A stretch of 64,000 nt of DNA, taken from contig CAZFHY010000015.1 of NCBI GenBank assembly GCA_964519305.1, forward strand, positions 43,155-107,154, written 5' to 3'. Below are positions 1 to 64,000 of the stretch, in pieces. Every line of letters starts with the position of its first letter. Positions within the stretch are counted from its first letter, which is position 1. Under the pieces are notes generated by a model. It saw only the letters and a list, made by a program, of their open reading frames with translations, was not told the origin of the DNA and did no database searches. The translations under genes and the position numbers were made by a program. Source of the DNA: Candidatus Undinarchaeota archaeon. Lineage in GTDB: Archaea > SpSt-1190 > JASMDC01.

Positions 1-405
1 ATGATCTACGCGGAAGCCATTGAGCATGGTAACCCACTCCTACTAGAGAACAACATCGCAGACCTCAAGGTAACTGCACAGGAGGATTATTCAGTCAGTG
101 GCAGGACCTATGTAAAGGAGGGTGCCGAGTTCTCCTATGCATCCCTGCAAAGGTTCTGTCACAAACAGGGTATTGATATGCTGGACTTTGACGACATGCA
201 TGCTGTGGACAAGGCAGGTAACGATCTTTACACTGTCAAGGACCGGGTGTTCGACAAGAGCTATGATCTATGCGCTCAGCCACTTCACGTGAAGGACGGG
301 CACGCCTATGGGACTGCCGTCACCAAGGACACGATCGAAGCCAATCTCGACCAGGTAGGTGGCTGGGACAACGTCGAGCGTGTCGAGAACTACTTCATGT
401 ACTAG
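1..405 (+). CDS. hypothetical protein (may be 5'-truncated by the window edge)
   Basis: 134-aa acidic ORF starting at base 1; its stop abuts the RBS of the next gene; no recognisable motif. Confidence 0.6.
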   Translation: MIYAEAIEHGNPLLLENNIADLKVTAQEDYSVSGRTYVKEGAEFSYASLQRFCHKQGIDMLDFDDMHAVDKAGNDLYTVKDRVFDKSYDLCAQPLHVKDGHAYGTAVTKDTIEANLDQVGGWDNVERVENYFMY

Positions 406-413
406 GTGTCATC

Positions 414-1238
414 ATGACCTACACCGACGCTGTTGTATACGCGAATCCCCGTGAAGTACTGGGGTGGGAGCACGATAATACCTACGATGCCCTGGTCGAT
501 GTGGCAAAGGAAGAGCGATGGGAGGAGTTGAACATTCCACCCGCTGAGGTCGTTTACTTCCCTAATGGCGTATCTGAACGCCTTTCTAATGTCCACTATG
601 TCATAGTCAACGGTCACCACCGCCATAATGCTGCAAAGGAGGCAGGCAAGCCCTTCCCAGTGCTCCCTATCGATGTGGGGGAGGACGGCATGGAACGATA
701 CGCCTCCCTCGCCCGCGTCGGCGGTTATGATCCTGAACGTAATACCTACACCCCCATGGATCCGAAGGTCCCCGAGTGGAACGCCGATGGAACACTGACC
801 ACCCACTACCTCAAGGAAACCACGGAAGTAAAAACGCCCACGGATTGGACGCCTTGGTTCAAGATCAATGCCTTGCGCGGAGCGCAGGTACTGGACGGTA
901 CTGTGGACGAGCTGTTGCGCGATCCCGCCTACACATTGGACTCCCATCAGGTGGACGCACTCAAGTTCCAGCTCGGAAGTAAGACCTACGACCACGCCAA
1001 GAGCTCAGAGTCTACCAGCTATGACTATTTCACCGTCGCCTATGCGGGTGGAAAAGAGCACCCCGGCTCGTACGAGGAACTCCTGGTCGACGGAGAGATA
1101 CGTTTCAGCGGTCTCGACGATGAACGCACCTACAAGCTCAGCGAGGTGCGAGACACTCCCGTCCGGAAGCTTCTAAAAGCGAACCGCAATGACACAGTAC
1201 ACGAAGTGACACTAGCGATAGACGTGGACACCTACTAA
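414..1238 (+). CDS. ParB/sulfiredoxin N-terminal domain protein
   Basis: Start moved to ATG 414 behind AGGTG RBS; IPPAEV...YVIVNGHHRHNAA matches the ParB/Srx GHHR signature. Confidence 0.7.
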   Translation: MTYTDAVVYANPREVLGWEHDNTYDALVDVAKEERWEELNIPPAEVVYFPNGVSERLSNVHYVIVNGHHRHNAAKEAGKPFPVLPIDVGEDGMERYASLARVGGYDPERNTYTPMDPKVPEWNADGTLTTHYLKETTEVKTPTDWTPWFKINALRGAQVLDGTVDELLRDPAYTLDSHQVDALKFQLGSKTYDHAKSSESTSYDYFTVAYAGGKEHPGSYEELLVDGEIRFSGLDDERTYKLSEVRDTPVRKLLKANRNDTVHEVTLAIDVDTY

Positions 1239-1255
1239 TCGACCCAAAACCTAGG

Positions 1256-1263
1256 TTTAAATA
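1256..1263 (+). promoter_or_regulatory. archaeal TATA box
   Basis: TTTAAATA about 24 nt upstream of ATG 1287 (leaderless geometry). Confidence 0.55.
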
Positions 1264-1286
1264 CTGACCCTCGGGCGGGCAGCGCC

Positions 1287-2195
1287 ATGACAGGGATCGA
1301 GGTCGATGATCTATATTCACAGTTCAACGCCGGCTACGAGCAGCTGGTTAGCGAGGTCGAAGAGAAAGGCTGGCCCCTCCCTGAAGATCCGGAGCACTAC
1401 TTCCGGTTGTGCCTTTACAACGGCGACATAGCCATCACGGCGACCCTTGGCGCAGACGGGCCGCACCACATCGACATCATGACCCGGGCCGAGAACATGG
1501 ACCGGGCAGGAATCCAGCAGCTCTTCCATATCTATTCCAACCAAATCGCCTTCGAGAAGGGCGATTACGTTCGGGACCCATCGTTGTCGCTCTTCGCCCG
1601 GAACTTGGATGCAACGGACGAGCGCTTCTACATCGGGCAGGACTCCCCGCAGCTCAAACACCACATGGAGCAGGTCCGCGTCGCCTGGCAGGGACATGAA
1701 GATGACGCTCCCTATGGCATGACTGCGGGAACGGCAACGGCCTTCACAACGGCGCTCGAGGTAATCGAAGTCGATTCTGCAGATCTGGAGAACAGGCCAC
1801 GGCACGAGCGGTGGGGCGCGCAGTACAACCTCCAGCGCGGCACACTCAAGAACATCACCCATTTCCTCGACGCACAAGATGGCGTCGTATCGGTCGCTCC
1901 CGACCTGTACTCCGAAGTCCATGGCCAGGACGTGCAGGGCACATCCTCCCTGCACCTCGTCCAGACCGTCGGTCGGCGAGGGATACATATCGCTCTCGAA
2001 CGGCCGAGGGAAGACGAGAACCAGGTCGTAGACCGGAAAAACTTTGAGCGTGCCCTCGGCGAGCTGGAACAGCTCGGTGTCGACCTCTCGGGGGAATGGG
2101 AGGTCACCACCGGCATGGAACATCACGCCTTCAACAAGGAGATTGGTAGATACTTCGAAAGAGGGTACCTCCTCAAGGAGAAGGGAGCGGTCTGA
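1287..2195 (+). CDS. hypothetical protein
   Basis: 302-aa acidic ORF with TATA box upstream, coupled to the next gene; no motif recognised. Confidence 0.7.
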   Translation: MTGIEVDDLYSQFNAGYEQLVSEVEEKGWPLPEDPEHYFRLCLYNGDIAITATLGADGPHHIDIMTRAENMDRAGIQQLFHIYSNQIAFEKGDYVRDPSLSLFARNLDATDERFYIGQDSPQLKHHMEQVRVAWQGHEDDAPYGMTAGTATAFTTALEVIEVDSADLENRPRHERWGAQYNLQRGTLKNITHFLDAQDGVVSVAPDLYSEVHGQDVQGTSSLHLVQTVGRRGIHIALERPREDENQVVDRKNFERALGELEQLGVDLSGEWEVTTGMEHHAFNKEIGRYFERGYLLKEKGAV

Positions 2196-2196
2196 G

Positions 2197-2700
2197 ATGG
2201 TGCTCGAACTATCCATGTCGGACTATGCCGACCTCACGAACGAGAACGTCTATGCTGCGATCGAAGCGTCCTACCGCCTGGCCGGTGACGAGAGGGTGAT
2301 GGTGAAGCTACCGTACGAGCTCAAGGACGCTGAAGGCGAGCAGGATGTGCTTGATAGCGTGCACGAGCACTTCAGTGAACGATATGACACCTTGTCGACC
2401 TTCCTCGAGGAGGAGACTAAGGGTGAGCGCTTCAAGCGGTACGTCACCCACGATATGTGGGTGCCAGAGAACGGGGATTACACAAAGCAGGTCTCGACGG
2501 GCATGCTGGGTCTCATCACAGCCGCCACTGCTGCGACGCTGCCCTTCACATGGGAGCTTCTGCCCATGGTGGGTCTCGCGGGATTCTTCACCGGCGTCGG
2601 CGTGGTCAGCCGGTATCAGGAAGCGAAGCAGCGGGACCAGACCAAGCTGGGCGCGTATCAGGGACTCGCGGAGCTGGACATAGAGTTCGTCTATGGTTAG
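2197..2700 (+). CDS. hypothetical membrane protein (two C-terminal hydrophobic helices)
   Basis: ATG 1 nt after the upstream stop; hydrophobic segments GMLGLITAATAATLPF and LLPMVGLAGFFTGVGVV. Confidence 0.65.
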   Translation: MVLELSMSDYADLTNENVYAAIEASYRLAGDERVMVKLPYELKDAEGEQDVLDSVHEHFSERYDTLSTFLEEETKGERFKRYVTHDMWVPENGDYTKQVSTGMLGLITAATAATLPFTWELLPMVGLAGFFTGVGVVSRYQEAKQRDQTKLGAYQGLAELDIEFVYG

Positions 2701-2712
2701 ACCATAGAGCTC

Positions 2713-4455
2713 CTACGGGAACCAAGCGTCTCCGATGACATGATGTCCTAGGTATCGCCGGATGATGTTCTCCGGACCGAACCTGCGGACGATGCAGCGT
2801 ATTAGGTCACGGGTCGTGCGTGTGGCCCTAGCATGTTCCATCACCAGGAATGAGCAGCGGTTGCCGGGGGTGATGGATACATCATGTCCTAGCACTTTCC
2901 CTCCGTTCACGGTTGCCATACGGAGCGTCTCTTTGTCGGTGAGCCTGCACCCCCTGGCAAGGAGCTCCATCTCGCGGAACATGTCGGGGGACGTTACGAA
3001 GCTGTTGTCGGTCCCGAGCCCGATCTGGAGCCCGGCATCGAGAAGGTCCCTGACGGGCGGGAGCTTGTTAGTGAGGGTGAGATTGGAGCGGGGGCACACG
3101 ATGACTGACATCACGGCGTTTGCCGCGCACGTAGCATGCTTCGGTAGTGCGTGGGTCATGTGCACAGCGATGTCGACCCCCAGCTCAAGAGCGCGGTCCA
3201 ACTGGCCGGGTCGGGGGACCTCGAGCACGTGGGCGGACACCGGTTTATGAGCGCGGTGGGCTGCCGACACCATATCTGCATCCAAGGTGCCCGGGCTAGC
3301 TGCACCCAGACCGTCCGCCTCATTGACGACCGAAGCGAGCTCATCCGGATTATCGGCACGCCCCATCACGACCATGTTCAACGGCGAATAGGTGGTTGCT
3401 TCCCGGGCGAGACGGACGCCTACCAGCCCGCCTTCGCGGAAGTCAGAGACGACACCGGTCCCCATCCGGACCATCTCCCATGCGGTCTGTCGCATGGAGC
3501 TGGCTAACATCCCGGGAGGGGTCTGGGCGAGCAGGCGATGCTTGAGACCATCGGGTGGCGCCACGAGCTCTTGGAGCGGGACGCTCTGGCCGATGTCAAG
3601 GAAGGCGCTGTCCCCCAGGTGGACGTGTGCGTTGACCATAGAGGGGATGATGATGCGGTTCCGTCGGTCACTGGCCACTGGTCCCTCCTCGATCGAGGTG
3701 ATTACACCATCACGGACCACCACTGCACCCTCCACGGGTTCAAGGTCGGGGCCCACTAGGGCGACACCTTCCTCGATAAGGTCCTGAGCGGGGACCTGTG
3801 CACAGAGGCCCTCGACCATGGAAGAGAACCATGCCTCGCCCTTGGCAAAAGTAGCATGTCGCGGGTCCCCCATGACACCCGTATTGGACTTGGCGAGGTC
3901 CAGGTTCTCGTGCGGTCGGGGGCCCGTGGAGAAGGTATCCCACTGAGGTGGTGCTGGTTCCACTACTACGGTGCTCAGGTCCGTACCAAAAAGGAAGGCG
4001 GCCAGCGATCCCTCGAACTCACCGGCGTGGCAGCATCCGCCCAGGGACGAATCCCGCATCGAGTTCACAAGATTACGGTCTACGAGGTGCCATGTGTGGA
4101 GGAGCGTCACCCCTTGAAGAGCCTCCAATGCCTTCTTGTTCCCCCCGTGTCCGTTGATAACAATGATCTGACCTTCAAGTGAGCTCACAAGGTCCTGAAT
4201 ATAGGTGTGAAGCGACTCTGCCGACACTGAGACAGTCCCCGCCCTGGCACTATGTTCGTGGCTGTCGCCGACTCCCACCGATGGAAGGACCTGCGCCCCT
4301 GTACGGTCGGCTACTGCCGACACAAGGCGCTGAGCCACCATCGCGTCCGTGCCCAAGGGGAGATCGGGGCCGTGACCCTCCAGCGAACCTACTGGGACCA
4401 GGAAAGGTCGGACCACGAATCCAGTTCGGGGTGATGCCTCCTCCGAGGCGTACAT
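2713..4455 (-). CDS. fusion of creatininase/ArfB-family amidohydrolase and metal-dependent amidohydrolase (deaminase-type TIM barrel)
   Basis: N-half: PVGSLEGHGPDLPLGTD, SHEH, INGHGGN, HAGEFE. C-half: NAHVHLGDS, LVAPPDGLKHRLL, AHVLE, VHMTH, CPRSN, GTDN. Confidence 0.85.
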   Translation of the reverse strand: MYASEEASPRTGFVVRPFLVPVGSLEGHGPDLPLGTDAMVAQRLVSAVADRTGAQVLPSVGVGDSHEHSARAGTVSVSAESLHTYIQDLVSSLEGQIIVINGHGGNKKALEALQGVTLLHTWHLVDRNLVNSMRDSSLGGCCHAGEFEGSLAAFLFGTDLSTVVVEPAPPQWDTFSTGPRPHENLDLAKSNTGVMGDPRHATFAKGEAWFSSMVEGLCAQVPAQDLIEEGVALVGPDLEPVEGAVVVRDGVITSIEEGPVASDRRNRIIIPSMVNAHVHLGDSAFLDIGQSVPLQELVAPPDGLKHRLLAQTPPGMLASSMRQTAWEMVRMGTGVVSDFREGGLVGVRLAREATTYSPLNMVVMGRADNPDELASVVNEADGLGAASPGTLDADMVSAAHRAHKPVSAHVLEVPRPGQLDRALELGVDIAVHMTHALPKHATCAANAVMSVIVCPRSNLTLTNKLPPVRDLLDAGLQIGLGTDNSFVTSPDMFREMELLARGCRLTDKETLRMATVNGGKVLGHDVSITPGNRCSFLVMEHARATRTTRDLIRCIVRRFGPENIIRRYLGHHVIGDAWFP

Positions 4456-4530
4456 GACTAGTCTATACCGGTCTTTGTTCCGTTATAAAACTTGCATGAC
4501 CGGGAGCGCGCGCGTCGGGGAGACATTCCC

Positions 4531-4538
4531 TATATAAA
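4531..4538 (+). promoter_or_regulatory. archaeal TATA box
   Basis: TATATAAA about 30 nt upstream of ATG 4568. Confidence 0.5.
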
Positions 4539-4567
4539 GATTGCATGGAAGGGCAACGCGGGCCCAT

Positions 4568-6856
4568 ATGGACACAGTGAAAGTGCGGGCGACGGGAATT
4601 TTCCTCTACTCTTTCGGCGCACTCATCTACGAGATAGCATTGATCATGCTCCTACCCCTGCTTACTGGCTTCCTGTTCTTCGACCGGGCAGCTTCGCTCT
4701 TGGCAGTGGCCTGCTTCTTCATCGGCTCCGGTATCGGAGCCGTCATTGGCGCGCGACTGGGCGACCGTTACCTCGGTACTGCCGTTTATGCACAGTTGTT
4801 ATGTGTGCTCCTCCTTCCGCTCTTGGTCCCTTTCTTTAGTTCGAACATTCCTGATATATCATGCCTCTTTTCAAGTGAATGCATGGGTTCATGGGTTACG
4901 CAGGTGAGCGGGGACGCGCGGATATCCAATGCTATATGGGGCGAAGCTCTTCCGAGCACACCGGGGCCGTTCAGTAGGGAATATTATGGTATGGAGTGGG
5001 TGCTGGTCCTGGTCGCTTTCCCGTTCATCAGCGTTGGATATGTGATCTCTCGCGTACTTGGGAGAGCATTAAACGACGGGGGACTCGCTAGCATGTACGC
5101 CTGGGACCTGGCAGGTGCCTGTCTCGGAGCAGCCCTGTGCGGATACCTGATGATCCCTCAGCTCGGAATGGAGCTAACCCTCCTGGTGAGCCTTACCGCG
5201 AGCCTGGCAGGCGCCACCATCCTCGATATTGTCCGACCTCGCCCCCTCCCCGCCCTGATTTGCCTCGTGCTGGCCGCTAACCTCGTTCACATAGGGATCG
5301 AGCCCGGTGTTTCCCAGGGATGCCTCGATGAGGGGGACGAGCTCCTCTTCCGTGGCTGGTCCCCTCTCCAGCGGATCTCCCTCATCCGTTCCCAGAACGC
5401 CCACTGGTTCTGCTTCAATGGTGTCCGCTACAGCCTTGTTGCAAGAGCAGATCCGGGGAACAAAACACTCACCGAGCTCGGTCGGCTCGTATTCCAAGGG
5501 CTGCGTCCGCGTACCGTACTAGTGGTGGGTCCGGGCGGAGGGTATAAGGACGTGTACCAGGCGACGCTCGCCCACGAATCGGACCCTGCCGTGGCCGCTG
5601 CAGTGACCGCGGTCGAGGTGGAGCCGCTCATGGTCTCCACCCTCACAGGTACGTACTCCCACGTCAATGATGGGCTCTATCTCTCCGATGGCGTCAACGT
5701 GATCAATGATGATGGCCGTGCTTTTCTGCAACGACCAGGCGACACCTACGATCTTGTCCTGTTCTCCAAGGTCACGGACCTGGCCACGTTCCGTTCCTAT
5801 GTGCTCTCCGAGAATCGCATGTTCTCCATCGAGGGCATCCGACATACCCTGTCCAGACTCTCTCCTGACGGGACCGTTGTGGTCGTTCTCACCTCGCGGC
5901 ACGAGGCACAGGCACGGCGGCTCATCGCCACGGGTAGGGAACTGGGCGGTGAGCTCTTCCCTGACGGGCGCTGGCAGGACCATGTCAGGCTCCTGCGGCT
6001 CCCGGGTGGGGACACCCTCGGAGATGACCTTGTCATCGCTATATCCCTGAGCCCATCAGCTCTGGGCGTCCTGGACGGAGTCTCCGTGCCCGAGGCGGAG
6101 ATGGTCGCATGGACCGCCGACATACGTCCCCTTTCCATGGACCAGCCATTCGCGTACAACGATCCGGTGGACAACATCCCCTCGGGTCTACAGAAGCTTG
6201 CGGCCGGAGCAGGCGCTATCATCCTGCTATTCTTGGTTACTGCGGGACGTCTGCTGGCCCCGCTTGTCAAGCGACGAGGCCGGGCGTTGAGAGCGCTCCT
6301 TGTGTTCCTCATAATGGGGTGCTGGTCAATGACCTTCCAGGGGCTCTATCTCGCGAAAGCGGGAGAGGTTGTCGGAGTCTCGCTCGTCGCCAAGACCACC
6401 GTCATCACAGCATTCCTTCTCTTCGGCGGTATAGGGAGTCTGCTCGTGCCGCGGATACTTCCGCATCTTCACCTGCTTATCGCCCTTTTGCCTGTCGTGA
6501 ACGTCCTTGTTCAGTCCTTGCTCCCAAATGCTATCACGCCGATCATGAGCCTTCCTTCCCAACTGTTCACCTTGGCACTGTTCATCCTTCCACTTGCCTT
6601 GGTCAACGGGATGGTGTTCCCTGGGACGCTCCTGCTCGCGCGTCGGCTCGAGCCCGAGGTGGATGCTCCATGGGGGTACGCGGCGGATGTTGCCGGTGCC
6701 GTTCTCGGGGTGTTCCTCGCTGTCGGGCTGCCCATAACCTACGGGTACAGCGCCACTCTGCGGTGGTTCCCATTCGTGGCACTGGTCCCCGCAGCGCTCC
6801 TCTACGGACTGGACATCGGGAAGACAGGGAGAGACCGTCTACCTACCACACGGTGA
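4568..6856 (+). CDS. membrane protein with central spermidine-synthase-like class I SAM-dependent domain
   Basis: Multi-TM N- and C-terminal regions (YAWDLAGA, YAADVAGA) around VLVVGPGGG, AVEVEP, DDGRAFL, YDLV. Confidence 0.8.
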   Translation: MDTVKVRATGIFLYSFGALIYEIALIMLLPLLTGFLFFDRAASLLAVACFFIGSGIGAVIGARLGDRYLGTAVYAQLLCVLLLPLLVPFFSSNIPDISCLFSSECMGSWVTQVSGDARISNAIWGEALPSTPGPFSREYYGMEWVLVLVAFPFISVGYVISRVLGRALNDGGLASMYAWDLAGACLGAALCGYLMIPQLGMELTLLVSLTASLAGATILDIVRPRPLPALICLVLAANLVHIGIEPGVSQGCLDEGDELLFRGWSPLQRISLIRSQNAHWFCFNGVRYSLVARADPGNKTLTELGRLVFQGLRPRTVLVVGPGGGYKDVYQATLAHESDPAVAAAVTAVEVEPLMVSTLTGTYSHVNDGLYLSDGVNVINDDGRAFLQRPGDTYDLVLFSKVTDLATFRSYVLSENRMFSIEGIRHTLSRLSPDGTVVVVLTSRHEAQARRLIATGRELGGELFPDGRWQDHVRLLRLPGGDTLGDDLVIAISLSPSALGVLDGVSVPEAEMVAWTADIRPLSMDQPFAYNDPVDNIPSGLQKLAAGAGAIILLFLVTAGRLLAPLVKRRGRALRALLVFLIMGCWSMTFQGLYLAKAGEVVGVSLVAKTTVITAFLLFGGIGSLLVPRILPHLHLLIALLPVVNVLVQSLLPNAITPIMSLPSQLFTLALFILPLALVNGMVFPGTLLLARRLEPEVDAPWGYAADVAGAVLGVFLAVGLPITYGYSATLRWFPFVALVPAALLYGLDIGKTGRDRLPTTR

Positions 6857-9800
6857 TCTCGACGCTGACGAGCTCCTCTTCGTCCTCGTTGACCTCCATG
6901 ATGGCGAACCGCTTGACCAGCTCCACGTCCCGCCCCAGGGCCGGGAGGCGCACATAGTAGTCGAGGATCTCGAGCAGCTGAATGCGGCGGATGATCACCG
7001 GGATCTCCAATGCCTTGACCTTACCCCCGATCGTACATCGGTCATCGTTCTGGTCGCGCACATAGATCTCCAGCTTGGACGAATGGGTGCTCTGGAGACC
7101 CGGCGGATTGAGGATTATGTTGAAGGTGACCTCCTGCAGCACATCGAGCGTGGGCGGTGGCACGGGATAGAGCTGTGCCCAGTGTCGCAGGGAGGCTCCC
7201 GTCTTGATGGTCAGGCTCGTGAGCCCACCGAGGTTCTTGATACGGAAATCGACTGAGCACGGTGTGGCATCGATCGATACACACTCCAGCACCGAGGGAT
7301 GGTACTCGAGCTTCGACTTGCCCTTCATACGCACGAGCACAGTATGGTTGGCGTGCTTCACCCCGGAGACGATCGAGGCGCGCACGGACCATGCCTTACG
7401 CGAGTCCTCACAGCGGTCCGTGTCGGTCCCCTTGTTGTACAGTGGCTTGCATCCCTTGTCCTTGGTGAGATTGAAGTGACCTGTAGCGTTGGTGTTCACC
7501 TTGCAGTTATTGGAGGCCTGCACGACGTTCCCGAACTCGTCGAGCACTGAGATTTTGACCTCGCTGAGCGGGAAATTGCTCTCACCCCAGACCTCCATGG
7601 CAGCCTGCCCGTCAATGACCTCACCGTTCTTATGCGAGGTTATGAGGACCTGTGGCATCTCGCCCACAGTGAACGTGTGAAAGGCGAGGTAGGACTGCCC
7701 ATTGGGCATGACCTTTCCCTCGTTGGGATCCCCTTCAGGGAACACGTCCTCGGCCCAAAGTTCGACGTGGTAGTCCCCGTAGGCGAGGGTCGTTTCGATT
7801 TCGAAGGAGCGTTCTGTCGTCCGCCCTATCTCTACGATGTTGTTCCTGTCGTACACGATAACGGGATCGTCACCCTTGGCCTTGAGACCTATAGAATCCT
7901 TCCCCGGAATGACCATGGACACGTCAGCACCCGCCCGGGTGAAGGTTATCCCCGTCCCGGAACTATTGGACACCGTAAGCTTGGTGTCATCCCCGTTCTT
8001 GACGAACGTAACGATGTCGAGGACCTTCTCGTCGTCATTAACCTCGAGCTTCCAGTCGTTGATGATCGTAGTAGCACCGAGGGAGATGTCCATGAGGATA
8101 TCGTCCCCGCTGCGCGTGAGGATCGCCTTGTTCCCCGCATGAGTGAGCGTCACAACGTTGCCGTTGACCACGATGGAACCCACGCCCACCCAGTCGCCTT
8201 GCTCATGCCAGTACCGCAGGTACTCGCGCAGCCCCCACTGGTCATCGCTGTTGATATCATCCAGACCGCCCCACCCGAAGAGGACCCGTCGCTGGATCCA
8301 TTCGACCCCGCGGAACGTGACCAGATACCGGCGTAGGTCGAGCTCGTCATCACCGGGCACCTCGCCCCACCTGAAAAGCTCAGAGCCCACGTTCAGTGAG
8401 TACCGGAGCGTATCATTGTCTACATTTTCGCACTTCCAGGTGAGGGTGGGATTGAGCTCGGTGGTGACGTTGGGGGCAATGTCATAGGGCATGCCGGGTG
8501 CATCGTTGGCGCACTTGAAGATCGCATCGGTGACCGTAGATACACCACCGTGCGGGTCCTCGCTGAATAGCCGGACGAAGTAGTCCGTGTCGTACGTGAG
8601 GGTGGATGTGATGTCCCATGAGGTACCGGTCGTCTCCTCGTCGTTGACGACGTCGGAGCCGTAGAGAGCTGACCCAACGAACACGTGGTAAGTGAGAGCA
8701 TCACCGTCGTAGTCGAACCCCTTGTCCCACTCTATAGTGGGCGAAGTATCGTGGATTATCTCCGGTCTCAGGTTCGTGGGGGCGTGAGGGTTGGCGTTCA
8801 CGCAACCGTCGATCATTACGGCGTCTATGCTGCTCCATGCCTCTTCGGCCTCATCGCTCACTGCCTTCACATCGATGCGGACCTTGTCGATCTTGGACTC
8901 GGTCCTCGAGATGGTGGGGCTCCAGTACGGACGTTTCTTGGTATTGTCAATGCAGTAATCGGCGTGGTCCTTGTTCGAGAACCGCTCGTACTCGTCATCC
9001 CCCCAGGCCGCGTCCCACACCTTGTTGGCGCTGTCGGCGTACCATTTGGGATCAGTGCTGTCGATGGGATGGACGGTGATGTTCGAGATGCGGCCGGGTT
9101 CGTAATCGAGAACGATCACGATGCGGTCCAGGTACATGGGAGTGGTATAGGAGAGTTCGAGCCAGTCGTGGTCCTTGCGGGTCGAGGGGCGCCACTCCAT
9201 GTCGGCCTTGGGATCACAATTGGACGGATCGGTCGGATTCGAGTCCCACTCGAGAGGTTCGTCCTTGGCTGTAGATGCCGCGTGGTTTGCCTTGTAGGAG
9301 GACGCTGTAGCGCTCGCAGCCCACTGGGTGGTAGTGGCCGAGCACCACGGGACGCCCTCGAACATGCAGACGTGGTCGAAGGTGAGACCTGTCGCGTGGC
9401 GGCCCGAGCCGGTGTTTACACAGTCGCCCGTCTCGACCTGGTACCGCAGCCGCTGTGTGTTCTCGGGTAGGTCCCACGTCTCTTTCACGAAGACCTGGTC
9501 TTTCCCTGACAGGCTCGCCCACTGGCCAGTGTGCTTGCCCAGTGTGCTCCCGCCGCCGTCGTACGCGAACAGGATTATACGGGCATCGTCATTGGCGCAA
9601 TCCTTGTCCGCGGGTTTTTGGGTGATACCATTGACCCACAGTCGGGCGATGGCCTGGTAACCCTCGATGGTCGCAGGAACGACCACGTCCTGATGGAACA
9701 GGTCCTCGTACACCCCTGTGGCCTTCTGCTGGACGCACTTTGAGCCTTCATAGCACACGGAACCGCTCACGGTCTGGACGATAGTGCTGGCGGCCGCCCA

Positions 9801-9920
9801 GTTGTCGGTGCCCTTCTCGAAGTCGGCGTTCTTGACATCGTTGTTGTCGTCGCACTCGTCACCGGCCGACATCGCAAGCAGGAGCACGAGGATGAGGATC
9901 GCGGCGCGGGCCATCCCCAT
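6843..9920 (-). CDS. secreted modular surface protein (carbohydrate-binding-like, discoidin-like and FN3/Ig-like domains)
   Basis: Signal peptide MGMARAAILILVLLLAMSAG; NADFEKGTDNW, WAASATASS, two FN3-like units; start moved from 9986. Confidence 0.75.
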   Translation of the reverse strand: MGMARAAILILVLLLAMSAGDECDDNNDVKNADFEKGTDNWAAASTIVQTVSGSVCYEGSKCVQQKATGVYEDLFHQDVVVPATIEGYQAIARLWVNGITQKPADKDCANDDARIILFAYDGGGSTLGKHTGQWASLSGKDQVFVKETWDLPENTQRLRYQVETGDCVNTGSGRHATGLTFDHVCMFEGVPWCSATTTQWAASATASSYKANHAASTAKDEPLEWDSNPTDPSNCDPKADMEWRPSTRKDHDWLELSYTTPMYLDRIVIVLDYEPGRISNITVHPIDSTDPKWYADSANKVWDAAWGDDEYERFSNKDHADYCIDNTKKRPYWSPTISRTESKIDKVRIDVKAVSDEAEEAWSSIDAVMIDGCVNANPHAPTNLRPEIIHDTSPTIEWDKGFDYDGDALTYHVFVGSALYGSDVVNDEETTGTSWDITSTLTYDTDYFVRLFSEDPHGGVSTVTDAIFKCANDAPGMPYDIAPNVTTELNPTLTWKCENVDNDTLRYSLNVGSELFRWGEVPGDDELDLRRYLVTFRGVEWIQRRVLFGWGGLDDINSDDQWGLREYLRYWHEQGDWVGVGSIVVNGNVVTLTHAGNKAILTRSGDDILMDISLGATTIINDWKLEVNDDEKVLDIVTFVKNGDDTKLTVSNSSGTGITFTRAGADVSMVIPGKDSIGLKAKGDDPVIVYDRNNIVEIGRTTERSFEIETTLAYGDYHVELWAEDVFPEGDPNEGKVMPNGQSYLAFHTFTVGEMPQVLITSHKNGEVIDGQAAMEVWGESNFPLSEVKISVLDEFGNVVQASNNCKVNTNATGHFNLTKDKGCKPLYNKGTDTDRCEDSRKAWSVRASIVSGVKHANHTVLVRMKGKSKLEYHPSVLECVSIDATPCSVDFRIKNLGGLTSLTIKTGASLRHWAQLYPVPPPTLDVLQEVTFNIILNPPGLQSTHSSKLEIYVRDQNDDRCTIGGKVKALEIPVIIRRIQLLEILDYYVRLPALGRDVELVKRFAIMEVNEDEEELVSVEITVW

Positions 9921-9960
9921 GGTGCGTCGCCCGTCCCTCTCTACTCGTCGTCCCACGGGC

Positions 9961-12900
9961 TCACCCCTCACGTCCATCGACGGCAACGGTGCGCCGGCGA
10001 GTCCTACGCGCTAGGAACAGGCCTGCCAGGGCCAGCAGGAGCGCGATGTCCACTGCGCCAACGCCGGGGGCCGTCGCCATGAAAGCACTACCGCTGGCGT
10101 ACACGACCCGCACATAGAACTGCTTCTCGTTGAGCCGCTCTAGCGAGTCCGCGTCCACGACGTAGATCTCGATGAGACCTGCGGCGGTGAGCTTGTAGGG
10201 ATTGATCTCCACCGGGATGGTCTTCGACTCACCTGGGAATAGGGTGAACGCCTCCTCATCGAAGGTGGACCACATCTCCTCCTTGTGGAGCTTGAGCACT
10301 AGGTTCATCGGCTGTGTCCAGTAATTGGTGACGTGAGCGCCGAGCAGGAACGTCTCGCCCACGAAGGTCGACATTGTGTTCTCGACGATATCGGCCTTAC
10401 CGGACATCTTGCGTACCTCGAGCTTGACGAACTTCTCGAAGGAGAACACTGTCTGGTAATGGGCGTCGGTGTAGAGCATGCAGATGCCCGTCTCGGGCGC
10501 AGGGGTACCCTCGTACTCGCACTGGTCCGGAGCCGCCTCCTGGGTGCAGAAGTGGCACATGGGCAGAGTGGCGGTGATGGTCATCACCGGTCGCGGCTCG
10601 TTGGTGACCAGACCTGAGACGTCGCACAGGAACACACCGGAGCCCTGGTGCGTGCAGGTCTTCTCGATGTTCTTGTAGGATAGGGTGGCCTGGCACATGT
10701 CGCACCGCTCCGGCGCGCCACCGTGCTGCTGGAGATAGGAGGACGTTATCACGTGGAACGCGATCTTGACGTCCTTCTTGCCACCGGGCAGCGTCTGCTT
10801 GCGGACCTTGATGTCCTTGACCGAGATGGCGGGGATGGGGCCGTCCCTGGGGTGGCACAGCTCGCGTTCGTAGCCGAGCGTCGATGAGAGCATCTGGCAC
10901 CCGGTCTTGGCACAGGTGTAGTAGCCGCCGTCGATGAGGTCGATCTGACCCTCGGTCTCGTTGAACAGGGCCTTCTCGTGGTAGTAGCAGTTGAGGGTGG
11001 TGACGTTCACGGTGCCCGGGTACGGGCAGTTGCCCTTGAACACGTCGTCGGACCAGTCGAACCCGTCGTAGGCGTCGTCCCCGTCGTCCTTACAGATGTC
11101 CCAGTACTTCTTCTCGTCCTTGTCGAAGGCATAGTAGCATGTATGTGTGGCGTTGTCCAGGCACCAGCCCTCCGTGGCGACATCGATGCTGATGGGCTTT
11201 TCGTCCTTCAGCTCATTGTTGAGGCGGAAGCGCGTGTTGTCGGCGGAGTTCGCCTTATCCAGCTCGAGCCAGGTACATCGCTGACGGTGACTGGCTTCCT
11301 GCGGTTCCACTGGAGCCTGGTGGCAGCCATTGGAGTCGCAGTCAACGGCCTTGGACCAGTCGGCGCCGGTCTCCGGGTCCTTCTCGGACCAGAAGTAGCA
11401 TGTGATCTGGTAGTTCTGCTTTCCGTAGATCTCGTTGTAGCTGTGACCCACGATCTCCGTGTCCCCGGCACCGTCGCAGTCCCTGAATTCCTGACTGTCC
11501 ACACCGAAGAAGTCGTTGTAGTTCGCCGAATCGACACCATTGTAGAGCTTATTGTCCACCTGGCTCGTCTTGTTGACACCCTTCTCGCAGTAGTGGCAGT
11601 AATCACGGCTGTCCGAGTAGTAGTAGAAGTTGTCGTTGTCGCCGTCGTCACCACAGCACGGCGCCTCGGCATTGGCCCCAGCTTCGTCGTGGAGGCCGCC
11701 GTCGCCAAGGTCAGGGTGGTCATTTGGCTCGAACCAAGCGTGCTTGTTGTACTTGTCCACGTCATAGCTGCGGGCACGCCAGGATAGGCAGTGGCAGGCA
11801 TTGGCGCTGACATCGCCGCCCTTGTTACCGCCTGTTTCGGCCGAATCGTAGCAGGTACCGTTGGACACGCAGTCAGTCTCTCTCGGGCAGCAGGAGAGGT
11901 AGTAGTTGTACGTCTTACCGCTGCTGAAGTGGGGTGCGTCCGATGCTTGCCATGAGCGCACACCTATGTTGTCGCCCGGTACGCGGTGGAGCGAGCCGCC
12001 GCCCGTACCTTCCGAGCGGAGGGACCACTCGCTGGCATCATCGCCGCAGCAGGTGTCCTTCGAATCCGAGCCGCCGTTGTTCACGGAGGTGCCGTACTTG
12101 ACGTCCCACCAGACGCCCTGGTCCTTGTTCTGGGAACCGGTGGTCGTGTCAGAGAAGCACCGGGTGTCGCAGTACCGCCAGGCGATGGACGCGTCGTCGC
12201 CGCTGCTCTGGCCGGCCACGTCCCGGTTCTTGTCGTTGAGGTTGTCGAAGTCGACGTAGTACATCTGTGAGTATGCTTTCTCGTTGGAGTTGGGAAGTCC
12301 CGTTGGATCGTTGCTCGTTGGCGTGTCGTCGAAGTACCGGTTAGTATTGCTCTTGCCTGAGTAGCTGGTGCCGCCCATGGCACGGTTCTCGCCGTAGTAC
12401 TGCCACAACATCTTGTACTGGTAGCTACCTTCCAGGGTGCACATCTCGAGCGGGTCGGTCGTGCGGGTGATCGGGTCGTGGTTGGTCGCTGTGGTCGTGA
12501 CGGTAGTCACCGATATCTTATTGTCCGTAGAGCCGTCGTTGAGCGGGTAGGTGAAGGTGTAGCTGCACGTCTCCTTGCCGTACTGGGTTGTGTCGATGCG
12601 CCAGGTCGTGGGTCCATTGCCGTCGTTGACGCAGGTCATGGCCACGTTATTGCGGTATTCGGTCCCGTCGGGTTTCTTGAACCCGTAGGTCCCGTCCATG
12701 TCGTAGCCGCAGTAGTAGTGGCTCTGGCACGTACCGGAGCGGCAGCCCTTGCGGTCACCGGTCTTTTCGTCGTCGCAGGAGTTCGGGCAGTTAGCGACCT
12801 TGCTGGCCGCGACCCCATTTGCGTCATTGTCACAGCAGTAGGTGACATAGTTGGCCACACCAGGCACGCGATAATCGAACTTGACGTAGCCGTAATACCA

Positions 12901-15900
12901 ACCGCTGACGGTGCAGGTCGTGTACTTCTTCGTGCACTGTGCGTAGCACCAGTCACCGCTGGCCTGTGAGTAGAAGTCGCAAGTTAAGGTGTCCATGCCC
13001 TTGTCGTACCAGCAGGTGGACTTCTTGTTCGCGTACGCATTGCTGCACGTGAGGTCGCCGCAGCTCATGACCGAAGGCTCGCCGGCGTCATCGCCCTTGA
13101 GCACCTGTTTGTCCTGGTCCCATAAGTAGACGTAGGGTTTGACCGAGGCGATGTTCACCCACTGGCCGTCGCGGCAGAACTCCTTGTCCCCGTCACTGTC
13201 GATGTCCACGAGGCGCTCACGCACGTAGCACTTGTCATTGAACACACAGTCCGTGGCAGCAGGGCAGCAGGCAAGGTCGTCTGTGGACACATCGCACACG
13301 CTCTTGGAGCCTCCTGTCACGAGCTCCTCGAGCGTCTCGCACTTACGGGCCCACTCGTTGGCATCGTCGCCGCAGCACGTACTGGCGCTCGCAGAGCCGT
13401 CGTTGTTCTGGGCGAGAGCGTACCAGCTGCCGTCATTGTACTTGGTCTTCGTGCCTCCGCCCAGGTTCCACGCCACGCCCGAGTCGCGTGCGCCGGTCGT
13501 GGTGTCATCGAAGCACGTGGTCGTGCAGTAGCGGTCGGGATCGGCGGTCGCGGTGTCGTAGGTGCCGGGATCGCCCGGTGGTGCCTTGTTGACGCTGCCG
13601 ATGTTGTCGAAGTTGACCTTGTAGATGGCCGTCCAAGCGAACTCCTCAACACTCGTCTTCGAGCCCTTACCGTCGCACTCACCGTTGAAGAAGAACTTGG
13701 ACTTCGCTTCGTACTTGCCCTCGCGCTTGCAGTTATCACGCTTGAGGTCCGTCCAGTCCATCTTGCAGCTTTCGGACGCCATCTCCTTGTTATCGGTACC
13801 CTTGCACGTGGACTTGGGACAGTTCAACACCTTCCAACCACCGGTGAGGTCGGTGCCCGAGTCAGTGTGACGAATCTTGTAGTACCCTGGTGCGCACCAG
13901 TAAGCGTTGATAGGCCCGTGCCACTCCGGGGTCACGAGAGGTAGGTCGTCGCAGGTCTTCCCATTGAAGATGAACTCCGACTTCACAGTGTACTGCCCCG
14001 CGGTCTTGCACACGTCATAGTCCCACGTGGGGCAGCTATTGGCAGTGATCTTCATGATCCTGTTCCCGCTCGCATCCTCCTGGCAGAACTCGTTCGCACC
14101 CTTGCCGGGGCAGTCGAGGATCCCGGAGTTGGCCTCCTCACTACCGCCACCGTGGTACATGCGGTGGCGGACCTGGACCGGCGGCTTGGACGCAAAGCAC
14201 TTGAAGATCTTGTTGTTCTTGAACGTCTCTGTCGTGGTGTGGAAGCTCTTCTGGTTACAGTTCTTGCCGTTGTATGTGAAGTCGATCTGTGCCCGGTACC
14301 ATCCGTCCTCGGTGCACGCGTCGGTGAACTGGGGACTCTCGCAGGTTTCCACACGTTGTTCACCGCTGCAGGAGGTAAGGCAGCTCGAGGTCTTGTCGAA
14401 CACGACCTTGTTGCTTGGCGAGTAGATACGGTAACGGACATCGTCCCGACGCAGCTTCCATACACCGTCCACACACCATTCATTGTATCCGTCACTGTCG
14501 GCGTCTAGGTCATAGCCGTTATCGAAGCAGTTCCCTCTTGTGACACAATCGTACCGGGCCTTGCAGCAGGCCTTGTTGTCCCAGCTGCAGGCGTTGGTAG
14601 TAGCGCTCTTCTCATCATCGCTCGTCTCGCACGTGCGGTACCACTCGCTTCCGTCATCACCGCAGCATGAGGACGCAGCGGTCTCTCCGCCGATGTTCCA
14701 GGCGATCCCGCTGTCATGGGCACCGGTGGTCTTGTCGGCGAAACAGGTGAGCGAGCAGAAGATTCCGCTGTGACCGTCCCAGTTCACGTTGTATTTGACC
14801 TCATCGATGTCCTGGGTCGTCGCTTCCAGCGCGGTACCGTCCCAGTTCTTGCCAGAGTAGGCCATCCGGCTCACGAAGTGCACATCGCCCTCGTAATCAC
14901 AGCGTTTGTTCATGCTGCTATGGGTGATGTAGGGGCTGGGATCCCATGTGTACGAGCACGGGACCACGAACGATTTGTGAGTTGGATCGTGGGAGAACTG
15001 GTCCGTGATGTCGGTACAGGACATGTCCTTCCAGTTGAGGAGCGTTGTCCCGCCGACGTAGATCTTGATCTTGGCGGTCGTGTCGAGAGCGCATGAGAAC
15101 ACCTGCATCTTGCTGTCCTCGACCCAGCTCTCAGTGTTCGGTAGGGTATTCCCGTTGACGCATGAATTGCCTTTATGTGAGACCTTGGCCCGGACCGTGT
15201 AGAAACCACCGCGCTGCGAGCAGATAGCCTTCTCTGGGACGGAGTACGTCTCACAGTCCGACATGTAGGTGCCGCCGTCGCACGACGTGTCGCACTTCTT
15301 CTTGGGGCTTGTGTGAGCGACGCTCCCATCGGGATGGTAGACGTAGTAGTACACCTCGTCATCGATGTCACAGAAGTAGAGATTGGTCTTGCTAAGAGCT
15401 GATTTCACGTTCGACGTGGGCATGTTCTGACATTCAGGCCGGTTGTGCAGGATGTCCACCTCGGCCTGGTACCAGCCGGGGATCTTGCACTCGTTGTAGT
15501 CCATCGTACACTCGTGGTACGTCTGCGCTTCATTGCCCGTGCCCGAGGGGCAGCTGGTCGAACAGATGACGTCGTAGGAGGCGATCTGGCCGACGGTGTA
15601 GTGGAAGATGCGGTACTTGGCCTTCTCGGGCAGGTCCTGCCATACGCCGTCGACGCACTTCTCCTCGGCGTTGTCGCCATCGATGTCACCGACGTAGTTA
15701 TCGTTGTAGCAGTTACCATAGGCCACGCAGTCGTACCGGGCGCTGCAGCACGCATTGTTGTCCCCCTTGCAGGCGTTCTTGACAAGCTCGTCGGTCTCGC
15801 ACTTACGGTACCATTCGTTGTTGTCATCACCACAGCAGGTCGTCGCCGCGGTCTCCCCGCCGATGTTCCAGGCGACGCCGAAATCATGAGCACCGGTGGT

Positions 15901-18177
15901 CTTGTCAGGGAAACAGGTCGGTGCTTTGCAGTATATTCCGGAGTGACCGTCCCAGTTGATGTTATAAGGCGTTATATCAAGGTCCTGTGAGGCGTCCTCG
16001 AGGGCGGTCCCGTCCCAGTTCTTGCCTGCATAGTGGACGCGGACCTTGATTTTGTGGTCACCCTCGCGGTTGCACTGGTGCTTGTTCCCGCTGACGGTGA
16101 CAGTATGGTCTGGATTGGGCGTCCATCCTGAATAGGTGCACGCGGTGACCTCGCTGTTATCGGTGGGATCGTGCGAGAACTGGTCCGCTGGACAGTCGAG
16201 GTACACGCCGTTGACGTAGTAATGGCCACCGACCCAGTACCACACCTGCATGGTGGTATCCAGACCACAGGAGAACACCTTCTTTTTACTGTCATCGGTC
16301 CAGCTGGTGGTGTGGTGGAGGGCGTTACCATCGGTCACGCACGAGCTGCCCCGGTGGGTCACCTTGGCACGGACGGTGTAGAACCCGCCGCGCTGGTTAC
16401 AGAGAGCGGCCTCGTCGATCGCGTAGGCCTCGCAGTTGGACATGTACGTGCCGCCGTCGCAGGAGATTGCGCAGGCCTTCTCGGCGCTGGTATGTGCGGT
16501 TGCCCCGTTGGGATGGTAGACGTAGTAGGTAACCTTGTCGCCGATGTCCTCCCACACACCGCTCACGCATTTCTCCTGATCGTTATCGCTGTCGCTGTCA
16601 CCGACCCAGCCGTGGGCAAAGCACTTATTGTGGGCGACGCAGTCGGTCTGGTGGGAGCAGCAGGCACTGTTGTCGCCATCACATGATTTAGGGTTCTTGC
16701 TCTCGTCGGTCTCGCACTTGCGATACCATTCACCACTGTCGTCGCCACAGCAAGACGATGCGGCCTTTTCCCCGCCGATGTTCCAGGCGACACCGAAGTC
16801 GTGGTTGCCGGTGGTCTTGTCGCTGAAGCACGTGGGCGCCTTACAGTACACACCGCTCTCTCCGTCCCAGTTGACGTTGAACTTCTTCTCGGTCACCGTC
16901 TCTTTTAGATGCGATCCTCCGTGGAGGTTGCTGCCGTCCCAGTTCTTGCCCGAGTAGGTGAACTCCACCTTTGTGTAGTAGTCGCCCTCGATGCGGCAGT
17001 AACGTTTCTGGCTGCTCACGGTCACGAACTCACCCGCGGGAGGCGTGTAGCCGGCGTAGGTGCAAGAGTGGAGCCCGGCATCGTTCGTACCGGGAGTGGT
17101 GGAGATGGGTTGTGGGCAGTCCATCGCCTGCGCGTTGACGAAATAGGTGCCCCCCACATAGTACCAGATCTTGGCCGATGCGTGGAGCGAGCATGAGAAC
17201 GATTTGAAGTTAGTATTGTCCACCCAGCTGTCCTTGATGTGGAGCGCACCGCCGGTCACACAGGAGTTGCCCTTGTGGTCCACATGCACGTTCACGGTGT
17301 AGTAGCCGGCCTCGCTGTTGCACAAAGTCGCCTGGTCCACCGAGGTGGAGGGACAGTCGGAGATGTAGGTCCCGCTGGAGCATGAGACAGGGCATATGAT
17401 GTCCTTCTTCCATACATAGTTGCTGCTGGACGTCGAGGGAGAGGTTACACCCGGCTTATAGACGTAGACAGTGGCCGTGTCCTCGATGTCACAGGTGTAG
17501 AGGTCGTGCTTGCTGATGGTGCTCGTACCGCCGCCACTGGTCTTACCGTCACACTCTGTGTGGCCGTGGGTGACGTAGGTCTTGGCCTTGTAGACGCCAT
17601 CGATCTTACAATTTGAAGCCTTCGGATAATCATAGGAGCACTCGCAGGTGTACTGACAGTCCTGGCTCGTGCACGCGCAGGAACAGTCACATTCCTTGTT
17701 GCCTATCGTATCGATGACGGTGTTGCCGCTGTTGATCGAGGAGTGAAAGATCTCCGCTCTGGCGATATCGCCGACAGTGTACAGGTTGAACGAGCTGGAT
17801 CCTGACGTCCCGCCACCGGAGCTCTTGCCGTCGCATTCGGCGGTCCCATAGTTGAAGGTGGCCTTCGCCGTGAGCAGGCCAGGGCTGGTGCGTTTCGTAT
17901 AATCGACTGTGCACTCGCAGTACCGCTGTGCATTGGCCCCTGTACCACCAGGACAGGAGCACGTGCATGCGCCTGTGTTCACAGTGTCGATATGGTTGCC
18001 CTGCCAGTCGTAGATCTTGATCTGGGCGGTGTCCGATACGGCCGGCTGGACCGCTAGGAGCACGAGAACGCCTGCGAGGAGCAGGAGGGCGGCGATGGAG
18101 GCAGCGGCGCGCGTAGAGCGAGAACTAACTCTAAAAAAGCCTCCTCGATCTATGGATGACTGAATAGGATGAACCAA
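9961..18177 (-). CDS. giant cysteine-rich repetitive cell-surface protein with C-terminal membrane anchor
   Basis: 2738-aa ORF; N-terminal signal peptide; repeated CCGDD..EW modules; C-terminal APG + hydrophobic helix + RRTRRR. Confidence 0.85.
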   Translation of the reverse strand: MVHPIQSSIDRGGFFRVSSRSTRAAASIAALLLLAGVLVLLAVQPAVSDTAQIKIYDWQGNHIDTVNTGACTCSCPGGTGANAQRYCECTVDYTKRTSPGLLTAKATFNYGTAECDGKSSGGGTSGSSSFNLYTVGDIARAEIFHSSINSGNTVIDTIGNKECDCSCACTSQDCQYTCECSYDYPKASNCKIDGVYKAKTYVTHGHTECDGKTSGGGTSTISKHDLYTCDIEDTATVYVYKPGVTSPSTSSSNYVWKKDIICPVSCSSGTYISDCPSTSVDQATLCNSEAGYYTVNVHVDHKGNSCVTGGALHIKDSWVDNTNFKSFSCSLHASAKIWYYVGGTYFVNAQAMDCPQPISTTPGTNDAGLHSCTYAGYTPPAGEFVTVSSQKRYCRIEGDYYTKVEFTYSGKNWDGSNLHGGSHLKETVTEKKFNVNWDGESGVYCKAPTCFSDKTTGNHDFGVAWNIGGEKAASSCCGDDSGEWYRKCETDESKNPKSCDGDNSACCSHQTDCVAHNKCFAHGWVGDSDSDNDQEKCVSGVWEDIGDKVTYYVYHPNGATAHTSAEKACAISCDGGTYMSNCEAYAIDEAALCNQRGGFYTVRAKVTHRGSSCVTDGNALHHTTSWTDDSKKKVFSCGLDTTMQVWYWVGGHYYVNGVYLDCPADQFSHDPTDNSEVTACTYSGWTPNPDHTVTVSGNKHQCNREGDHKIKVRVHYAGKNWDGTALEDASQDLDITPYNINWDGHSGIYCKAPTCFPDKTTGAHDFGVAWNIGGETAATTCCGDDNNEWYRKCETDELVKNACKGDNNACCSARYDCVAYGNCYNDNYVGDIDGDNAEEKCVDGVWQDLPEKAKYRIFHYTVGQIASYDVICSTSCPSGTGNEAQTYHECTMDYNECKIPGWYQAEVDILHNRPECQNMPTSNVKSALSKTNLYFCDIDDEVYYYVYHPDGSVAHTSPKKKCDTSCDGGTYMSDCETYSVPEKAICSQRGGFYTVRAKVSHKGNSCVNGNTLPNTESWVEDSKMQVFSCALDTTAKIKIYVGGTTLLNWKDMSCTDITDQFSHDPTHKSFVVPCSYTWDPSPYITHSSMNKRCDYEGDVHFVSRMAYSGKNWDGTALEATTQDIDEVKYNVNWDGHSGIFCSLTCFADKTTGAHDSGIAWNIGGETAASSCCGDDGSEWYRTCETSDDEKSATTNACSWDNKACCKARYDCVTRGNCFDNGYDLDADSDGYNEWCVDGVWKLRRDDVRYRIYSPSNKVVFDKTSSCLTSCSGEQRVETCESPQFTDACTEDGWYRAQIDFTYNGKNCNQKSFHTTTETFKNNKIFKCFASKPPVQVRHRMYHGGGSEEANSGILDCPGKGANEFCQEDASGNRIMKITANSCPTWDYDVCKTAGQYTVKSEFIFNGKTCDDLPLVTPEWHGPINAYWCAPGYYKIRHTDSGTDLTGGWKVLNCPKSTCKGTDNKEMASESCKMDWTDLKRDNCKREGKYEAKSKFFFNGECDGKGSKTSVEEFAWTAIYKVNFDNIGSVNKAPPGDPGTYDTATADPDRYCTTTCFDDTTTGARDSGVAWNLGGGTKTKYNDGSWYALAQNNDGSASASTCCGDDANEWARKCETLEELVTGGSKSVCDVSTDDLACCPAATDCVFNDKCYVRERLVDIDSDGDKEFCRDGQWVNIASVKPYVYLWDQDKQVLKGDDAGEPSVMSCGDLTCSNAYANKKSTCWYDKGMDTLTCDFYSQASGDWCYAQCTKKYTTCTVSGWYYGYVKFDYRVPGVANYVTYCCDNDANGVAASKVANCPNSCDDEKTGDRKGCRSGTCQSHYYCGYDMDGTYGFKKPDGTEYRNNVAMTCVNDGNGPTTWRIDTTQYGKETCSYTFTYPLNDGSTDNKISVTTVTTTATNHDPITRTTDPLEMCTLEGSYQYKMLWQYYGENRAMGGTSYSGKSNTNRYFDDTPTSNDPTGLPNSNEKAYSQMYYVDFDNLNDKNRDVAGQSSGDDASIAWRYCDTRCFSDTTTGSQNKDQGVWWDVKYGTSVNNGGSDSKDTCCGDDASEWSLRSEGTGGGSLHRVPGDNIGVRSWQASDAPHFSSGKTYNYYLSCCPRETDCVSNGTCYDSAETGGNKGGDVSANACHCLSWRARSYDVDKYNKHAWFEPNDHPDLGDGGLHDEAGANAEAPCCGDDGDNDNFYYYSDSRDYCHYCEKGVNKTSQVDNKLYNGVDSANYNDFFGVDSQEFRDCDGAGDTEIVGHSYNEIYGKQNYQITCYFWSEKDPETGADWSKAVDCDSNGCHQAPVEPQEASHRQRCTWLELDKANSADNTRFRLNNELKDEKPISIDVATEGWCLDNATHTCYYAFDKDEKKYWDICKDDGDDAYDGFDWSDDVFKGNCPYPGTVNVTTLNCYYHEKALFNETEGQIDLIDGGYYTCAKTGCQMLSSTLGYERELCHPRDGPIPAISVKDIKVRKQTLPGGKKDVKIAFHVITSSYLQQHGGAPERCDMCQATLSYKNIEKTCTHQGSGVFLCDVSGLVTNEPRPVMTITATLPMCHFCTQEAAPDQCEYEGTPAPETGICMLYTDAHYQTVFSFEKFVKLEVRKMSGKADIVENTMSTFVGETFLLGAHVTNYWTQPMNLVLKLHKEEMWSTFDEEAFTLFPGESKTIPVEINPYKLTAAGLIEIYVVDADSLERLNEKQFYVRVVYASGSAFMATAPGVGAVDIALLLALAGLFLARRTRRRTVAVDGREG
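11850..16880 (-). repeat. five diverged intragenic copies of a Cys-rich module
   Basis: V(N/D)(W/F)D...CF.D.TTG....G(V/I)(A/W)W...CCGDD..EW...CC....DCV at about 16550-16880, 15630-15965, 14450-14795, 13150-13625 and 11850-12260. Confidence 0.85.
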
Positions 18178-18309
18178 GTCATCTCCCTTCCAATGCCTCT
18201 TCTTTCCTGTAGTTCCTCACTCTAGGACGCCTGTTATGACCACCTCCGATGGTAAATAACAGATACTACGAACTATAGTATACTAGTCCGCGATGCGATA
18301 TAAACCTTT

Positions 18310-19215
18310 TTACCCGGGTACGATGCGCACGGTGAGCGCCTTACCGTCGGCGATGACATCCATGCGCTTGAAGGAGGAAACACCAGAGCTGGGGAGAGCT
18401 ATACGGAGCAGGTATGTCCCGGGGGATATGCACGTCCCGGGTTCGAAGGTCAGCCTACCATCGATATCGGTAGATACCGTCTCCTTCGCCAGGGGCTCCG
18501 CGTCCAGCCGCGGGAGGATCGAGAGCTCGACATCGGTGTTCGCAAGCCGCAGTGCTGGTGCCTCGGTGAATCCCTCCACGAAGTACGTACCGTGCAGCGT
18601 GGCGGATAGCACGATGCTTGTGCAGCACACATCCTCGTGCTCCTCGTCATCATCGGTGTCGACCCAGGCACCGTTGTCCGCACCCATGCACCCCGTCTTG
18701 CACGAACCACCCACACAGCGGAAGGACGGGGCGCAGTCCGAGCCCGTCCGGCACGTGCGCCGGCATTCCCCGGCATCGCACCCGAACGGTGAACAGTCCT
18801 GGACGGCCACCGCTGCACCGGCACGGCACCGCGAGCCATCATCATCGTTGGCACAGGAGTATCCTACAGCATAGCGCTCATAACCGTGACAGAGCGTATA
18901 GTCCAGGGAGCGGCAGTCCACCCACGTACCCGCACATGTGTTCGCCTGTGCGATTAGCTCGTACAACCATGGACCCATGCACATGTCATGATAATCGTAC
19001 CGGATGCAGAAATCCTGATAGCTGCCTTGATGGTCGGTGCAGTATCCGCTCTGGAGGAGGTCGAACCCATCGGAGTCCTCGCTGTCCGTGCGGCACTGAC
19101 CTGCGCCTTCCTCGAAGGCGGCGAAGGCGTTCCCTCCCGAGAACAGCTCGCTGCTCGGTGCACCGAGGGCCAGGCACAGGAGGGCTACCGCCGCGACCGG
19201 GTACATTCGCGGCAT
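18310..19215 (-). CDS. secreted cysteine-rich protein
   Basis: Signal peptide MPRMYPVAAVALLCLALGA; C.DSEDSDG motif, many Cys, beta-rich C-terminus; TTTATA box about 30 nt upstream. Confidence 0.65.
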   Translation of the reverse strand: MPRMYPVAAVALLCLALGAPSSELFSGGNAFAAFEEGAGQCRTDSEDSDGFDLLQSGYCTDHQGSYQDFCIRYDYHDMCMGPWLYELIAQANTCAGTWVDCRSLDYTLCHGYERYAVGYSCANDDDGSRCRAGAAVAVQDCSPFGCDAGECRRTCRTGSDCAPSFRCVGGSCKTGCMGADNGAWVDTDDDEEHEDVCCTSIVLSATLHGTYFVEGFTEAPALRLANTDVELSILPRLDAEPLAKETVSTDIDGRLTFEPGTCISPGTYLLRIALPSSGVSSFKRMDVIADGKALTVRIVPG

Positions 19216-19268
19216 GATACTATGTACGTAGCGCTCGTGGGATATAAACCTGCCCCGTGGACGGGGTC

Positions 19269-19850
19269 TCAATCATCCGGTTCGGACACATCGAGGTAGA
19301 CGTAGAAAGTGCGCGTCTGGAATGCTTCCGTCTTTCCGAGCGCCGTCCAGTTCACGTCCGCATATAGCCGTTCCAGGTGAAACTGGAAGGTCATCTGTAC
19401 GTCGTCCAGGGCATCGTCGCTGCCCTTCTCCTTTACGATGATCACCCGGGAGGAGTTGAGAGGGATCTCCAGGTGGGCTTTCACCACGGTGTCCTCCACG
19501 TCGTACGTCGATGTGAGGTGCACCGGGTAACGATAGTTGGTCCCATCGGCCTTCCAGTCCGAGACGTATCGCACCTGACCCTCCCAGTCCACAGCAGCGG
19601 TCTTCAGGGATGCCTGGAAGAGGATGTCAAGGGCCCGCATGTTACGCTCGCGATCGAAGTCATCGGATAGCGTGTCCACCGTGTCCACGGCCGAGAGGAG
19701 GTTCTCGAACTCGTTGAGCTGACCCAGGGAGATATCGCTCATAGGTACATGCCGCTGGGTAATGTACATACCGATCATATGAAGGGACATGATCACCAGC
19801 ACGCTCGAGACGATGAAGAACTGGCCTCTACGGCTTGTGGTGAGCATCAT
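19269..19850 (-). CDS. pilin-like protein with class III signal peptide
   Basis: RRGQ|FFIVSSVLVIMSL; W....NYRYPV and FYVYL segments reminiscent of DUF2341-like domains. Confidence 0.7.
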   Translation of the reverse strand: MMLTTSRRGQFFIVSSVLVIMSLHMIGMYITQRHVPMSDISLGQLNEFENLLSAVDTVDTLSDDFDRERNMRALDILFQASLKTAAVDWEGQVRYVSDWKADGTNYRYPVHLTSTYDVEDTVVKAHLEIPLNSSRVIIVKEKGSDDALDDVQMTFQFHLERLYADVNWTALGKTEAFQTRTFYVYLDVSEPDD

Positions 19851-20413
19851 CAGTGTCGACCCCTCAAATGAAGCGCATCGGTAGAGAAATCCGCATAGAA
19901 ATTAAAGCCGTTCCTTTCGATCGGGAAGGTCCGGACGTGGTGTGTGGATGAGTTTAGCGTAATGGTCATGCTGTCAGAGGGGATCCCGTAATCCAGGAGT
20001 GTGATGTTCCCGCTGTTCAGGACCGTGCGTAGCTGATCGAAGGAGGGTGTCTCGACGAGGATGTGGAACCGGGTCGATGAAGGGTCCCGCAGGACCTGGA
20101 CGGGTGCGTGGATGGCACCCGTGATCTTTCCCCAGCTCTGGACTGTGCCCTTGACCCTGAGGCATTCGTTCGCGGGCATGCTCGCCTCGAAGGACTGCCA
20201 CGACTCAACCTTGATGTGTACAAGCTGGTTCGGTTTCACAGGGATTACCCACTCAGATGGATCGCCCAGGGAGTACCACGAGAGCTCTTCTCCGGTGTCC
20301 AGATAGGTGACATTGACGTACTTGAGCTTGTAGAATCCCTGGTTCGCACCGCCGCCGCTGTTGAGAAGGAGCAGCAGCGCCGCCAGGACCACGAGAACGA
20401 GGACGAATCTCAC
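19850..20413 (-). CDS. secreted/membrane-anchored hypothetical protein
   Basis: N-terminal hydrophobic helix; start and stop overlap both neighbours. Confidence 0.7.
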   Translation of the reverse strand: MRFVLVLVVLAALLLLLNSGGGANQGFYKLKYVNVTYLDTGEELSWYSLGDPSEWVIPVKPNQLVHIKVESWQSFEASMPANECLRVKGTVQSWGKITGAIHAPVQVLRDPSSTRFHILVETPSFDQLRTVLNSGNITLLDYGIPSDSMTITLNSSTHHVRTFPIERNGFNFYADFSTDALHLRGRH

Positions 20414-21108
20414 AGATCCTCAACTCCTATCGTCGTATTGAAGTAGATATAGAAGCGCTGGGGCTGGAACGGTTTGAGCTGGGAGACCGTCCATGTGAAG
20501 TTGACCTTCCATGAGCTTTCGGGGACGCATTCATTATGGGGCGTCATGCTATTAGCGGCAACGATGCCCGATTCGAGGGTGCAGATGACCTTGTATTCGA
20601 CAGTGTCGCCCCGGGGGCCGTCCGTGCCTTCTTCAACCATCCATATCTCTGTCGCGAAGTCGGTCATCAGTGGGAGGGGGATCACCTCGGAGACCAGTAC
20701 CTCGTCCATAGGATAGTTCGCCACGACCTCTACCGGGATGCGGTAGGCAAGGGCCTCGGTCGCTGGGACCAGGTTCCAGGATGTGGTCGTTGTGTATGTG
20801 ATCTCCCCGTTCCAGGAGTATCCTAGCTCGTTGGCAGTGCGTTGCATGAAGAACACGTAGTCGTTGAGGTTCTGTGTCATGATGTCTGGACATACGCTGT
20901 CCCTGGCCGACGCCTGTGTACACGAGGCACTTACTATCTTTGCTCCTTGTTGACGGCCGTTCTGGAAGAAGAGAAGGGGAACAAGGGAGAAGTCGTCGCG
21001 CTTTAGAGGACGATGCTCCCTGATCATCGACTCCATGACCAAGAGGGCCATTAGGATGGTGATGCAGGAGATGACGTAGAACTGACCGCGCGTCGACGTC
21101 CCCAACAT
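20410..21108 (-). CDS. pilin-like protein with class III signal peptide
   Basis: Start at ATG 21108 behind GGAGGTG; TRGQ|FYVISCITILMALLV; paralogous layout to 19269-19850 (AYRIPV, FYIYF). Confidence 0.7.
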   Translation of the reverse strand: MLGTSTRGQFYVISCITILMALLVMESMIREHRPLKRDDFSLVPLLFFQNGRQQGAKIVSASCTQASARDSVCPDIMTQNLNDYVFFMQRTANELGYSWNGEITYTTTTSWNLVPATEALAYRIPVEVVANYPMDEVLVSEVIPLPLMTDFATEIWMVEEGTDGPRGDTVEYKVICTLESGIVAANSMTPHNECVPESSWKVNFTWTVSQLKPFQPQRFYIYFNTTIGVEDL

Positions 21109-21176
21109 ACACCTCCCTCTATCCATTGGAGATATGTAGGTCGTGGAGGTATTAAATCCTTTCGCGTGCGGGCCAG

Positions 21177-21662
21177 CTATACGGACTCGGTGCGTGTGCA
21201 CACGCTCGACTCGGTCCGATCGATCATTGGTGTCACAGCGAGATCGATGATATCATTGTAATCGGCGAACCGTGTTCCCGAGATGGCGAAGAGCCGAGTG
21301 CTCCCGGCCGCCCACCCTTCGACCGTCTGTTCGATGAGGTAGGCGCATTTGTTACCTGTCACGACCAATGTCTCGTTGGCGATCCAGTGCCCCGAATTGT
21401 ACTCGAACGTTGCTCTCTCGAGCATCCGGTGCGGTATCCGGTTCTGCCCGGTGTTGGTGATGGCGAGACAGACTGCACCGGGAAGGGTCCCGCACCTGGC
21501 CGTGACGTTGTCCGGGCAGGCATAGACCTTCCTGCAGCCGACATTGTAACGGATGTACATCGAATCGTCTCCGGAGGAGGCGTAGAGGTGGAACACGGCA
21601 ACAATCAGACCGGCGAATACAGCGATTGCCACGACCACCATTGCAAGTGTCCGATCGGCCAT
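21177..21662 (-). CDS. small membrane-anchored pilin-like/hypothetical protein
   Basis: GGAGG RBS; N-terminal hydrophobic helix then beta-rich domain with ITNTG and Cys pairs. Confidence 0.6.
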   Translation of the reverse strand: MADRTLAMVVVAIAVFAGLIVAVFHLYASSGDDSMYIRYNVGCRKVYACPDNVTARCGTLPGAVCLAITNTGQNRIPHRMLERATFEYNSGHWIANETLVVTGNKCAYLIEQTVEGWAAGSTRLFAISGTRFADYNDIIDLAVTPMIDRTESSVCTRTESV

Positions 21663-21706
21663 GGTCCCTCCTTATTTATTCGGCGTTCAAGCCTTAAAAA
21701 CCCTCC

Positions 21707-22873
21707 TCAGGATTCAGTACCTTCCTTGAAGGCATCGTGCACGATGATCTCGTAGGAAGGGTTCCCGAGAGCGAGGGTACGGGCGGCCTGTAGCTGGAAG
21801 CGGGGATGTGCCTTTGTCGAGGTCCGGTACACCTCCCCGAACGTGTCCTCGCGCACCTTCTTGTCCAGTGCGGAGGACGGAGCTGGCGGACAGGCGTTCA
21901 CTAGGTCGAGACTGGCCCGGTCGATGGCCAGGGGATCGGAGCCCGCAAGGATGCCCAGATCGGGGACAAGGGCGTTGTCGGAATGAGGGATACAGTCGCA
22001 TTGGGGGGTCACGTCCAGCAGCACGTTGACGTACGTGACCCGTTCGGGCCCTAGGAGGTCCAGGACGGCCTTGGCAGCATCCACGATCTTCACCGACGTG
22101 CGTTCTGCTGATGACCAAGTGACACGAACGGCACGCTCGGGGCACGACTCGGCGCATCCCAGGCACCGTACACACCTACCGGCGTCGATGGTGTGGTCCT
22201 TGTCGATGGCGCCCACGGGGCACAGCTTGGCGCAGACGTCGCAACCGGAACAACGCTCCTGATCGATGAGAGGGAGATCCTCCTCCATATGGATGGCGAA
22301 CTTCGTGGATTTGGCCACGCACCCCACACCAAGGTTCTTGAGAGCGCCCCCGAACCCACCGAGAGCGTGTCCCTTGAAGTGGGCGAGGGATACCACATGG
22401 TCCGCCTCGGCGATGGCACGGGCCACGTAGACCTCCTTCAGGGCGGCACCTGCCACCTCGACACGGACACCGTCGATACCCTTGAGGCCGTCGGCGATCA
22501 CAAGTGGTGCTGCGCAGGTCTCAGCAGTGAACCCGTTCTCCTTGGCGACCTCAAGCCGTCCTGTACCGAAAGAGCGCGGGTAGCGCATACCCAGCCCGGT
22601 CGTCTCGGTGACGAAGGGATGAGCTCCCTTTTCAGCGATGGCAAGGGCGAGTCGGCGAACATAGAGGGAACGGATGGCTTTTGTGGTCCCTCGGTCCCCG
22701 AAGTGTGTCTTGATGGCCACTTGGGCGCCTTCCTCGATCCGGTCGAGGATACCGCTGGCACCGATGAGGAACGAGAACTTCTCAGCGAGACTGTGTCGGG
22801 GGTCGAATAGGTCACTCCGGCTCTTGGAAATTTTGACGCGTGACGTGACGAAATGGAGGGGGACCTTGGCCAT
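21707..22873 (-). CDS. DUF362 family Fe-S protein with 2x[4Fe-4S] ferredoxin domain
   Basis: VAIKTHFG, HFKGH..GFGGALKNLG.GC, CSGCDVCAKLCP, CVRCLGCAESCP, CDC, SDPLAIDRAS. Confidence 0.9.
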   Translation of the reverse strand: MAKVPLHFVTSRVKISKSRSDLFDPRHSLAEKFSFLIGASGILDRIEEGAQVAIKTHFGDRGTTKAIRSLYVRRLALAIAEKGAHPFVTETTGLGMRYPRSFGTGRLEVAKENGFTAETCAAPLVIADGLKGIDGVRVEVAGAALKEVYVARAIAEADHVVSLAHFKGHALGGFGGALKNLGVGCVAKSTKFAIHMEEDLPLIDQERCSGCDVCAKLCPVGAIDKDHTIDAGRCVRCLGCAESCPERAVRVTWSSAERTSVKIVDAAKAVLDLLGPERVTYVNVLLDVTPQCDCIPHSDNALVPDLGILAGSDPLAIDRASLDLVNACPPAPSSALDKKVREDTFGEVYRTSTKAHPRFQLQAARTLALGNPSYEIIVHDAFKEGTES

Positions 22874-22936
22874 GGAACTGGCAGTGCCGCCAAGGTTTAA
22901 GTCTTTTGCCGGGCGAAATCAGGCAAGGTACACCCC

Positions 22937-24082
22937 ATGTCCATACTCGACAATGTCCTGGGTGGGAAACGTGAGGAGGAACCTCCGCCCCCGCCGCGCC
23001 AGCGCGCAGAGGCCCTGGAGCGCAAGGGACTGTTCGAGCAGGCGGGTGAGGCCTACCTGGAGGCGGACGAACCGCTCAACGCCGGCCACTGCTTTCGCAA
23101 GGCGAAAGCGTGGGACAGGGCGACCGAGGCTTACCGCCAGGCGAACGACTGGATGGCCGCGGCCGAGTGCGAGAAACAGGCCGCTGCCGCGCGGAAGGAG
23201 TCCGAGCGGCGGGATATGGAGAGCTTCTGGCGGGAGAGCGCGCTCCAGAACGAGGAGGCCGGTCGATGGGACCTCGCTGCTGAGGCGTTCGAGAAGGTGC
23301 GTTCATGGGAGCGGGCCGCAGAGTGCTATGAGAAGGCCGAGAACTGGCCGCCTGCAGCCCAGTGCTACCTCAAGGCAGGCCGCCTCGAACCTGCCGCACG
23401 GAGCTTCCGACGTGCAGGCCAACGGGAGAAGGCAGCAGAGCTCTTCGAGGAAGCAGGTGCATGGGCAGAGGCCGGTGAAGCCTACGAGTGGCTCGAGGAA
23501 TGGACCCGTGCAGGTGATTGCTTCGTCAAGGCGAACGAGTTCGACAGCGCCCGGCGGACGTATGCGAAGGGCGAGCGATGGGACCGCCTTGCCAGCGTGG
23601 CCTTCAAGGAGGGCGACTTCGATGAGGGGATCGAGTTCCTGATAAAGGCCAAGCGTAACGATGTCGCCGCCCGTCGTCTCCTCCGACGTGCCGTGGACCG
23701 GCTGGACGAACCGGAAAATGCTCTTGATGACGTGAAACGGGCCCACTCCTGCTACAACATCGTGGGACTGCGGGGTGCTATGCAGCTGCTCGAAGGTGTG
23801 ATCGAGAAGGACGCTGCTCGCGTGCGCGAGGGTGCCGCCATCCTCGAGTCTGGCAAGGATTTCGAGCCCAAGGCCGCCAAGGAGCTACTTGCGTTCGCCA
23901 AGGAGACCGCAGTCACGCTAAAGGAGACCAAGGATGAGCCGAAGAAGGAGCAGGCAGGGGATGGGACGCGACGTAAACGCCGTCTCGAGCTCATCGAGGA
24001 ACTGGTACGCAAGGGCACGATCAGCCGGGTGGAGTACGAGCGCCTGAAGAAGAAGCACCTAAAGGAGCTCTTGGACGAATAA
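22937..24082 (+). CDS. alpha-solenoid (TPR/SNAP-like) repeat protein with C-terminal SHOCT-like motif
   Basis: 13-residue AA..Y.KA..W repeats; C-terminal LEL.EEL..KGTISRVEYERLKK. Confidence 0.8.
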   Translation: MSILDNVLGGKREEEPPPPPRQRAEALERKGLFEQAGEAYLEADEPLNAGHCFRKAKAWDRATEAYRQANDWMAAAECEKQAAAARKESERRDMESFWRESALQNEEAGRWDLAAEAFEKVRSWERAAECYEKAENWPPAAQCYLKAGRLEPAARSFRRAGQREKAAELFEEAGAWAEAGEAYEWLEEWTRAGDCFVKANEFDSARRTYAKGERWDRLASVAFKEGDFDEGIEFLIKAKRNDVAARRLLRRAVDRLDEPENALDDVKRAHSCYNIVGLRGAMQLLEGVIEKDAARVREGAAILESGKDFEPKAAKELLAFAKETAVTLKETKDEPKKEQAGDGTRRKRRLELIEELVRKGTISRVEYERLKKKHLKELLDE

Positions 24083-24136
24083 GACGTTGACGCACAGAAA
24101 GGTTTTTCCCCTTATAGACCTTTGAGCTGATGGGCG

Positions 24137-26089
24137 ATGATGATGAGGACGACAGGCCTTGCTGTAGCAACGTTCATCCTCATCATGACCTGTGGCCTTT
24201 GCGCGGACGGACAGGTCGCCGGCCAGGACATCAACACTCTTGACCATGCTGTTGCCTTTCTTTCTCTTCTCGTCGTTTTCGTCCTCCCCGGACTGCTACT
24301 TGCTGGAGCGACGCTCCCGGATGCGCGTCCGGAGGAGTTGATCGCGCTCGCCCTGGGGAACGCAACGTTCATACTCCCGCACCTCGCGCTCGCCTGCGCA
24401 ATGCTCCTTAGCACGACGCTCTCAGCGGGATTAATGATCATCTTGGGCGGTATCATATGCATCGTATCCGTCCTCGCGAACGGACGGGGTGTGGTCCCCT
24501 CTATCGGTGACCTCCGTGACCTTTTATCCTCGCCGCTCACTCCGGTGTGCATAGTCGTGATGATCGCAGCCATCGTCCTGTCCGGCGGGCATCCCCTCCG
24601 GGCCGAGGGTGCGTACGTTTTGGAGCTGGAGGGCGGGATATCCCGCCACTACCAGGGCCCCAACGGATGCGAACCTCTCGCCCATCCCTCTCTCCCTGAG
24701 AACCTCGTCGTCCATGTCGAGCGTCTCGGTGGACCGGCCATCCTTGGCGCGTACCATGCGGTGACCGGGGATGCGGGCCTTGCCCTTGCGTTAGGTCTTG
24801 CCTATGCCGCATGCCTAGCATCTATCTATGCTGCGAGCAGGGCTCTTTCGATACGGCCGATGATAGCCCTTGCGACCTCGCTTCTCATCATCACTTCCCC
24901 GCTCGTCGTCCGCAGCTTCGATGAGGCCCGGACAATGCATCTGATGTCCGCCCCGGCCGCATCACTGTTACTGTTCCTTGTCATAAGGGCAAGGACTGTG
25001 CCGATGCTCGTGCTGACGGGCATGGCATTCGGCTCCCTGGGGGGTGTGATGCACATAACGGCCCTCATGGCCCCGGTCCTTGTGCTGGTTGTGGCCGGTT
25101 CGCGACACCCGATAAAGGCCGCACTCGCCATCCTGTCAGGACTCGCGCTCACCGCCCTCCCCTGGGCCCTATGGCATCAGTACGCTTATGGCACCCTCTT
25201 CGTCCACGAGACCCAGCCCCCTCTGGGGCAGCTCCTCCTTGGCGGCGAGGACGCAGCGTCCTTCAACGGCATGCTCAACTCGCTCCGTGATCCGGTCCGG
25301 ACGCCTGGTTTCCCACTCCCCTCCTTCCTCTACCTCCCGTTCTCATTCCTCGGTACCCTCGGCGCCCTCCTATCATCAGCGACGATCCTCGGTCTTGTGC
25401 ATATGCCCTCCCGGCCGCGAGCAATATTACTGCTCTGGCTGGTACCGTTCCTCCTCTTCCTCGGGCTGAACGAGAACTGGGACGGGACCAAGACGTACCT
25501 CTCGCTCCCGGTTTTCATCGTTCTGGCGCTCCCGGCCGGTCACTACCTTGACAAGCTGCTCTCTACGGGACCGCCGTCCTCCCGTAATACCACAACCTTC
25601 GTCTGCCTGGTCGCCGCTCTCTTCCTACTCCCACGGGTCCTTCCCGTCCCTGCATACCCGCTCGATCCGCGCTGGACCCTTCGCTTCCCCGGAGTACCCG
25701 TCCCAACGGAGGACATCCAGTTCACAAGAGAGGAGCTGTTCTCGCCAGGTCTTTTCCCTGACACACGTCTCCTTCCTTCTGGCGACCTCACGAGGGGGCG
25801 GAAATCCCTGGTCCCGGTCCATCGGATACACTTCACGGCTCTCGGTGACGACGGGTACGTCGATGCGTGCGACCCTGGTCTCCGATGCTACTGGGTCGCG
25901 TTCAGGACCATCAGGGACCCGGCCTCATGGATAGATTCTCCGTGCCATGCTGTGGAATTCACGTCAAGGTTCAACATGACCCATTCGCACGTATGCGTGC
26001 TCGAGCGCAGGGTGCAAGGGTGTCCCGGTGATGGTGCGCTTTGGGACACGCTCGCATCCAAGGGCTACGTGCGGGACCTCGTCGTCTAA
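24137..26089 (+). CDS. polytopic membrane protein, probable GT-C fold glycosyltransferase
   Basis: More than ten hydrophobic helices; LTALPWALW...YG and YLSLP patterns typical of ArnT/PMT-like proteins. Confidence 0.6.
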   Translation: MMMRTTGLAVATFILIMTCGLCADGQVAGQDINTLDHAVAFLSLLVVFVLPGLLLAGATLPDARPEELIALALGNATFILPHLALACAMLLSTTLSAGLMIILGGIICIVSVLANGRGVVPSIGDLRDLLSSPLTPVCIVVMIAAIVLSGGHPLRAEGAYVLELEGGISRHYQGPNGCEPLAHPSLPENLVVHVERLGGPAILGAYHAVTGDAGLALALGLAYAACLASIYAASRALSIRPMIALATSLLIITSPLVVRSFDEARTMHLMSAPAASLLLFLVIRARTVPMLVLTGMAFGSLGGVMHITALMAPVLVLVVAGSRHPIKAALAILSGLALTALPWALWHQYAYGTLFVHETQPPLGQLLLGGEDAASFNGMLNSLRDPVRTPGFPLPSFLYLPFSFLGTLGALLSSATILGLVHMPSRPRAILLLWLVPFLLFLGLNENWDGTKTYLSLPVFIVLALPAGHYLDKLLSTGPPSSRNTTTFVCLVAALFLLPRVLPVPAYPLDPRWTLRFPGVPVPTEDIQFTREELFSPGLFPDTRLLPSGDLTRGRKSLVPVHRIHFTALGDDGYVDACDPGLRCYWVAFRTIRDPASWIDSPCHAVEFTSRFNMTHSHVCVLERRVQGCPGDGALWDTLASKGYVRDLVV

Positions 26090-28170
26090 GCGAGGCCGCT
26101 ATTCGCACTGGTGCGTTCATTCACACGTTCCTGAAAGTCTTGCACGGTCCGGTGCAATGTGCTGACCTCGCCGCCCATGGACCGCGCGATAGCTGCGGCC
26201 TGAGTGAGCACCTCGATGGGCAGATGTTCGTCATCGAAGGAGTAGAGGTGAAGGTTGGCCACGTACGTCCCTCGCTGACGCAATGTGGTCTCCACGTCGT
26301 CGAGGAACGCCCTCCGCGCCCGCCCCTGCTCTTCAGGCCCCATCTTCCTGTATCCCTGGAGGTGGTCGTGCGAGGACACCGGCACCTCCACAAGACCGTC
26401 GGTCCGCTGGAAGGGCAGGGGACATCCTTCCACAAGGTACGTCGAACCGTATGTGAAACCGGCCCGCACCTCGGCGGCCCGGACCGCTGTGTTCGACTGG
26501 AGCTCGGGAGAGCGTGTCCCGAACACCTGCAGACCGGCCGATTCGAGGAGGGCCGTCCCCCGTTCCAGCCGCTCGAGCACCTCGTCCTCGGAGAGGTCGT
26601 AGAACTCGTTCCAGGCATACCGGCCACCATGCCGTGGATTGAGATGCGTCCAGCCGCTGAGGCCGAACTCCATGCCTGACCCCTGTAGCGATACGATCTC
26701 TGTATGATAGGCGGGGGGGATCCCCGTCTCGCCGGGCGTGATGAAGAACGTGGCAGTGAGGCCGGAGGCCGAAAGAGCGCGTGCCAGCGTAAGCATGAAC
26801 GGTATATCGTCGGCGCCGATGTCTGTGAAAGTGAGGGCCAGTGTCGGTGAACGGGCGTTAGCATCGAGGCTGCGCGTGACGATGAACTGTCCCCGGGAGA
26901 GCACAGTACGTGACGGAGGGAGCACGGCCATGAGCTCGTCATAGCCAAGAAGACGCGGATCGAATATGCCGATGTCCGCCGACCTCAGGCACTCATTGGG
27001 GATACCTTCGAAGACAGCGTAATGGCCGTGGACAGGGCGGTCGATGAGGAACGTGAGGACCGGCTCTAGATTCGAGACGATGATGTCATGCGGAGGCTGG
27101 TCAGCGAGCCAGTCGGTGATGGCGACCATGTCCTGAAGGCCAGTATCGCTTCGGAGCACCACTAGCACGGCGGCCATCGAAACGATGTGTAGCGCCACGA
27201 TGACGAGCGCGACCACCTTCCTCGACCGCTCCTCCCACCTCAGGTGCACGAGACCGGCGCCGCACGCGACAGTGTAGACCGGCAGCACAGGAAAGAGGTA
27301 CCTCATCTCCTTGTGCGGGTGGACCATATGGAAGACGCCGAACGCGAGGGCCACCATGAACGGGAGTGTATCCTGTCGGTCCCTGCGATACGCTGCGATA
27401 CCAAGAAGGGCAAGGGGAAGGGTGACCGGTACGAAGAGCTCTAAGATGTGTTCGATGTAGTAGGTGGGAGAGCTCGCGGGGAAGCCGCGGTCCACGATGA
27501 AGTTAAGGTACATGGGACGGACAGGATCACCGCTCACGAGCAGGTTCCCCCCGAGCCAGGGCAGGATGGTCAGGGTGAATACTATGGTAATGAGCTTGGC
27601 GTCCGACCATCGACGTCGTAACATGAGGAGCGGGATCACAACCAACATGATGCCGTTTGTGTACCTTGTGAACAGACCGAGAGCACAGATGAGCCCGTAC
27701 AGTCTCCACCACTCTCGGAAAAGACAGAGGACCCCCATGGTCGCCAGGCACAGTGACAGAGAGTCCGAGAGCGCCAGACCGGCCATGCTGATTGTCGCCC
27801 ATGAGCCCAGGAGGACGGAAATTGCTACGAACGCCGGGAGCTGGCCATGGCGTCGCAGGGTGATAGCGTGCGTCAGGAGGAGGGTGACGAGCAGTGCGAG
27901 GACGGATGCCGACCGTCCCGTCCAAAGGGGGTGCACATCTGTGATGGCGCTGGTCACTGCGAGCAGTGTGTGGACTACCGGCGGGCGGAAGGCCTCGTAC
28001 AGCTCACCGTCTTCAAGGAGCGCCAGGGCGTTCATCGAATAGACCGCCTCGTCCCACCAGAGCCCCCGCATGGGGATGGACAGGAGCAGGAAGAAGAGAA
28101 GGACGAGGACCATCAAGTGGACGACACGGTCGTACCGTGGCTCGTGACCGTCCCCAGTACCACCGCGCAT
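26086..28170 (-). CDS. ArnT/PMT-family (GT-C) glycosyltransferase fused to polysaccharide-deacetylase-like domain
   Basis: WWDEAVY, RPP, TRY, HKEMRYLFP; C-terminal LALTFTD, ATFFITP, GLSGWTH, NEF, RSP; start moved to 28170. Confidence 0.8.
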   Translation of the reverse strand: MRGGTGDGHEPRYDRVVHLMVLVLLFFLLLSIPMRGLWWDEAVYSMNALALLEDGELYEAFRPPVVHTLLAVTSAITDVHPLWTGRSASVLALLVTLLLTHAITLRRHGQLPAFVAISVLLGSWATISMAGLALSDSLSLCLATMGVLCLFREWWRLYGLICALGLFTRYTNGIMLVVIPLLMLRRRWSDAKLITIVFTLTILPWLGGNLLVSGDPVRPMYLNFIVDRGFPASSPTYYIEHILELFVPVTLPLALLGIAAYRRDRQDTLPFMVALAFGVFHMVHPHKEMRYLFPVLPVYTVACGAGLVHLRWEERSRKVVALVIVALHIVSMAAVLVVLRSDTGLQDMVAITDWLADQPPHDIIVSNLEPVLTFLIDRPVHGHYAVFEGIPNECLRSADIGIFDPRLLGYDELMAVLPPSRTVLSRGQFIVTRSLDANARSPTLALTFTDIGADDIPFMLTLARALSASGLTATFFITPGETGIPPAYHTEIVSLQGSGMEFGLSGWTHLNPRHGGRYAWNEFYDLSEDEVLERLERGTALLESAGLQVFGTRSPELQSNTAVRAAEVRAGFTYGSTYLVEGCPLPFQRTDGLVEVPVSSHDHLQGYRKMGPEEQGRARRAFLDDVETTLRQRGTYVANLHLYSFDDEHLPIEVLTQAAAIARSMGGEVSTLHRTVQDFQERVNERTSANSGLA

Positions 28171-28234
28171 GGATAAGTGGAGGTCATGACGAAAAGCATT
28201 AAAGGGATGCCTCATTCGCAAGCATCGGATTCCC

Positions 28235-29521
28235 ATGCTCGACATCAAGCTCATCCGTGAGGACCCGGACATCGTGCGGGCGGACCTGGAGAAGCGCGAG
28301 GCTGAGGACAAGCTCGAGCTCCTGGACGAGCTCATCAATGTGGACCTTGGCTGGCGCAACACGCGCACCCAGCTCACCGAACTGCAGCATAAGCGCAACG
28401 TCATGGCGCGCGAGATCGCCGTCCTGAAGAAGTCGAAGAAGGACGCATCCTCTCAGATCGCCGAGATGAAGGGGATCGGTGCGACCATCAAGGACCTCGA
28501 ACTTGCCGTGGAGCAGCAGCGGGAGCGCTCCCGCTTCCTGCTGATGTCGCTGCCCAACCTCATGCACGAGAGCGTTCCCGTGGGTGCGGACGAGACGGAG
28601 AACGTCACCGTGCGCACGTGGGGAGGAACTCCGACACCGGACTTCCCCGCCAAGAGCCATGTGGACATAATCGCTGACCTTGACGTAGTGGACATCGAGC
28701 GCGCAGCGCGCATCGCCGGTGCCCGGTTCTACTACCTCAAGCGCGAGCTGGTGCTCATGGACCTCGCGCTCCAGCGGCTGGCACTGGAACTGCTGGCTGA
28801 ACGGGAGTTCATCCTAGTCCAACCGCCGTTCATGATCGGTCGCAAGGCCATGGAAGGTGCTGTGAACCTTGGTGACTTCGAGGACGTCATCTACAAGATC
28901 GAGGGTGAGGACCTCTACCTCATCGCCACATCCGAGCACTCTCTGGCCGGTCTGCATATGGGCGAGATCCTTGAGAAGAAGGACCTTCCTCTGCGGTACG
29001 CCGGACTGTCAGCGTGCTTCCGTAAGGAGGCGGGCGCTCACGGCAAGGACATGAAGGGTATATTCCGCGTCCACCAGTTCAACAAGATCGAGCAGTTCGT
29101 GTTCGCCCGTCCCGAGGACTCATGGGAGGAGCACAAGAAGCTGATCAAGAACGCCGAGGACCTGTTCAAGATGCTGGAGCTGCCGTACCGGGTGGTCAAC
29201 ATCTGTACCGGCGATCTGGGCGGGACTGCCGCAAAGAAGTTCGACCTCGAGTGCTGGATGCCGGCCCAGGATACCTACCGCGAGATGGTGTCCTGCTCCA
29301 ACTGCACCGACTACCAGGCGCGCAAGCTCAACATCCGGTACCGGGAGCAGGCCCACCTCGATACACAGATAGTCCACACTTTGAACTCGACGGCCATCGC
29401 AACAGGCAGGGCCATGGTCGCCATCATCGAGAACAACCAGCAGGCCGACGGCAGTATCAAGGTGCCCGACGTGCTCGTACCACTGATGGGCGGGATCCGT
29501 ACTATCGGTAAGAAACGGTAG
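28235..29521 (+). CDS. serS: serine--tRNA ligase
   Basis: MLDIKLIRE, YLIATSEH, FRKEAG, GIFRVHQFNKIEQF, EMVSCSNCTDYQAR, HTLNST. Confidence 0.98.
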   Translation: MLDIKLIREDPDIVRADLEKREAEDKLELLDELINVDLGWRNTRTQLTELQHKRNVMAREIAVLKKSKKDASSQIAEMKGIGATIKDLELAVEQQRERSRFLLMSLPNLMHESVPVGADETENVTVRTWGGTPTPDFPAKSHVDIIADLDVVDIERAARIAGARFYYLKRELVLMDLALQRLALELLAEREFILVQPPFMIGRKAMEGAVNLGDFEDVIYKIEGEDLYLIATSEHSLAGLHMGEILEKKDLPLRYAGLSACFRKEAGAHGKDMKGIFRVHQFNKIEQFVFARPEDSWEEHKKLIKNAEDLFKMLELPYRVVNICTGDLGGTAAKKFDLECWMPAQDTYREMVSCSNCTDYQARKLNIRYREQAHLDTQIVHTLNSTAIATGRAMVAIIENNQQADGSIKVPDVLVPLMGGIRTIGKKR

Positions 29522-29532
29522 AGAATAGATGT

Positions 29533-29562
29533 GCGGGCCCACCGCCACCTTAGCGGGCCCGC
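29533..29562. terminator. GC-rich inverted repeat between convergent serS and minD
   Basis: GCGGGCCC (29533-29540) pairs with GGGCCCGC (29555-29562). Confidence 0.4.
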
Positions 29563-29590
29563 GGTTCTCGCATAAGCTGGAAATGTCTCG

Positions 29591-30370
29591 CTAATACTCG
29601 TCGATCAGGTCCTTCCACATCTCGCGGAGACGGTCGATCGTGGTCATGTCGTGCATGAACTCACGGCCGACGAGCTCGGATCCGAGCTTGCGGTAGGTGC
29701 GAGCAGCGCCGGAGTTTGGCCGCGCGAGCACGACAGGCCTGCAGTAGGCGATGCCCTTGCGCACGTTGTGGTCCTCGGGGACCTCGGCGATGATGGGGGC
29801 GTCGAGGAACGACTCGATCTGGTCGGTCGGGGGCTCGATACCCTCGTTGCGGCGCTTGTTGAGGATGACGCCAGTAGTGTAGACGCCCAGCTCCTCGGCG
29901 AACTTGATGGTCTTCATGGCATCGGCGATGGAGGGCCACTCGGGATTTACTACAACGAGCAGCTCCTGGGCCGAGCCGATACCCACCATGGCGTCCGAGC
30001 CGAGACCGGGGGCGCAGTCGAGGAGGATGAAATCGTAGTGGCCGTGGAGGTCCGCCATCGAGTTGAGATAGGCATCGAGGTCCACCTGACGGACATCATC
30101 GAGAGTGAGCCCGGCGGGGATGTAATGGAAACCGCCATTGTCATGTGTGTGGATGGCGTCATGCACTTTCGCCTGGTGCCGGAGCACGTGGTGGAAGTGG
30201 ATGGTGTTCGCCGGAGCGCCGAGGTGCAGCCCGAGGTTGGGTGCGGTGAAGTTGGCGTCGACGGCGATGACGGCGTGGCCATGGGAGGCCAGGGACGCCG
30301 CGAGGTTAGTGACGGTCGTGGTCTTGCCCACGCCGCCCTTGCCGCTGGCTATTGCGATTCTGCGAGACAT
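29591..30370 (-). CDS. minD: archaeal MinD/ParA-family ATPase
   Basis: IAIASGKGGVGKTT, VDAN...NLGLHLG, DFILLDCAPG, VPEDHNVR; GGTGA RBS before ATG 30370. Confidence 0.9.
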   Translation of the reverse strand: MSRRIAIASGKGGVGKTTTVTNLAASLASHGHAVIAVDANFTAPNLGLHLGAPANTIHFHHVLRHQAKVHDAIHTHDNGGFHYIPAGLTLDDVRQVDLDAYLNSMADLHGHYDFILLDCAPGLGSDAMVGIGSAQELLVVVNPEWPSIADAMKTIKFAEELGVYTTGVILNKRRNEGIEPPTDQIESFLDAPIIAEVPEDHNVRKGIAYCRPVVLARPNSGAARTYRKLGSELVGREFMHDMTTIDRLREMWKDLIDEY

Positions 30371-30706
30371 ACTACTCACCTGGGGGGGGTAAACGTGAAT
30401 AGTGTCGAGATTGTTTATAATATTTTGTGAGATAATTCCTTTCTAATACTATTAATGTAACAAGTAAGCCCGTCGGCGGAGTACGGTGTTTTTCAGAGTA
30501 TATTCGCAATAAATACATCGTGATCGGGTACGGGTCCCTGACATCGCCCGAACAGCATCATGGAGGCACCCATGGACGCCAGGACGATAGCCGGCTCGCG
30601 GAGCTTGGCTGGATTGCGCCCCCGGCGGGGAGAAGCACGAGCAGAAAAGATGTGGTTCGGTCCAAGATCAGCCTTGCACTATCATGAGGAATAGGGATTT
30701 GGCCTA

Positions 30707-31360
30707 CTACTTATCCCAGCCATGCTCACCGATGAGAGGGACGAACCTGCATCCGCAGATGTGCCGTTTGACCACACCATCGTCCTCCCGCTCGATGGCC
30801 ACCAGTTCCTGGGACCACGAGCCGCCCACCGGGATTATCAGGCGTGCCCCTTTGCCCAGCTGTCCGATAAGTGGTTCGGGAACCACGGGTGCAGCGGCGG
30901 TCACTATGATGCCATCGTACGGAGCCCCCTCGACATGACCTCGTGTCCCGTCATCCTCGACGACCGTGATGTTCTCGTACCCAAGCTCGGTGAGACGCTC
31001 CCGGGCGCTCCTGGCCAGGGCCGGGATACGCTCGATGCTCACCACGTCGCCCTGGTGACCGACTACCTCGCTGAGCACGGCCGCCTGGTAGCCGGAGCCG
31101 CACCCCACCTCCAGCACGTGGGCCCCAGGTGAGAGCTGCATGTGCTCCGTCATGAGAGCGACTATGTAAGGCTGGGAGATGGTCTGGCCCTCGCCCACGG
31201 GTAAAGGGAAGTCGCCGTGGGCCTGGGATAGCAGGGACGACGGGACGAACCTGTGCCGGGGGACGGTGCGCATGGCATCGAGCACGCGTGGGTCGGAGAC
31301 ATCGCGACGCGCTATCTGGTCGGCCACCATCTGCCGCCGCTCCTGTGCGAAGTCGTCCAC
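30707..31360 (-). CDS. pcm: protein-L-isoaspartate O-methyltransferase
   Basis: VPRHRFV, GQTISQPYIVA, VLEVGCGSGYQAA, APYDGIIVTAA, RFVPL. Confidence 0.97.
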   Translation of the reverse strand: MDDFAQERRQMVADQIARRDVSDPRVLDAMRTVPRHRFVPSSLLSQAHGDFPLPVGEGQTISQPYIVALMTEHMQLSPGAHVLEVGCGSGYQAAVLSEVVGHQGDVVSIERIPALARSARERLTELGYENITVVEDDGTRGHVEGAPYDGIIVTAAAPVVPEPLIGQLGKGARLIIPVGGSWSQELVAIEREDDGVVKRHICGCRFVPLIGEHGWDK

Positions 31361-31900
31361 CTACTTCACCTTGGAACAGTAGAGGGTCGTTATAACGTCC
31401 GCCAGAGCCTTGCCACGACGCAGGGTACGGCTATCGGTGCGGATAGCTGTGATGCGGAGGTCGACGTTCTCGAACTCGAGCACCTGGCCAATGGTGAACT
31501 CCGCCTCGGGCCTCGCTTCCATCAGGATGGACTGGGTCTTGCCTTTCCCTGTGCGGATGGCCAGTCTTAGGCGTACGTAGGACCTGTCGATCAGCCAGAC
31601 ACACTCCACGTCACGGGGCATTGCCTTCTTGACGCTCCTACCGTCCACCTCTACCTTGGTGATGCGACAGATCACGTCATCGAGGAGCATATCGTCACCC
31701 ACGGTGAGCTCGCCGTCACCGGGGACGGAGATGCGCCGACGATCCGACTCCTCCTGGTGGGATAGCACCGCGGTGATCTCCACGGCCTTGTCATCCACCT
31801 CCATAAAGAAGGCCCCGCACTCAGCACACTTGTAGTGCTTCTCCCGACCGCGCTCCTTGAGCAGGATACCGTCGCCGCCGCACTCATCGCACTCGGACAC
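31361..31900 (-). CDS. archaeal zinc-finger protein (HVO_0476/COG1326-like)
   Basis: CDECG...CAECG Zn ribbon followed by duplicated beta domain; position upstream of pcm as in other archaea. Confidence 0.85.
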   Translation of the reverse strand: MSECDECGGDGILLKERGREKHYKCAECGAFFMEVDDKAVEITAVLSHQEESDRRRISVPGDGELTVGDDMLLDDVICRITKVEVDGRSVKKAMPRDVECVWLIDRSYVRLRLAIRTGKGKTQSILMEARPEAEFTIGQVLEFENVDLRITAIRTDSRTLRRGKALADVITTLYCSKVK

Positions 31901-31948
31901 GGACGGACCTCCCCCATCAAGACAAATAAACCTATGGATGCGGCGGGC

Positions 31949-33433
31949 TCAGTCGTCGCCCTCCATCATCCAGGACAGCACAGGTTTCCGCACGGCAGTG
32001 ACCTCGTCGAGCCTGGATGAGGCCGTGAGCGTGGGCGCAGCATGGACCTTGTCAGGATCGTCCCGTGCATCGGCGAGCGTCCGACGCAGTGCGTCGGCCC
32101 ATCCCTCGAGCGCCTCCCGTGGCTCGGTCTCGGTGGGCTCGACCATCAGTGCGTTGTGGACGATTAGCGGGAAGTTGATCGTGGGCGCATGCACTCCGCA
32201 GTCCAGCAGCCGTTTGGCCAGGTCGATCGCGTCGCACCCGAAGTCGGCCTTGCTGGGATCGGCCGAGAACACGCATTCATGCTTGCGCGGCGTACCTGGT
32301 GCATAGGGCAGGTCGATACCCTCGACGCCCTTGAGCAGGTGCATGACGTAGTTGGCGTTGAGCACGGCCATCTCCGACGCGGTCGTGAGGCCGTCCCCGC
32401 CCATGGATAGGATGTAGGTCCATGCCTTAGCGAGCACGCCCACGTTACCGTGGAACGAGTGCACCTTGCCGATGGACTTCGGACGGTCGTTGTCCAGCAC
32501 GTACCGGTCGTCCTCCTTCTCCACAACGGGCGTGGGTAGGTAGGGTACCAGCCGCTCGACGACACCGACGGGCCCGGAACCGGGACCGCCACCGCCGTGG
32601 GGTGTGGCAAATGTCTTGTGGAGGTTGAAGTGCATCACGTCGAACCCCATGTCGCCGGGGCGTGCTTTGCCCATGATGGCGTTGAGGTTGGCACCGTCGT
32701 AGTACAGCAGCCCCCCTGCGTCATGGACGATGGCCACGATGTCCTCGATCTGGCGCTCGAACACACCGATTGTGTTGGGATTGGTGAGCATGAGACCCGC
32801 CGTGCGCTCGTTCACTGCGCTCCGCAGAGCGTCGAGGTCCACGCACCCGTCCTCGCCCGAGGGGATCTCGATGACCTTGAACCCGGCCATGGCGGCCGAC
32901 GCGGGATTGGTACCATGTGCCGAGTCGGGCACGATCATCTCGTCCCGCTCCTCGCCACGGTCCTCGTGATAGGCGCGGATGAGCAGCATGCCCAGGAACT
33001 CGCCGTGGGCGCCGGCAGCGGGCTGGAGAGAAACGCGGGCCATCCCGGCCACTTCGGCCAGCCACATCTCCAGCTGGTGCATCATGGCGAGCGTCCCCTG
33101 GACCGTCCCCTCGGGTTGGAGGGGGTGAAGGCCTGCGAGACGTGTATCGCTGGCGACGTCCTCGTCGATGCGTGGATTGTACTTCATGGTGCAGGAGCCA
33201 AGGGGGTACATCCCCGAGTCAACGCCGAAGCACATCTGGGAGAGCCGTGTGTAATGGCGCACGACCTCTGGCTGGCTCACCTCGGGCAGCCGTGGCGGTT
33301 CGGCCCGTCGCAGGTCCCCGGGCACCTCGAACGACTCGTTGGCGCCATGGGGTACGCGCACTCCCCGCCTGCCGGTACCGGAGCGTTCCCGGAGGCTCGG
33401 CTCGTCCCACACGGCCTGGCGGTGCCCGCTCAT
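31949..33433 (-). CDS. gcvPB: glycine dehydrogenase (decarboxylating) subunit 2
   Basis: YPLGSCTMKYNP, QPAAGAHGE, PDSAHGTNPASA, HFNLHKTFATPHGGGGPG, VEPTETE. Confidence 0.97.
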   Translation of the reverse strand: MSGHRQAVWDEPSLRERSGTGRRGVRVPHGANESFEVPGDLRRAEPPRLPEVSQPEVVRHYTRLSQMCFGVDSGMYPLGSCTMKYNPRIDEDVASDTRLAGLHPLQPEGTVQGTLAMMHQLEMWLAEVAGMARVSLQPAAGAHGEFLGMLLIRAYHEDRGEERDEMIVPDSAHGTNPASAAMAGFKVIEIPSGEDGCVDLDALRSAVNERTAGLMLTNPNTIGVFERQIEDIVAIVHDAGGLLYYDGANLNAIMGKARPGDMGFDVMHFNLHKTFATPHGGGGPGSGPVGVVERLVPYLPTPVVEKEDDRYVLDNDRPKSIGKVHSFHGNVGVLAKAWTYILSMGGDGLTTASEMAVLNANYVMHLLKGVEGIDLPYAPGTPRKHECVFSADPSKADFGCDAIDLAKRLLDCGVHAPTINFPLIVHNALMVEPTETEPREALEGWADALRRTLADARDDPDKVHAAPTLTASSRLDEVTAVRKPVLSWMMEGDD

Positions 33434-34794
33434 CGTCCGCCACCTCCCGTGATGGCTTCTGCGAACAGGTCGATGTCCCCGATGGTATGGCGCTCGGTAG
33501 CGCACAGGAGCGCGACGTTATCGAGGCCGTCCAGGTGGGCCCCGAGGTCGAGCCCGCCCATGATGCCCGCGTCAAGGAGACGCTGGTTGAGGTCCGCGAC
33601 CGTGCCGTCATCGACACGTACAGTGAACTCGTTGAAGTAGGGTGCGTCCAAGTGGGGTACTCTAAGACCGTCCACCTCTCCCATTCGTCGCGCCAGGTAG
33701 CGGGCGTTGCGCATGCAAGCCTCCCCCGCCTCACGCAATCCCTCCGGGCCAAGGGAAGCAAGCGTGATGCCCGCCGCAACGGCGACGAGAGCTTCGTTGG
33801 AGCAGATGTTGCTGGTGGCCTTGTCGCGGCGGATGGCCTGTTCGCGCGCCTGGAGCGTGAGCACGTAACCGAGCTTCCCGTTGGACGTCTCGGCACGGCC
33901 TACGAATCTGCCCGGTGCCTGCCTTACGGTCTTGCGGTCGAACCGGCAGGCGAAGATACCAAGACCCGGTCCGCCGAATGACGGGGGTCCGGCCAGGCTG
34001 GAGCCCTCTCCGACAGCGACGTCCGCGCCGTAGGCGCCCGGTGCCTCGAGCACTCCGAGCGTCCACGGGTCCACACCGGCCACGAACTTCGCGCCGGTGT
34101 CATGGGCGATCGTGCACAGGTCCTTGATCCGGTTCTCGAGCACGCCTAGAAAATTTGGGTTCTCAGCGTACACACAGGCCGTGGTGTCATCGACGACCTC
34201 GGCCACCGCGTCAGGGTCCACTCGTCCGTCAGGCCCTGCGGGAACGTCGACGATGCGGCCCCTGGGACCCCAGAGGAAGTTCTCGAGCACGGAACGGCGC
34301 CAGGGCGCGATAGCGCCTGCCAGCACTACGGAGTTCCTGCGGGTGAGTCGCATGCACATCAGCGCTGCCTCGCCGAGAGCGGTAGCCCAGTCGTACTGGG
34401 AGGCGTTGACGCACTCGAGCCCAGTGAGCTCGGCCATCATGCTCTGATACTCGTAGAGCGCCTGGAGCATGCCCTGCGAGATCTCGGGCTGATAGGACGT
34501 GTATGCGGTGAGGAACTCGCCGCGCTGGACCAGATGGGCCACGTGCGCGGGCACGTGGTGATGCTGCAGCCCCGCGCCAAGGAAGGATAACAATGGCCGG
34601 TTCCGGGCGAACACCCGGTCGGCCTCACGCGCCACTTCGCTCTCGCTACGACCTGACGGGATGTCCAGTGGCCGGTCCAGCCGCACGCTGGCGGGGATGT
34701 CGGCGAAGAGCGCCTCCATGGTCGTGCCCATGTCAGTGAGCATACCGTCTGCTGCGTGTGCGTTCGGTATGTAGGGGTGAGGGGCAGCGGCCAC
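33430..34794 (-). CDS. gcvPA: glycine dehydrogenase (decarboxylating) subunit 1
   Basis: SFLGAG, EFLTAYTSYQPEISQG, NASQYD, LQAREQAIRRDKATSNICSN. Confidence 0.97.
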   Translation of the reverse strand: MAAAPHPYIPNAHAADGMLTDMGTTMEALFADIPASVRLDRPLDIPSGRSESEVAREADRVFARNRPLLSFLGAGLQHHHVPAHVAHLVQRGEFLTAYTSYQPEISQGMLQALYEYQSMMAELTGLECVNASQYDWATALGEAALMCMRLTRRNSVVLAGAIAPWRRSVLENFLWGPRGRIVDVPAGPDGRVDPDAVAEVVDDTTACVYAENPNFLGVLENRIKDLCTIAHDTGAKFVAGVDPWTLGVLEAPGAYGADVAVGEGSSLAGPPSFGGPGLGIFACRFDRKTVRQAPGRFVGRAETSNGKLGYVLTLQAREQAIRRDKATSNICSNEALVAVAAGITLASLGPEGLREAGEACMRNARYLARRMGEVDGLRVPHLDAPYFNEFTVRVDDGTVADLNQRLLDAGIMGGLDLGAHLDGLDNVALLCATERHTIGDIDLFAEAITGGGGR

Positions 34795-34806
34795 CGGTTA
34801 ATCCTC

Positions 34807-35220
34807 CTAGTCCTTCTTGTTCTGCTCTATGAACTTCACGTACGCTGCGGCGTTCATCATACCGGCCTTCTCTGAGGGGTAGTCATCCGCGCTGATGATG
34901 AACAGCCAGCCCTTCTCGAAGGGCGACTCGTTGACCACCTGGGGCTCATCCTCAACGGCATCGTTGGTCTTGACTATCTCACCTGAGAGGGGTGCGAACA
35001 CGTCGGCCACCGCCTTGACGGACTCGAGCTGGAGGATAACGTCGCCCTTCTTGAACGCGCTACCCTCGTCGGGAACGTCGACGAACGCTATGTCACCCAG
35101 TTCCGACTGGGCGAAGTCGGTGATACCCACCATGAATCCTTCGGGGACCTGCTTGATCCACTCGTGCTCCTTGGTGTACAGGAGGTCGTCAGGGACCTCG
35201 AACTTTCCCAATGCCTTCAT
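34807..35220 (-). CDS. gcvH: glycine cleavage system H protein
   Basis: YTKEHEW, GITDFAQSELGDI, lipoyl-lysine LESVKA, NESPFEKGW. Confidence 0.97.
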   Translation of the reverse strand: MKALGKFEVPDDLLYTKEHEWIKQVPEGFMVGITDFAQSELGDIAFVDVPDEGSAFKKGDVILQLESVKAVADVFAPLSGEIVKTNDAVEDEPQVVNESPFEKGWLFIISADDYPSEKAGMMNAAAYVKFIEQNKKD

Positions 35221-35431
35221 GCTCTCTGCCTCCTTTATCCCGGGCCCGGCAGGTCCCGAGTTACACCGCCCACCACCGGGCCGGTTAATATAAACCTTTG
35301 GCCGGCCGTGGCATGTGGTCACAGTACCCGCGCCCCATCCGTTTTATTTTTAAACGCCGGACCGGTGGCGCCGCCCGGGACGGAGAGCGTTCGCCATGAC
35401 CTGACCGTCCCACCGCCTGGAGGCACATACC

Positions 35432-37522
35432 ATGTCAGACGAGCACGAGTCGTACCGCATCGCGGGCCATCCGATACTGCCTGCCGAAGAGCGAGGGGAG
35501 GTGAGCTTCACATGGCAGGGACGTCCCTTGAAGGCCATGGAGGACGAGACTATCTCATCAGCTCTCTTCGCCAATGGCGTGCGGACGTTCGGCCACCACC
35601 ACAAGGATGGAGCCCCCCAGGGCATCTTCTGCGCTAACGGCCAGTGTTCCCAGTGCATGGTGATCGCGGACGATCTCCCCGTGAAGTCCTGCATGGTGCC
35701 GGTCACCGATGGTATGACGGTGGAACCCGTGGAAGGCCACCCGGAGCTCCCTCCGGCAGACGCGGTCCCGTCCATGAGCGACATTCCCGTCATCGAGCGC
35801 GAGGTGCTCATAATCGGCGGTGGTCCTGCGGGCCTTGCAGCTGCCATCGAACTGGGAAAGGTCGGGATGAACGTCCTGCTGGTCGACGACAAGGACCGGC
35901 TGGGCGGGAAGCTCGTGCTACAGACCCACAAGTTCTTCGGGAGCATCGACGCCTGCTACGCGGGCATGCGCGGCATCGACATCGCCGCCAAGCTCGAGGA
36001 GAAGATGACCAAGCACGAGACCGTCGAGTGCTGGACAGGCACAAACGCCGTGGGCGTTTTCACCGATGGTCTAGTAGGTGTACTGAAAGGTGACGAGTAC
36101 GTGCTCGTCCGACCCGAAGTGCTCCTCGTAGCCACAGGTGCCCGGGAGCGGTCGCTCGCTTTCAAGGGCAACACCCTCCCTGGTGTTTACGGTGCTGGCG
36201 CGTTCCAGACGCTCGTGAACCGCGACCTGGTACGTGCCGCAGAGCGTGTGTTCATCGTCGGTGGCGGGAACGTAGGCCTCATCGGCGGCTACCACGCGCT
36301 CCAGGCAGGCATCGAGGTGGCGGGCCTGTGCGAAGCCCTGCCCGAGTGCGGCGGCTACAAGGTCCACCGCGACAAGCTCGAGCGACTGGGCGTCCCCATC
36401 CACACCTCCCACACGATCGTGAGCGCCAACGGCACCGACACCGTGGAGTCGGTGACCATCGCCGAGATCGGACCGGACTGGCAGCCCGTGCCAGGGACGG
36501 AGCGGACGTTCGCCTGTGATACCCTACTGGTGGCCGTGGGCCTGGACCCGGTGGACGAGTTCGTCGCCAAGGCACGCGAGTGTGGCATCACCGTGTACGC
36601 AGCCGGCGACGCCGACGAGGTCGCTGAGGCCTCCGCCGCCATATTCTCAGGCCGCATCACCGGCATCGAGATCGCCAAGGCACAGGGCAAGGACGTCGAT
36701 GAGGTGCCCGCCGACTGGATCGTCACCCGCGACGTGCTCAAGTCCAAACCGGGCCAGGTGCACCCGCGACAGGCGCTGGGGATGGAGGCGGGAGTCTATC
36801 CGGTGTTCCACTGCCATCAGGAGATCCCGTGCAATCCCTGCACCTCGGTGTGCCCCAAGGAGGCCATCGAGATCGGCGACGACATCCGCGGTATCCCGCG
36901 GTACACCGGTGTTGAGCAGGGCAAGGAATGCTTGGGCTGTGGAAAGTGCGTTGCCATATGCCCGGGATTGGCCGTCACCCTGGTCGACCACCGCAAGTAT
37001 CTCGACACCCCCGTAGTGACCCTGGCACACGAGTTCCACGCCGACTCCATCGAGACTGGCGACACCGTGATCGCCGTGGGCGCTGACAACGAGGACCTTG
37101 GTATGGCCGACGTCGTGGACGTGCGCGCCGGCCGTGTGTGGAACCGCACCCTACTAGTACAGGTGAAGGTCGACAAGGCCATCGCCGGTGATATAGTGGG
37201 GGTCCGCATCCAGCACCCTGACGTCTCCAAGGCCATGGACAAGCCCGTGGCGCGCATCGAGGACGATGTCATCGTGTGCCGATGCGAGCGGATCACCGCT
37301 GGCGAGGTCCGACGGCTCGTACGTGAGGGAGCAAGGGACATGAACGAGATCAAGGCAGTCAGCCGGGCCGGGATGGGCGCGTGCGGCGGTAAGACCTGCT
37401 CGACACTCATCCAGCGCATCTTCCGTGAGGAGGGTGTCGATCCCGGGAACGTGGTCCCTGGAGTTGACCGACCCCTCTTCGTCGAGGTGCCCCTGGGCGC
37501 TTTCTGTGGAGGTGATGAATGA
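35432..37522 (+). CDS. multi-domain FAD/Fe-S oxidoreductase (sarcosine oxidase/proline dehydrogenase alpha-like, fused 2Fe-2S, 4Fe-4S and BFD-like domains)
   Basis: IFCANGQCSQC, IIGGGPAGL, ATGARE, GGGNVG, CNPCTSVCP, CLGCGKCVAICP, CRC...GMGACGGKTC. Confidence 0.9.
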   Translation: MSDEHESYRIAGHPILPAEERGEVSFTWQGRPLKAMEDETISSALFANGVRTFGHHHKDGAPQGIFCANGQCSQCMVIADDLPVKSCMVPVTDGMTVEPVEGHPELPPADAVPSMSDIPVIEREVLIIGGGPAGLAAAIELGKVGMNVLLVDDKDRLGGKLVLQTHKFFGSIDACYAGMRGIDIAAKLEEKMTKHETVECWTGTNAVGVFTDGLVGVLKGDEYVLVRPEVLLVATGARERSLAFKGNTLPGVYGAGAFQTLVNRDLVRAAERVFIVGGGNVGLIGGYHALQAGIEVAGLCEALPECGGYKVHRDKLERLGVPIHTSHTIVSANGTDTVESVTIAEIGPDWQPVPGTERTFACDTLLVAVGLDPVDEFVAKARECGITVYAAGDADEVAEASAAIFSGRITGIEIAKAQGKDVDEVPADWIVTRDVLKSKPGQVHPRQALGMEAGVYPVFHCHQEIPCNPCTSVCPKEAIEIGDDIRGIPRYTGVEQGKECLGCGKCVAICPGLAVTLVDHRKYLDTPVVTLAHEFHADSIETGDTVIAVGADNEDLGMADVVDVRAGRVWNRTLLVQVKVDKAIAGDIVGVRIQHPDVSKAMDKPVARIEDDVIVCRCERITAGEVRRLVREGARDMNEIKAVSRAGMGACGGKTCSTLIQRIFREEGVDPGNVVPGVDRPLFVEVPLGAFCGGDE

Positions 37523-38676
37523 TGGCCGACAGGTATGACGTCATCGTCATCGGTGCAGGCAGCATTGGGACCCCAGCCGCGATGGAGCTGGCGGACGCAG
37601 GGCTCTCGACCTTGGTCATCGACGCCGGGGCCAGTGTAGGCCAGGGCGCCAACAAGGCCGCCATCGGCGGTGTGCGGGCCACCCACTCTGAGAAAGGGAA
37701 GATCGCCGTGTGCCAGCGCAGCCTGGACATCCTCTCCTCCTGGAAGGAGAAGCACGGTCACGACATCGAGTGGCGCCAGGGCGGGTACTCGTTCGTAGCG
37801 TACCGTGAGAATGAGGAGACCACGCTCAAGGAGCTGCTGAAGGTGCAGCGCGCCTTCGGGCTTGACATCGACTGGCTCGAGCGCGACGACCTGCTCGAGC
37901 GCATCCCTTCGCTCAACCGGGACGGGCTGGTGGGCGGGACCTTCTCGCCGGGGGACGGGAGCGTGTCCCCGCTGTTAGCGGTGCACGCGTTCTATGACCG
38001 GGCACGTGAGCTGGGAGCGACGTTCCGTTTCCGCGAGAATGTGACCGGCATTGACGTCAAGGACGGCGCGGTGAAGGCCGTGACGACGGACAAAGGCACC
38101 TACCGGACCGACTGCATCGTGAACGCGGCAGGAGCTACAGCAACTGTGGTAGCGAAGCTCGCTGGCGTCGATGTGTCGGTGCGACCGGACTGCCACGAGG
38201 CAGGCATAACCGAGCCCGTAGCGCGTTTCATGGAGCCCATGGTTGTGGACATCCGCCCCGGCCCGGGTTCTGCGAACTTCTACTTCTATCAGCACGGGAC
38301 AGGACAGGTGATATTCTGCATCACGCCCAGACCAAACATCTGGGGCGACGACCGGCGGGCGACCAGCGCGTTCCTGCCCATGGTCGCGAAGCGCATGGTG
38401 GAAGTGATGCCGCGACTGGCGAACCTGAAGGTGCGCCGTACCTGGCGCGGTCTCTACCCCATGACCCCGGACGGGCTGCCTATAGTTGGGTGTGCAGAGG
38501 ACGTGGAGGGCTACGTCAACGCCGTGGGGATGTGCGGTCAGGGGCTCATGCTGGGCCCGGGTCTGGCCACGTTCATGCCCGGGCTGGTCAGAGGCGACCT
38601 CTCATGCGAGGACCGCGACCTGCTCGCGGGCTGGCACCCCTGCCGGGACTTCTCCTGCGAGGAGAAGCTCAAGTAG
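37519..38676 (+). CDS. FAD-dependent oxidoreductase, DAO family (sarcosine oxidase beta/proline dehydrogenase beta-like)
   Basis: DVIVIGAGSIG, VNAAG, RTWRGLYPMTPDGLPIVG, GMCGQGLMLGP; overlaps the upstream stop. Confidence 0.9.
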   Translation: MMADRYDVIVIGAGSIGTPAAMELADAGLSTLVIDAGASVGQGANKAAIGGVRATHSEKGKIAVCQRSLDILSSWKEKHGHDIEWRQGGYSFVAYRENEETTLKELLKVQRAFGLDIDWLERDDLLERIPSLNRDGLVGGTFSPGDGSVSPLLAVHAFYDRARELGATFRFRENVTGIDVKDGAVKAVTTDKGTYRTDCIVNAAGATATVVAKLAGVDVSVRPDCHEAGITEPVARFMEPMVVDIRPGPGSANFYFYQHGTGQVIFCITPRPNIWGDDRRATSAFLPMVAKRMVEVMPRLANLKVRRTWRGLYPMTPDGLPIVGCAEDVEGYVNAVGMCGQGLMLGPGLATFMPGLVRGDLSCEDRDLLAGWHPCRDFSCEEKLK

Positions 38677-38679
38677 GGA

Positions 38680-41600
38680 CTACTTGCCGCCGCTACCGCC
38701 CATGGCCCATGCCAGCACGATCAGCAGCACCACGATGACCGCCAGGGTCCGCGGGTCCAGGAACCAGTCTACAGGCTCCTTGGGCTCGCACACGTAGTTT
38801 AGAACATCGCACTTGTCTGTCATCGGGCAGTCCAGTGGACCGGCACAGCAGATCTTCCCATCAGCGCAGCATATGCCGTTGCGGCAGTTGCCGCTCTCGC
38901 ACTCGTCACGCTTCGTGCACGGATCACCGTCCTCGCCGAGAGCACCCGGCGGACGCGGGGTCGCCGTGACGCTGGGGCCGGGAGTTGCCGTAGGCCTCCC
39001 TGTGACAGAAGGTCCAAGTGTGCCGCTGGGCCGAGGGGTCGAAGTGGGCCGCACTGTTGCCGTAGGCCGGGGCGTGGCGGTAGGCTGCACCGTCACAGTC
39101 GGCACGACCGTCATGGTAGGTCTGGGCGTCAGTGTGGCACTACCGCCGATGCACACCTCGAAACTGATCACGTAGAGGTAGATGGCCGGAGATTCCGGGT
39201 TGCGCCGCATGTTCGCCTGCACCTTGAGGACGTGCTCGCCGTCCTTGAGGTCGTTGGCGACCATCACGTCGAGAGCAGTGGCGTCGTCGGCGTAGGTGTC
39301 GACCTCCTTCACCTTCACTCCATCGATTAGGAGATCGGCGAAACCCGATCGGCCGGCGAGGAACCGTACTGAGATGCCCGTGCCCTTGAACGGGAACTCC
39401 AGCCACTCCTTGTTATTGCCGGGCGTGAACAGCATCTCCGTGCCGACACCATCGACCCCATACTTCCCTTGGGTCCAGCCCGGTTCCTTGGTATGCTCCT
39501 CGCGCCAGGCAGAGACGGCGACCACTCCTTTCTCGATGGCCTGAACCGTGGTGCAGCTGACGCCGGGTCCGGGCGTGATGGAGGGCACCGGTGTCGTCGA
39601 AGGCACGGGTGTGACCGTCGGGATGGGTGTTGGTGAGGGGATGGGCGTCACCAGGGGTGAACATTCCTCGAAGGTCGCCGCGCAGCTCCCGTCCCGGCAC
39701 CGCACGGGCTTCGCCTCGGGGCAACCACCGGCACCACCGCAACCAGCGATGGTGGCAACGCACGAGCCGTCGGGGCACACAACGGGTTCATCACCGATGC
39801 ATTTGCTGGGCGGTTTGCCCTCGCATTCCTCGTCGCTTCCGGCACAGGAACCCTCGTGACAGAGCACGGGAGTATCCCCCGAGCACGGCGAGATAAGGCA
39901 CAGGTCGCTTGTGGAGCACACGGCTGTACCGCAGCATGCGCGCACGTCGGCGCAGTCGACAAGACCGTTACCGTCATTGTCGCTACCGTCGTCGCACACT
40001 TCCACAGCCGGGCAGAGTGCCGTGCCACGACACGTTCCGGGACCGCAGCAGTCGGCGTCCTCGCAGTCGATCAGGCCATCGCAGTCGTCGTCCTTCCCAT
40101 CGCCGCAAACGGTCTCGCTCTCACCAGCGGGTGTGCACACAAGCTCGTCGGCGCAGTAGGTGGACACCTCGTCGAAGGTGAGCCTGAGCGAGTTGGCGGC
40201 GTTGGCGCAGAAGTGGCCGCGGCCGCGGTAGTTGGAGCTGGTGACCACCAGCGTGTTGCTTTGCGTAAGGATGGACGGGTTCAGGGGTACGATGTACTCG
40301 CCAAGGAGCACGTTGTTCTCCCACGCTGCGACCTCTATACCGTTGAGCGTGGCCGAAGTATCATGAGGCTGCACCGAGCGGCATGCATCGGCGAAGCTCA
40401 TCACCAGTTCTGCGCTCGCGGCGGTAGTGGGATCGATGTTGGCCGGGAGCTCGATGGTGACCTGGTAGCTCTTCCGGTTGACGCAGATGAACCCGCGTAC
40501 CTGGGCCGATACCACGGATCCGCTGGTCGCGGTGACCTTCTCCGCCCGGTCCCAGAAGGTGGGATCGGTGGGGGGGGTGTACGTGACCGAGGCAGCGGCC
40601 TCCTTGGTAGCGCCAGTGGCCGTTAGCGTGGCCGTCGCCGCTCCCGCGGAACCATCCACGATGGCATGGGCCTTCACAGTGACAGAGTCGCCAGGAGCGA
40701 TCCGCTGACCCTCGAGACGTGGCACCAGGAACAGCTCCAGCCCGCCCGTCGTCTCAACGGCGAGGTCGGAGATGATCTCGGTTCCCGTGTTGGTGATTGT
40801 GAACTCCTGGAACGTGTCGAGGCAGAGCATGTCCTCGCCCGCGGACGAGAGGTCGATGGCCCAGTCGGCCGGTGCGATGGACAGCCCGTAACCGTCCCAC
40901 GGAGGGAGGGTCAGTGTCAGCGTTGAGGATGCGGTGCTCCCGTCGCTCGCGGAGAGGGAGAGCGTGTACTCGTACTCGAGCAGGGTGGCGCTGGACGCAG
41001 TGACGCCCACGGTGAGCTCGACATGCCCGCCGGCCGGGATGACCAGCGGTGCCGAGGGCGAACCGGGGCCGATGAACGAGATGGGGAGTTCGTCGGGGCC
41101 GGTGACGGTGGCCGTCACCGTGAGGGACTTAACGCCCCCGTTCAGGACGATGACCGGGACACGGTTGAACTCGCGTGTGATTGCGACGGTGGCTGCGGTC
41201 TTCGCGAACCGGACACCTTGAGCAGCGGCCTCTCCGGTCACCAGCACGTTGTCGAACCGGGCGTTCTCCTGGGCGTAGCATTCGAGACCGATGGTACCCC
41301 AGCTGAGGTCGGCGTCCGTCCTCTGGAACCGGAAGTCACCGTTCACGTATACGACCAGTTGGTCCCCCTTGACATCCACCTTGATACGGTAGCGCTTGGT
41401 CGGTTCATAGCGGGTGACATCTGTATTTGAGTTGAGCACGGTGAGCTCGCCGTCGATCCACTTCTCCAGGCGCATGAAGGGCCCCTCGCTGGACTCGTCG
41501 CCCACCCAGAGGAAACGGTAGAAGTTGTTCTCGTCCTGGTAGCGGAACCGTACACCGATACCGTCGTCGTCGCCGGGGATGACATCGAACTGGACGATGT

Positions 41601-43095
41601 AATCGCCCCAACCGAAACCAGAGTCCACGGTGACGTACGTGGTACCGTAGGTGCCGGATTCTATGCCCTCGGTACCGGTAAAATCGTTGCTCTGCTGGAG
41701 GAGCTTCCCGTCCGACTCTTTCCAGCTGCCTGCGAGCTCGCTCACGGTCCAGCCGGCCATCCCATCCTCGACACTGAAGTCGTCGAAGAACAGGTAAGTG
41801 TCAGGGAGGTCGATCCCGGCATCGAGCGCGATGTTGAGCGTGGCGCTGCCATCCCCGATTAGGTCCACGGTCCCGGTCCTTGTGGAGTAACCGCTCTTGG
41901 ATGCTGTGATGGCGGCCATGCCCGCGGGAACGTCCTCGAGCGTATAGGTGCCGTCCACTGCCGTGGTCGTTGTCACGACGCCCCCGGCGCCGGACACCGT
42001 GGCGGCCTCGATGGGAGTGCCCTCGTCCGCGTCCGTCACGGTCCCCGAGATGGTCCCGGTGTACTTGGAATCACCTGGATTGATGAGCAGGCGTACGAAA
42101 TCGATGGCGTACCCGTCACCCTTACCTGTTGTGGGATCGTCGATATAGATGATAAGGTTGCCCGAGGCAACGTCTTGCAGGAACGCAGTGGGCACCTGGA
42201 CGGTGATGAGCTTGCCGATGGGACCTGTCTGTGAGACCGAGTTGATGACGCTCTCGAGGAAAGCGGCCCGCTTGTTGTTGATGGTGACCTGGAAGCTCGA
42301 GCCCCAGTAGGGAGCCTGGAAGTCGTCGATGAAGATCTGGAGCGTGGCCGATGTGACCGTGACGCTGCCAAGGTCGTAGGCGAGGGTGATGGGCTCGGGC
42401 TTGTTGGTCCACCGGTTGTTGGAGTAACCATCACTGTACTGGGTGGCACCGGTGGGGATGGCGATGCGGTCGGTCCCTGCGGGATCGTCCTCTTCTGGAT
42501 CGAAGGGATAAGAATGGGCGGATGTGGAGAGCCCGCTGAACACGTCGAAGCCGTCAGGCCAGCCGAACCCGAGGTTATCAATGTCGCCCACCAGTACAAT
42601 GAGCTCTGCCTCGCTCAACGGCTCGGGGGTGGGCTCAGGCGTTGGTTCAGGTGTGGGCGTGGCAGCGCCGCCCTGCTCGTATACCCACTTGAACTTCACT
42701 AGATTCTCGGTTAGCGAGTATATCTCGAGCTTCACGTACTTGCCGTCAGAGGTCTTGATCCAGTAGATGTGACCGTTCCCGGCGCCCGCCTCGGAGACAA
42801 AGGACTCGTCAGCAGGTCGCTGTATGAGGTCGCCGATGGTACCGATCCCCGCTTCATAGACGCCGGCGCCCTCGCTGGAGGCACGCAAAAGGCCGTTGGC
42901 AAAATCCAGGGATGCGTCCCCTGTAGGATATGGTTCTTCTCCCCAGGACTCGACCTTGGCCAAATCGAAGCTGTAGACCTGGCCGGTCTCGAAATGCGAT
43001 CCCATGGCAACGCTGATGATCGCCGTGGCGCTTGAGGTCACGAGGCCGAAGACGACGGCAATCGTGAATACGATATTGCGGATCTTCTTGTCCAT
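38680..43095 (-). CDS. large membrane-anchored modular surface protein (carboxypeptidase-regulatory-like, ConA/thrombospondin-C-like, Cys-rich repeats, Pro/Thr linkers)
   Basis: Signal peptide; GTISGTVTDA...PIEAATV; DDDGIGVRFRYQDENNFY; CGDGKDDDCDGLIDC repeats; PT-rich linkers; C-terminal TM helix. Confidence 0.85.
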   Translation of the reverse strand: MDKKIRNIVFTIAVVFGLVTSSATAIISVAMGSHFETGQVYSFDLAKVESWGEEPYPTGDASLDFANGLLRASSEGAGVYEAGIGTIGDLIQRPADESFVSEAGAGNGHIYWIKTSDGKYVKLEIYSLTENLVKFKWVYEQGGAATPTPEPTPEPTPEPLSEAELIVLVGDIDNLGFGWPDGFDVFSGLSTSAHSYPFDPEEDDPAGTDRIAIPTGATQYSDGYSNNRWTNKPEPITLAYDLGSVTVTSATLQIFIDDFQAPYWGSSFQVTINNKRAAFLESVINSVSQTGPIGKLITVQVPTAFLQDVASGNLIIYIDDPTTGKGDGYAIDFVRLLINPGDSKYTGTISGTVTDADEGTPIEAATVSGAGGVVTTTTAVDGTYTLEDVPAGMAAITASKSGYSTRTGTVDLIGDGSATLNIALDAGIDLPDTYLFFDDFSVEDGMAGWTVSELAGSWKESDGKLLQQSNDFTGTEGIESGTYGTTYVTVDSGFGWGDYIVQFDVIPGDDDGIGVRFRYQDENNFYRFLWVGDESSEGPFMRLEKWIDGELTVLNSNTDVTRYEPTKRYRIKVDVKGDQLVVYVNGDFRFQRTDADLSWGTIGLECYAQENARFDNVLVTGEAAAQGVRFAKTAATVAITREFNRVPVIVLNGGVKSLTVTATVTGPDELPISFIGPGSPSAPLVIPAGGHVELTVGVTASSATLLEYEYTLSLSASDGSTASSTLTLTLPPWDGYGLSIAPADWAIDLSSAGEDMLCLDTFQEFTITNTGTEIISDLAVETTGGLELFLVPRLEGQRIAPGDSVTVKAHAIVDGSAGAATATLTATGATKEAAASVTYTPPTDPTFWDRAEKVTATSGSVVSAQVRGFICVNRKSYQVTIELPANIDPTTAASAELVMSFADACRSVQPHDTSATLNGIEVAAWENNVLLGEYIVPLNPSILTQSNTLVVTSSNYRGRGHFCANAANSLRLTFDEVSTYCADELVCTPAGESETVCGDGKDDDCDGLIDCEDADCCGPGTCRGTALCPAVEVCDDGSDNDGNGLVDCADVRACCGTAVCSTSDLCLISPCSGDTPVLCHEGSCAGSDEECEGKPPSKCIGDEPVVCPDGSCVATIAGCGGAGGCPEAKPVRCRDGSCAATFEECSPLVTPIPSPTPIPTVTPVPSTTPVPSITPGPGVSCTTVQAIEKGVVAVSAWREEHTKEPGWTQGKYGVDGVGTEMLFTPGNNKEWLEFPFKGTGISVRFLAGRSGFADLLIDGVKVKEVDTYADDATALDVMVANDLKDGEHVLKVQANMRRNPESPAIYLYVISFEVCIGGSATLTPRPTMTVVPTVTVQPTATPRPTATVRPTSTPRPSGTLGPSVTGRPTATPGPSVTATPRPPGALGEDGDPCTKRDECESGNCRNGICCADGKICCAGPLDCPMTDKCDVLNYVCEPKEPVDWFLDPRTLAVIVVLLIVLAWAMGGSGGK

Positions 43096-43261
43096 TGTAT
43101 CTCAACTCCTTATCACGTGAAGAGGACGTTGGAGGCCGGAGCGATCTCTCATTGTTAAATGTTACTTTCGGCCTCGTCAGTCAGCTGCTCTCTCGCAAAG
43201 AGCGTTTCTCGCATAAGAGCGGACCTGAGGATGGTATAAATAGGTATCTATGGGGCCGCGG

Positions 43262-44107
43262 TCACGCAGCGCCGTTAATGGCCTTATCGAACACGCCTTC
43301 CAGGCCGTCCTTCTCGAAGGTGCGGGAGAAGTCCCAGTAACCGTCGGCGTACTCGCGCTTGGCATGGACGCGGATCGTGTCCATGCGCTCCTTGTAGAGG
43401 TCATGCATCTCCTTTGTGCCCTGCTCGGCCAGGACCTCACCCTCCATCACCAGGGCGAAGCCCTCCTTGAGACGGCTTGCCGGGTTGGGTATGTAATCGG
43501 CCTCATCTATCGTGAAGGGCCAGGGCGCCTCGCGGATCTTGTCGTGGAGGTGGTGCATGGCCTCGTGGACCATGATGCCCTGGAGCTGGGCCGAGCGGGT
43601 ATAGCCCTCGTACGCGGTGCCTTCTAGCACATCGTTGTCGGTGGGGAGCGTGCCGTAGTCTCCCACCTTGTCCTCTATCGTCATACGGACCGGTTTGGAG
43701 TCGTAACAACCGTTGTAGCGGCCGGTGGTGGGTGTCACCTCCAGCTTGTCCACGGTAAGGTCGTCCATATGCTGGAGGTACTGGGGTGCGTTGTCAGCGA
43801 GGTATGAGCGTACGCGCCCCATGGCCTCCTCGAAGTTATGCTCGACGAGCTTTCGGTCCGCGGACAGGTAGGTTGCCCGCTGGACTACCTCGTCCTTGTC
43901 CTCAATGACCTTGTACACGCCGGGGAGCTTGCGGTCCAGGACACCAAGGCTCTCCAGGGTGTCACGCTCGGGGCCTTCCTCAAGGGGACCGACGTGGTAG
44001 CCGTGCAAGGTGCTCTCACTAGCCTTCTGGTAGATGGAAAGGCCCTTCTTTCCGACGGCATCGAGAAGTGCTCCCTCAAGGTCCATGTCGGAGGATTCGG
44101 TGTACAC
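43262..44107 (-). CDS. putative zinc metallopeptidase (HExxH)
   Basis: MVHEAMHHLH followed by LKEGFA (gluzincin-type third ligand); GTG start behind GAGGTG. Confidence 0.65.
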   Translation of the reverse strand: MYTESSDMDLEGALLDAVGKKGLSIYQKASESTLHGYHVGPLEEGPERDTLESLGVLDRKLPGVYKVIEDKDEVVQRATYLSADRKLVEHNFEEAMGRVRSYLADNAPQYLQHMDDLTVDKLEVTPTTGRYNGCYDSKPVRMTIEDKVGDYGTLPTDNDVLEGTAYEGYTRSAQLQGIMVHEAMHHLHDKIREAPWPFTIDEADYIPNPASRLKEGFALVMEGEVLAEQGTKEMHDLYKERMDTIRVHAKREYADGYWDFSRTFEKDGLEGVFDKAINGAA

Positions 44108-44141
44108 GTTAAGCACCTCGCGAGGCAAATGACCCCTCGCT

Positions 44142-44158
44142 GGTTAATAAAGGTTCCC
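44142..44158 (-). promoter_or_regulatory. BRE/TATA promoter, copy 1
   Basis: GGGAACCTTTATTAACC on the minus strand upstream of 43262-44107. Confidence 0.65.
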
Positions 44159-44189
44159 TTTTGTTACCACTCAACAGGGGTAAATATAT

Positions 44190-45464
44190 TCACCCGGAGG
44201 ATTCCTTCCTGTCCTCGAGCGAATAGATACCCTTCACCATCTCCAGGCAGTCGAACGCGTCGAACCGCTGCTTCATGCGGCCCACCGCCGCGTCGGTGAG
44301 GGTGTAGCTGGCCGGGAGAAGGAACTCGATGATGTGCACCGCGTCGTCGAACCTCCGGTCCCGGTGCTGGTTGCTCTCCCGCTCCACGTCATCGCGCAGG
44401 TGCTCGATCATCATCTCCCTAGCGCCAGCCTCGCCCTTCTCCTTGATGAAGTGCTGCCAGTACTCATTGGGAGGTTCCTCGAAGAAATCGTCCTTGCGGA
44501 TGAGCTCGGCGGCGGTATCGACGAGCTCGGTCTTGGAATAGTACTTCTGGGTAGCCGCCCGCTCGGCGGTGAGGGTGCTCCCCTCCCATAGGCGGGCGTA
44601 CTCCGCCCTCAGCTCCTCGTAGAAAGCACGGTACTGAGGTCGGGCGCGCTCGAAGAGGGGGCGGAAGGCGTTGAAGAACACGCAGGACGAGCCGGGGATA
44701 TGCTCGGACGCCTTCTCGACGAACTGAGTGAGCTTGGTCGGGTCGCGGACCACGTCGGTAGCGGAGAACCCGAACTCCGAAGCGAACGCCTTATCCATCT
44801 CCTCGTAGGTATCCCGGACCTTGGGGAGCGTGTGGTGGTGGAACCATGAGCCCAGCACCTGATCGTCGCGGGCGAGGTCATTGATGGCGTGGTAGCCGAG
44901 CACCTGGCCGGGGAGCTCCGCCCGGAAGGCATTGAGGAAGCGGTGGACGTTGTCGGTGAGCTTATCACCGGTGTCGGTGTCCAGCTTGTGCTCCTGTTTC
45001 TCCAGAATGGCGTCATCGGCCCAGTGGGCGTACTCATGGGCAAGCACCCACACGTTCTCAGCGATGGTGTTGTAGGGGGCGATGAACACGGTGTTCTTGC
45101 CCGTGAAGTCGTGGACGATCCGGTTGGCGGCCTTGACGTAATGATGGCTAATCGAGCCCTCCATGGAAAGGTCGTCACCGTCGTTGATGAGCGTGTTCTC
45201 GTGGCTGTACAATCCCTTCCAGGAACCGTAGTTGGTCATGTACGCATGGGGCGCCTCTTTATCAGAGGCATCGAACATGTCCTGGTACACGCCGACGACG
45301 GCATCGCAGTACGATGTGAGGGTGGGATGATCCTCGGGAGTGAGCTCGACGGCCTTGTACGCGAACTGGTGGCCATGGACATCGCTGAGCTCTTTCCATG
45401 TACTCCACAAGGCCTCGGTCTCAGCGATGACCCCTTCACCGTCGAAGGAGTAGTCCGTCTCCAC
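44190..45464 (-). CDS. hypothetical protein with HExxH motif (putative metallopeptidase)
   Basis: VLAHEYAHWAD with downstream RAE; GTG start about 25 nt below the TATA box. Confidence 0.65.
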   Translation of the reverse strand: METDYSFDGEGVIAETEALWSTWKELSDVHGHQFAYKAVELTPEDHPTLTSYCDAVVGVYQDMFDASDKEAPHAYMTNYGSWKGLYSHENTLINDGDDLSMEGSISHHYVKAANRIVHDFTGKNTVFIAPYNTIAENVWVLAHEYAHWADDAILEKQEHKLDTDTGDKLTDNVHRFLNAFRAELPGQVLGYHAINDLARDDQVLGSWFHHHTLPKVRDTYEEMDKAFASEFGFSATDVVRDPTKLTQFVEKASEHIPGSSCVFFNAFRPLFERARPQYRAFYEELRAEYARLWEGSTLTAERAATQKYYSKTELVDTAAELIRKDDFFEEPPNEYWQHFIKEKGEAGAREMMIEHLRDDVERESNQHRDRRFDDAVHIIEFLLPASYTLTDAAVGRMKQRFDAFDCLEMVKGIYSLEDRKESSG

Positions 45465-45485
45465 GAGGTCGGCCGCCCGGAACAC

Positions 45486-45502
45486 GGTTAATAAAGGTTC
45501 CC
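45486..45502 (-). promoter_or_regulatory. BRE/TATA promoter, copy 2
   Basis: Same 17-mer GGGAACCTTTATTAACC upstream of 44190-45464. Confidence 0.65.
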
Positions 45503-45621
45503 CCGGGGATGCTGTCGCGTCATCCAGCTCACATATCCTGAACGAACGCCCCCACCCCCCCATGGGAAAGCCATATAAACCGGACGTCCGGCCGGACACC
45601 GTCATCCCGGGAGGACAAGGT

Positions 45622-47211
45622 ATGCTCGAAGCCGACGATCCAACCTTCGATGCGGAGGCTGCGCCCTACGTGGAATCCTTCTCGAAGGAGTACGAGCAGC
45701 TGTCCCTGGACTCCAACCAGGCCTACTGGGACCTATATTCAACGGGTAAGAGCGACGAGCTGGAGAAGGTGCAGGAGCGTGAGCGTGAACTGTACAGCAG
45801 CGACGAGCTCTACACCAACATGGCCAAGTGGGACGGACAAATCGCCGATCCCATGCTCGCCCGCCAGGTAAAGGGCCTGTACGAGGCCGCCAAGCAGTAC
45901 CACACCGACAAGGACAAGCTGGAAGAGATCGACAAGAAGACCAATGAGGTCAACGAGATCCACATGAACTACCGGGCCACCTACCAGGGCAAGGAGGTGA
46001 CCGACACCGAGCTCAGGAAGGTCATTGAGGAGGAGAAGGACCCGGCCTTGCGCAAGGAGGCATGGCTCGCGTCCTACGCAAAAGGCGACAAGGTAGCACC
46101 AGGGCTCATCGAGCTCGTGAAGCTGCGCAACGAGTTCGCCCGATCGCAGGGACACTCCAACTTCTTCGAGATGAGGTTGAAGGAGCAGGACATCGATCCT
46201 CAGAAGCTGTACGGCCTGCTCGACGACCTAGACAAGGTGTCAGAAGCCCCCTATACCGAGCGCAGGGATGCTTCGAAGGAGAAGGTCGCCAAGTTCTTCA
46301 ATATCCAGGTGGACGAGCTCAGGCCGTGGCATTTCGGATACGACATCGACAAGTTCTCTAAAGAGCTCGACGCCCACTTCCCCAAGAGCCGACAGCTCAA
46401 GATCCTCAAATCATCCTACAACGACATGGGTTACGACCTGGACGCTATGGGGGTGCAGTACGACCTCGAGCAGCGGCCGGGAAAGACCCAGCACGCCTTC
46501 TGCTTCGGAATGAGCATTCCCGACGACGTGCGCATCATCGCCAACGAGGAGCCCACCCACTACTTTCAGGAGGTGCTCCACCATGAGAGCGGGCACGCAG
46601 TGTACGACAAGGGCATCCCTGCCGCACTTCCGCCCCTCCTGAGGGGTGCCGCTTCGTCAGTGATGACCGAGGGCGCCGCCATGATGTTCGAACGGCTCGC
46701 CAACGATGCAGCGTGGCTCCAGGAGTACGGCGGTGTGCCCAAGGAGCTCGCCGAGAAGAACGAGGACAAGAACCGGAAGGGCGGACAATCATTCATCCGC
46801 GCCTACCTCGCCTACATCAACTTCGAGAAGGCGTTGTACGAGGATCCCGACCAGGACCTTGCCGGATTGTGGTGGGATCTGCGGGAGAAGTACTCGCAGT
46901 CACCGAAGCCCGAGGACACCACGCTAAATGGCTGGGCCGAGACCATCCACTTCACCGGCTATCCGGCCTACCTCCAGAACTATCTGCTCGCCGAACTTGT
47001 GGCGGCCCAGCTGCACGACAAGCTGGTCGAGGAGAACGGCTCGGTGATAGGCAATCCCAAGACGGCCGAGTACATGGACCGCGAGGTGTTCGCTCACGGT
47101 GCCACAATGGACGAGGCGGACCTGCTAGTGCAGGCGACCGGTGAGCCGCTGAACCCGCAGCACTATGTTGACTACGTGTTCGGCGGGCAGGAAAAGGACG
47201 ACGACGCCTGA
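45622..47211 (+). CDS. M3/M2-family zinc oligopeptidase
   Basis: LVKLRNEFA..G..N, LRPWH, RPGKTQHAFC, HHESGH, TEG.AM, H....PAYLQNYLL; GGAGG RBS. Confidence 0.9.
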   Translation: MLEADDPTFDAEAAPYVESFSKEYEQLSLDSNQAYWDLYSTGKSDELEKVQERERELYSSDELYTNMAKWDGQIADPMLARQVKGLYEAAKQYHTDKDKLEEIDKKTNEVNEIHMNYRATYQGKEVTDTELRKVIEEEKDPALRKEAWLASYAKGDKVAPGLIELVKLRNEFARSQGHSNFFEMRLKEQDIDPQKLYGLLDDLDKVSEAPYTERRDASKEKVAKFFNIQVDELRPWHFGYDIDKFSKELDAHFPKSRQLKILKSSYNDMGYDLDAMGVQYDLEQRPGKTQHAFCFGMSIPDDVRIIANEEPTHYFQEVLHHESGHAVYDKGIPAALPPLLRGAASSVMTEGAAMMFERLANDAAWLQEYGGVPKELAEKNEDKNRKGGQSFIRAYLAYINFEKALYEDPDQDLAGLWWDLREKYSQSPKPEDTTLNGWAETIHFTGYPAYLQNYLLAELVAAQLHDKLVEENGSVIGNPKTAEYMDREVFAHGATMDEADLLVQATGEPLNPQHYVDYVFGGQEKDDDA

Positions 47212-47306
47212 GCCAACGGTCCGGTCGCAACCGTCCCACCGAAAACTTTAAGGGCAACCTCCCACACGTATCAGTAGCAGTTGCGAGCACCATCTCGTGG
47301 TGAGAT

Positions 47307-47549
47307 ATGATGGTGGAAGAACCTCTCCTGTTAGCACGGCTCGTGTATCCTTTTACCGAGCTCGTGGACGTCCCTGCATGGACCTGGCCTCTACTTATCG
47401 CGCTTTTCGCTGCGCTCCTGGCGCTCGGGTACCGCGACCGCCAGCGGGCCGCAGATGAGCAGGAGCGGGCCAGCCGTTTTCCTGACGCGTGGAGCGATCC
47501 TCCCGGCAGACCTTGCTCGCGTATCACGGCGATCCAGCAGCGTCGATGA
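47307..47549 (+). CDS. small membrane protein
   Basis: GGTGA RBS; one TM helix (WPLLIALFAALLALG); C-terminal AWSDPPGRPC motif repeated downstream. Confidence 0.55.
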   Translation: MMVEEPLLLARLVYPFTELVDVPAWTWPLLIALFAALLALGYRDRQRAADEQERASRFPDAWSDPPGRPCSRITAIQQRR

Positions 47550-47653
47550 GCGCAGTGGGGTATTACACGTATATACGTCGGTTTTATAGTGATTCAGCGC
47601 CTACAGAATATTTGGGCGTTATTTGCGAGTGTGATTTGTGAGAGGCGAGAACC

Positions 47654-47818
47654 ATCGACGAAGAACAACCGCTACTACAGACGGTGCTGCGCACGGTGAC
47701 CGACGTGCTGGGGATTGGGTCGGATCCGGAGGAGCGACCCCGGCCACCGAGCGCGTGGAGCGATCCTCCCGGCAGACCCTGCCGGCGGATACTCGAGCTC
47801 CAGCAGGCGAATGCCTGA
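47654..47818 (+). pseudogene. paralogue of 47307-47549 lacking the TM helix and an ATG at the homologous start
   Basis: Frame reads IDEEQPLL...AWSDPPGRPCRRILELQQANA*; 27-nt exact repeat 47486-47512 vs 47752-47778; ATC after GAGG. Confidence 0.5.
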
Positions 47819-47927
47819 GCCGCGAGCGAACGTGAGAAAGGGAAGGTAGGATACCCGGTGGGAAGGGGATGATGGCCGGGCCACTCTATTTATCGATACG
47901 TCTTTCCCTTAGTGAAAGGAGGGTAAA

Positions 47928-47950
47928 GGGCCGGGACGATGCCCCGGCCC
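47928..47950. terminator. GC-rich hairpin downstream of convergent genes
   Basis: GGGCCGGG-7 nt loop-CCCGGCCC. Confidence 0.45.
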
Positions 47951-47981
47951 GTAGGTGATGGTTTGAGGTCGTGGTCGATCC

Positions 47982-48575
47982 TTACATGTACTCGGCGTCC
48001 CCGGTCTCCTTGATTCTGTCGTGCAGCTCCCGCGCCGCGTCGATGTCCGCCTGGTCAAGATGCTCGGGTGGTCCGCCGGTGGTGCCGTAGGGCCCGAGGT
48101 CCGTGGGCGTATAGGTCATATGCGTGGGGATGTCGACGTGCTCGTTGACGTAGGATACCTGGTTCTCGTGGGACTGGTTGAAGCTGTAGAGCCTGCCGTT
48201 CATGCGCTCGATGACATTCTCTGCTACCGCTCCGGCCCACATGTGGTGGGCCTCACCGCTCACGGCCACGTAGGTATGGCTCCGGTCCGCGGAATGAAAC
48301 CCTGCCACCTGGCCCTGCTTGCACAGATTGTACCCACGGATACCGTCCGCGGCGATGTCGAGGATGTCCTCGATCTCATCGTTGGTGAAGCCGGTGACGT
48401 CAAGGGTGGCGAACCGCACCATACCGCTGGAGCAGCCCTCATCTATCTCGCGGTCATAGCCGCTCATGCTGAACCTCTCGGCGTAGAACGCCGGTTCTTC
48501 ATCCCAGTCCAGGAGGCCCTTGTGGCCCTGACGTCCGATGAGGAGGTTGCCCAGCTTCTTGAGGAACCGGCCCAT
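47982..48575 (-). CDS. hypothetical protein, tandem paralogue A
   Basis: Aligns end to end with 48581-49183 (SGYDREIDEG.SSGM, LGPYGTTGGPP). Confidence 0.85.
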   Translation of the reverse strand: MGRFLKKLGNLLIGRQGHKGLLDWDEEPAFYAERFSMSGYDREIDEGCSSGMVRFATLDVTGFTNDEIEDILDIAADGIRGYNLCKQGQVAGFHSADRSHTYVAVSGEAHHMWAGAVAENVIERMNGRLYSFNQSHENQVSYVNEHVDIPTHMTYTPTDLGPYGTTGGPPEHLDQADIDAARELHDRIKETGDAEYM

Positions 48576-48580
48576 GGTAC

Positions 48581-49183
48581 CTACGCTCCGTAATCGCCAT
48601 CGCGCTCTTGCTTGACCTGGTCGTGCAGCTCCTTGGCGGCATCGATATCACCCTGTTCGAGGTGCGATGGGGGTCCACCGGTGGTTCCGTAGGGTCCCAG
48701 GTCTAGTGGAGTGTAGGATTGGGCGTTAGGGATTGGGATGTGGCCGTTCTGGTAGGCGACCTGATGCTCGTGGTTCTCGTTGAACTCGAAGAGCTTCCCG
48801 TTGACATGGTCCTTGTACATGCTGGCGTTGCTGCCCTGGTAGTAATAGTGACACTCGCCGCTCACGGCGACGAACTTCTTCTCGGCACCATCGTCGGATT
48901 GGTGGTAGAAGCCGGCGACCTGGACCTGCTTGCACATGCTGTAGTCACGTGCCTCGTCGGAGACGATGTCCAGGATCTGCTCGATCTCCTTGTTGTCGAG
49001 CTCGGTGACATCGATGGTGACCATCCGGCGCATGCCACTGGACATGCCCTCGTCGATCTCCCTGTCGTATCCGGACTGGGGGAACATCTCAGCGTAGAAT
49101 GGATTGAAATCCCAATTCGTGTCCTCGCCGTGACCCTTATCACCTGTGAATATACCTGCGAGCTTCCTCAGGAACTTGCCCAT
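48581..49183 (-). CDS. hypothetical protein, tandem paralogue B
   Basis: Aligns end to end with 47982-48575. Confidence 0.85.
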   Translation of the reverse strand: MGKFLRKLAGIFTGDKGHGEDTNWDFNPFYAEMFPQSGYDREIDEGMSSGMRRMVTIDVTELDNKEIEQILDIVSDEARDYSMCKQVQVAGFYHQSDDGAEKKFVAVSGECHYYYQGSNASMYKDHVNGKLFEFNENHEHQVAYQNGHIPIPNAQSYTPLDLGPYGTTGGPPSHLEQGDIDAAKELHDQVKQERDGDYGA

Positions 49184-49339
49184 CGTTTTTCACGTCCTTT
49201 CTTACGACAGGCGCGCCACGATGGTCCCCTCTTAAGCATTGCCTTGGGGATGTCCCCCCTCGCGGTCGTCACAAGAACATATAGTCCACGGCGGGTATTC
49301 ACTTGCAATGGACGATGAAGGGAGTGGCCCTTGCAGGGG

Positions 49340-49540
49340 ATGGGCCTGACGGGGGACGGCTGGCGTAACTACGCCTGGTACACGACCGCCGACCTGGCCG
49401 ACTACGCTGGACGCTGGATCGTCGTGGTCGATCGTCGGGTGGTCGGTTCGAGCGATGGCTCCGACCTGCGGGACATGCTCAGTCGGGTCCGTGACCGGTT
49501 CCCGGGGAAGGACTCACTGCTCGCGCTCGTACCTGCATGA
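49340..49540 (+). CDS. small DUF5678-like protein
   Basis: YAGRWIVVVDRRVVGS...L...R.RFPG....L..VP pattern. Confidence 0.65.
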   Translation: MGLTGDGWRNYAWYTTADLADYAGRWIVVVDRRVVGSSDGSDLRDMLSRVRDRFPGKDSLLALVPA

Positions 49541-49628
49541 TACTTACTATGTGACATACGAAATCCCAAGGCAACACTTTTAATCCGGACCAAGACCTTG
49601 CCATTCCTGTTCAATAGGTGATACACCC

Positions 49629-50066
49629 ATGTACACTGAAATCGCTTCACCTGAGGGTACGGAGGTGCTCGACTATCTGGCCGAGCACGGTATGCAGGAG
49701 TTCGCGGGCCTCGTGCACGCGACCGGCATTTCCTCCACAGAGGTAATGGAACAGCTGGACGGCCTGAACAAGGCCGGGCTACTAGAGCAGTACCCGGTGC
49801 GTGGATGCGGTGAGACCTACATGGGCCTCAAGGAAGAGGTGCTGGAGGCGCGCGAGGTGTTCGGCTACCTGGCCGAGCACGGTATGCAGGAGTTCGCGGG
49901 CGTGGCCTACGGCGCCGGTCTCGATCTCACAGAGACCATGCACCAGATGGACGTTCTCAATCGTGCGGGGCTGCTGGAACGGCACCCTGTACAGGGATGT
50001 GGCGAGGAGTACTTCTCGCTCACCGAGGACGTGCCCGAGGCAGTCGTTCATTATATGGGCAGATAG
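49629..50066 (+). CDS. tandem winged-helix-like protein (two 64-aa repeats)
   Basis: AGGTGA RBS; YLAEHGMQEFAG...LN.AGLLE..PV.GCGE twice; 33-nt exact repeat 49677-49709 vs 49869-49901. Confidence 0.75.
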   Translation: MYTEIASPEGTEVLDYLAEHGMQEFAGLVHATGISSTEVMEQLDGLNKAGLLEQYPVRGCGETYMGLKEEVLEAREVFGYLAEHGMQEFAGVAYGAGLDLTETMHQMDVLNRAGLLERHPVQGCGEEYFSLTEDVPEAVVHYMGR

Positions 50067-50107
50067 GGCCATCCCTCCGGGGAGGGCCTACTGACGGTGG
50101 ACCCGCC

Positions 50108-50389
50108 ATGCCGTGGAAGGACGTAGAACGGGAACTGAAAGGTCTTTCTAGTGAGCAGAATATCCTAACCGACATGCCCGATATCGTGTTCCAGGAACTG
50201 GCGAACGTGGGCGTACGCACGGGCCTGGATATGGACGACGCTTTCGACCTGATGGCCGAGATGGACGATGCGGGCCGCACACGTGTGTTCCCCACACCAG
50301 AGGGCATCGATCCCCGCCGTCACCCGCAGTCCCTACCACCGCCCTCCGAGCAGACCAGACGGTACATGCGCAGCGGGGAGCCCTGGTAG
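50108..50389 (+). CDS. small protein with diverged copy of the same winged-helix-like repeat
   Basis: FQELANVGVRTGLDMDDAFDLMAEMDDAG resembles MQEFAGVAYGAGLDLTETMHQMDVLNRAG. Confidence 0.55.
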   Translation: MPWKDVERELKGLSSEQNILTDMPDIVFQELANVGVRTGLDMDDAFDLMAEMDDAGRTRVFPTPEGIDPRRHPQSLPPPSEQTRRYMRSGEPW

Positions 50390-50425
50390 GTCAGACTTAT
50401 ATCGTTCGCCGCCCATCCGTTCTTC

Positions 50426-51625
50426 GTGGACCAAGGTGACGTGGACGCCTATGTCGATGCATATCTGGCCCGCAGCTATACCATCGACCAGGTCCGCCAG
50501 GGTCTTATGAACGCCGGTGTGCCGGCCGCCCAGGCCTACGCTCACCCAAAGCTCCAAGACCCCTCGGGCTCGTACTACGCCTCCTACGCTGCAGGGTACG
50601 GCGGCTATGGCGGCTACGGTCAGCAGGTCGCCGCAGAGTACAGCGATATGGTGTCCGCCCCGGCCGAGGAAGCAGCACCGCCCCCCGGCGAACCGGAAGG
50701 GAGCGGTCACGGAGCGCTCGTTCCTGTGGTGCTGGTCGTGGTCCTACTGGTGGCCGCTGGCGGCGGGTACTGGTACACACAGACAGGGGCCGTGCCCGTG
50801 GTGACACCTACTATCGAGCCCACGGTGACCGTCACGCCCGCGCCGACGACCGCTCCGACGACGACACCTGCCCCTGCTGGCACGCCGTTGCCCACTCCGA
50901 CGCCACGGCCCACTTTCGGCCCTGTGTCCGCCGACACGGTCAGCCCCACTCCCCGCGCTCCCAAGGAGTACTGCGATTACACTGAAATGGCCGTGATCAC
51001 CATGGCCCATGATGAGATGGGTGTTCCTTCCGAACCAGCTCCGGGCGAGGAGGCCGTGGCCCAGCTCTATGCCCAGGGTAGAGTGCAGAAGTTCTACATG
51101 CAGAGCGGTGTGGTCAACCAGTACGTGGTGGACGGGAAGGACAGCAGTCAGGGGGGAGCAGCGCTCGCCGGGCTCGTGTTCGTGGAGGCGTGCGGGGCGA
51201 CGACACTTGCCTTCTACGACACCATGACAGGGGGCAGCAGCGACGTGATGGCCCCGGAGTTCAACACGGACGACCGGTGGTTCGAGCATAAGGGGTTCAC
51301 TGCCGAGGATGTGACCTGGACACGGTGCCGGTTGGGAGTGGTCGGTGACTCGGCGTACGTAGTGTGGGAGACCCGGCGCCACGTTCCCTCGCTCAAGGAG
51401 GGGGGCTCCGACCGTCTCGAGGTGCGGTTCGATGAGCTCTGGCGCGACACGGGATTCGTCAAGAGGACCATCACAATGGACGGTCCCGCAGGAACTACCG
51501 TGGACATAGCGACATCGATAGATGACCTCGTGACCTCGCCTCCCCAGGGTGCCTCGGTGGCCGTCAGGGAGTTCGGTTACCTGTTCGACAACGGCGACCG
51601 GCTGGGACGGGTCGAGACGCGGTAG
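50426..51625 (+). CDS. single-pass membrane protein with Pro/Thr linker
   Basis: N-terminal YTIDQVRQGLMNAG helix-turn, YGGYGGYG low-complexity tract, TM LVPVVLVVVLLVAAGGGYWY, PT-rich linker. Confidence 0.75.
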   Translation: MDQGDVDAYVDAYLARSYTIDQVRQGLMNAGVPAAQAYAHPKLQDPSGSYYASYAAGYGGYGGYGQQVAAEYSDMVSAPAEEAAPPPGEPEGSGHGALVPVVLVVVLLVAAGGGYWYTQTGAVPVVTPTIEPTVTVTPAPTTAPTTTPAPAGTPLPTPTPRPTFGPVSADTVSPTPRAPKEYCDYTEMAVITMAHDEMGVPSEPAPGEEAVAQLYAQGRVQKFYMQSGVVNQYVVDGKDSSQGGAALAGLVFVEACGATTLAFYDTMTGGSSDVMAPEFNTDDRWFEHKGFTAEDVTWTRCRLGVVGDSAYVVWETRRHVPSLKEGGSDRLEVRFDELWRDTGFVKRTITMDGPAGTTVDIATSIDDLVTSPPQGASVAVREFGYLFDNGDRLGRVETR

Positions 51626-51715
51626 CGCTGGACCATCGTGACGCTTGGTGACACCCGCTACCGGCATTTTTTTAAGCATGGCCTCGCTGGCCGGGTCCGT
51701 ACGAAGGGATGAGAT

Positions 51716-52903
51716 ATGGCACATGTCCAGCTGCATGAGTGGCATGCTAAGCGAGCGAAGTTGGGACCGTTCTGTGGCTACGAGATGCCCCTGTGGTACG
51801 ACGGTGCTATCAAGGAGCACATGGCCGTGCGGGAGGCCGCCGGTGTGTTCGACATATCCCATATGGGTGAGCTCGTGCTGACCGGCCCCCAGGCGCTTCC
51901 TTTCGTTAACATGCTGGTCACCAGCGACATCGCCCGGATGCCCGTGGACCGTGCCAAGTACACCTGCGTGTGCAACGAGCGTGGCGGGCTCAAGGATGAT
52001 ATTGTCGCGTACCGCACCGGCGAGGAGGACGTGCTCCTCCTGGTCAACGCCGTGAACAAGGACAAGATCGACGCGTGGATCCGGGCGTTGCTGGCCACCG
52101 CCGAGTCACTGGGCGCCGATGTGCCGGAATACTGTGACGCCACTGCCGAGCACGCGCTGTTCGCCATCCAGGGCCCGCGCGCGCTGGACATCGCCGACGA
52201 CCTTGGGCTCACCGTCCCGGACAAGATGTTCGCCATCACCCGTGGCGAGGTCAACGGCGTCGAACTGATCGTCAGCCATACCGGGTACACCGGCGAGGAC
52301 GGGTTCGAGCTGATCGTGCCCTCCACCACACCCTACCATCCGGACCCAGAAATGCGGGGCACCGGAGCTGAGGCCATGGCCGTATGGGACGGTGTGTGGG
52401 CTTCCGGAGAGCCCGTGGGCATGGCGCCCATCGGTCTGTTCGCCCGGGACACCCTTCGCCTGGAGGCCGGGTTCATCCTGTACGGTAACGAGGCCTGGGA
52501 GAAACAGGTGCCTTCGGCGACGGTGGACGATATAACACCCCTAGAGTGCGGGCTCGGGTTCCTGGTGTCGCCCAAGAAGGAGCGGTACATCGGCCGTGAC
52601 GCACTGCACGAACGGGCCAAAGCCATTGAACGCACTCTTGTCAACCTCCGGCTCATCGACCGCGGTATCCCCCGCCCCCACTGTCGGGTGTTCTCAGATG
52701 ACACCGACGTGGGCGAGGTCACAAGCGGCACCATGTCGCCGCTCATCAAGCAGGGTATCGCCCTGGCACTTGTCCACCCGGACCACGCCAAGGAGGGCGG
52801 CCGGCTCGAGGTGGACGTGCGCGGAAAACGGCTTGCTGCCGAGATCGTGCCCAAGCCGTTCTATGACCCGTCCCGGTACGGGCGCACGAGGGAGAAGCAG
52901 TGA
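51716..52903 (+). CDS. gcvT: glycine cleavage system aminomethyltransferase
   Basis: GYEMPLWY, EHMAVREAAGVFDISHMG, TGYTGEDGFE, RDTLRLEAG, GEVTSGTMSP. Confidence 0.97.
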   Translation: MAHVQLHEWHAKRAKLGPFCGYEMPLWYDGAIKEHMAVREAAGVFDISHMGELVLTGPQALPFVNMLVTSDIARMPVDRAKYTCVCNERGGLKDDIVAYRTGEEDVLLLVNAVNKDKIDAWIRALLATAESLGADVPEYCDATAEHALFAIQGPRALDIADDLGLTVPDKMFAITRGEVNGVELIVSHTGYTGEDGFELIVPSTTPYHPDPEMRGTGAEAMAVWDGVWASGEPVGMAPIGLFARDTLRLEAGFILYGNEAWEKQVPSATVDDITPLECGLGFLVSPKKERYIGRDALHERAKAIERTLVNLRLIDRGIPRPHCRVFSDDTDVGEVTSGTMSPLIKQGIALALVHPDHAKEGGRLEVDVRGKRLAAEIVPKPFYDPSRYGRTREKQ

Positions 52904-53637
52904 GCCGCGAGGCAGAGCTGCACGTACGGTTGCTCCGGCATACCCCCGAGCCCGAGCGCGCTGTTGCGACGGCTGCCCGGCTGTGCTACTCGCCGGCCGG
53001 TGTCGAGGAGATCGACCAGCGCATGGACGACGCACAGGTCGAGAAGCTCGTCGGCAAGTTGGTGGACCTGGGGCACGAGTCACCCTTCGAGCATGCCAGC
53101 TTCACCTTCGGGGTGGAGGGCGTGTCGCGGGCGCTCACCCACCAGCTGGTGCGTCACCGCCTCGCATCCTACTCACAGCAGTCACAGCGGTACGTGGACG
53201 CGTCGGGCGACCACGGGTTCCGGTACATAGTACCTCAATCGGTCCGCGACGACGCACAGGCGTACAAGCGGTTCACATGGGTGATGGAGCGGCTGGCCGA
53301 CACCTATGGCAGGCTGGGCGCCGACCTGCCGCGGGAGGACGCGCGCTACGTCCTGCCCAACGCCGCCGAGACCAAGATAGTCATGACCATGAACGCCCGT
53401 GAACTGTGGCACTTCCTCGAGGTACGATGCTGCGAGAGGGCCCAGTGGGAGATCCGGGCCATGGCCACCGAGATGCTACGCATCCTCGTAGGGCGGTTCC
53501 CGCTGCTGTTCGCGCATGCGGGACCCGGGTGCGTGCGGGGGCCGTGCACCGAGGGGACCATGTCCTGCGGTAAGGCGAAAGAGGTCAAGGAAAGGTTCAC
53601 GCGGATGCGCGAGGAAGCGGCGTCAGGGGATGATTAG
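52900..53637 (+). CDS. thyX: FAD-dependent thymidylate synthase
   Basis: GHESPFEH, SRALTHQLVRHRLASYSQQSQRY, EDARYVLP, MNAREL, AQWEIR. Confidence 0.97.
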   Translation: MSREAELHVRLLRHTPEPERAVATAARLCYSPAGVEEIDQRMDDAQVEKLVGKLVDLGHESPFEHASFTFGVEGVSRALTHQLVRHRLASYSQQSQRYVDASGDHGFRYIVPQSVRDDAQAYKRFTWVMERLADTYGRLGADLPREDARYVLPNAAETKIVMTMNARELWHFLEVRCCERAQWEIRAMATEMLRILVGRFPLLFAHAGPGCVRGPCTEGTMSCGKAKEVKERFTRMREEAASGDD

Positions 53638-53852
53638 GGGCGGCCTTCAGGAGATCTGTGCGGCCCTTCAGTTTCTAATCTACAGACACTGGTGCCCCTC
53701 GGTCACCAGAATAGTCTGATCTACATGTTCCTGTCTGCTAGGACCCGGCCACCTTACGTTCTCCTGACGTTCCCCTGCCACCTGCTCCCACGGCCCTGCC
53801 CAAACCCCTTTAAAGCTAGCTTCGCTGTCCCCGGCCACAAGGTGCGACGACC

Positions 53853-55109
53853 ATGACGCTCACGTACATACCCAAGGTTGACCCTGAGGCCGCGAACATC
53901 CTCAGGAACGAGGCGGAACGCCAGAGCTCGGTGATCAATCTGATCGCCAGCGAGAACTACGCCTCCGTTGCCGTGAACGAAGCCCAGGGCTCGATCATGA
54001 CCAACAAGTACGCCGAGGGCTACCCTGGACGCAGGTACTACGGTGGGTGCCAGCACTACGACGAGATGGAGCAGCTGGCAATCGACCGGGCAAAAGCGCT
54101 CTTCGGCGCTGAGCACGCCAACGTCCAGCCCCACTGCGGCTCCGCTGCAAACATGGGCGTGTACTTCGCTGTGCTCCAGCCCGGCGACACGATCATGAGC
54201 ATGGAGCTCTCCCACGGCGGCCACCTCTCTCACGGCTCGCCGGTGAGCTTCTCTGGTAAGCTGTACAACATAGTCCCCTACCGCGTCAACAAAAAGACCC
54301 ACATGCTCGAGCACGACGACCTGATGAAGGTGGCCAAGAAGAGCAAGCCCAAGCTCATCATGTGCGGTGCCAGTGCCTACCCCCGGACCATCGATTTCAA
54401 GATGTTCCGCGAGGTCGCCGACGCCGTGGGCGCCTACCTTGTGGCGGACATCGCACACATCGCAGGCCTGGTCGCCAGCCGGGAACACCCCAATCCCGTG
54501 CCCCACTGCCACTTCGTCACCACCACCACACACAAGACCCTGCGCGGTCCCCGGGGCGGTCTCATCCTCAGCACTGAGGAGCTTGCCAAACCGCTGGACC
54601 GGGCCGTGTTCCCTGGGATGCAGGGCGGGCCGCTGATGCACGCCATCGCTGCCAAGGCCGTGTGCTTCCACCTATGCCTGCAGCAGGATTTCAAGGACTA
54701 CAACCGCCAGATAGTCTCCAACGCCAAGCGCTTGGCCCAGGTGCTCCAGGAGCACGGGTTCACGCTCATCACCGGCGGCACCGACAACCACCTCATGCTG
54801 GTGGACCTCAACGCTCAGGACATCACCGGTAAGGACTGCGAGAAGCTGCTCCAGGACGGGAACATAATCCTCAACCGCAGCACAATCCCCAACGAGACCC
54901 GCAGCCCCATCGTCACCAGTGGTGTGCGGATCGGTACACCGCCGGTCACTACCCGCGGTATGAAGGAGCCGGAGATGGCCCAGATCGCCGACCTCATCGC
55001 CGATGCTCTCATCGGGAAAAAGCCCATCGGCGACGTGAAGAAAAAGGTCGTCGAGCTGTGCCAGAGGTTCCCGGTGTTCGCTGGCGACGTGGGCGGCGAG
55101 CAGTACTAG
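53853..55109 (+). CDS. glyA: serine hydroxymethyltransferase (bacterial-like)
   Basis: [56 protein letters not shown]. Confidence 0.98.
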
Positions 55110-55166
55110 GGCCTTCACCGTCGTGGAAACCCATAAATAACTCGTAGCCTCAGGACTCGACCGGGC

Positions 55167-56003
55167 ATGTCCGACGACACCGACCAGTCAAAGCAGGTGA
55201 AGCTCACCGAGGCCTTCGAGGCGGCGACCCCCCGACCTACTGGTCACATGGAACTGTTCGGCATCCGCACCCGGCTCATAGTCCCAGGCGACGACCTGCC
55301 CCGACTGCTGGTCGCTGCGTTCAAGGACGCACGCATCCGGCCCAAGGACGGCGACGTGCTGGTGTTGGCCGAATCTGCCGTGGCCACTGCTGAACGACGG
55401 ATCTTCGAGCTGGAGACCGTGGAGCCGTCGGACGAGGCCCGCAAGATGTCCGCTGAATGGGGGTTGCCCGTGGAACAGGCCCATCTCGTACTACAGGAGG
55501 CCGACCGGGTGCTCGGTGCCTGTGACGGTGTGGTGCTCGCCCTCAAGGACGGGGTACTGCTGGCCAACGCCGGTCTGGACATATCCAATGCACCGCCCGG
55601 GTACGCAGTGGGGCTGCCCAAGGACCCCAACGCCTCAGCGCGCGATGTCCGCATGGCGCTGCTCACGGCCTTCGCCGCCAACGTCGGCGTTATAATCGCA
55701 GACTCGCGGGTGCTCCCTCTGCGTCTGGGATGCGTGGGTGTGGCCCTTGGTACCAGCGGGTTCGAGGCCGTGGAGGACGACCGCGGCAAGACCGACCTTT
55801 TCGGCCGGGCGCTGAGCATGACCCGCGTGGCGCAGGCCGACAACATAGCCTCTGCGGCCGAGCTGCTCATGGGCGAGACCGACCGGCAGGTGCCGGCGGT
55901 ACTGGTGCGCGGCGCTCCCGTCACCATGTCCGAGCGCGAGGGCGTACCGCTCGTGCGCGAGGACCAGTGCGTGTACATGGGCGTGCTGGGTCGTGGGAAT
56001 TAA
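55167..56003 (+). CDS. cofE: CofE-family gamma-glutamyl ligase
   Basis: PGDDL, DVLVLAE, ANAGLDISN, LPKDP..SA, VIIADSR..PLR.G, DLFGR, ADNIASAAELLMGE. Confidence 0.85.
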   Translation: MSDDTDQSKQVKLTEAFEAATPRPTGHMELFGIRTRLIVPGDDLPRLLVAAFKDARIRPKDGDVLVLAESAVATAERRIFELETVEPSDEARKMSAEWGLPVEQAHLVLQEADRVLGACDGVVLALKDGVLLANAGLDISNAPPGYAVGLPKDPNASARDVRMALLTAFAANVGVIIADSRVLPLRLGCVGVALGTSGFEAVEDDRGKTDLFGRALSMTRVAQADNIASAAELLMGETDRQVPAVLVRGAPVTMSEREGVPLVREDQCVYMGVLGRGN

Positions 56004-56078
56004 TATCGCTGGTCCCGGCACGCGCCCGACCACACCCTTATAATCCTGACCGACCTATCATCACACGGGGGAACGACC

Positions 56079-57491
56079 ATGACCACCATCACATTCCACG
56101 GCGGCGTCGACGAGATTGGCGGTAACAAGGTGCTAGTCCGGGACGGCGACCATGCCATCCTGCTCGACTTCGGGATGAGCTTCGGCCAGCTCGGCAAGTA
56201 TTACGAGGAGTTCCTCTCGCCCCGGACCGTCAACGGTATGGGCGACTTCCTGGAGATGGGGCTCCTGCCCGACCTGCAGGGCATCTACCGCGCCGACCTG
56301 CTCCGCCTGCTGGGGCGTCAGAGCATGGAGGACCGGACCGTGGACGCGTGCTTCATCAGCCATGCCCACGCCGACCATCTCAACTACGTCTCGTTCCTCC
56401 GCCCCGACATCGCCGTGCACATGGGCGAGACCGCCAAGCTCCTGGTCGACGGCATCACCGAGGGCAGGGGCCGGGCCATCGACTTCGAGGTGCTCGATTT
56501 CAAGGAGCGGCCCATAAACCGCAAGGAGCCGCCGGTCCCCCGCGATATCCGGACCTTTAGGACCGGTGACACCGTGAAGGTGGGCGACATGGAGATAGTC
56601 CCGATACACGTGGACCACTCCGTCCCCGGCGCCTACGGGTTCATCATCCGCACCTCCGAGGGGACCATAGTGTACACGGGCGACGTCCGTCTCCACGGCT
56701 CCAACCCAGGTATGACCGAGGAGTTCATTACCCGTGCCGTCGAGGCCGAACCTGACGCGCTCATCTCTGAGGGCACACGTATCGACAGCGACAGCACGGC
56801 CAGCGAGGCATCTGTGTCAAACACCGTAAGCGACCAGATGGCGTCAGCTGGCGGGAAGGTCGTGTTCACCGAGTTCAACTTCAAGGACGTGGACCGACTG
56901 CGGACGTTCTCGGAGATGGCCCGCGACAACGGCAGGAAGCTCGTCATCGGGTACAAGGAGGCTTGCATCCTCAAGCGCTACGCTGCGGACCCCGGGCTCA
57001 AGAACGTACCGTCGCTCGACGACGATCACATCCTGCTCTTCCAGCCACGGAAGAAGACCGGTACCTACGATGAGAAGGATTACGGGGTGGCGGAAAGGCC
57101 CTACTACCAGCGCGATAACGTGCTCAACGCCGACCAGATCCACGACCGGCAGAACGAACTGATCGTGTTCGTGAACATGTGGAACTTCGGCAACCTAATC
57201 GACATGCGACCGAACAAGGGCAGCCTCTACGTCCACTCGCTCTCCGATCCGTTCAACGACGAGATGCGGATATCCAACGCACGCAAGGACGCCTGGCTCG
57301 ACCACTTCGGGCTGAAACGCGTCAACGCGCACTGCTCAGGTCACGCGTCCGGACCGGAGCTGCGTGAGCTGATCAACAGGATAGCGCCAGATCGTCTGTT
57401 CCCTGTCCACACCGAGCATCCGGAACTGTTCAAGGGGCTGGAAACGAACGAGGTGGTGCGGGTGAAGGCGGCGAAAGAGTACACGCTCTGA
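56079..57491 (+). CDS. beta-CASP metallo-beta-lactamase-fold nuclease (RNase J-like)
   Basis: GGVDEIGGN, LDFG, SHAHADH, DHSVPGA, YTGD, SEGT, HCSGH, PVHTE. Confidence 0.9.
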   Translation: MTTITFHGGVDEIGGNKVLVRDGDHAILLDFGMSFGQLGKYYEEFLSPRTVNGMGDFLEMGLLPDLQGIYRADLLRLLGRQSMEDRTVDACFISHAHADHLNYVSFLRPDIAVHMGETAKLLVDGITEGRGRAIDFEVLDFKERPINRKEPPVPRDIRTFRTGDTVKVGDMEIVPIHVDHSVPGAYGFIIRTSEGTIVYTGDVRLHGSNPGMTEEFITRAVEAEPDALISEGTRIDSDSTASEASVSNTVSDQMASAGGKVVFTEFNFKDVDRLRTFSEMARDNGRKLVIGYKEACILKRYAADPGLKNVPSLDDDHILLFQPRKKTGTYDEKDYGVAERPYYQRDNVLNADQIHDRQNELIVFVNMWNFGNLIDMRPNKGSLYVHSLSDPFNDEMRISNARKDAWLDHFGLKRVNAHCSGHASGPELRELINRIAPDRLFPVHTEHPELFKGLETNEVVRVKAAKEYTL

Positions 57492-58103
57492 TCACTTTAC
57501 GGCCGGCGGGTCCCAGAAAAGCGCCGCCACCATAGCTTCGAACAGCCAGAAGGCCCTGCTCTCCTCCATGCCCGCCGCACGGAACGCCGCTACCAGCTCC
57601 CGGTAGTACCAGGCGACATCGTCCCGCGGCGCGTTGAACCGGTCCCAGAACCGCCTGTGGTCCTCCATGGCGGACCTGTCGATGTGCATGTCACGGGCGT
57701 TGGCCAGCTTGTCGGCGAGCAGCACCATCAGCAGGTCCCGGTCGGACGTGCGCCTGATCAGGTCGACCGTGTGCCGCTTGCGCTCCTGCCACGTCTCACG
57801 CTGCTGCTCCCGGCCGGCCTCGGGCGTGTTCTGCGGTTCGGTTGCCCCCTCCACCAGCACACGAACGCGGTAGCCGAAGTCACGTTCGAGCTCCTCGCGC
57901 GTGTACGACGTCTCCTCAAGCACATCGTGGAGTATGCCCGCCACCAGCACGTGCTCGGGCAGATGGCCGTCGGACTCCTTGAGCAGGATGGACAGCACGT
58001 CCAGGGGATGGACAGCGTAGGGGACGTTGGTGCCCTTACGGGTCTGCCCACGGTGCAGCTCGAAGGCCGCCTGGAGAGCGAGGGTGATGGTGGCACCTGC
58101 CAT
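57492..58103 (-). CDS. HD-domain hydrolase, SpoT/Mesh1-like
   Basis: HRGQTRKG..VPYAVHP, ILHDVLEET, LADKLAN, WDRFNA. Confidence 0.85.
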   Translation of the reverse strand: MAGATITLALQAAFELHRGQTRKGTNVPYAVHPLDVLSILLKESDGHLPEHVLVAGILHDVLEETSYTREELERDFGYRVRVLVEGATEPQNTPEAGREQQRETWQERKRHTVDLIRRTSDRDLLMVLLADKLANARDMHIDRSAMEDHRRFWDRFNAPRDDVAWYYRELVAAFRAAGMEESRAFWLFEAMVAALFWDPPAVK

Positions 58104-58274
58104 GGGGCAGGTGAAGAGGGCGTGCTTTAAATCCGTTGGTATGAAGCAGGCCCGGCCACGTGTGACGGGCGAATATAGCGTGGCGGGGGGAAGGAGGTAT
58201 TAATTCCAGGTGCCACACTATGTTCTATTGACTATTAGTCGTCAGACGTATAAGAATCCTTCCTTGTAGAGCGT

Positions 58275-60395
58275 TCACGTCTCCCGCTTGGCCCCGCCCG
58301 CACCTTGTATGAGCTCGACCATCTCGGCCATGAGCCCAGTTACCATCTCGGTCTGCTCGCCGTACACCGTGACGGTCAGGTCGCCCGACGTGGGGTCCCG
58401 ATCGAGGCGCATGGCGATGAACCGCTTGGAGTACGCACCGCTGGCGGCGAACATACCCACCAGCCCGCCGATGGCCCCCGGCTGGGCACGGAGCACCGGG
58501 TACATGGCCGAGCACTTCCCCTGCAGGGCGTCCATCACCGCCTGCAGCCGGTCGCCGGGCACGAACATCCTCTCCTGGGTACCGGCCAGACCCGCGATGC
58601 GTTCGTTGAACTCGGCCGCCGTGATCGCCGCTGGCTCGAGGAACGGGCACACACTGGTCACCGACACGGGCGACATCTCCACCACTTTGCGCTCACCCTG
58701 AAGGTCGTGGTACTGGACCGAGCCGGTGATGTTCCCGGACACGCACCGGTTGGGCACCAGCCTGAAGAGCGCCGATTGGAACTCCCCCTGCTTGACCGTT
58801 CCCAGATCGATGTACTTCGAGCCGCCCTCGATTGTGAAAGCCTCCGGGACGTCCAGCTCAACACCAACGTCCACCAGCGCGAAGGTCGAATCGTTGACCA
58901 CCTTGACGCCGATCTTGACCATGTTGCCCTCGCGGGTCACGCCCCGCTTGACCGACACGGCCTCCTCGCCGAGCGCACGTCTCTTGAGCAGGTGAAGGTA
59001 GTAGCCGGCGGCCGACAGCACCGCGAACAGCCCGAGGAACAGCTCGATGTTCTCCAGCAGGAACGCGACCGCCCCTGTCGCACCTTCCCGCGTTACGCAG
59101 TACGAGCGCTCAGTGTCGCACGACTCATCGGGACCGCAGTCCCTGTCCGATACACAACAGTCACGACCGATGATGCAGCACACACCGTTGCGGCAGTTCT
59201 CGCTGACGCATCCGCTGTCATCCGAGCACGTCTCGCCGTTGGCCAAGGGCTCGGGCGGAGGGGTGGCCTCGATCGTCGCGTTTGGTGTCGGTTCTGGCGT
59301 GGGTGTCGGTTCTGGTGCCGCCTTCCCGAAGGCGTACACACGCCGGTCACCGCTGCCGATGTACATCATGCCGTTGGCAATGGCCGCAGATGACACGACC
59401 TCTCGCCCGGTGGTGTGGTTCCACAGCAGCTTACCGGTCTCTGCGTCAAGGGCGTACACGCGCCAGTCGCTGGAGCCCACGTAGACCACGCCGTCGGCCA
59501 CGGCGGGCGATGAACTGGTCAATGACTCGGTGACAAAGCGCCAGAGACGCTTCCCGGTCCGTGCGTCCAGGGCTACCGCCTCGTTGCCGTCCGAGCCCAC
59601 GTACACCCGGCCGTCGGCCACCGCGACCGCGCCCACGATGTCGCTCTCCACATCGGACCGCCATATCTCGGCGCCCGTGCGAGCGTCCAGTGCGTAGACG
59701 TTGTTGTCGTAGGAACCGATGTAGAGCGTGCCGTCGACAACCGCCGGCGTCCCGTCCACCTCGCCCTCGGTGGCGAAGCGCCATACCTCGGTCCCCGTGG
59801 CCGCGTCCAGAGCGTAGACGTTCCAGTCGTCGCTGCCGATGTACACCACACCGTCGACCACGACCGGCGAAGAGTCGACGATCTGTCCTGTATCCACCTT
59901 CCACACGAGCGCCCCGGTCGTCTCGTTGAGCGCGTAGACGAAGTGGTCGTCGCTACCTATGTACACGATCCCTCCGGCCACGGCGGGCGATGAGGATATG
60001 GACGCACCGGTCTCGTACTTCCACTCCTCGTACCCGGCACGGCCGTCCAGGGAGTACACCATCCCGTCGCCCGCACCGACGAACACGACGCTGTGATGGA
60101 CCGCCGGCGACGAGCTTATAGCCGTCCCTGTGTCGAAGGTCCATACCTCCTCCCCGGTACGTGCGTCCAGTGCGTACACCTTTCCGTCCCAGGAGCCAAC
60201 GAACACCGTGCCGTCGACCACCGCCGGTGACGAGTACACAGGGAAACCGGTTGTGTAGTTCCACACCATCGCAAGCTCTGCGCCGGGCCCAGGCCCCGTC
60301 GCCCCGGTGCGCGCAGCGTCGAAGCGGTACATAGGCCAGTCGGCCGCAGCAGCGCTGGCGAGCAGCAGTACCAGGACGAGGGCGAGCTTGCGCAC
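58275..60395 (-). CDS. single-pass membrane protein: 8-bladed PQQ-like beta-propeller, Cys-rich stalk, cytoplasmic beta-sandwich + platform domain
   Basis: Signal peptide then DWPMYRFD; eight ~40-aa SSPAV..G.VY.GS.D..VYALD..TG repeats; TM LFLGLFAVLSAAGYYL. Confidence 0.9.
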   Translation of the reverse strand: MRKLALVLVLLLASAAAADWPMYRFDAARTGATGPGPGAELAMVWNYTTGFPVYSSPAVVDGTVFVGSWDGKVYALDARTGEEVWTFDTGTAISSSPAVHHSVVFVGAGDGMVYSLDGRAGYEEWKYETGASISSSPAVAGGIVYIGSDDHFVYALNETTGALVWKVDTGQIVDSSPVVVDGVVYIGSDDWNVYALDAATGTEVWRFATEGEVDGTPAVVDGTLYIGSYDNNVYALDARTGAEIWRSDVESDIVGAVAVADGRVYVGSDGNEAVALDARTGKRLWRFVTESLTSSSPAVADGVVYVGSSDWRVYALDAETGKLLWNHTTGREVVSSAAIANGMMYIGSGDRRVYAFGKAAPEPTPTPEPTPNATIEATPPPEPLANGETCSDDSGCVSENCRNGVCCIIGRDCCVSDRDCGPDESCDTERSYCVTREGATGAVAFLLENIELFLGLFAVLSAAGYYLHLLKRRALGEEAVSVKRGVTREGNMVKIGVKVVNDSTFALVDVGVELDVPEAFTIEGGSKYIDLGTVKQGEFQSALFRLVPNRCVSGNITGSVQYHDLQGERKVVEMSPVSVTSVCPFLEPAAITAAEFNERIAGLAGTQERMFVPGDRLQAVMDALQGKCSAMYPVLRAQPGAIGGLVGMFAASGAYSKRFIAMRLDRDPTSGDLTVTVYGEQTEMVTGLMAEMVELIQGAGGAKRET

Positions 60396-60450
60396 CACGT
60401 CATACAAGCGGGAGCCAACCAATAAAAACGTGTGGTGCGTAGGGGGTGCT

Positions 60451-60993
60451 ATGGTCGAAGGGGATGCGCCCGAGGTGTACGAGGAGTATCCCGTATGGAT
60501 ATGTGCAGTGGCCGAGCTCATGCAGCTGGGGATCTATGCCCTGGGCGCCCTCATCCTCTTAGAGATAGCTCCGTGGGCGGCGGGCGTGTTCCTCGTCTAC
60601 TGCCTGGCGCTGGAGGTCCGGCTCATGCTCTTATCGTGCGTGGACTGCTGCTACTACGGCAAGCGCTGCTTCTCTGGTAAAGGTCTGATCGTTGCGAAGC
60701 TCTTCTCCCGACGCGATCCCGAACAGTTCGCCCGCACCAAGATCACATTCAAGGACATAATCCCGGACTTCGCCGTCGGCCTTGTCCCGCTCGTGACCGG
60801 GCTGGGATTGCTAGTGGTCCGTGGTCCATCATGGTACATGGGAGGCCTTGTCCTGCTCCTGTCGGCCCTCGCCTTCCCGGTAACCGGCTGGGTCCGGAGC
60901 ACGCTGGCCTGCCCCCACTGCAAGCAACGGGAGATAGGGTGCCCGGCGCAGGAGCTGTTCGGCGGCGAGGACGGGGACGGTCAGGCCGACTAG
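60451..60993 (+). CDS. membrane protein with Cys motifs
   Basis: Four hydrophobic helices; CVDCCYYGKRC and CPHCKQREIGCP. Confidence 0.75.
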   Translation: MVEGDAPEVYEEYPVWICAVAELMQLGIYALGALILLEIAPWAAGVFLVYCLALEVRLMLLSCVDCCYYGKRCFSGKGLIVAKLFSRRDPEQFARTKITFKDIIPDFAVGLVPLVTGLGLLVVRGPSWYMGGLVLLLSALAFPVTGWVRSTLACPHCKQREIGCPAQELFGGEDGDGQAD

Positions 60994-62309
60994 AGGAACT
61001 CGCTAAGCTTAGTGGGCCCCTCAAGCTCTTCCTTTGTCACGTGCATCACGCCGTTGGCCTTGTCCACCGAACCCTCGACCGTCGTCACGTGCCACTTCAC
61101 CAGGGAGATCGTCCACCCCTCCTTCTCATCGTCCAGGAGCTCGATACCCGTGATGCATCGGGGGTGCACGCAGCTGCCGCTGTTGAAGTAGCGCTTGTCG
61201 GTGAAGGGGTAGACCGGGCGATGGGTGTGGCCCGCGATGAGAACGCCCTTCTTCTTGCCCATGATCCATTTCTCGAGCGCCTTGTCTACGTCGCTCCGGA
61301 TAGTGAAGTTCTTCGCGGGGCTTGTGGAGTCCCGGATACCGTAGAGCTGGAGGGGCATCCAGAAGTTACGAAGGATCAACTTGCCGAGCCAGTCAGCACC
61401 GCTCGTCTCCGCGTCCACCTGATGGCCATGGACCATATAGATCTTCGCGTCCAGTTCCTTGATGTCGAGGATGAGCCCCTCGATGGGCTTGATGCCCCTG
61501 TCGTATACGAAGATATGGTCCTTGATACGTGCCACGCCCAGTGTCTTGGGATTATTATCTCCCACCTTGATCGTGACCGTATCCCGGTCGAGTTTGATCG
61601 TGACCTCGCGCTTTTTAGATGAGATGACTAGCTCGCTGTCGCTCTTCCATTCGGCGACCGCGCTGCTGTCCACCCAAGAGGCATCGAGATGGTCCCGTAT
61701 ATAGCGCCTGAGACGCCAGGCGTCCTCCCCTTTGAGCTTGTCCCAACAGAAAAGGTATCCCATGAGCGCTCTCTTGCTGTCGTTGCCCTCCTTCACCTCA
61801 TCATGGTTACCCCAGATGACATGGAGACGGTCATCTTTCAGGAACTCACGGATCAGCCAGAACGCATGACTGTGGGCATCGTGAACCTCCTCTGGTGTGT
61901 TCTCCCAGAGCTCATCACCGTCGCCTAGCTCGATGTACGTGTACCCCTTCTTGAGATAATCGCTCAATGCGTGGAAGAAGAGGACCTGGTTATGGGCGAA
62001 GTCGTCGGCCCAGCTGTTGTCCCCCCGGTGCTGGTCGCTGAAGATGATGTACTTTGAACCCGGATCGGCGACGACCTCCTTGACCTTGCCTTTCTTCTGA
62101 ATGAGCAGCTCTTCCAGACGTTTGCCCTTGGTCGCACCCTTCAGCTTGGCCGTCTCGGTAAAGTACACATACAAGATGCCCCAGAGGACGAAATAGATGA
62201 TCACGATTATCATGGCTGTCCTATTGACCGCACTTAGATATCCAAGAGCGAGTACACACCCTGATGCGAAGATGATCAGAAGTACGAGCTTCAACATAGA
62301 TCTGTCCAT
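60990..62309 (-). CDS. membrane-anchored calcineurin-like metallophosphoesterase with internal insertion
   Basis: Two N-terminal TM helices; SDQH, GDGDE, GNHD, VHGH, GHTH, YFNSG. Confidence 0.9.
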   Translation of the reverse strand: MDRSMLKLVLLIIFASGCVLALGYLSAVNRTAMIIVIIYFVLWGILYVYFTETAKLKGATKGKRLEELLIQKKGKVKEVVADPGSKYIIFSDQHRGDNSWADDFAHNQVLFFHALSDYLKKGYTYIELGDGDELWENTPEEVHDAHSHAFWLIREFLKDDRLHVIWGNHDEVKEGNDSKRALMGYLFCWDKLKGEDAWRLRRYIRDHLDASWVDSSAVAEWKSDSELVISSKKREVTIKLDRDTVTIKVGDNNPKTLGVARIKDHIFVYDRGIKPIEGLILDIKELDAKIYMVHGHQVDAETSGADWLGKLILRNFWMPLQLYGIRDSTSPAKNFTIRSDVDKALEKWIMGKKKGVLIAGHTHRPVYPFTDKRYFNSGSCVHPRCITGIELLDDEKEGWTISLVKWHVTTVEGSVDKANGVMHVTKEELEGPTKLSEFL

Positions 62310-62421
62310 TTCAATCCTTCCCCTATGTATGATAGTTCCGTTCCCCTCATCCAGAGGGCGTACGGGAGATCCCTTCCACCAGCCAAGAAGGCAGTATCCT
62401 TTTTCTCTTTTTGCCCGACGC

Positions 62422-63801
62422 TCAGCTCTCGAAATACAGCGTGTACTCGAGGGGGTGGGGCCGGCTCGCGACCGTCACCGCCTCCTGGCGCTTGAGGGTC
62501 ACCCACGAGTCGATGAGCCCCTCGTCGAACACATTGCCGCGCAGCAGGAAGGCGCAGTCCTCCTCCAGAGCGTCCAGGCTCTCGTCCAGGGACAGCGGCA
62601 GGTACCGCAATCCCCTGAGCGCCTCCCGGTCCTCGTAGAGGTTGGTGTCGTGAGGCCCGAACCCTAGCTCGGACGGGTCCAGCTTGTTGACGATACCGTC
62701 GATGCCCGCCATGAGCATGGCGGCGAGCATGATGTAAGGATTGCCCATTGCGTCAGGTGGCCGGTACTCGATACGTGTCTTCTCAGGATCGCTCACGTAT
62801 GACGGGATCCGCACGGCGGATGACCGGTTGGCCTGGCCGAAGGCGCGCAGCACCGGTGCTTCGAACGCCCCCAGTCGTTTGTAGGAGTTGGTCGACGCGT
62901 TGGTGAAGGCCGCCAGCGCCGCTGCGTGCTCCAGGAGCCCGCCGATATAGTACCGTGCCGTCTGGGAGAGGTTGGCGTACTCGCCCTCCTCGTAGAACAC
63001 GTTCTTGCCCTTCTTCACAAGGTACTGGTGGACGTGCCAGCCGTTGCCCGCCGCGTCGTGGAGCGGCTTGGGCATGAACGTGAGCGAGAGCCCCCGCTCC
63101 TGGGCCAGGTTGAACAGCAGGTACTTGGACAGCACCGAGGAGTCGGCCGCGGCCAGCAGCGACTGGAACAGCAGCTCGATCTCCTGCTGTCCTTTCTGCC
63201 CCACCTCGTGATGGTGGTACTTCACGGGGATCCCCAGCTTCGCCATGATCTCGCACGCCTCGTCGCGCAGGTCGTCATGGGTGTCGAAGGGATTGGCCGC
63301 GTGGTAGGCGTTGTGGACCATGTCCTCGTGGGAATGTACAGCGAAGAACGACTCATGGGGCTGGCAGTCGAAGGCCACCTCGTCGAACACGTAGAACTCG
63401 AACTCCGGTCCCCACAATGATTTGTCGGCGATGTCAAGCTCGGCCAGCAATCCCTCGGCACGCTGGGCCACGGCCCGCACATCGTTGGGATAGCGTGTCC
63501 GGCCCGCGTCGGTCATGTGGATGGTCATGAAGCACGAGAGCGTCCGTGCCTGGCGGAAGGGATCGAGCTTTATGGTAGACAGGTCGGGGCGCTGGACCAT
63601 GTCCGACTCCTCCATGCGCGCGAACCCGTAGCTCGAGGCATCGAACCCGATCCCCTCGTCCATCAGCTGCGGGGTGAACCGCTCAGCCGGGATAGAAACG
63701 TGGTGGAGCCTGCCGGCAAGGTCCAGTGCCTTGAAGTCGATGAACCTGACCTTCTCCTTCTTGATGAGCTGCTGTACGGACGCGAAAGCTTTATCGACCA
63801 T
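62422..63801 (-). CDS. glnA: glutamine synthetase type I
   Basis: FDASS, ESDM..PD, GPEFEF, HHEV...QQE, TFMPKP...AGNGWH, NSYKRL, NRS..VRIP, RIEYRPPD...NPY. Confidence 0.96.
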   Translation of the reverse strand: MVDKAFASVQQLIKKEKVRFIDFKALDLAGRLHHVSIPAERFTPQLMDEGIGFDASSYGFARMEESDMVQRPDLSTIKLDPFRQARTLSCFMTIHMTDAGRTRYPNDVRAVAQRAEGLLAELDIADKSLWGPEFEFYVFDEVAFDCQPHESFFAVHSHEDMVHNAYHAANPFDTHDDLRDEACEIMAKLGIPVKYHHHEVGQKGQQEIELLFQSLLAAADSSVLSKYLLFNLAQERGLSLTFMPKPLHDAAGNGWHVHQYLVKKGKNVFYEEGEYANLSQTARYYIGGLLEHAAALAAFTNASTNSYKRLGAFEAPVLRAFGQANRSSAVRIPSYVSDPEKTRIEYRPPDAMGNPYIMLAAMLMAGIDGIVNKLDPSELGFGPHDTNLYEDREALRGLRYLPLSLDESLDALEEDCAFLLRGNVFDEGLIDSWVTLKRQEAVTVASRPHPLEYTLYFES

Positions 63802-63880
63802 ATGCCGTCCCTCGCTGGCGAGCAGCGCGGGAGCGCTTAAGTACCTTATGCCCGGGACTGGGGGACGGTGCCACGGTGGG

Positions 63881-63915
63881 AAAAAGGGGGGCGGGGGGCC
63901 CATTGCCCCCCCCCC
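63881..63915 (-). terminator. G/C hairpin followed by T-tract on the minus strand
   Basis: Minus strand reads G10-CAATGGG-CCCCCCGCCCCCC-TTTTT; could end a transcript arriving from beyond the window. Confidence 0.5.
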
Positions 63916-64000
63916 GAGGTTAGGTGACAACAAACCGGGGGCACGCAGGTGCCCACCCGTATAAGATGTCGAGGAATTGGGTAACACCTTGTTGAAAAGG

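What the first reader, a model, noticed from the sequence alone, without database searches (positions are those of the whole stretch)
7851..8381. Mobile in-frame protein module nested inside a copy of itself, splitting an FN3 domain
Seen in sequence: the protein at 6843-9920 has two FN3-like units. The first reads ...YHVFVGSALYGSDVVNDEETTGTSWDI...; the second is cut at the equivalent point (YSLNVGS | RNNIVEIGRTTERSFEI) by about 177 aa. That insert is two copies of one ~85-90-aa module: an outer copy (ELFRWGEVPGDDELDLRRYL...VEWIQ // VTFVKNGDDTKLTV...FTRAGADVSMVI...VIVY) interrupted by an inner copy at about 8013-8285 (VLFGWGGLDDINSDDQWGLREYL...DWV...LTRSGDDILMDI...KVLDI). A third copy sits in an unrelated enzyme 53 kb away (next finding). 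Inference: a domain that spreads by frame-preserving insertion into loops of unrelated genes, even into itself, with no intein splice residues and no transposase in view. It could be a selfish coding element or a plug-in localisation or interaction tag.
Basis: partly seen in the sequence, partly recalled or inferred. Interest (0 to 1): 0.85.

Follow-up and report, generated by a model that had tools for sequence, protein, structure and literature searches.

The report
In-frame protein-coding transposon fossils, nested
The insert is two ancient, nested copies of a small archaeal jumping-DNA element that is translated in frame as an ~87-residue protein module, so it can sit inside genes without destroying them.

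Summary
The 1047-aa protein (6843-9986, minus strand) has a second FN3-like unit split by 177 aa. That insert reads as one ~87-aa module interrupted by another. A third copy sits in a metallophosphoesterase-like gene (61500-61757).

The module has no Pfam or NCBIfam model. It occurs 12 times in 9 ORFs of this genome, including an H+-pyrophosphatase, a primase and a prepilin peptidase. A profile search found it in 1998 protein clusters (E<=0.001) worldwide.

Younger copies from ANME/Methanosarcinales DNA show what it is: a discrete 262-bp element.
- It has 14-bp terminal inverted repeats (GTATTTGTTTAGCT).
- It has 8-bp target-site duplications, so 262+8 = 270 bp = 90 codons.
- Copies 90-96% identical sit in unrelated genes.
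- Non-coding MITEs and a 1540-bp IS66-family insertion sequence carry the same repeats.

Self-nesting recurs: 22 cases among 160 proteins, with varied break points.

In the window's genome the copies are GC-adapted fossils. They have no repeats left, no IS66 transposase was found, and they are under purifying selection (dN/dS 0.17 versus 0.14 for the host proteins).

The weak point is the outer copy's C-terminal half, which is barely significant. Transposition and the fold were not tested.

The parts
6843..9986 (-). Host gene, 1047 aa, with a signal-peptide-like N terminus. It is lineage-restricted: only two orthologous clusters were found.
   Evidence: ORF list. Homologue search with residues 220-535 found only P0154 and P0155. 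Pfam gives only a weak DUF7402 hit.
8502..8792 (-). FN3-like unit 1 (residues 399-495), uninterrupted.
   Evidence: Pfam fn3 E 0.0049, below the cut-off. It serves as the template for the split unit 2.
8382..8501 (-). FN3-like unit 2, N half (residues 496-535), ending ...YSLNVGS.
   Evidence: Aligns to unit 1 with score 65, reached by 0 of 5000 shuffles.
8286..8381 (-). Outer module copy, N part (residues 536-567; profile positions 1-32).
   Evidence: hhalign against the leave-out family profile: probability 97%, E 9e-11. The leave-out HMM gives i-E 3.5e-4 among 51,117 ORFs.
8013..8285 (-). Inner module copy, full length (residues 568-658).
   Evidence: hhalign probability 93%, E 2.8e-7, covering 1-91 on 1-86 of 89. 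A single-sequence phmmer search finds nothing but itself.
7851..8012 (-). Presumed outer module copy, C part (residues 659-712), ending VIVY.
   Evidence: Assigned by position and length. Versus the inner copy's C part, 85 of 5000 shuffles reach the score, in register. Not significant against the family profile.
7641..7850 (-). FN3-like unit 2, C half (residues 713-782).
   Evidence: Aligns to unit 1 with score 60, reached by 0 of 5000 shuffles.
61500..61757 (-). Third module copy (residues 185-270 of the 439-aa ORF 60990..62309). That ORF is metallophosphoesterase-like. The copy lies between the GNHD and HGH motifs.
   Evidence: for coordinates. E 1.4e-9 with an HMM built from 47 foreign TIR-defined elements. 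The Pfam Metallophos hits are only weak. The motif names are recalled, not from a call.

Best explanation
The 177-aa insert is the remains of two successive in-frame insertions of a miniature DNA transposon (MITE-like), the second landing inside the first.

In its active form the element is 262 bp long. It has 14-bp terminal inverted repeats (GTAT(T/A)TGTTTAGCT) and makes an 8-bp target duplication. Each insertion therefore adds 270 bp, exactly 90 codons. One of its six reading frames is always open and encodes an ~87-residue module: (Y)LFxWDxVPGxDxxxLxxFL...W, then beta-strand-like segments, ending ...NIY. The conserved peptide ends YLFSW and KLNIY are the translated inverted repeats.

The element is most likely moved in trans by an IS66-family transposase that recognises the same ends. 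Because the insert is translated as a module and keeps the frame, a hit in a surface loop need not kill the gene. Once inside a gene the element cannot be removed except by precise excision, so such copies persist.

In the window's genome the copies are old. Their repeats and duplications have eroded, their GC content matches the host's, and no IS66 transposase was found. They are kept under purifying selection as passenger domains of their host proteins.

Shown here:
- the family, its boundaries, the repeats, the duplications and the shared ends with the IS;
- nesting, empty paralogous sites and purifying selection.

Inferred:
- mobilisation by that transposase;
- independent folding with adjacent termini;
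- that the window's copies arose by the same route.
For: **Discrete unit.** In 24 non-redundant copies from ANME/Methanosarcinales loci, nucleotide conservation starts at TAT TTG TTT AGC TGG, ends at AAG CTA AAC ATA TAC, and falls to about zero in the flanks.

**Inverted repeats.** The ends match 12 of 13 as an inverted repeat, with a 9/9 core. Two copies (L027, L033) carry a compensatory TTC...CTG pair. With the flanking G (40 of 49 copies) and the final C (42 of 49), the repeat is 14 bp.

**Target duplications.**
- Among 49 non-redundant copies from 63 metagenome loci, 19 of 49 have 7 or more matches out of 9 in the compared register, versus 0.55% of cross-paired controls.
- Eight positions match at 57-82% and the ninth at 22%.
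- In a set not selected on the repeats, 36% of 25 copies have 6 or more matches out of 8, versus 2.8% of controls.

**Recent copying.** 110 pairs are at least 80% identical over the element with unrelated flanks. Examples are 96% for L022/L106 and 93% for L087/L071, whose flanks are 27% and 22% identical.

**Same ends on known mobile DNA.**
- The repeat pattern occurs 50+56 times in G043 (control 3+2) and 19+25 times in G041 (control 4+3).
- Non-coding MITEs of 96-238 bp carry it with perfect 8-bp duplications.
- A 1540-bp element carries it around a 472-aa ORF. That ORF matches DDE_Tnp_IS66 at E 8.6e-34 and zf-IS66 at E 2e-7.

**Always translated.**
- 47 of 49 repeat-defined copies have the module frame open, and 42 of 49 are embedded with at least 20 open codons on both sides.
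- Four of the other five frames carry stops in all 40 standard-length copies. The fifth, reverse frame -1, is stop-free in 15 of 40.
- A DNA search of five genomes gave 28 matches. 26 are the in-frame copies already found by the protein profile and 2 are fragments of 29-38 nt.

**Nesting.** 22 cases among 160 proteins, with break points at profile positions 25-61 and outer/inner identity from 0.25 to 0.9. One DNA example is L107.

**Link to the window.**
- An HMM from 47 repeat-defined foreign elements finds 8 of the 9 host ORFs of this genome, with E from 1e-39 to 4e-7.
- The H+-PPase paralogue (79% identical) lacks exactly the module.
- That insert maps between residues 702 and 704 of the solved plant enzyme.

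**Selection.** dN/dS is 0.17 for the modules (703 codons) and 0.14 for the rest of their hosts (3238 codons) between the two species of the genus. It is 0.39-0.40 among 14 independent younger pairs.
Against: The window's own copies show no inverted repeats and no target duplications. Their origin by transposition is therefore inferred from protein homology alone.

The FN3 protein is the weakest member.
- The profile from repeat-defined elements gives it only E 0.13.
- The inner copy is found only by profile-profile comparison.
- The outer C half is not significant against the family.

No IS66-like ORF was found in this genome (blastp, none at E<=1e-3).

The one complete IS found (L140) shows no clear 8-bp duplication of its own.

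Transposition was not observed. No empty site for a young copy was recovered.

The near-total absence of intergenic or out-of-frame copies is explained only by an argument about survival, not by data. Non-coding MITEs with the same ends abound in the same genomes.

Confidence: 0.8

Rival explanations
1. The copies in this genome are kept because the module has been exapted. It would serve as a plug-in interaction, oligomerisation or regulatory domain that benefits the host proteins. This is compatible with an origin as a mobile element, but it makes a different claim about what the module does now.
For: Purifying selection is as strong as on the host proteins: dN/dS 0.17 versus 0.14. All seven orthologue pairs compared between G000 and G001 keep the insert. 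Many hosts elsewhere are conflict-system proteins, where adaptor domains are common: RAMPs in 5, KAP NTPase, SLATT, pYEATS and Baseplate_J in 4, out of 78 scanned. In-frame copies far outnumber any others.
Against: Hosts span both sides of the membrane. Some have signal-peptide-like N termini (the FN3 protein, C20), and others are cytoplasmic enzymes or loops (primase, H+-PPase loop). A single partner is therefore unlikely. Purifying selection is also expected if a misfolded insert simply harms the host protein. No partner, motif or ligand site was identified. A paralogous PPase does without the module.
Confidence: 0.2
2. This is an ordinary lineage-specific promiscuous domain spread by duplication and illegitimate recombination (domain shuffling). 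The inverted repeats would then be a by-product of the conserved peptide ends.
For: The window's copies have no repeats or duplications. Copy numbers are low, 4-14 per genome. Copies within this genome are only 23-34% identical.
Against: The same 14-bp ends are found on non-coding MITEs and on an IS66-family IS in the same genomes. The 8-bp duplications abut the element. Codon choice at the two ends differs in the way complementarity demands, TTG for Leu at the 5' end and CTA at the 3' end. Copies 90-96% identical lie in unrelated genes with sharp boundaries.
Confidence: 0.05
3. The insert is removed after transcription or translation, as an intein-like protein splice or an archaeal bulge-helix-bulge intron, so the mature protein lacks it.
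For: The inverted ends could pair in RNA and bring the two junctions together. The insert lies in conserved enzymes.
Against: There is no conserved nucleophile at either junction. The first residue is Y, F, V, A or L, and the residue after the final Y varies among D, T, A and V. The module is under purifying selection at the protein level and has no stops in 47 of 49 copies. Neither would be needed for an intron.
Confidence: 0.02

Closest known systems
Rickettsia palindromic elements (RPE)
   Same: Small non-autonomous repeats that are found inserted in frame in many unrelated protein-coding genes and are translated as part of the host protein. The MITE review PMC10969869 (passages read) calls this the extreme case of in-frame MITE insertion.
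   Different: RPEs are about 150 bp, bacterial (Rickettsia) and unrelated in sequence. Here the element is 262 bp plus an 8-bp duplication and is archaeal. It encodes an ~87-aa module conserved from low-GC ANME genomes to a 60%-GC marine archaeon. It is under purifying selection, nests in itself repeatedly and has an identified candidate partner IS.
MITEs derived from IS66-family insertion sequences
   Same: Terminal inverted repeats shared with an IS whose ORF matches DDE_Tnp_IS66 and zf-IS66. 8-bp target duplications, which is the length I recall for IS66 from ISfinder and did not get from a call. Small size and no transposase of its own.
   Different: Ordinary MITEs, including those with the same ends in G043, are non-coding. 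The 2024 census abstract (PMC11602168, passages read) describes MITEs as mainly intergenic. This one is found essentially only in frame inside genes. The single-ORF layout of the IS (no tnpA/tnpB seen within 1540 bp) resembles the ISBst12 group, a name I recall.
Inteins and mini-inteins
   Same: Selfish elements that live in frame inside conserved genes and limit the harm they do to the host protein.
   Different: There are no splice residues and no HINT fold signature in Pfam. The module is 87 aa. It appears to stay in the mature protein rather than being excised.
ShiLan insertion domain in a phage methylase (PMC11855218; only the listing's abstract was seen)
   Same: An in-frame insertion without stop codons in a host gene, behaving like a mobile element and being neither an intron nor an intein.
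   Different: By its abstract it carries its own hidden HNH endonuclease and homes to one gene. The element here has no enzyme, has transposon ends and enters many genes.

Membership tests
MITE (non-autonomous DNA transposon) | Terminal inverted repeats at the exact ends | tested here: met
   Family consensus 12/13, or 13/14 with the G...C ends. NOT met in the window's own copies, where the ends are eroded.
MITE (non-autonomous DNA transposon) | Target-site duplication of fixed length abutting the element | tested here: met
   8 bp. 19 of 49 copies have 7 or more of 9 matches in the compared register, versus 0.55% of controls. 36% versus 2.8% in an independently collected set. Not detectable in the window.
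MITE (non-autonomous DNA transposon) | Multiple near-identical copies in unrelated contexts | tested here: met
   110 pairs at least 80% identical with unrelated flanks, the best at 96%.
MITE (non-autonomous DNA transposon) | Autonomous partner with the same ends | tested here: met
   L140, 1540 bp, with ends GTATTTGTATGGCT / AGCTATACAAATAC and an IS66-family ORF, in a genome that also holds 14 module copies.
MITE (non-autonomous DNA transposon) | Observed mobilisation by that transposase | not testable with these tools
   Needs a transposition assay.
IS66 family (the presumed partner) | DDE_Tnp_IS66 catalytic domain and IS66 zinc finger | tested here: met
   PF03050 E 8.6e-34 and PF13005 E 2e-7.
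IS66 family (the presumed partner) | 8-bp duplication flanking the IS copy itself | tested here: not met
   The flanks of L140 read GAAAGATC and GATTTTTT. Only one complete copy was examined.
Intein | Cys/Ser at the first residue, His-Asn at the end, and Cys/Ser/Thr as the next residue | tested here: not met
   First residue is Y, F, V, A or L. The end is I/V-Y followed by a variable residue.
Any curated protein family for the module | Match above threshold in Pfam, NCBIfam or PDB sequences | tested here: not met
   Pfam, NCBIfam, PDB best E 0.071.
Fibronectin type III (host units) | Pfam fn3 above the gathering score | tested here: inconclusive
   Unit 1 gives E 0.0049 and 17.5 bits against a cut-off of 25. 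No structure was available.

The most novel reading that the evidence does not exclude
A family of archaeal transposons has evolved a third way, beside introns and inteins, of living inside genes. Its DNA is at once a transposase substrate and an open reading frame for a small module, and its length plus target duplication is a multiple of three. It can therefore colonise the roughly 90% of a compact genome that is coding. It gets trapped there, nests in itself, and seeds new domains in enzymes as conserved as the H+-pyrophosphatase and primase. The inverted repeats themselves are read as the module's two conserved end motifs, which may pair and hold the termini together.
Probability: 0.6. Interest if true: 0.85.

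Novelty: new variant of a known kind. Interest (0 to 1): 0.8.

Why it matters
**For protein evolution.** It would be a clear, datable mechanism by which a ready-made module is dropped into loops of unrelated proteins. The hosts include essential, highly conserved enzymes, and the inserts are kept for long periods.

**For mobile-element biology.** It extends the Rickettsia RPE phenomenon to archaea. It also adds features not reported for RPEs in the passages I read:
- a conserved encoded module under purifying selection;
- repeated self-nesting;
- a candidate IS66-family partner;
- near-exclusive residence in coding sequence.

**For annotation.** 1998 protein clusters matched the module at E<=0.001, and no Pfam or NCBIfam model covers it in the proteins scanned. 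It inflates and splits domain hits, for example two H_PPase stretches. A model for it would clean up annotations in ANME, Methanosarcinales and related metagenomes.

**As a tool.** The module marks permissive insertion sites in many proteins.

Tried and rejected
Adjacency of the termini and the fold of the split FN3 unit could not be tested.
- The ESM Atlas did not hold the two proteins tried.
- No RNA holder was listed for the window stretch.

**Searches that found nothing useful**
- Viral contigs: 335 pattern matches, none confirmed.
- Insert-free homologues of the FN3 protein: only 2 orthologous clusters exist.
- The metallophosphoesterase was not found with this query in 59 other archaeal genomes.
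- Repeats at the window's junctions: only the homologous LF-W-G codons, with no inverted repeat.
- I chased one 'IS end' type in G043. It turned out to be the 3' end of a group II intron sitting inside a MITE, not a transposase. L135 held an ATP-grasp gene, not an IS.

**Readings rejected**
- Intein, because there are no splice residues.
- Out-of-phase tandem array. That would give [C part][full][N part], not the observed [N part][full][C part].
- Two coincident partial duplications, which are unlikely to recur 22 times with matched break points.

**Literature**
- Searches found no description of this module or of an in-frame archaeal MITE.
- I read passages only of PMC10969869, PMC11602168 and PMC13343696.
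The lists of 18,091 archaeal MITEs in PMC11602168 could contain this element, and I could not check.
Full report
**1. What is in the window**

The ORF 6843..9986 (minus strand, 1047 aa) contains two FN3-like units. Unit 1 (residues 399-495) gives a sub-threshold Pfam fn3 hit, E 0.0049.

Unit 2 is split after ...YSLNVGS. Its N half and its C half each align to the matching part of unit 1, with scores of 65 and 60. Neither score was reached by any of 5000 shuffles. Between the halves lie 177 residues, 536-712, window 8381..7851.

- outer N part, 536-567;
- inner copy, 568-658;
- outer C part, 659-712.

A further copy lies at 61500..61757 in a 439-aa ORF. That ORF carries the phosphoesterase motifs as I recall them and only weak Pfam Metallophos hits.

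**2. Is the similarity more than chance?**

I compared these pieces with a family profile that excludes this protein and its orthologues.
- The outer N part matches profile positions 1-32: hhalign probability 97%, E 9e-11.
- The inner copy matches over its full length: probability 93%, E 2.8e-7.
- The outer C part does not match.

Further tests on the outer C part are weak.
- Its only sequence support is a local alignment to the inner copy's C part in the right register, reached by 85 of 5000 shuffles.
- Against an HMM of the family's C part, 185 of 2000 shuffles did as well.

A profile built only from foreign elements gives the whole protein just E 0.13. A leave-out profile from this genome's other copies gives E 2e-5.

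So this locus is the most diverged member. The nesting is firm for the N parts and the inner copy. For the outer C half it rests on length, the ...VIVY end and analogy with other nested cases.

**3. A family in this genome**

An HMM search of all 51,117 stop-to-stop ORFs of the genome converged on 12 domains in 9 ORFs. The genome has 3.63 Mb in 42 contigs, and the window is C15:43155-107154.

| Host | Evidence |
|---|---|
| H+-pyrophosphatase | Pfam H_PPase E 4.7e-247, in two stretches |
| Primase small-subunit-like protein | Profile interrupted |
| A24 prepilin peptidase | Module lies between the peptidase domain and Arc_PepC |
| Large predicted secreted or membrane proteins | Several hosts |

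One host, L004, again shows an N part followed by two further copies. No Pfam, NCBIfam or PDB sequence match covers the module.

**4. Empty sites**

The module-bearing PPase has a tandem paralogue that is 79% identical and lacks exactly the module. The PPase of the sister species G001 lacks it too. On the solved plant enzyme the insert falls between residues 702 and 704.

Two paralogues of the C20 protein align on both sides and skip the module.

For the FN3 protein itself no insert-free homologue exists in the databases searched. The evidence there is unit 1 of the same protein.

**5. Distribution**

Among 41 archaeal genomes (own, same genus, same class, same domain), the module was found only in G000 and G001, with 12 matches each.

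Against 1.84 billion representative proteins the profile found 1998 proteins at E<=0.001. Of these, 1255 are at E<=1e-10 and 86 at E<=1e-30, and many carry several copies.

Of 78 host proteins scanned, the Pfam families are very diverse:
- TPR (6), RAMPs (5), pentapeptide (4), Baseplate_J (4);
- Tail_P2_I (3), YEATS (2), HD (2);
- KAP NTPase, SLATT, FIST, a Cas3-like domain and others.

A scan of one genome per species returned 30 loci. Nearly all are from ANME-1/Methanophagales, ANME-2, Methanosarcinales, Methanoperedens and 'Halobacteria'-labelled MAGs. One Nanoarchaeia MAG and one WOR-3 bacterial MAG also appear.

Five such genomes hold 4-14 copies each.

A protein 92% identical to this genome's peptidase is labelled 'Candidatus Undinarchaeales archaeon' by NCBI.

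**6. Nesting is a family trait**

Among the 160 proteins in hand, 22 cases show the pattern [N part][full copy][C part].
- Break points lie at profile positions 25 to 61.
- Outer/inner identity ranges from 0.25 to about 0.9, so the events have many ages.
- The inserted unit always starts at (Y)LFxW and ends at ...NIY.
- Often about three extra, similar residues flank it, for example NSK|NSK, VGK|VEK and EKK|ENN.

Two KAP NTPases carry two nested composites each. In one of them, P0007, both composites have the same break point. That suggests a nested pair was copied as a unit.

An out-of-phase tandem array would give the reverse order and cannot explain this pattern.

**7. The DNA vehicle**

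*Boundaries.* In 24 non-redundant low-GC copies, conservation begins exactly at TAT TTG TTT AGC TGG and stops at AAG CTA AAC ATA TAC. The flanks carry no information.

*Inverted repeat.* The two ends are an inverted repeat, 12 of 13 with a 9/9 core. Leu is TTG at the 5' end and CTA at the 3' end, as complementarity requires.

*More copies.* A pattern built from these ends retrieved 63 metagenome loci. Among the 49 non-redundant copies:
- the base before TAT is G in 40 and the last base is C in 42, so the repeat is 14 bp and the element 262 bp;
- the flanks carry an 8-bp direct duplication. 19 of 49 have 7 or more of 9 matches in the compared register, against 0.55% of cross-paired controls. 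Eight positions match at 57-82% and the ninth at 22%.

*Check in an independent set.* In the set collected by peptide patterns, and not by the repeats, 36% of 25 copies have 6 or more of 8 matches, against 2.8% of controls.

*Examples.* AGGGAAATG|...|AGGGAAATG in L073, and 8 of 9 matches in L087, L074, L022, L084, L102 and L086.

*Frame.* 262+8 = 270 bp = 90 codons, so every insertion preserves the frame.

*Recent copies.* 110 pairs are at least 80% identical over the element with unrelated flanks, and the best reach 96%.

**8. The same ends on ordinary mobile DNA**

The 14-bp end occurs far more often than the module: 50+56 times in G043 (control 3+2) and 19+25 times in G041 (control 4+3).

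It bounds non-coding MITEs of 96-238 bp with perfect 8-bp duplications, such as ACTTTTTC, TCCTGCTC, AAAATCTT and AAATATAT.

In G041 it bounds a 1540-bp element whose 472-aa ORF is an IS66-family transposase. The ORF matches DDE_Tnp_IS66 at E 8.6e-34 and zf-IS66 at E 2e-7. That genome also holds 14 module copies.

This makes trans-mobilisation by such a transposase the most economical model. It was not tested. The single complete IS copy shows no clear duplication of its own.

**9. Always in frame**

Of the 49 repeat-defined copies, 47 keep the module frame open. 42 are embedded with at least 20 open codons on both sides, and most of the rest sit at an ORF's start or end.

Four of the other five frames carry stops in all 40 standard-length copies. 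Reverse frame -1 is stop-free in 15 of 40.

A DNA-level search of five genomes with a 262-bp copy gave 28 matches.
- 26 are the in-frame copies already found by the protein profile.
- 2 are fragments of 29-38 nt.

So no full-length intergenic or out-of-frame copy was seen, although non-coding MITEs with the same ends are common there.

My explanation is inferred. Out-of-frame hits destroy genes and are lost. Intergenic copies decay or are deleted. In-frame copies can only be removed by precise excision, so they accumulate. Targeting or positive selection is not excluded.

**10. Selection**

Between G000 and G001, seven orthologous hosts all keep their inserts. dN/dS is 0.17 for the modules (703 codons, dS 0.54) and 0.14 for the rest (3238 codons, dS 0.53).

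Among 14 independent pairs of younger copies in unrelated genes, dN/dS is 0.39-0.40.

The peptide is therefore translated and constrained. This is expected both for a passenger that must not misfold and for an exapted domain, so the data do not separate the two.

**11. State in the window's genome**

The copies are 23-34% identical to each other. They are GC-rich like their hosts and have lost the repeats. No IS66-like ORF was found in the genome. They are fossils that predate the split of the two species (dS about 0.5).

**12. Comparison with what is known**

The closest known phenomenon is the Rickettsia palindromic element, the textbook case of selfish DNA translated in frame within many genes (PMC10969869, passages read).

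That review lists archaeal MITEs from Sulfolobus, Halobacterium, Haloquadratum walsbyi, a Desulfurococcus species and 'several other archaeal genomes'. It does not mention IS66. A 2024 census describes MITEs as mainly intergenic (PMC11602168, passages read).

Nine full-text searches found no description of this module.

I therefore rate it a new variant of a known kind. It is an archaeal, IS66-associated, protein-coding MITE whose product is a conserved module and which nests in itself.

**13. Caveats**

- Transposition, the fold and the position of the termini are untested.
- The metagenome set was selected on intact ends, so it cannot be used to measure conservation of the ends.
- Many loci come from related samples and are not fully independent, although I removed copies with similar flanks.
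- The outer C half in the window remains weakly supported.

Noticed in passing
window 9961-18177 (-): A 2738-aa Cys-rich repeat protein lies directly upstream of the host gene and overlaps its start by 26 nt. It has repeated CxC / 'WNIGGE..CCGDD' blocks. Neighbours on this strand look like a cluster of large surface proteins.
   Followed up: no
G000:C9:113401-118667 (L007 and the next ORF): Two tandem H+-pyrophosphatase paralogues, 79% identical. Only the first carries the module. The sister species G001 yielded one PPase, without the module.
   Followed up: partly
L004 = G000:C1:332077-333825 (-): A second nest in this genome: an N part (residues 319-366), then two further copies (367-447, 448-533), then a very weak C-part-like tail (539-579, i-E 21).
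   Followed up: partly
L116, L121-L123, L138 (G043 contig ends): Sequences that look like the 3' end of a group II intron, plus a reverse-transcriptase fragment, sit just inside the right end of MITEs carrying the same inverted repeat. Introns may be homing into these MITEs. The intron features were recognised from memory and not tested with Rfam.
   Followed up: partly
G000 as a whole: The genome is 3.6 Mb at 99.8% completeness, while all 15 same-class genomes sampled are 0.6-1.2 Mb. A protein 92% identical to one of its proteins is labelled Candidatus Undinarchaeales by NCBI.
   Followed up: no
P0007 and P0011/P0161 (KAP NTPases): Each carries two nested composites. In P0007 both have the same break point and are 78% identical, as if a nested pair had been copied as one unit by its outer ends.
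   Followed up: partly
Element copies in L053-L115: Reverse frame -1 of the element is free of stops in 15 of 40 copies. Antisense in-frame insertions might sometimes be tolerated, but none was seen.
   Followed up: no
L015, L016 (G001) and window 58275-60521: G001 has module-bearing beta-propeller-repeat proteins (637 and 1418 aa). Their best G000 relatives, including the window's 748-aa propeller protein, are only 32-38% identical and carry no module.
   Followed up: no
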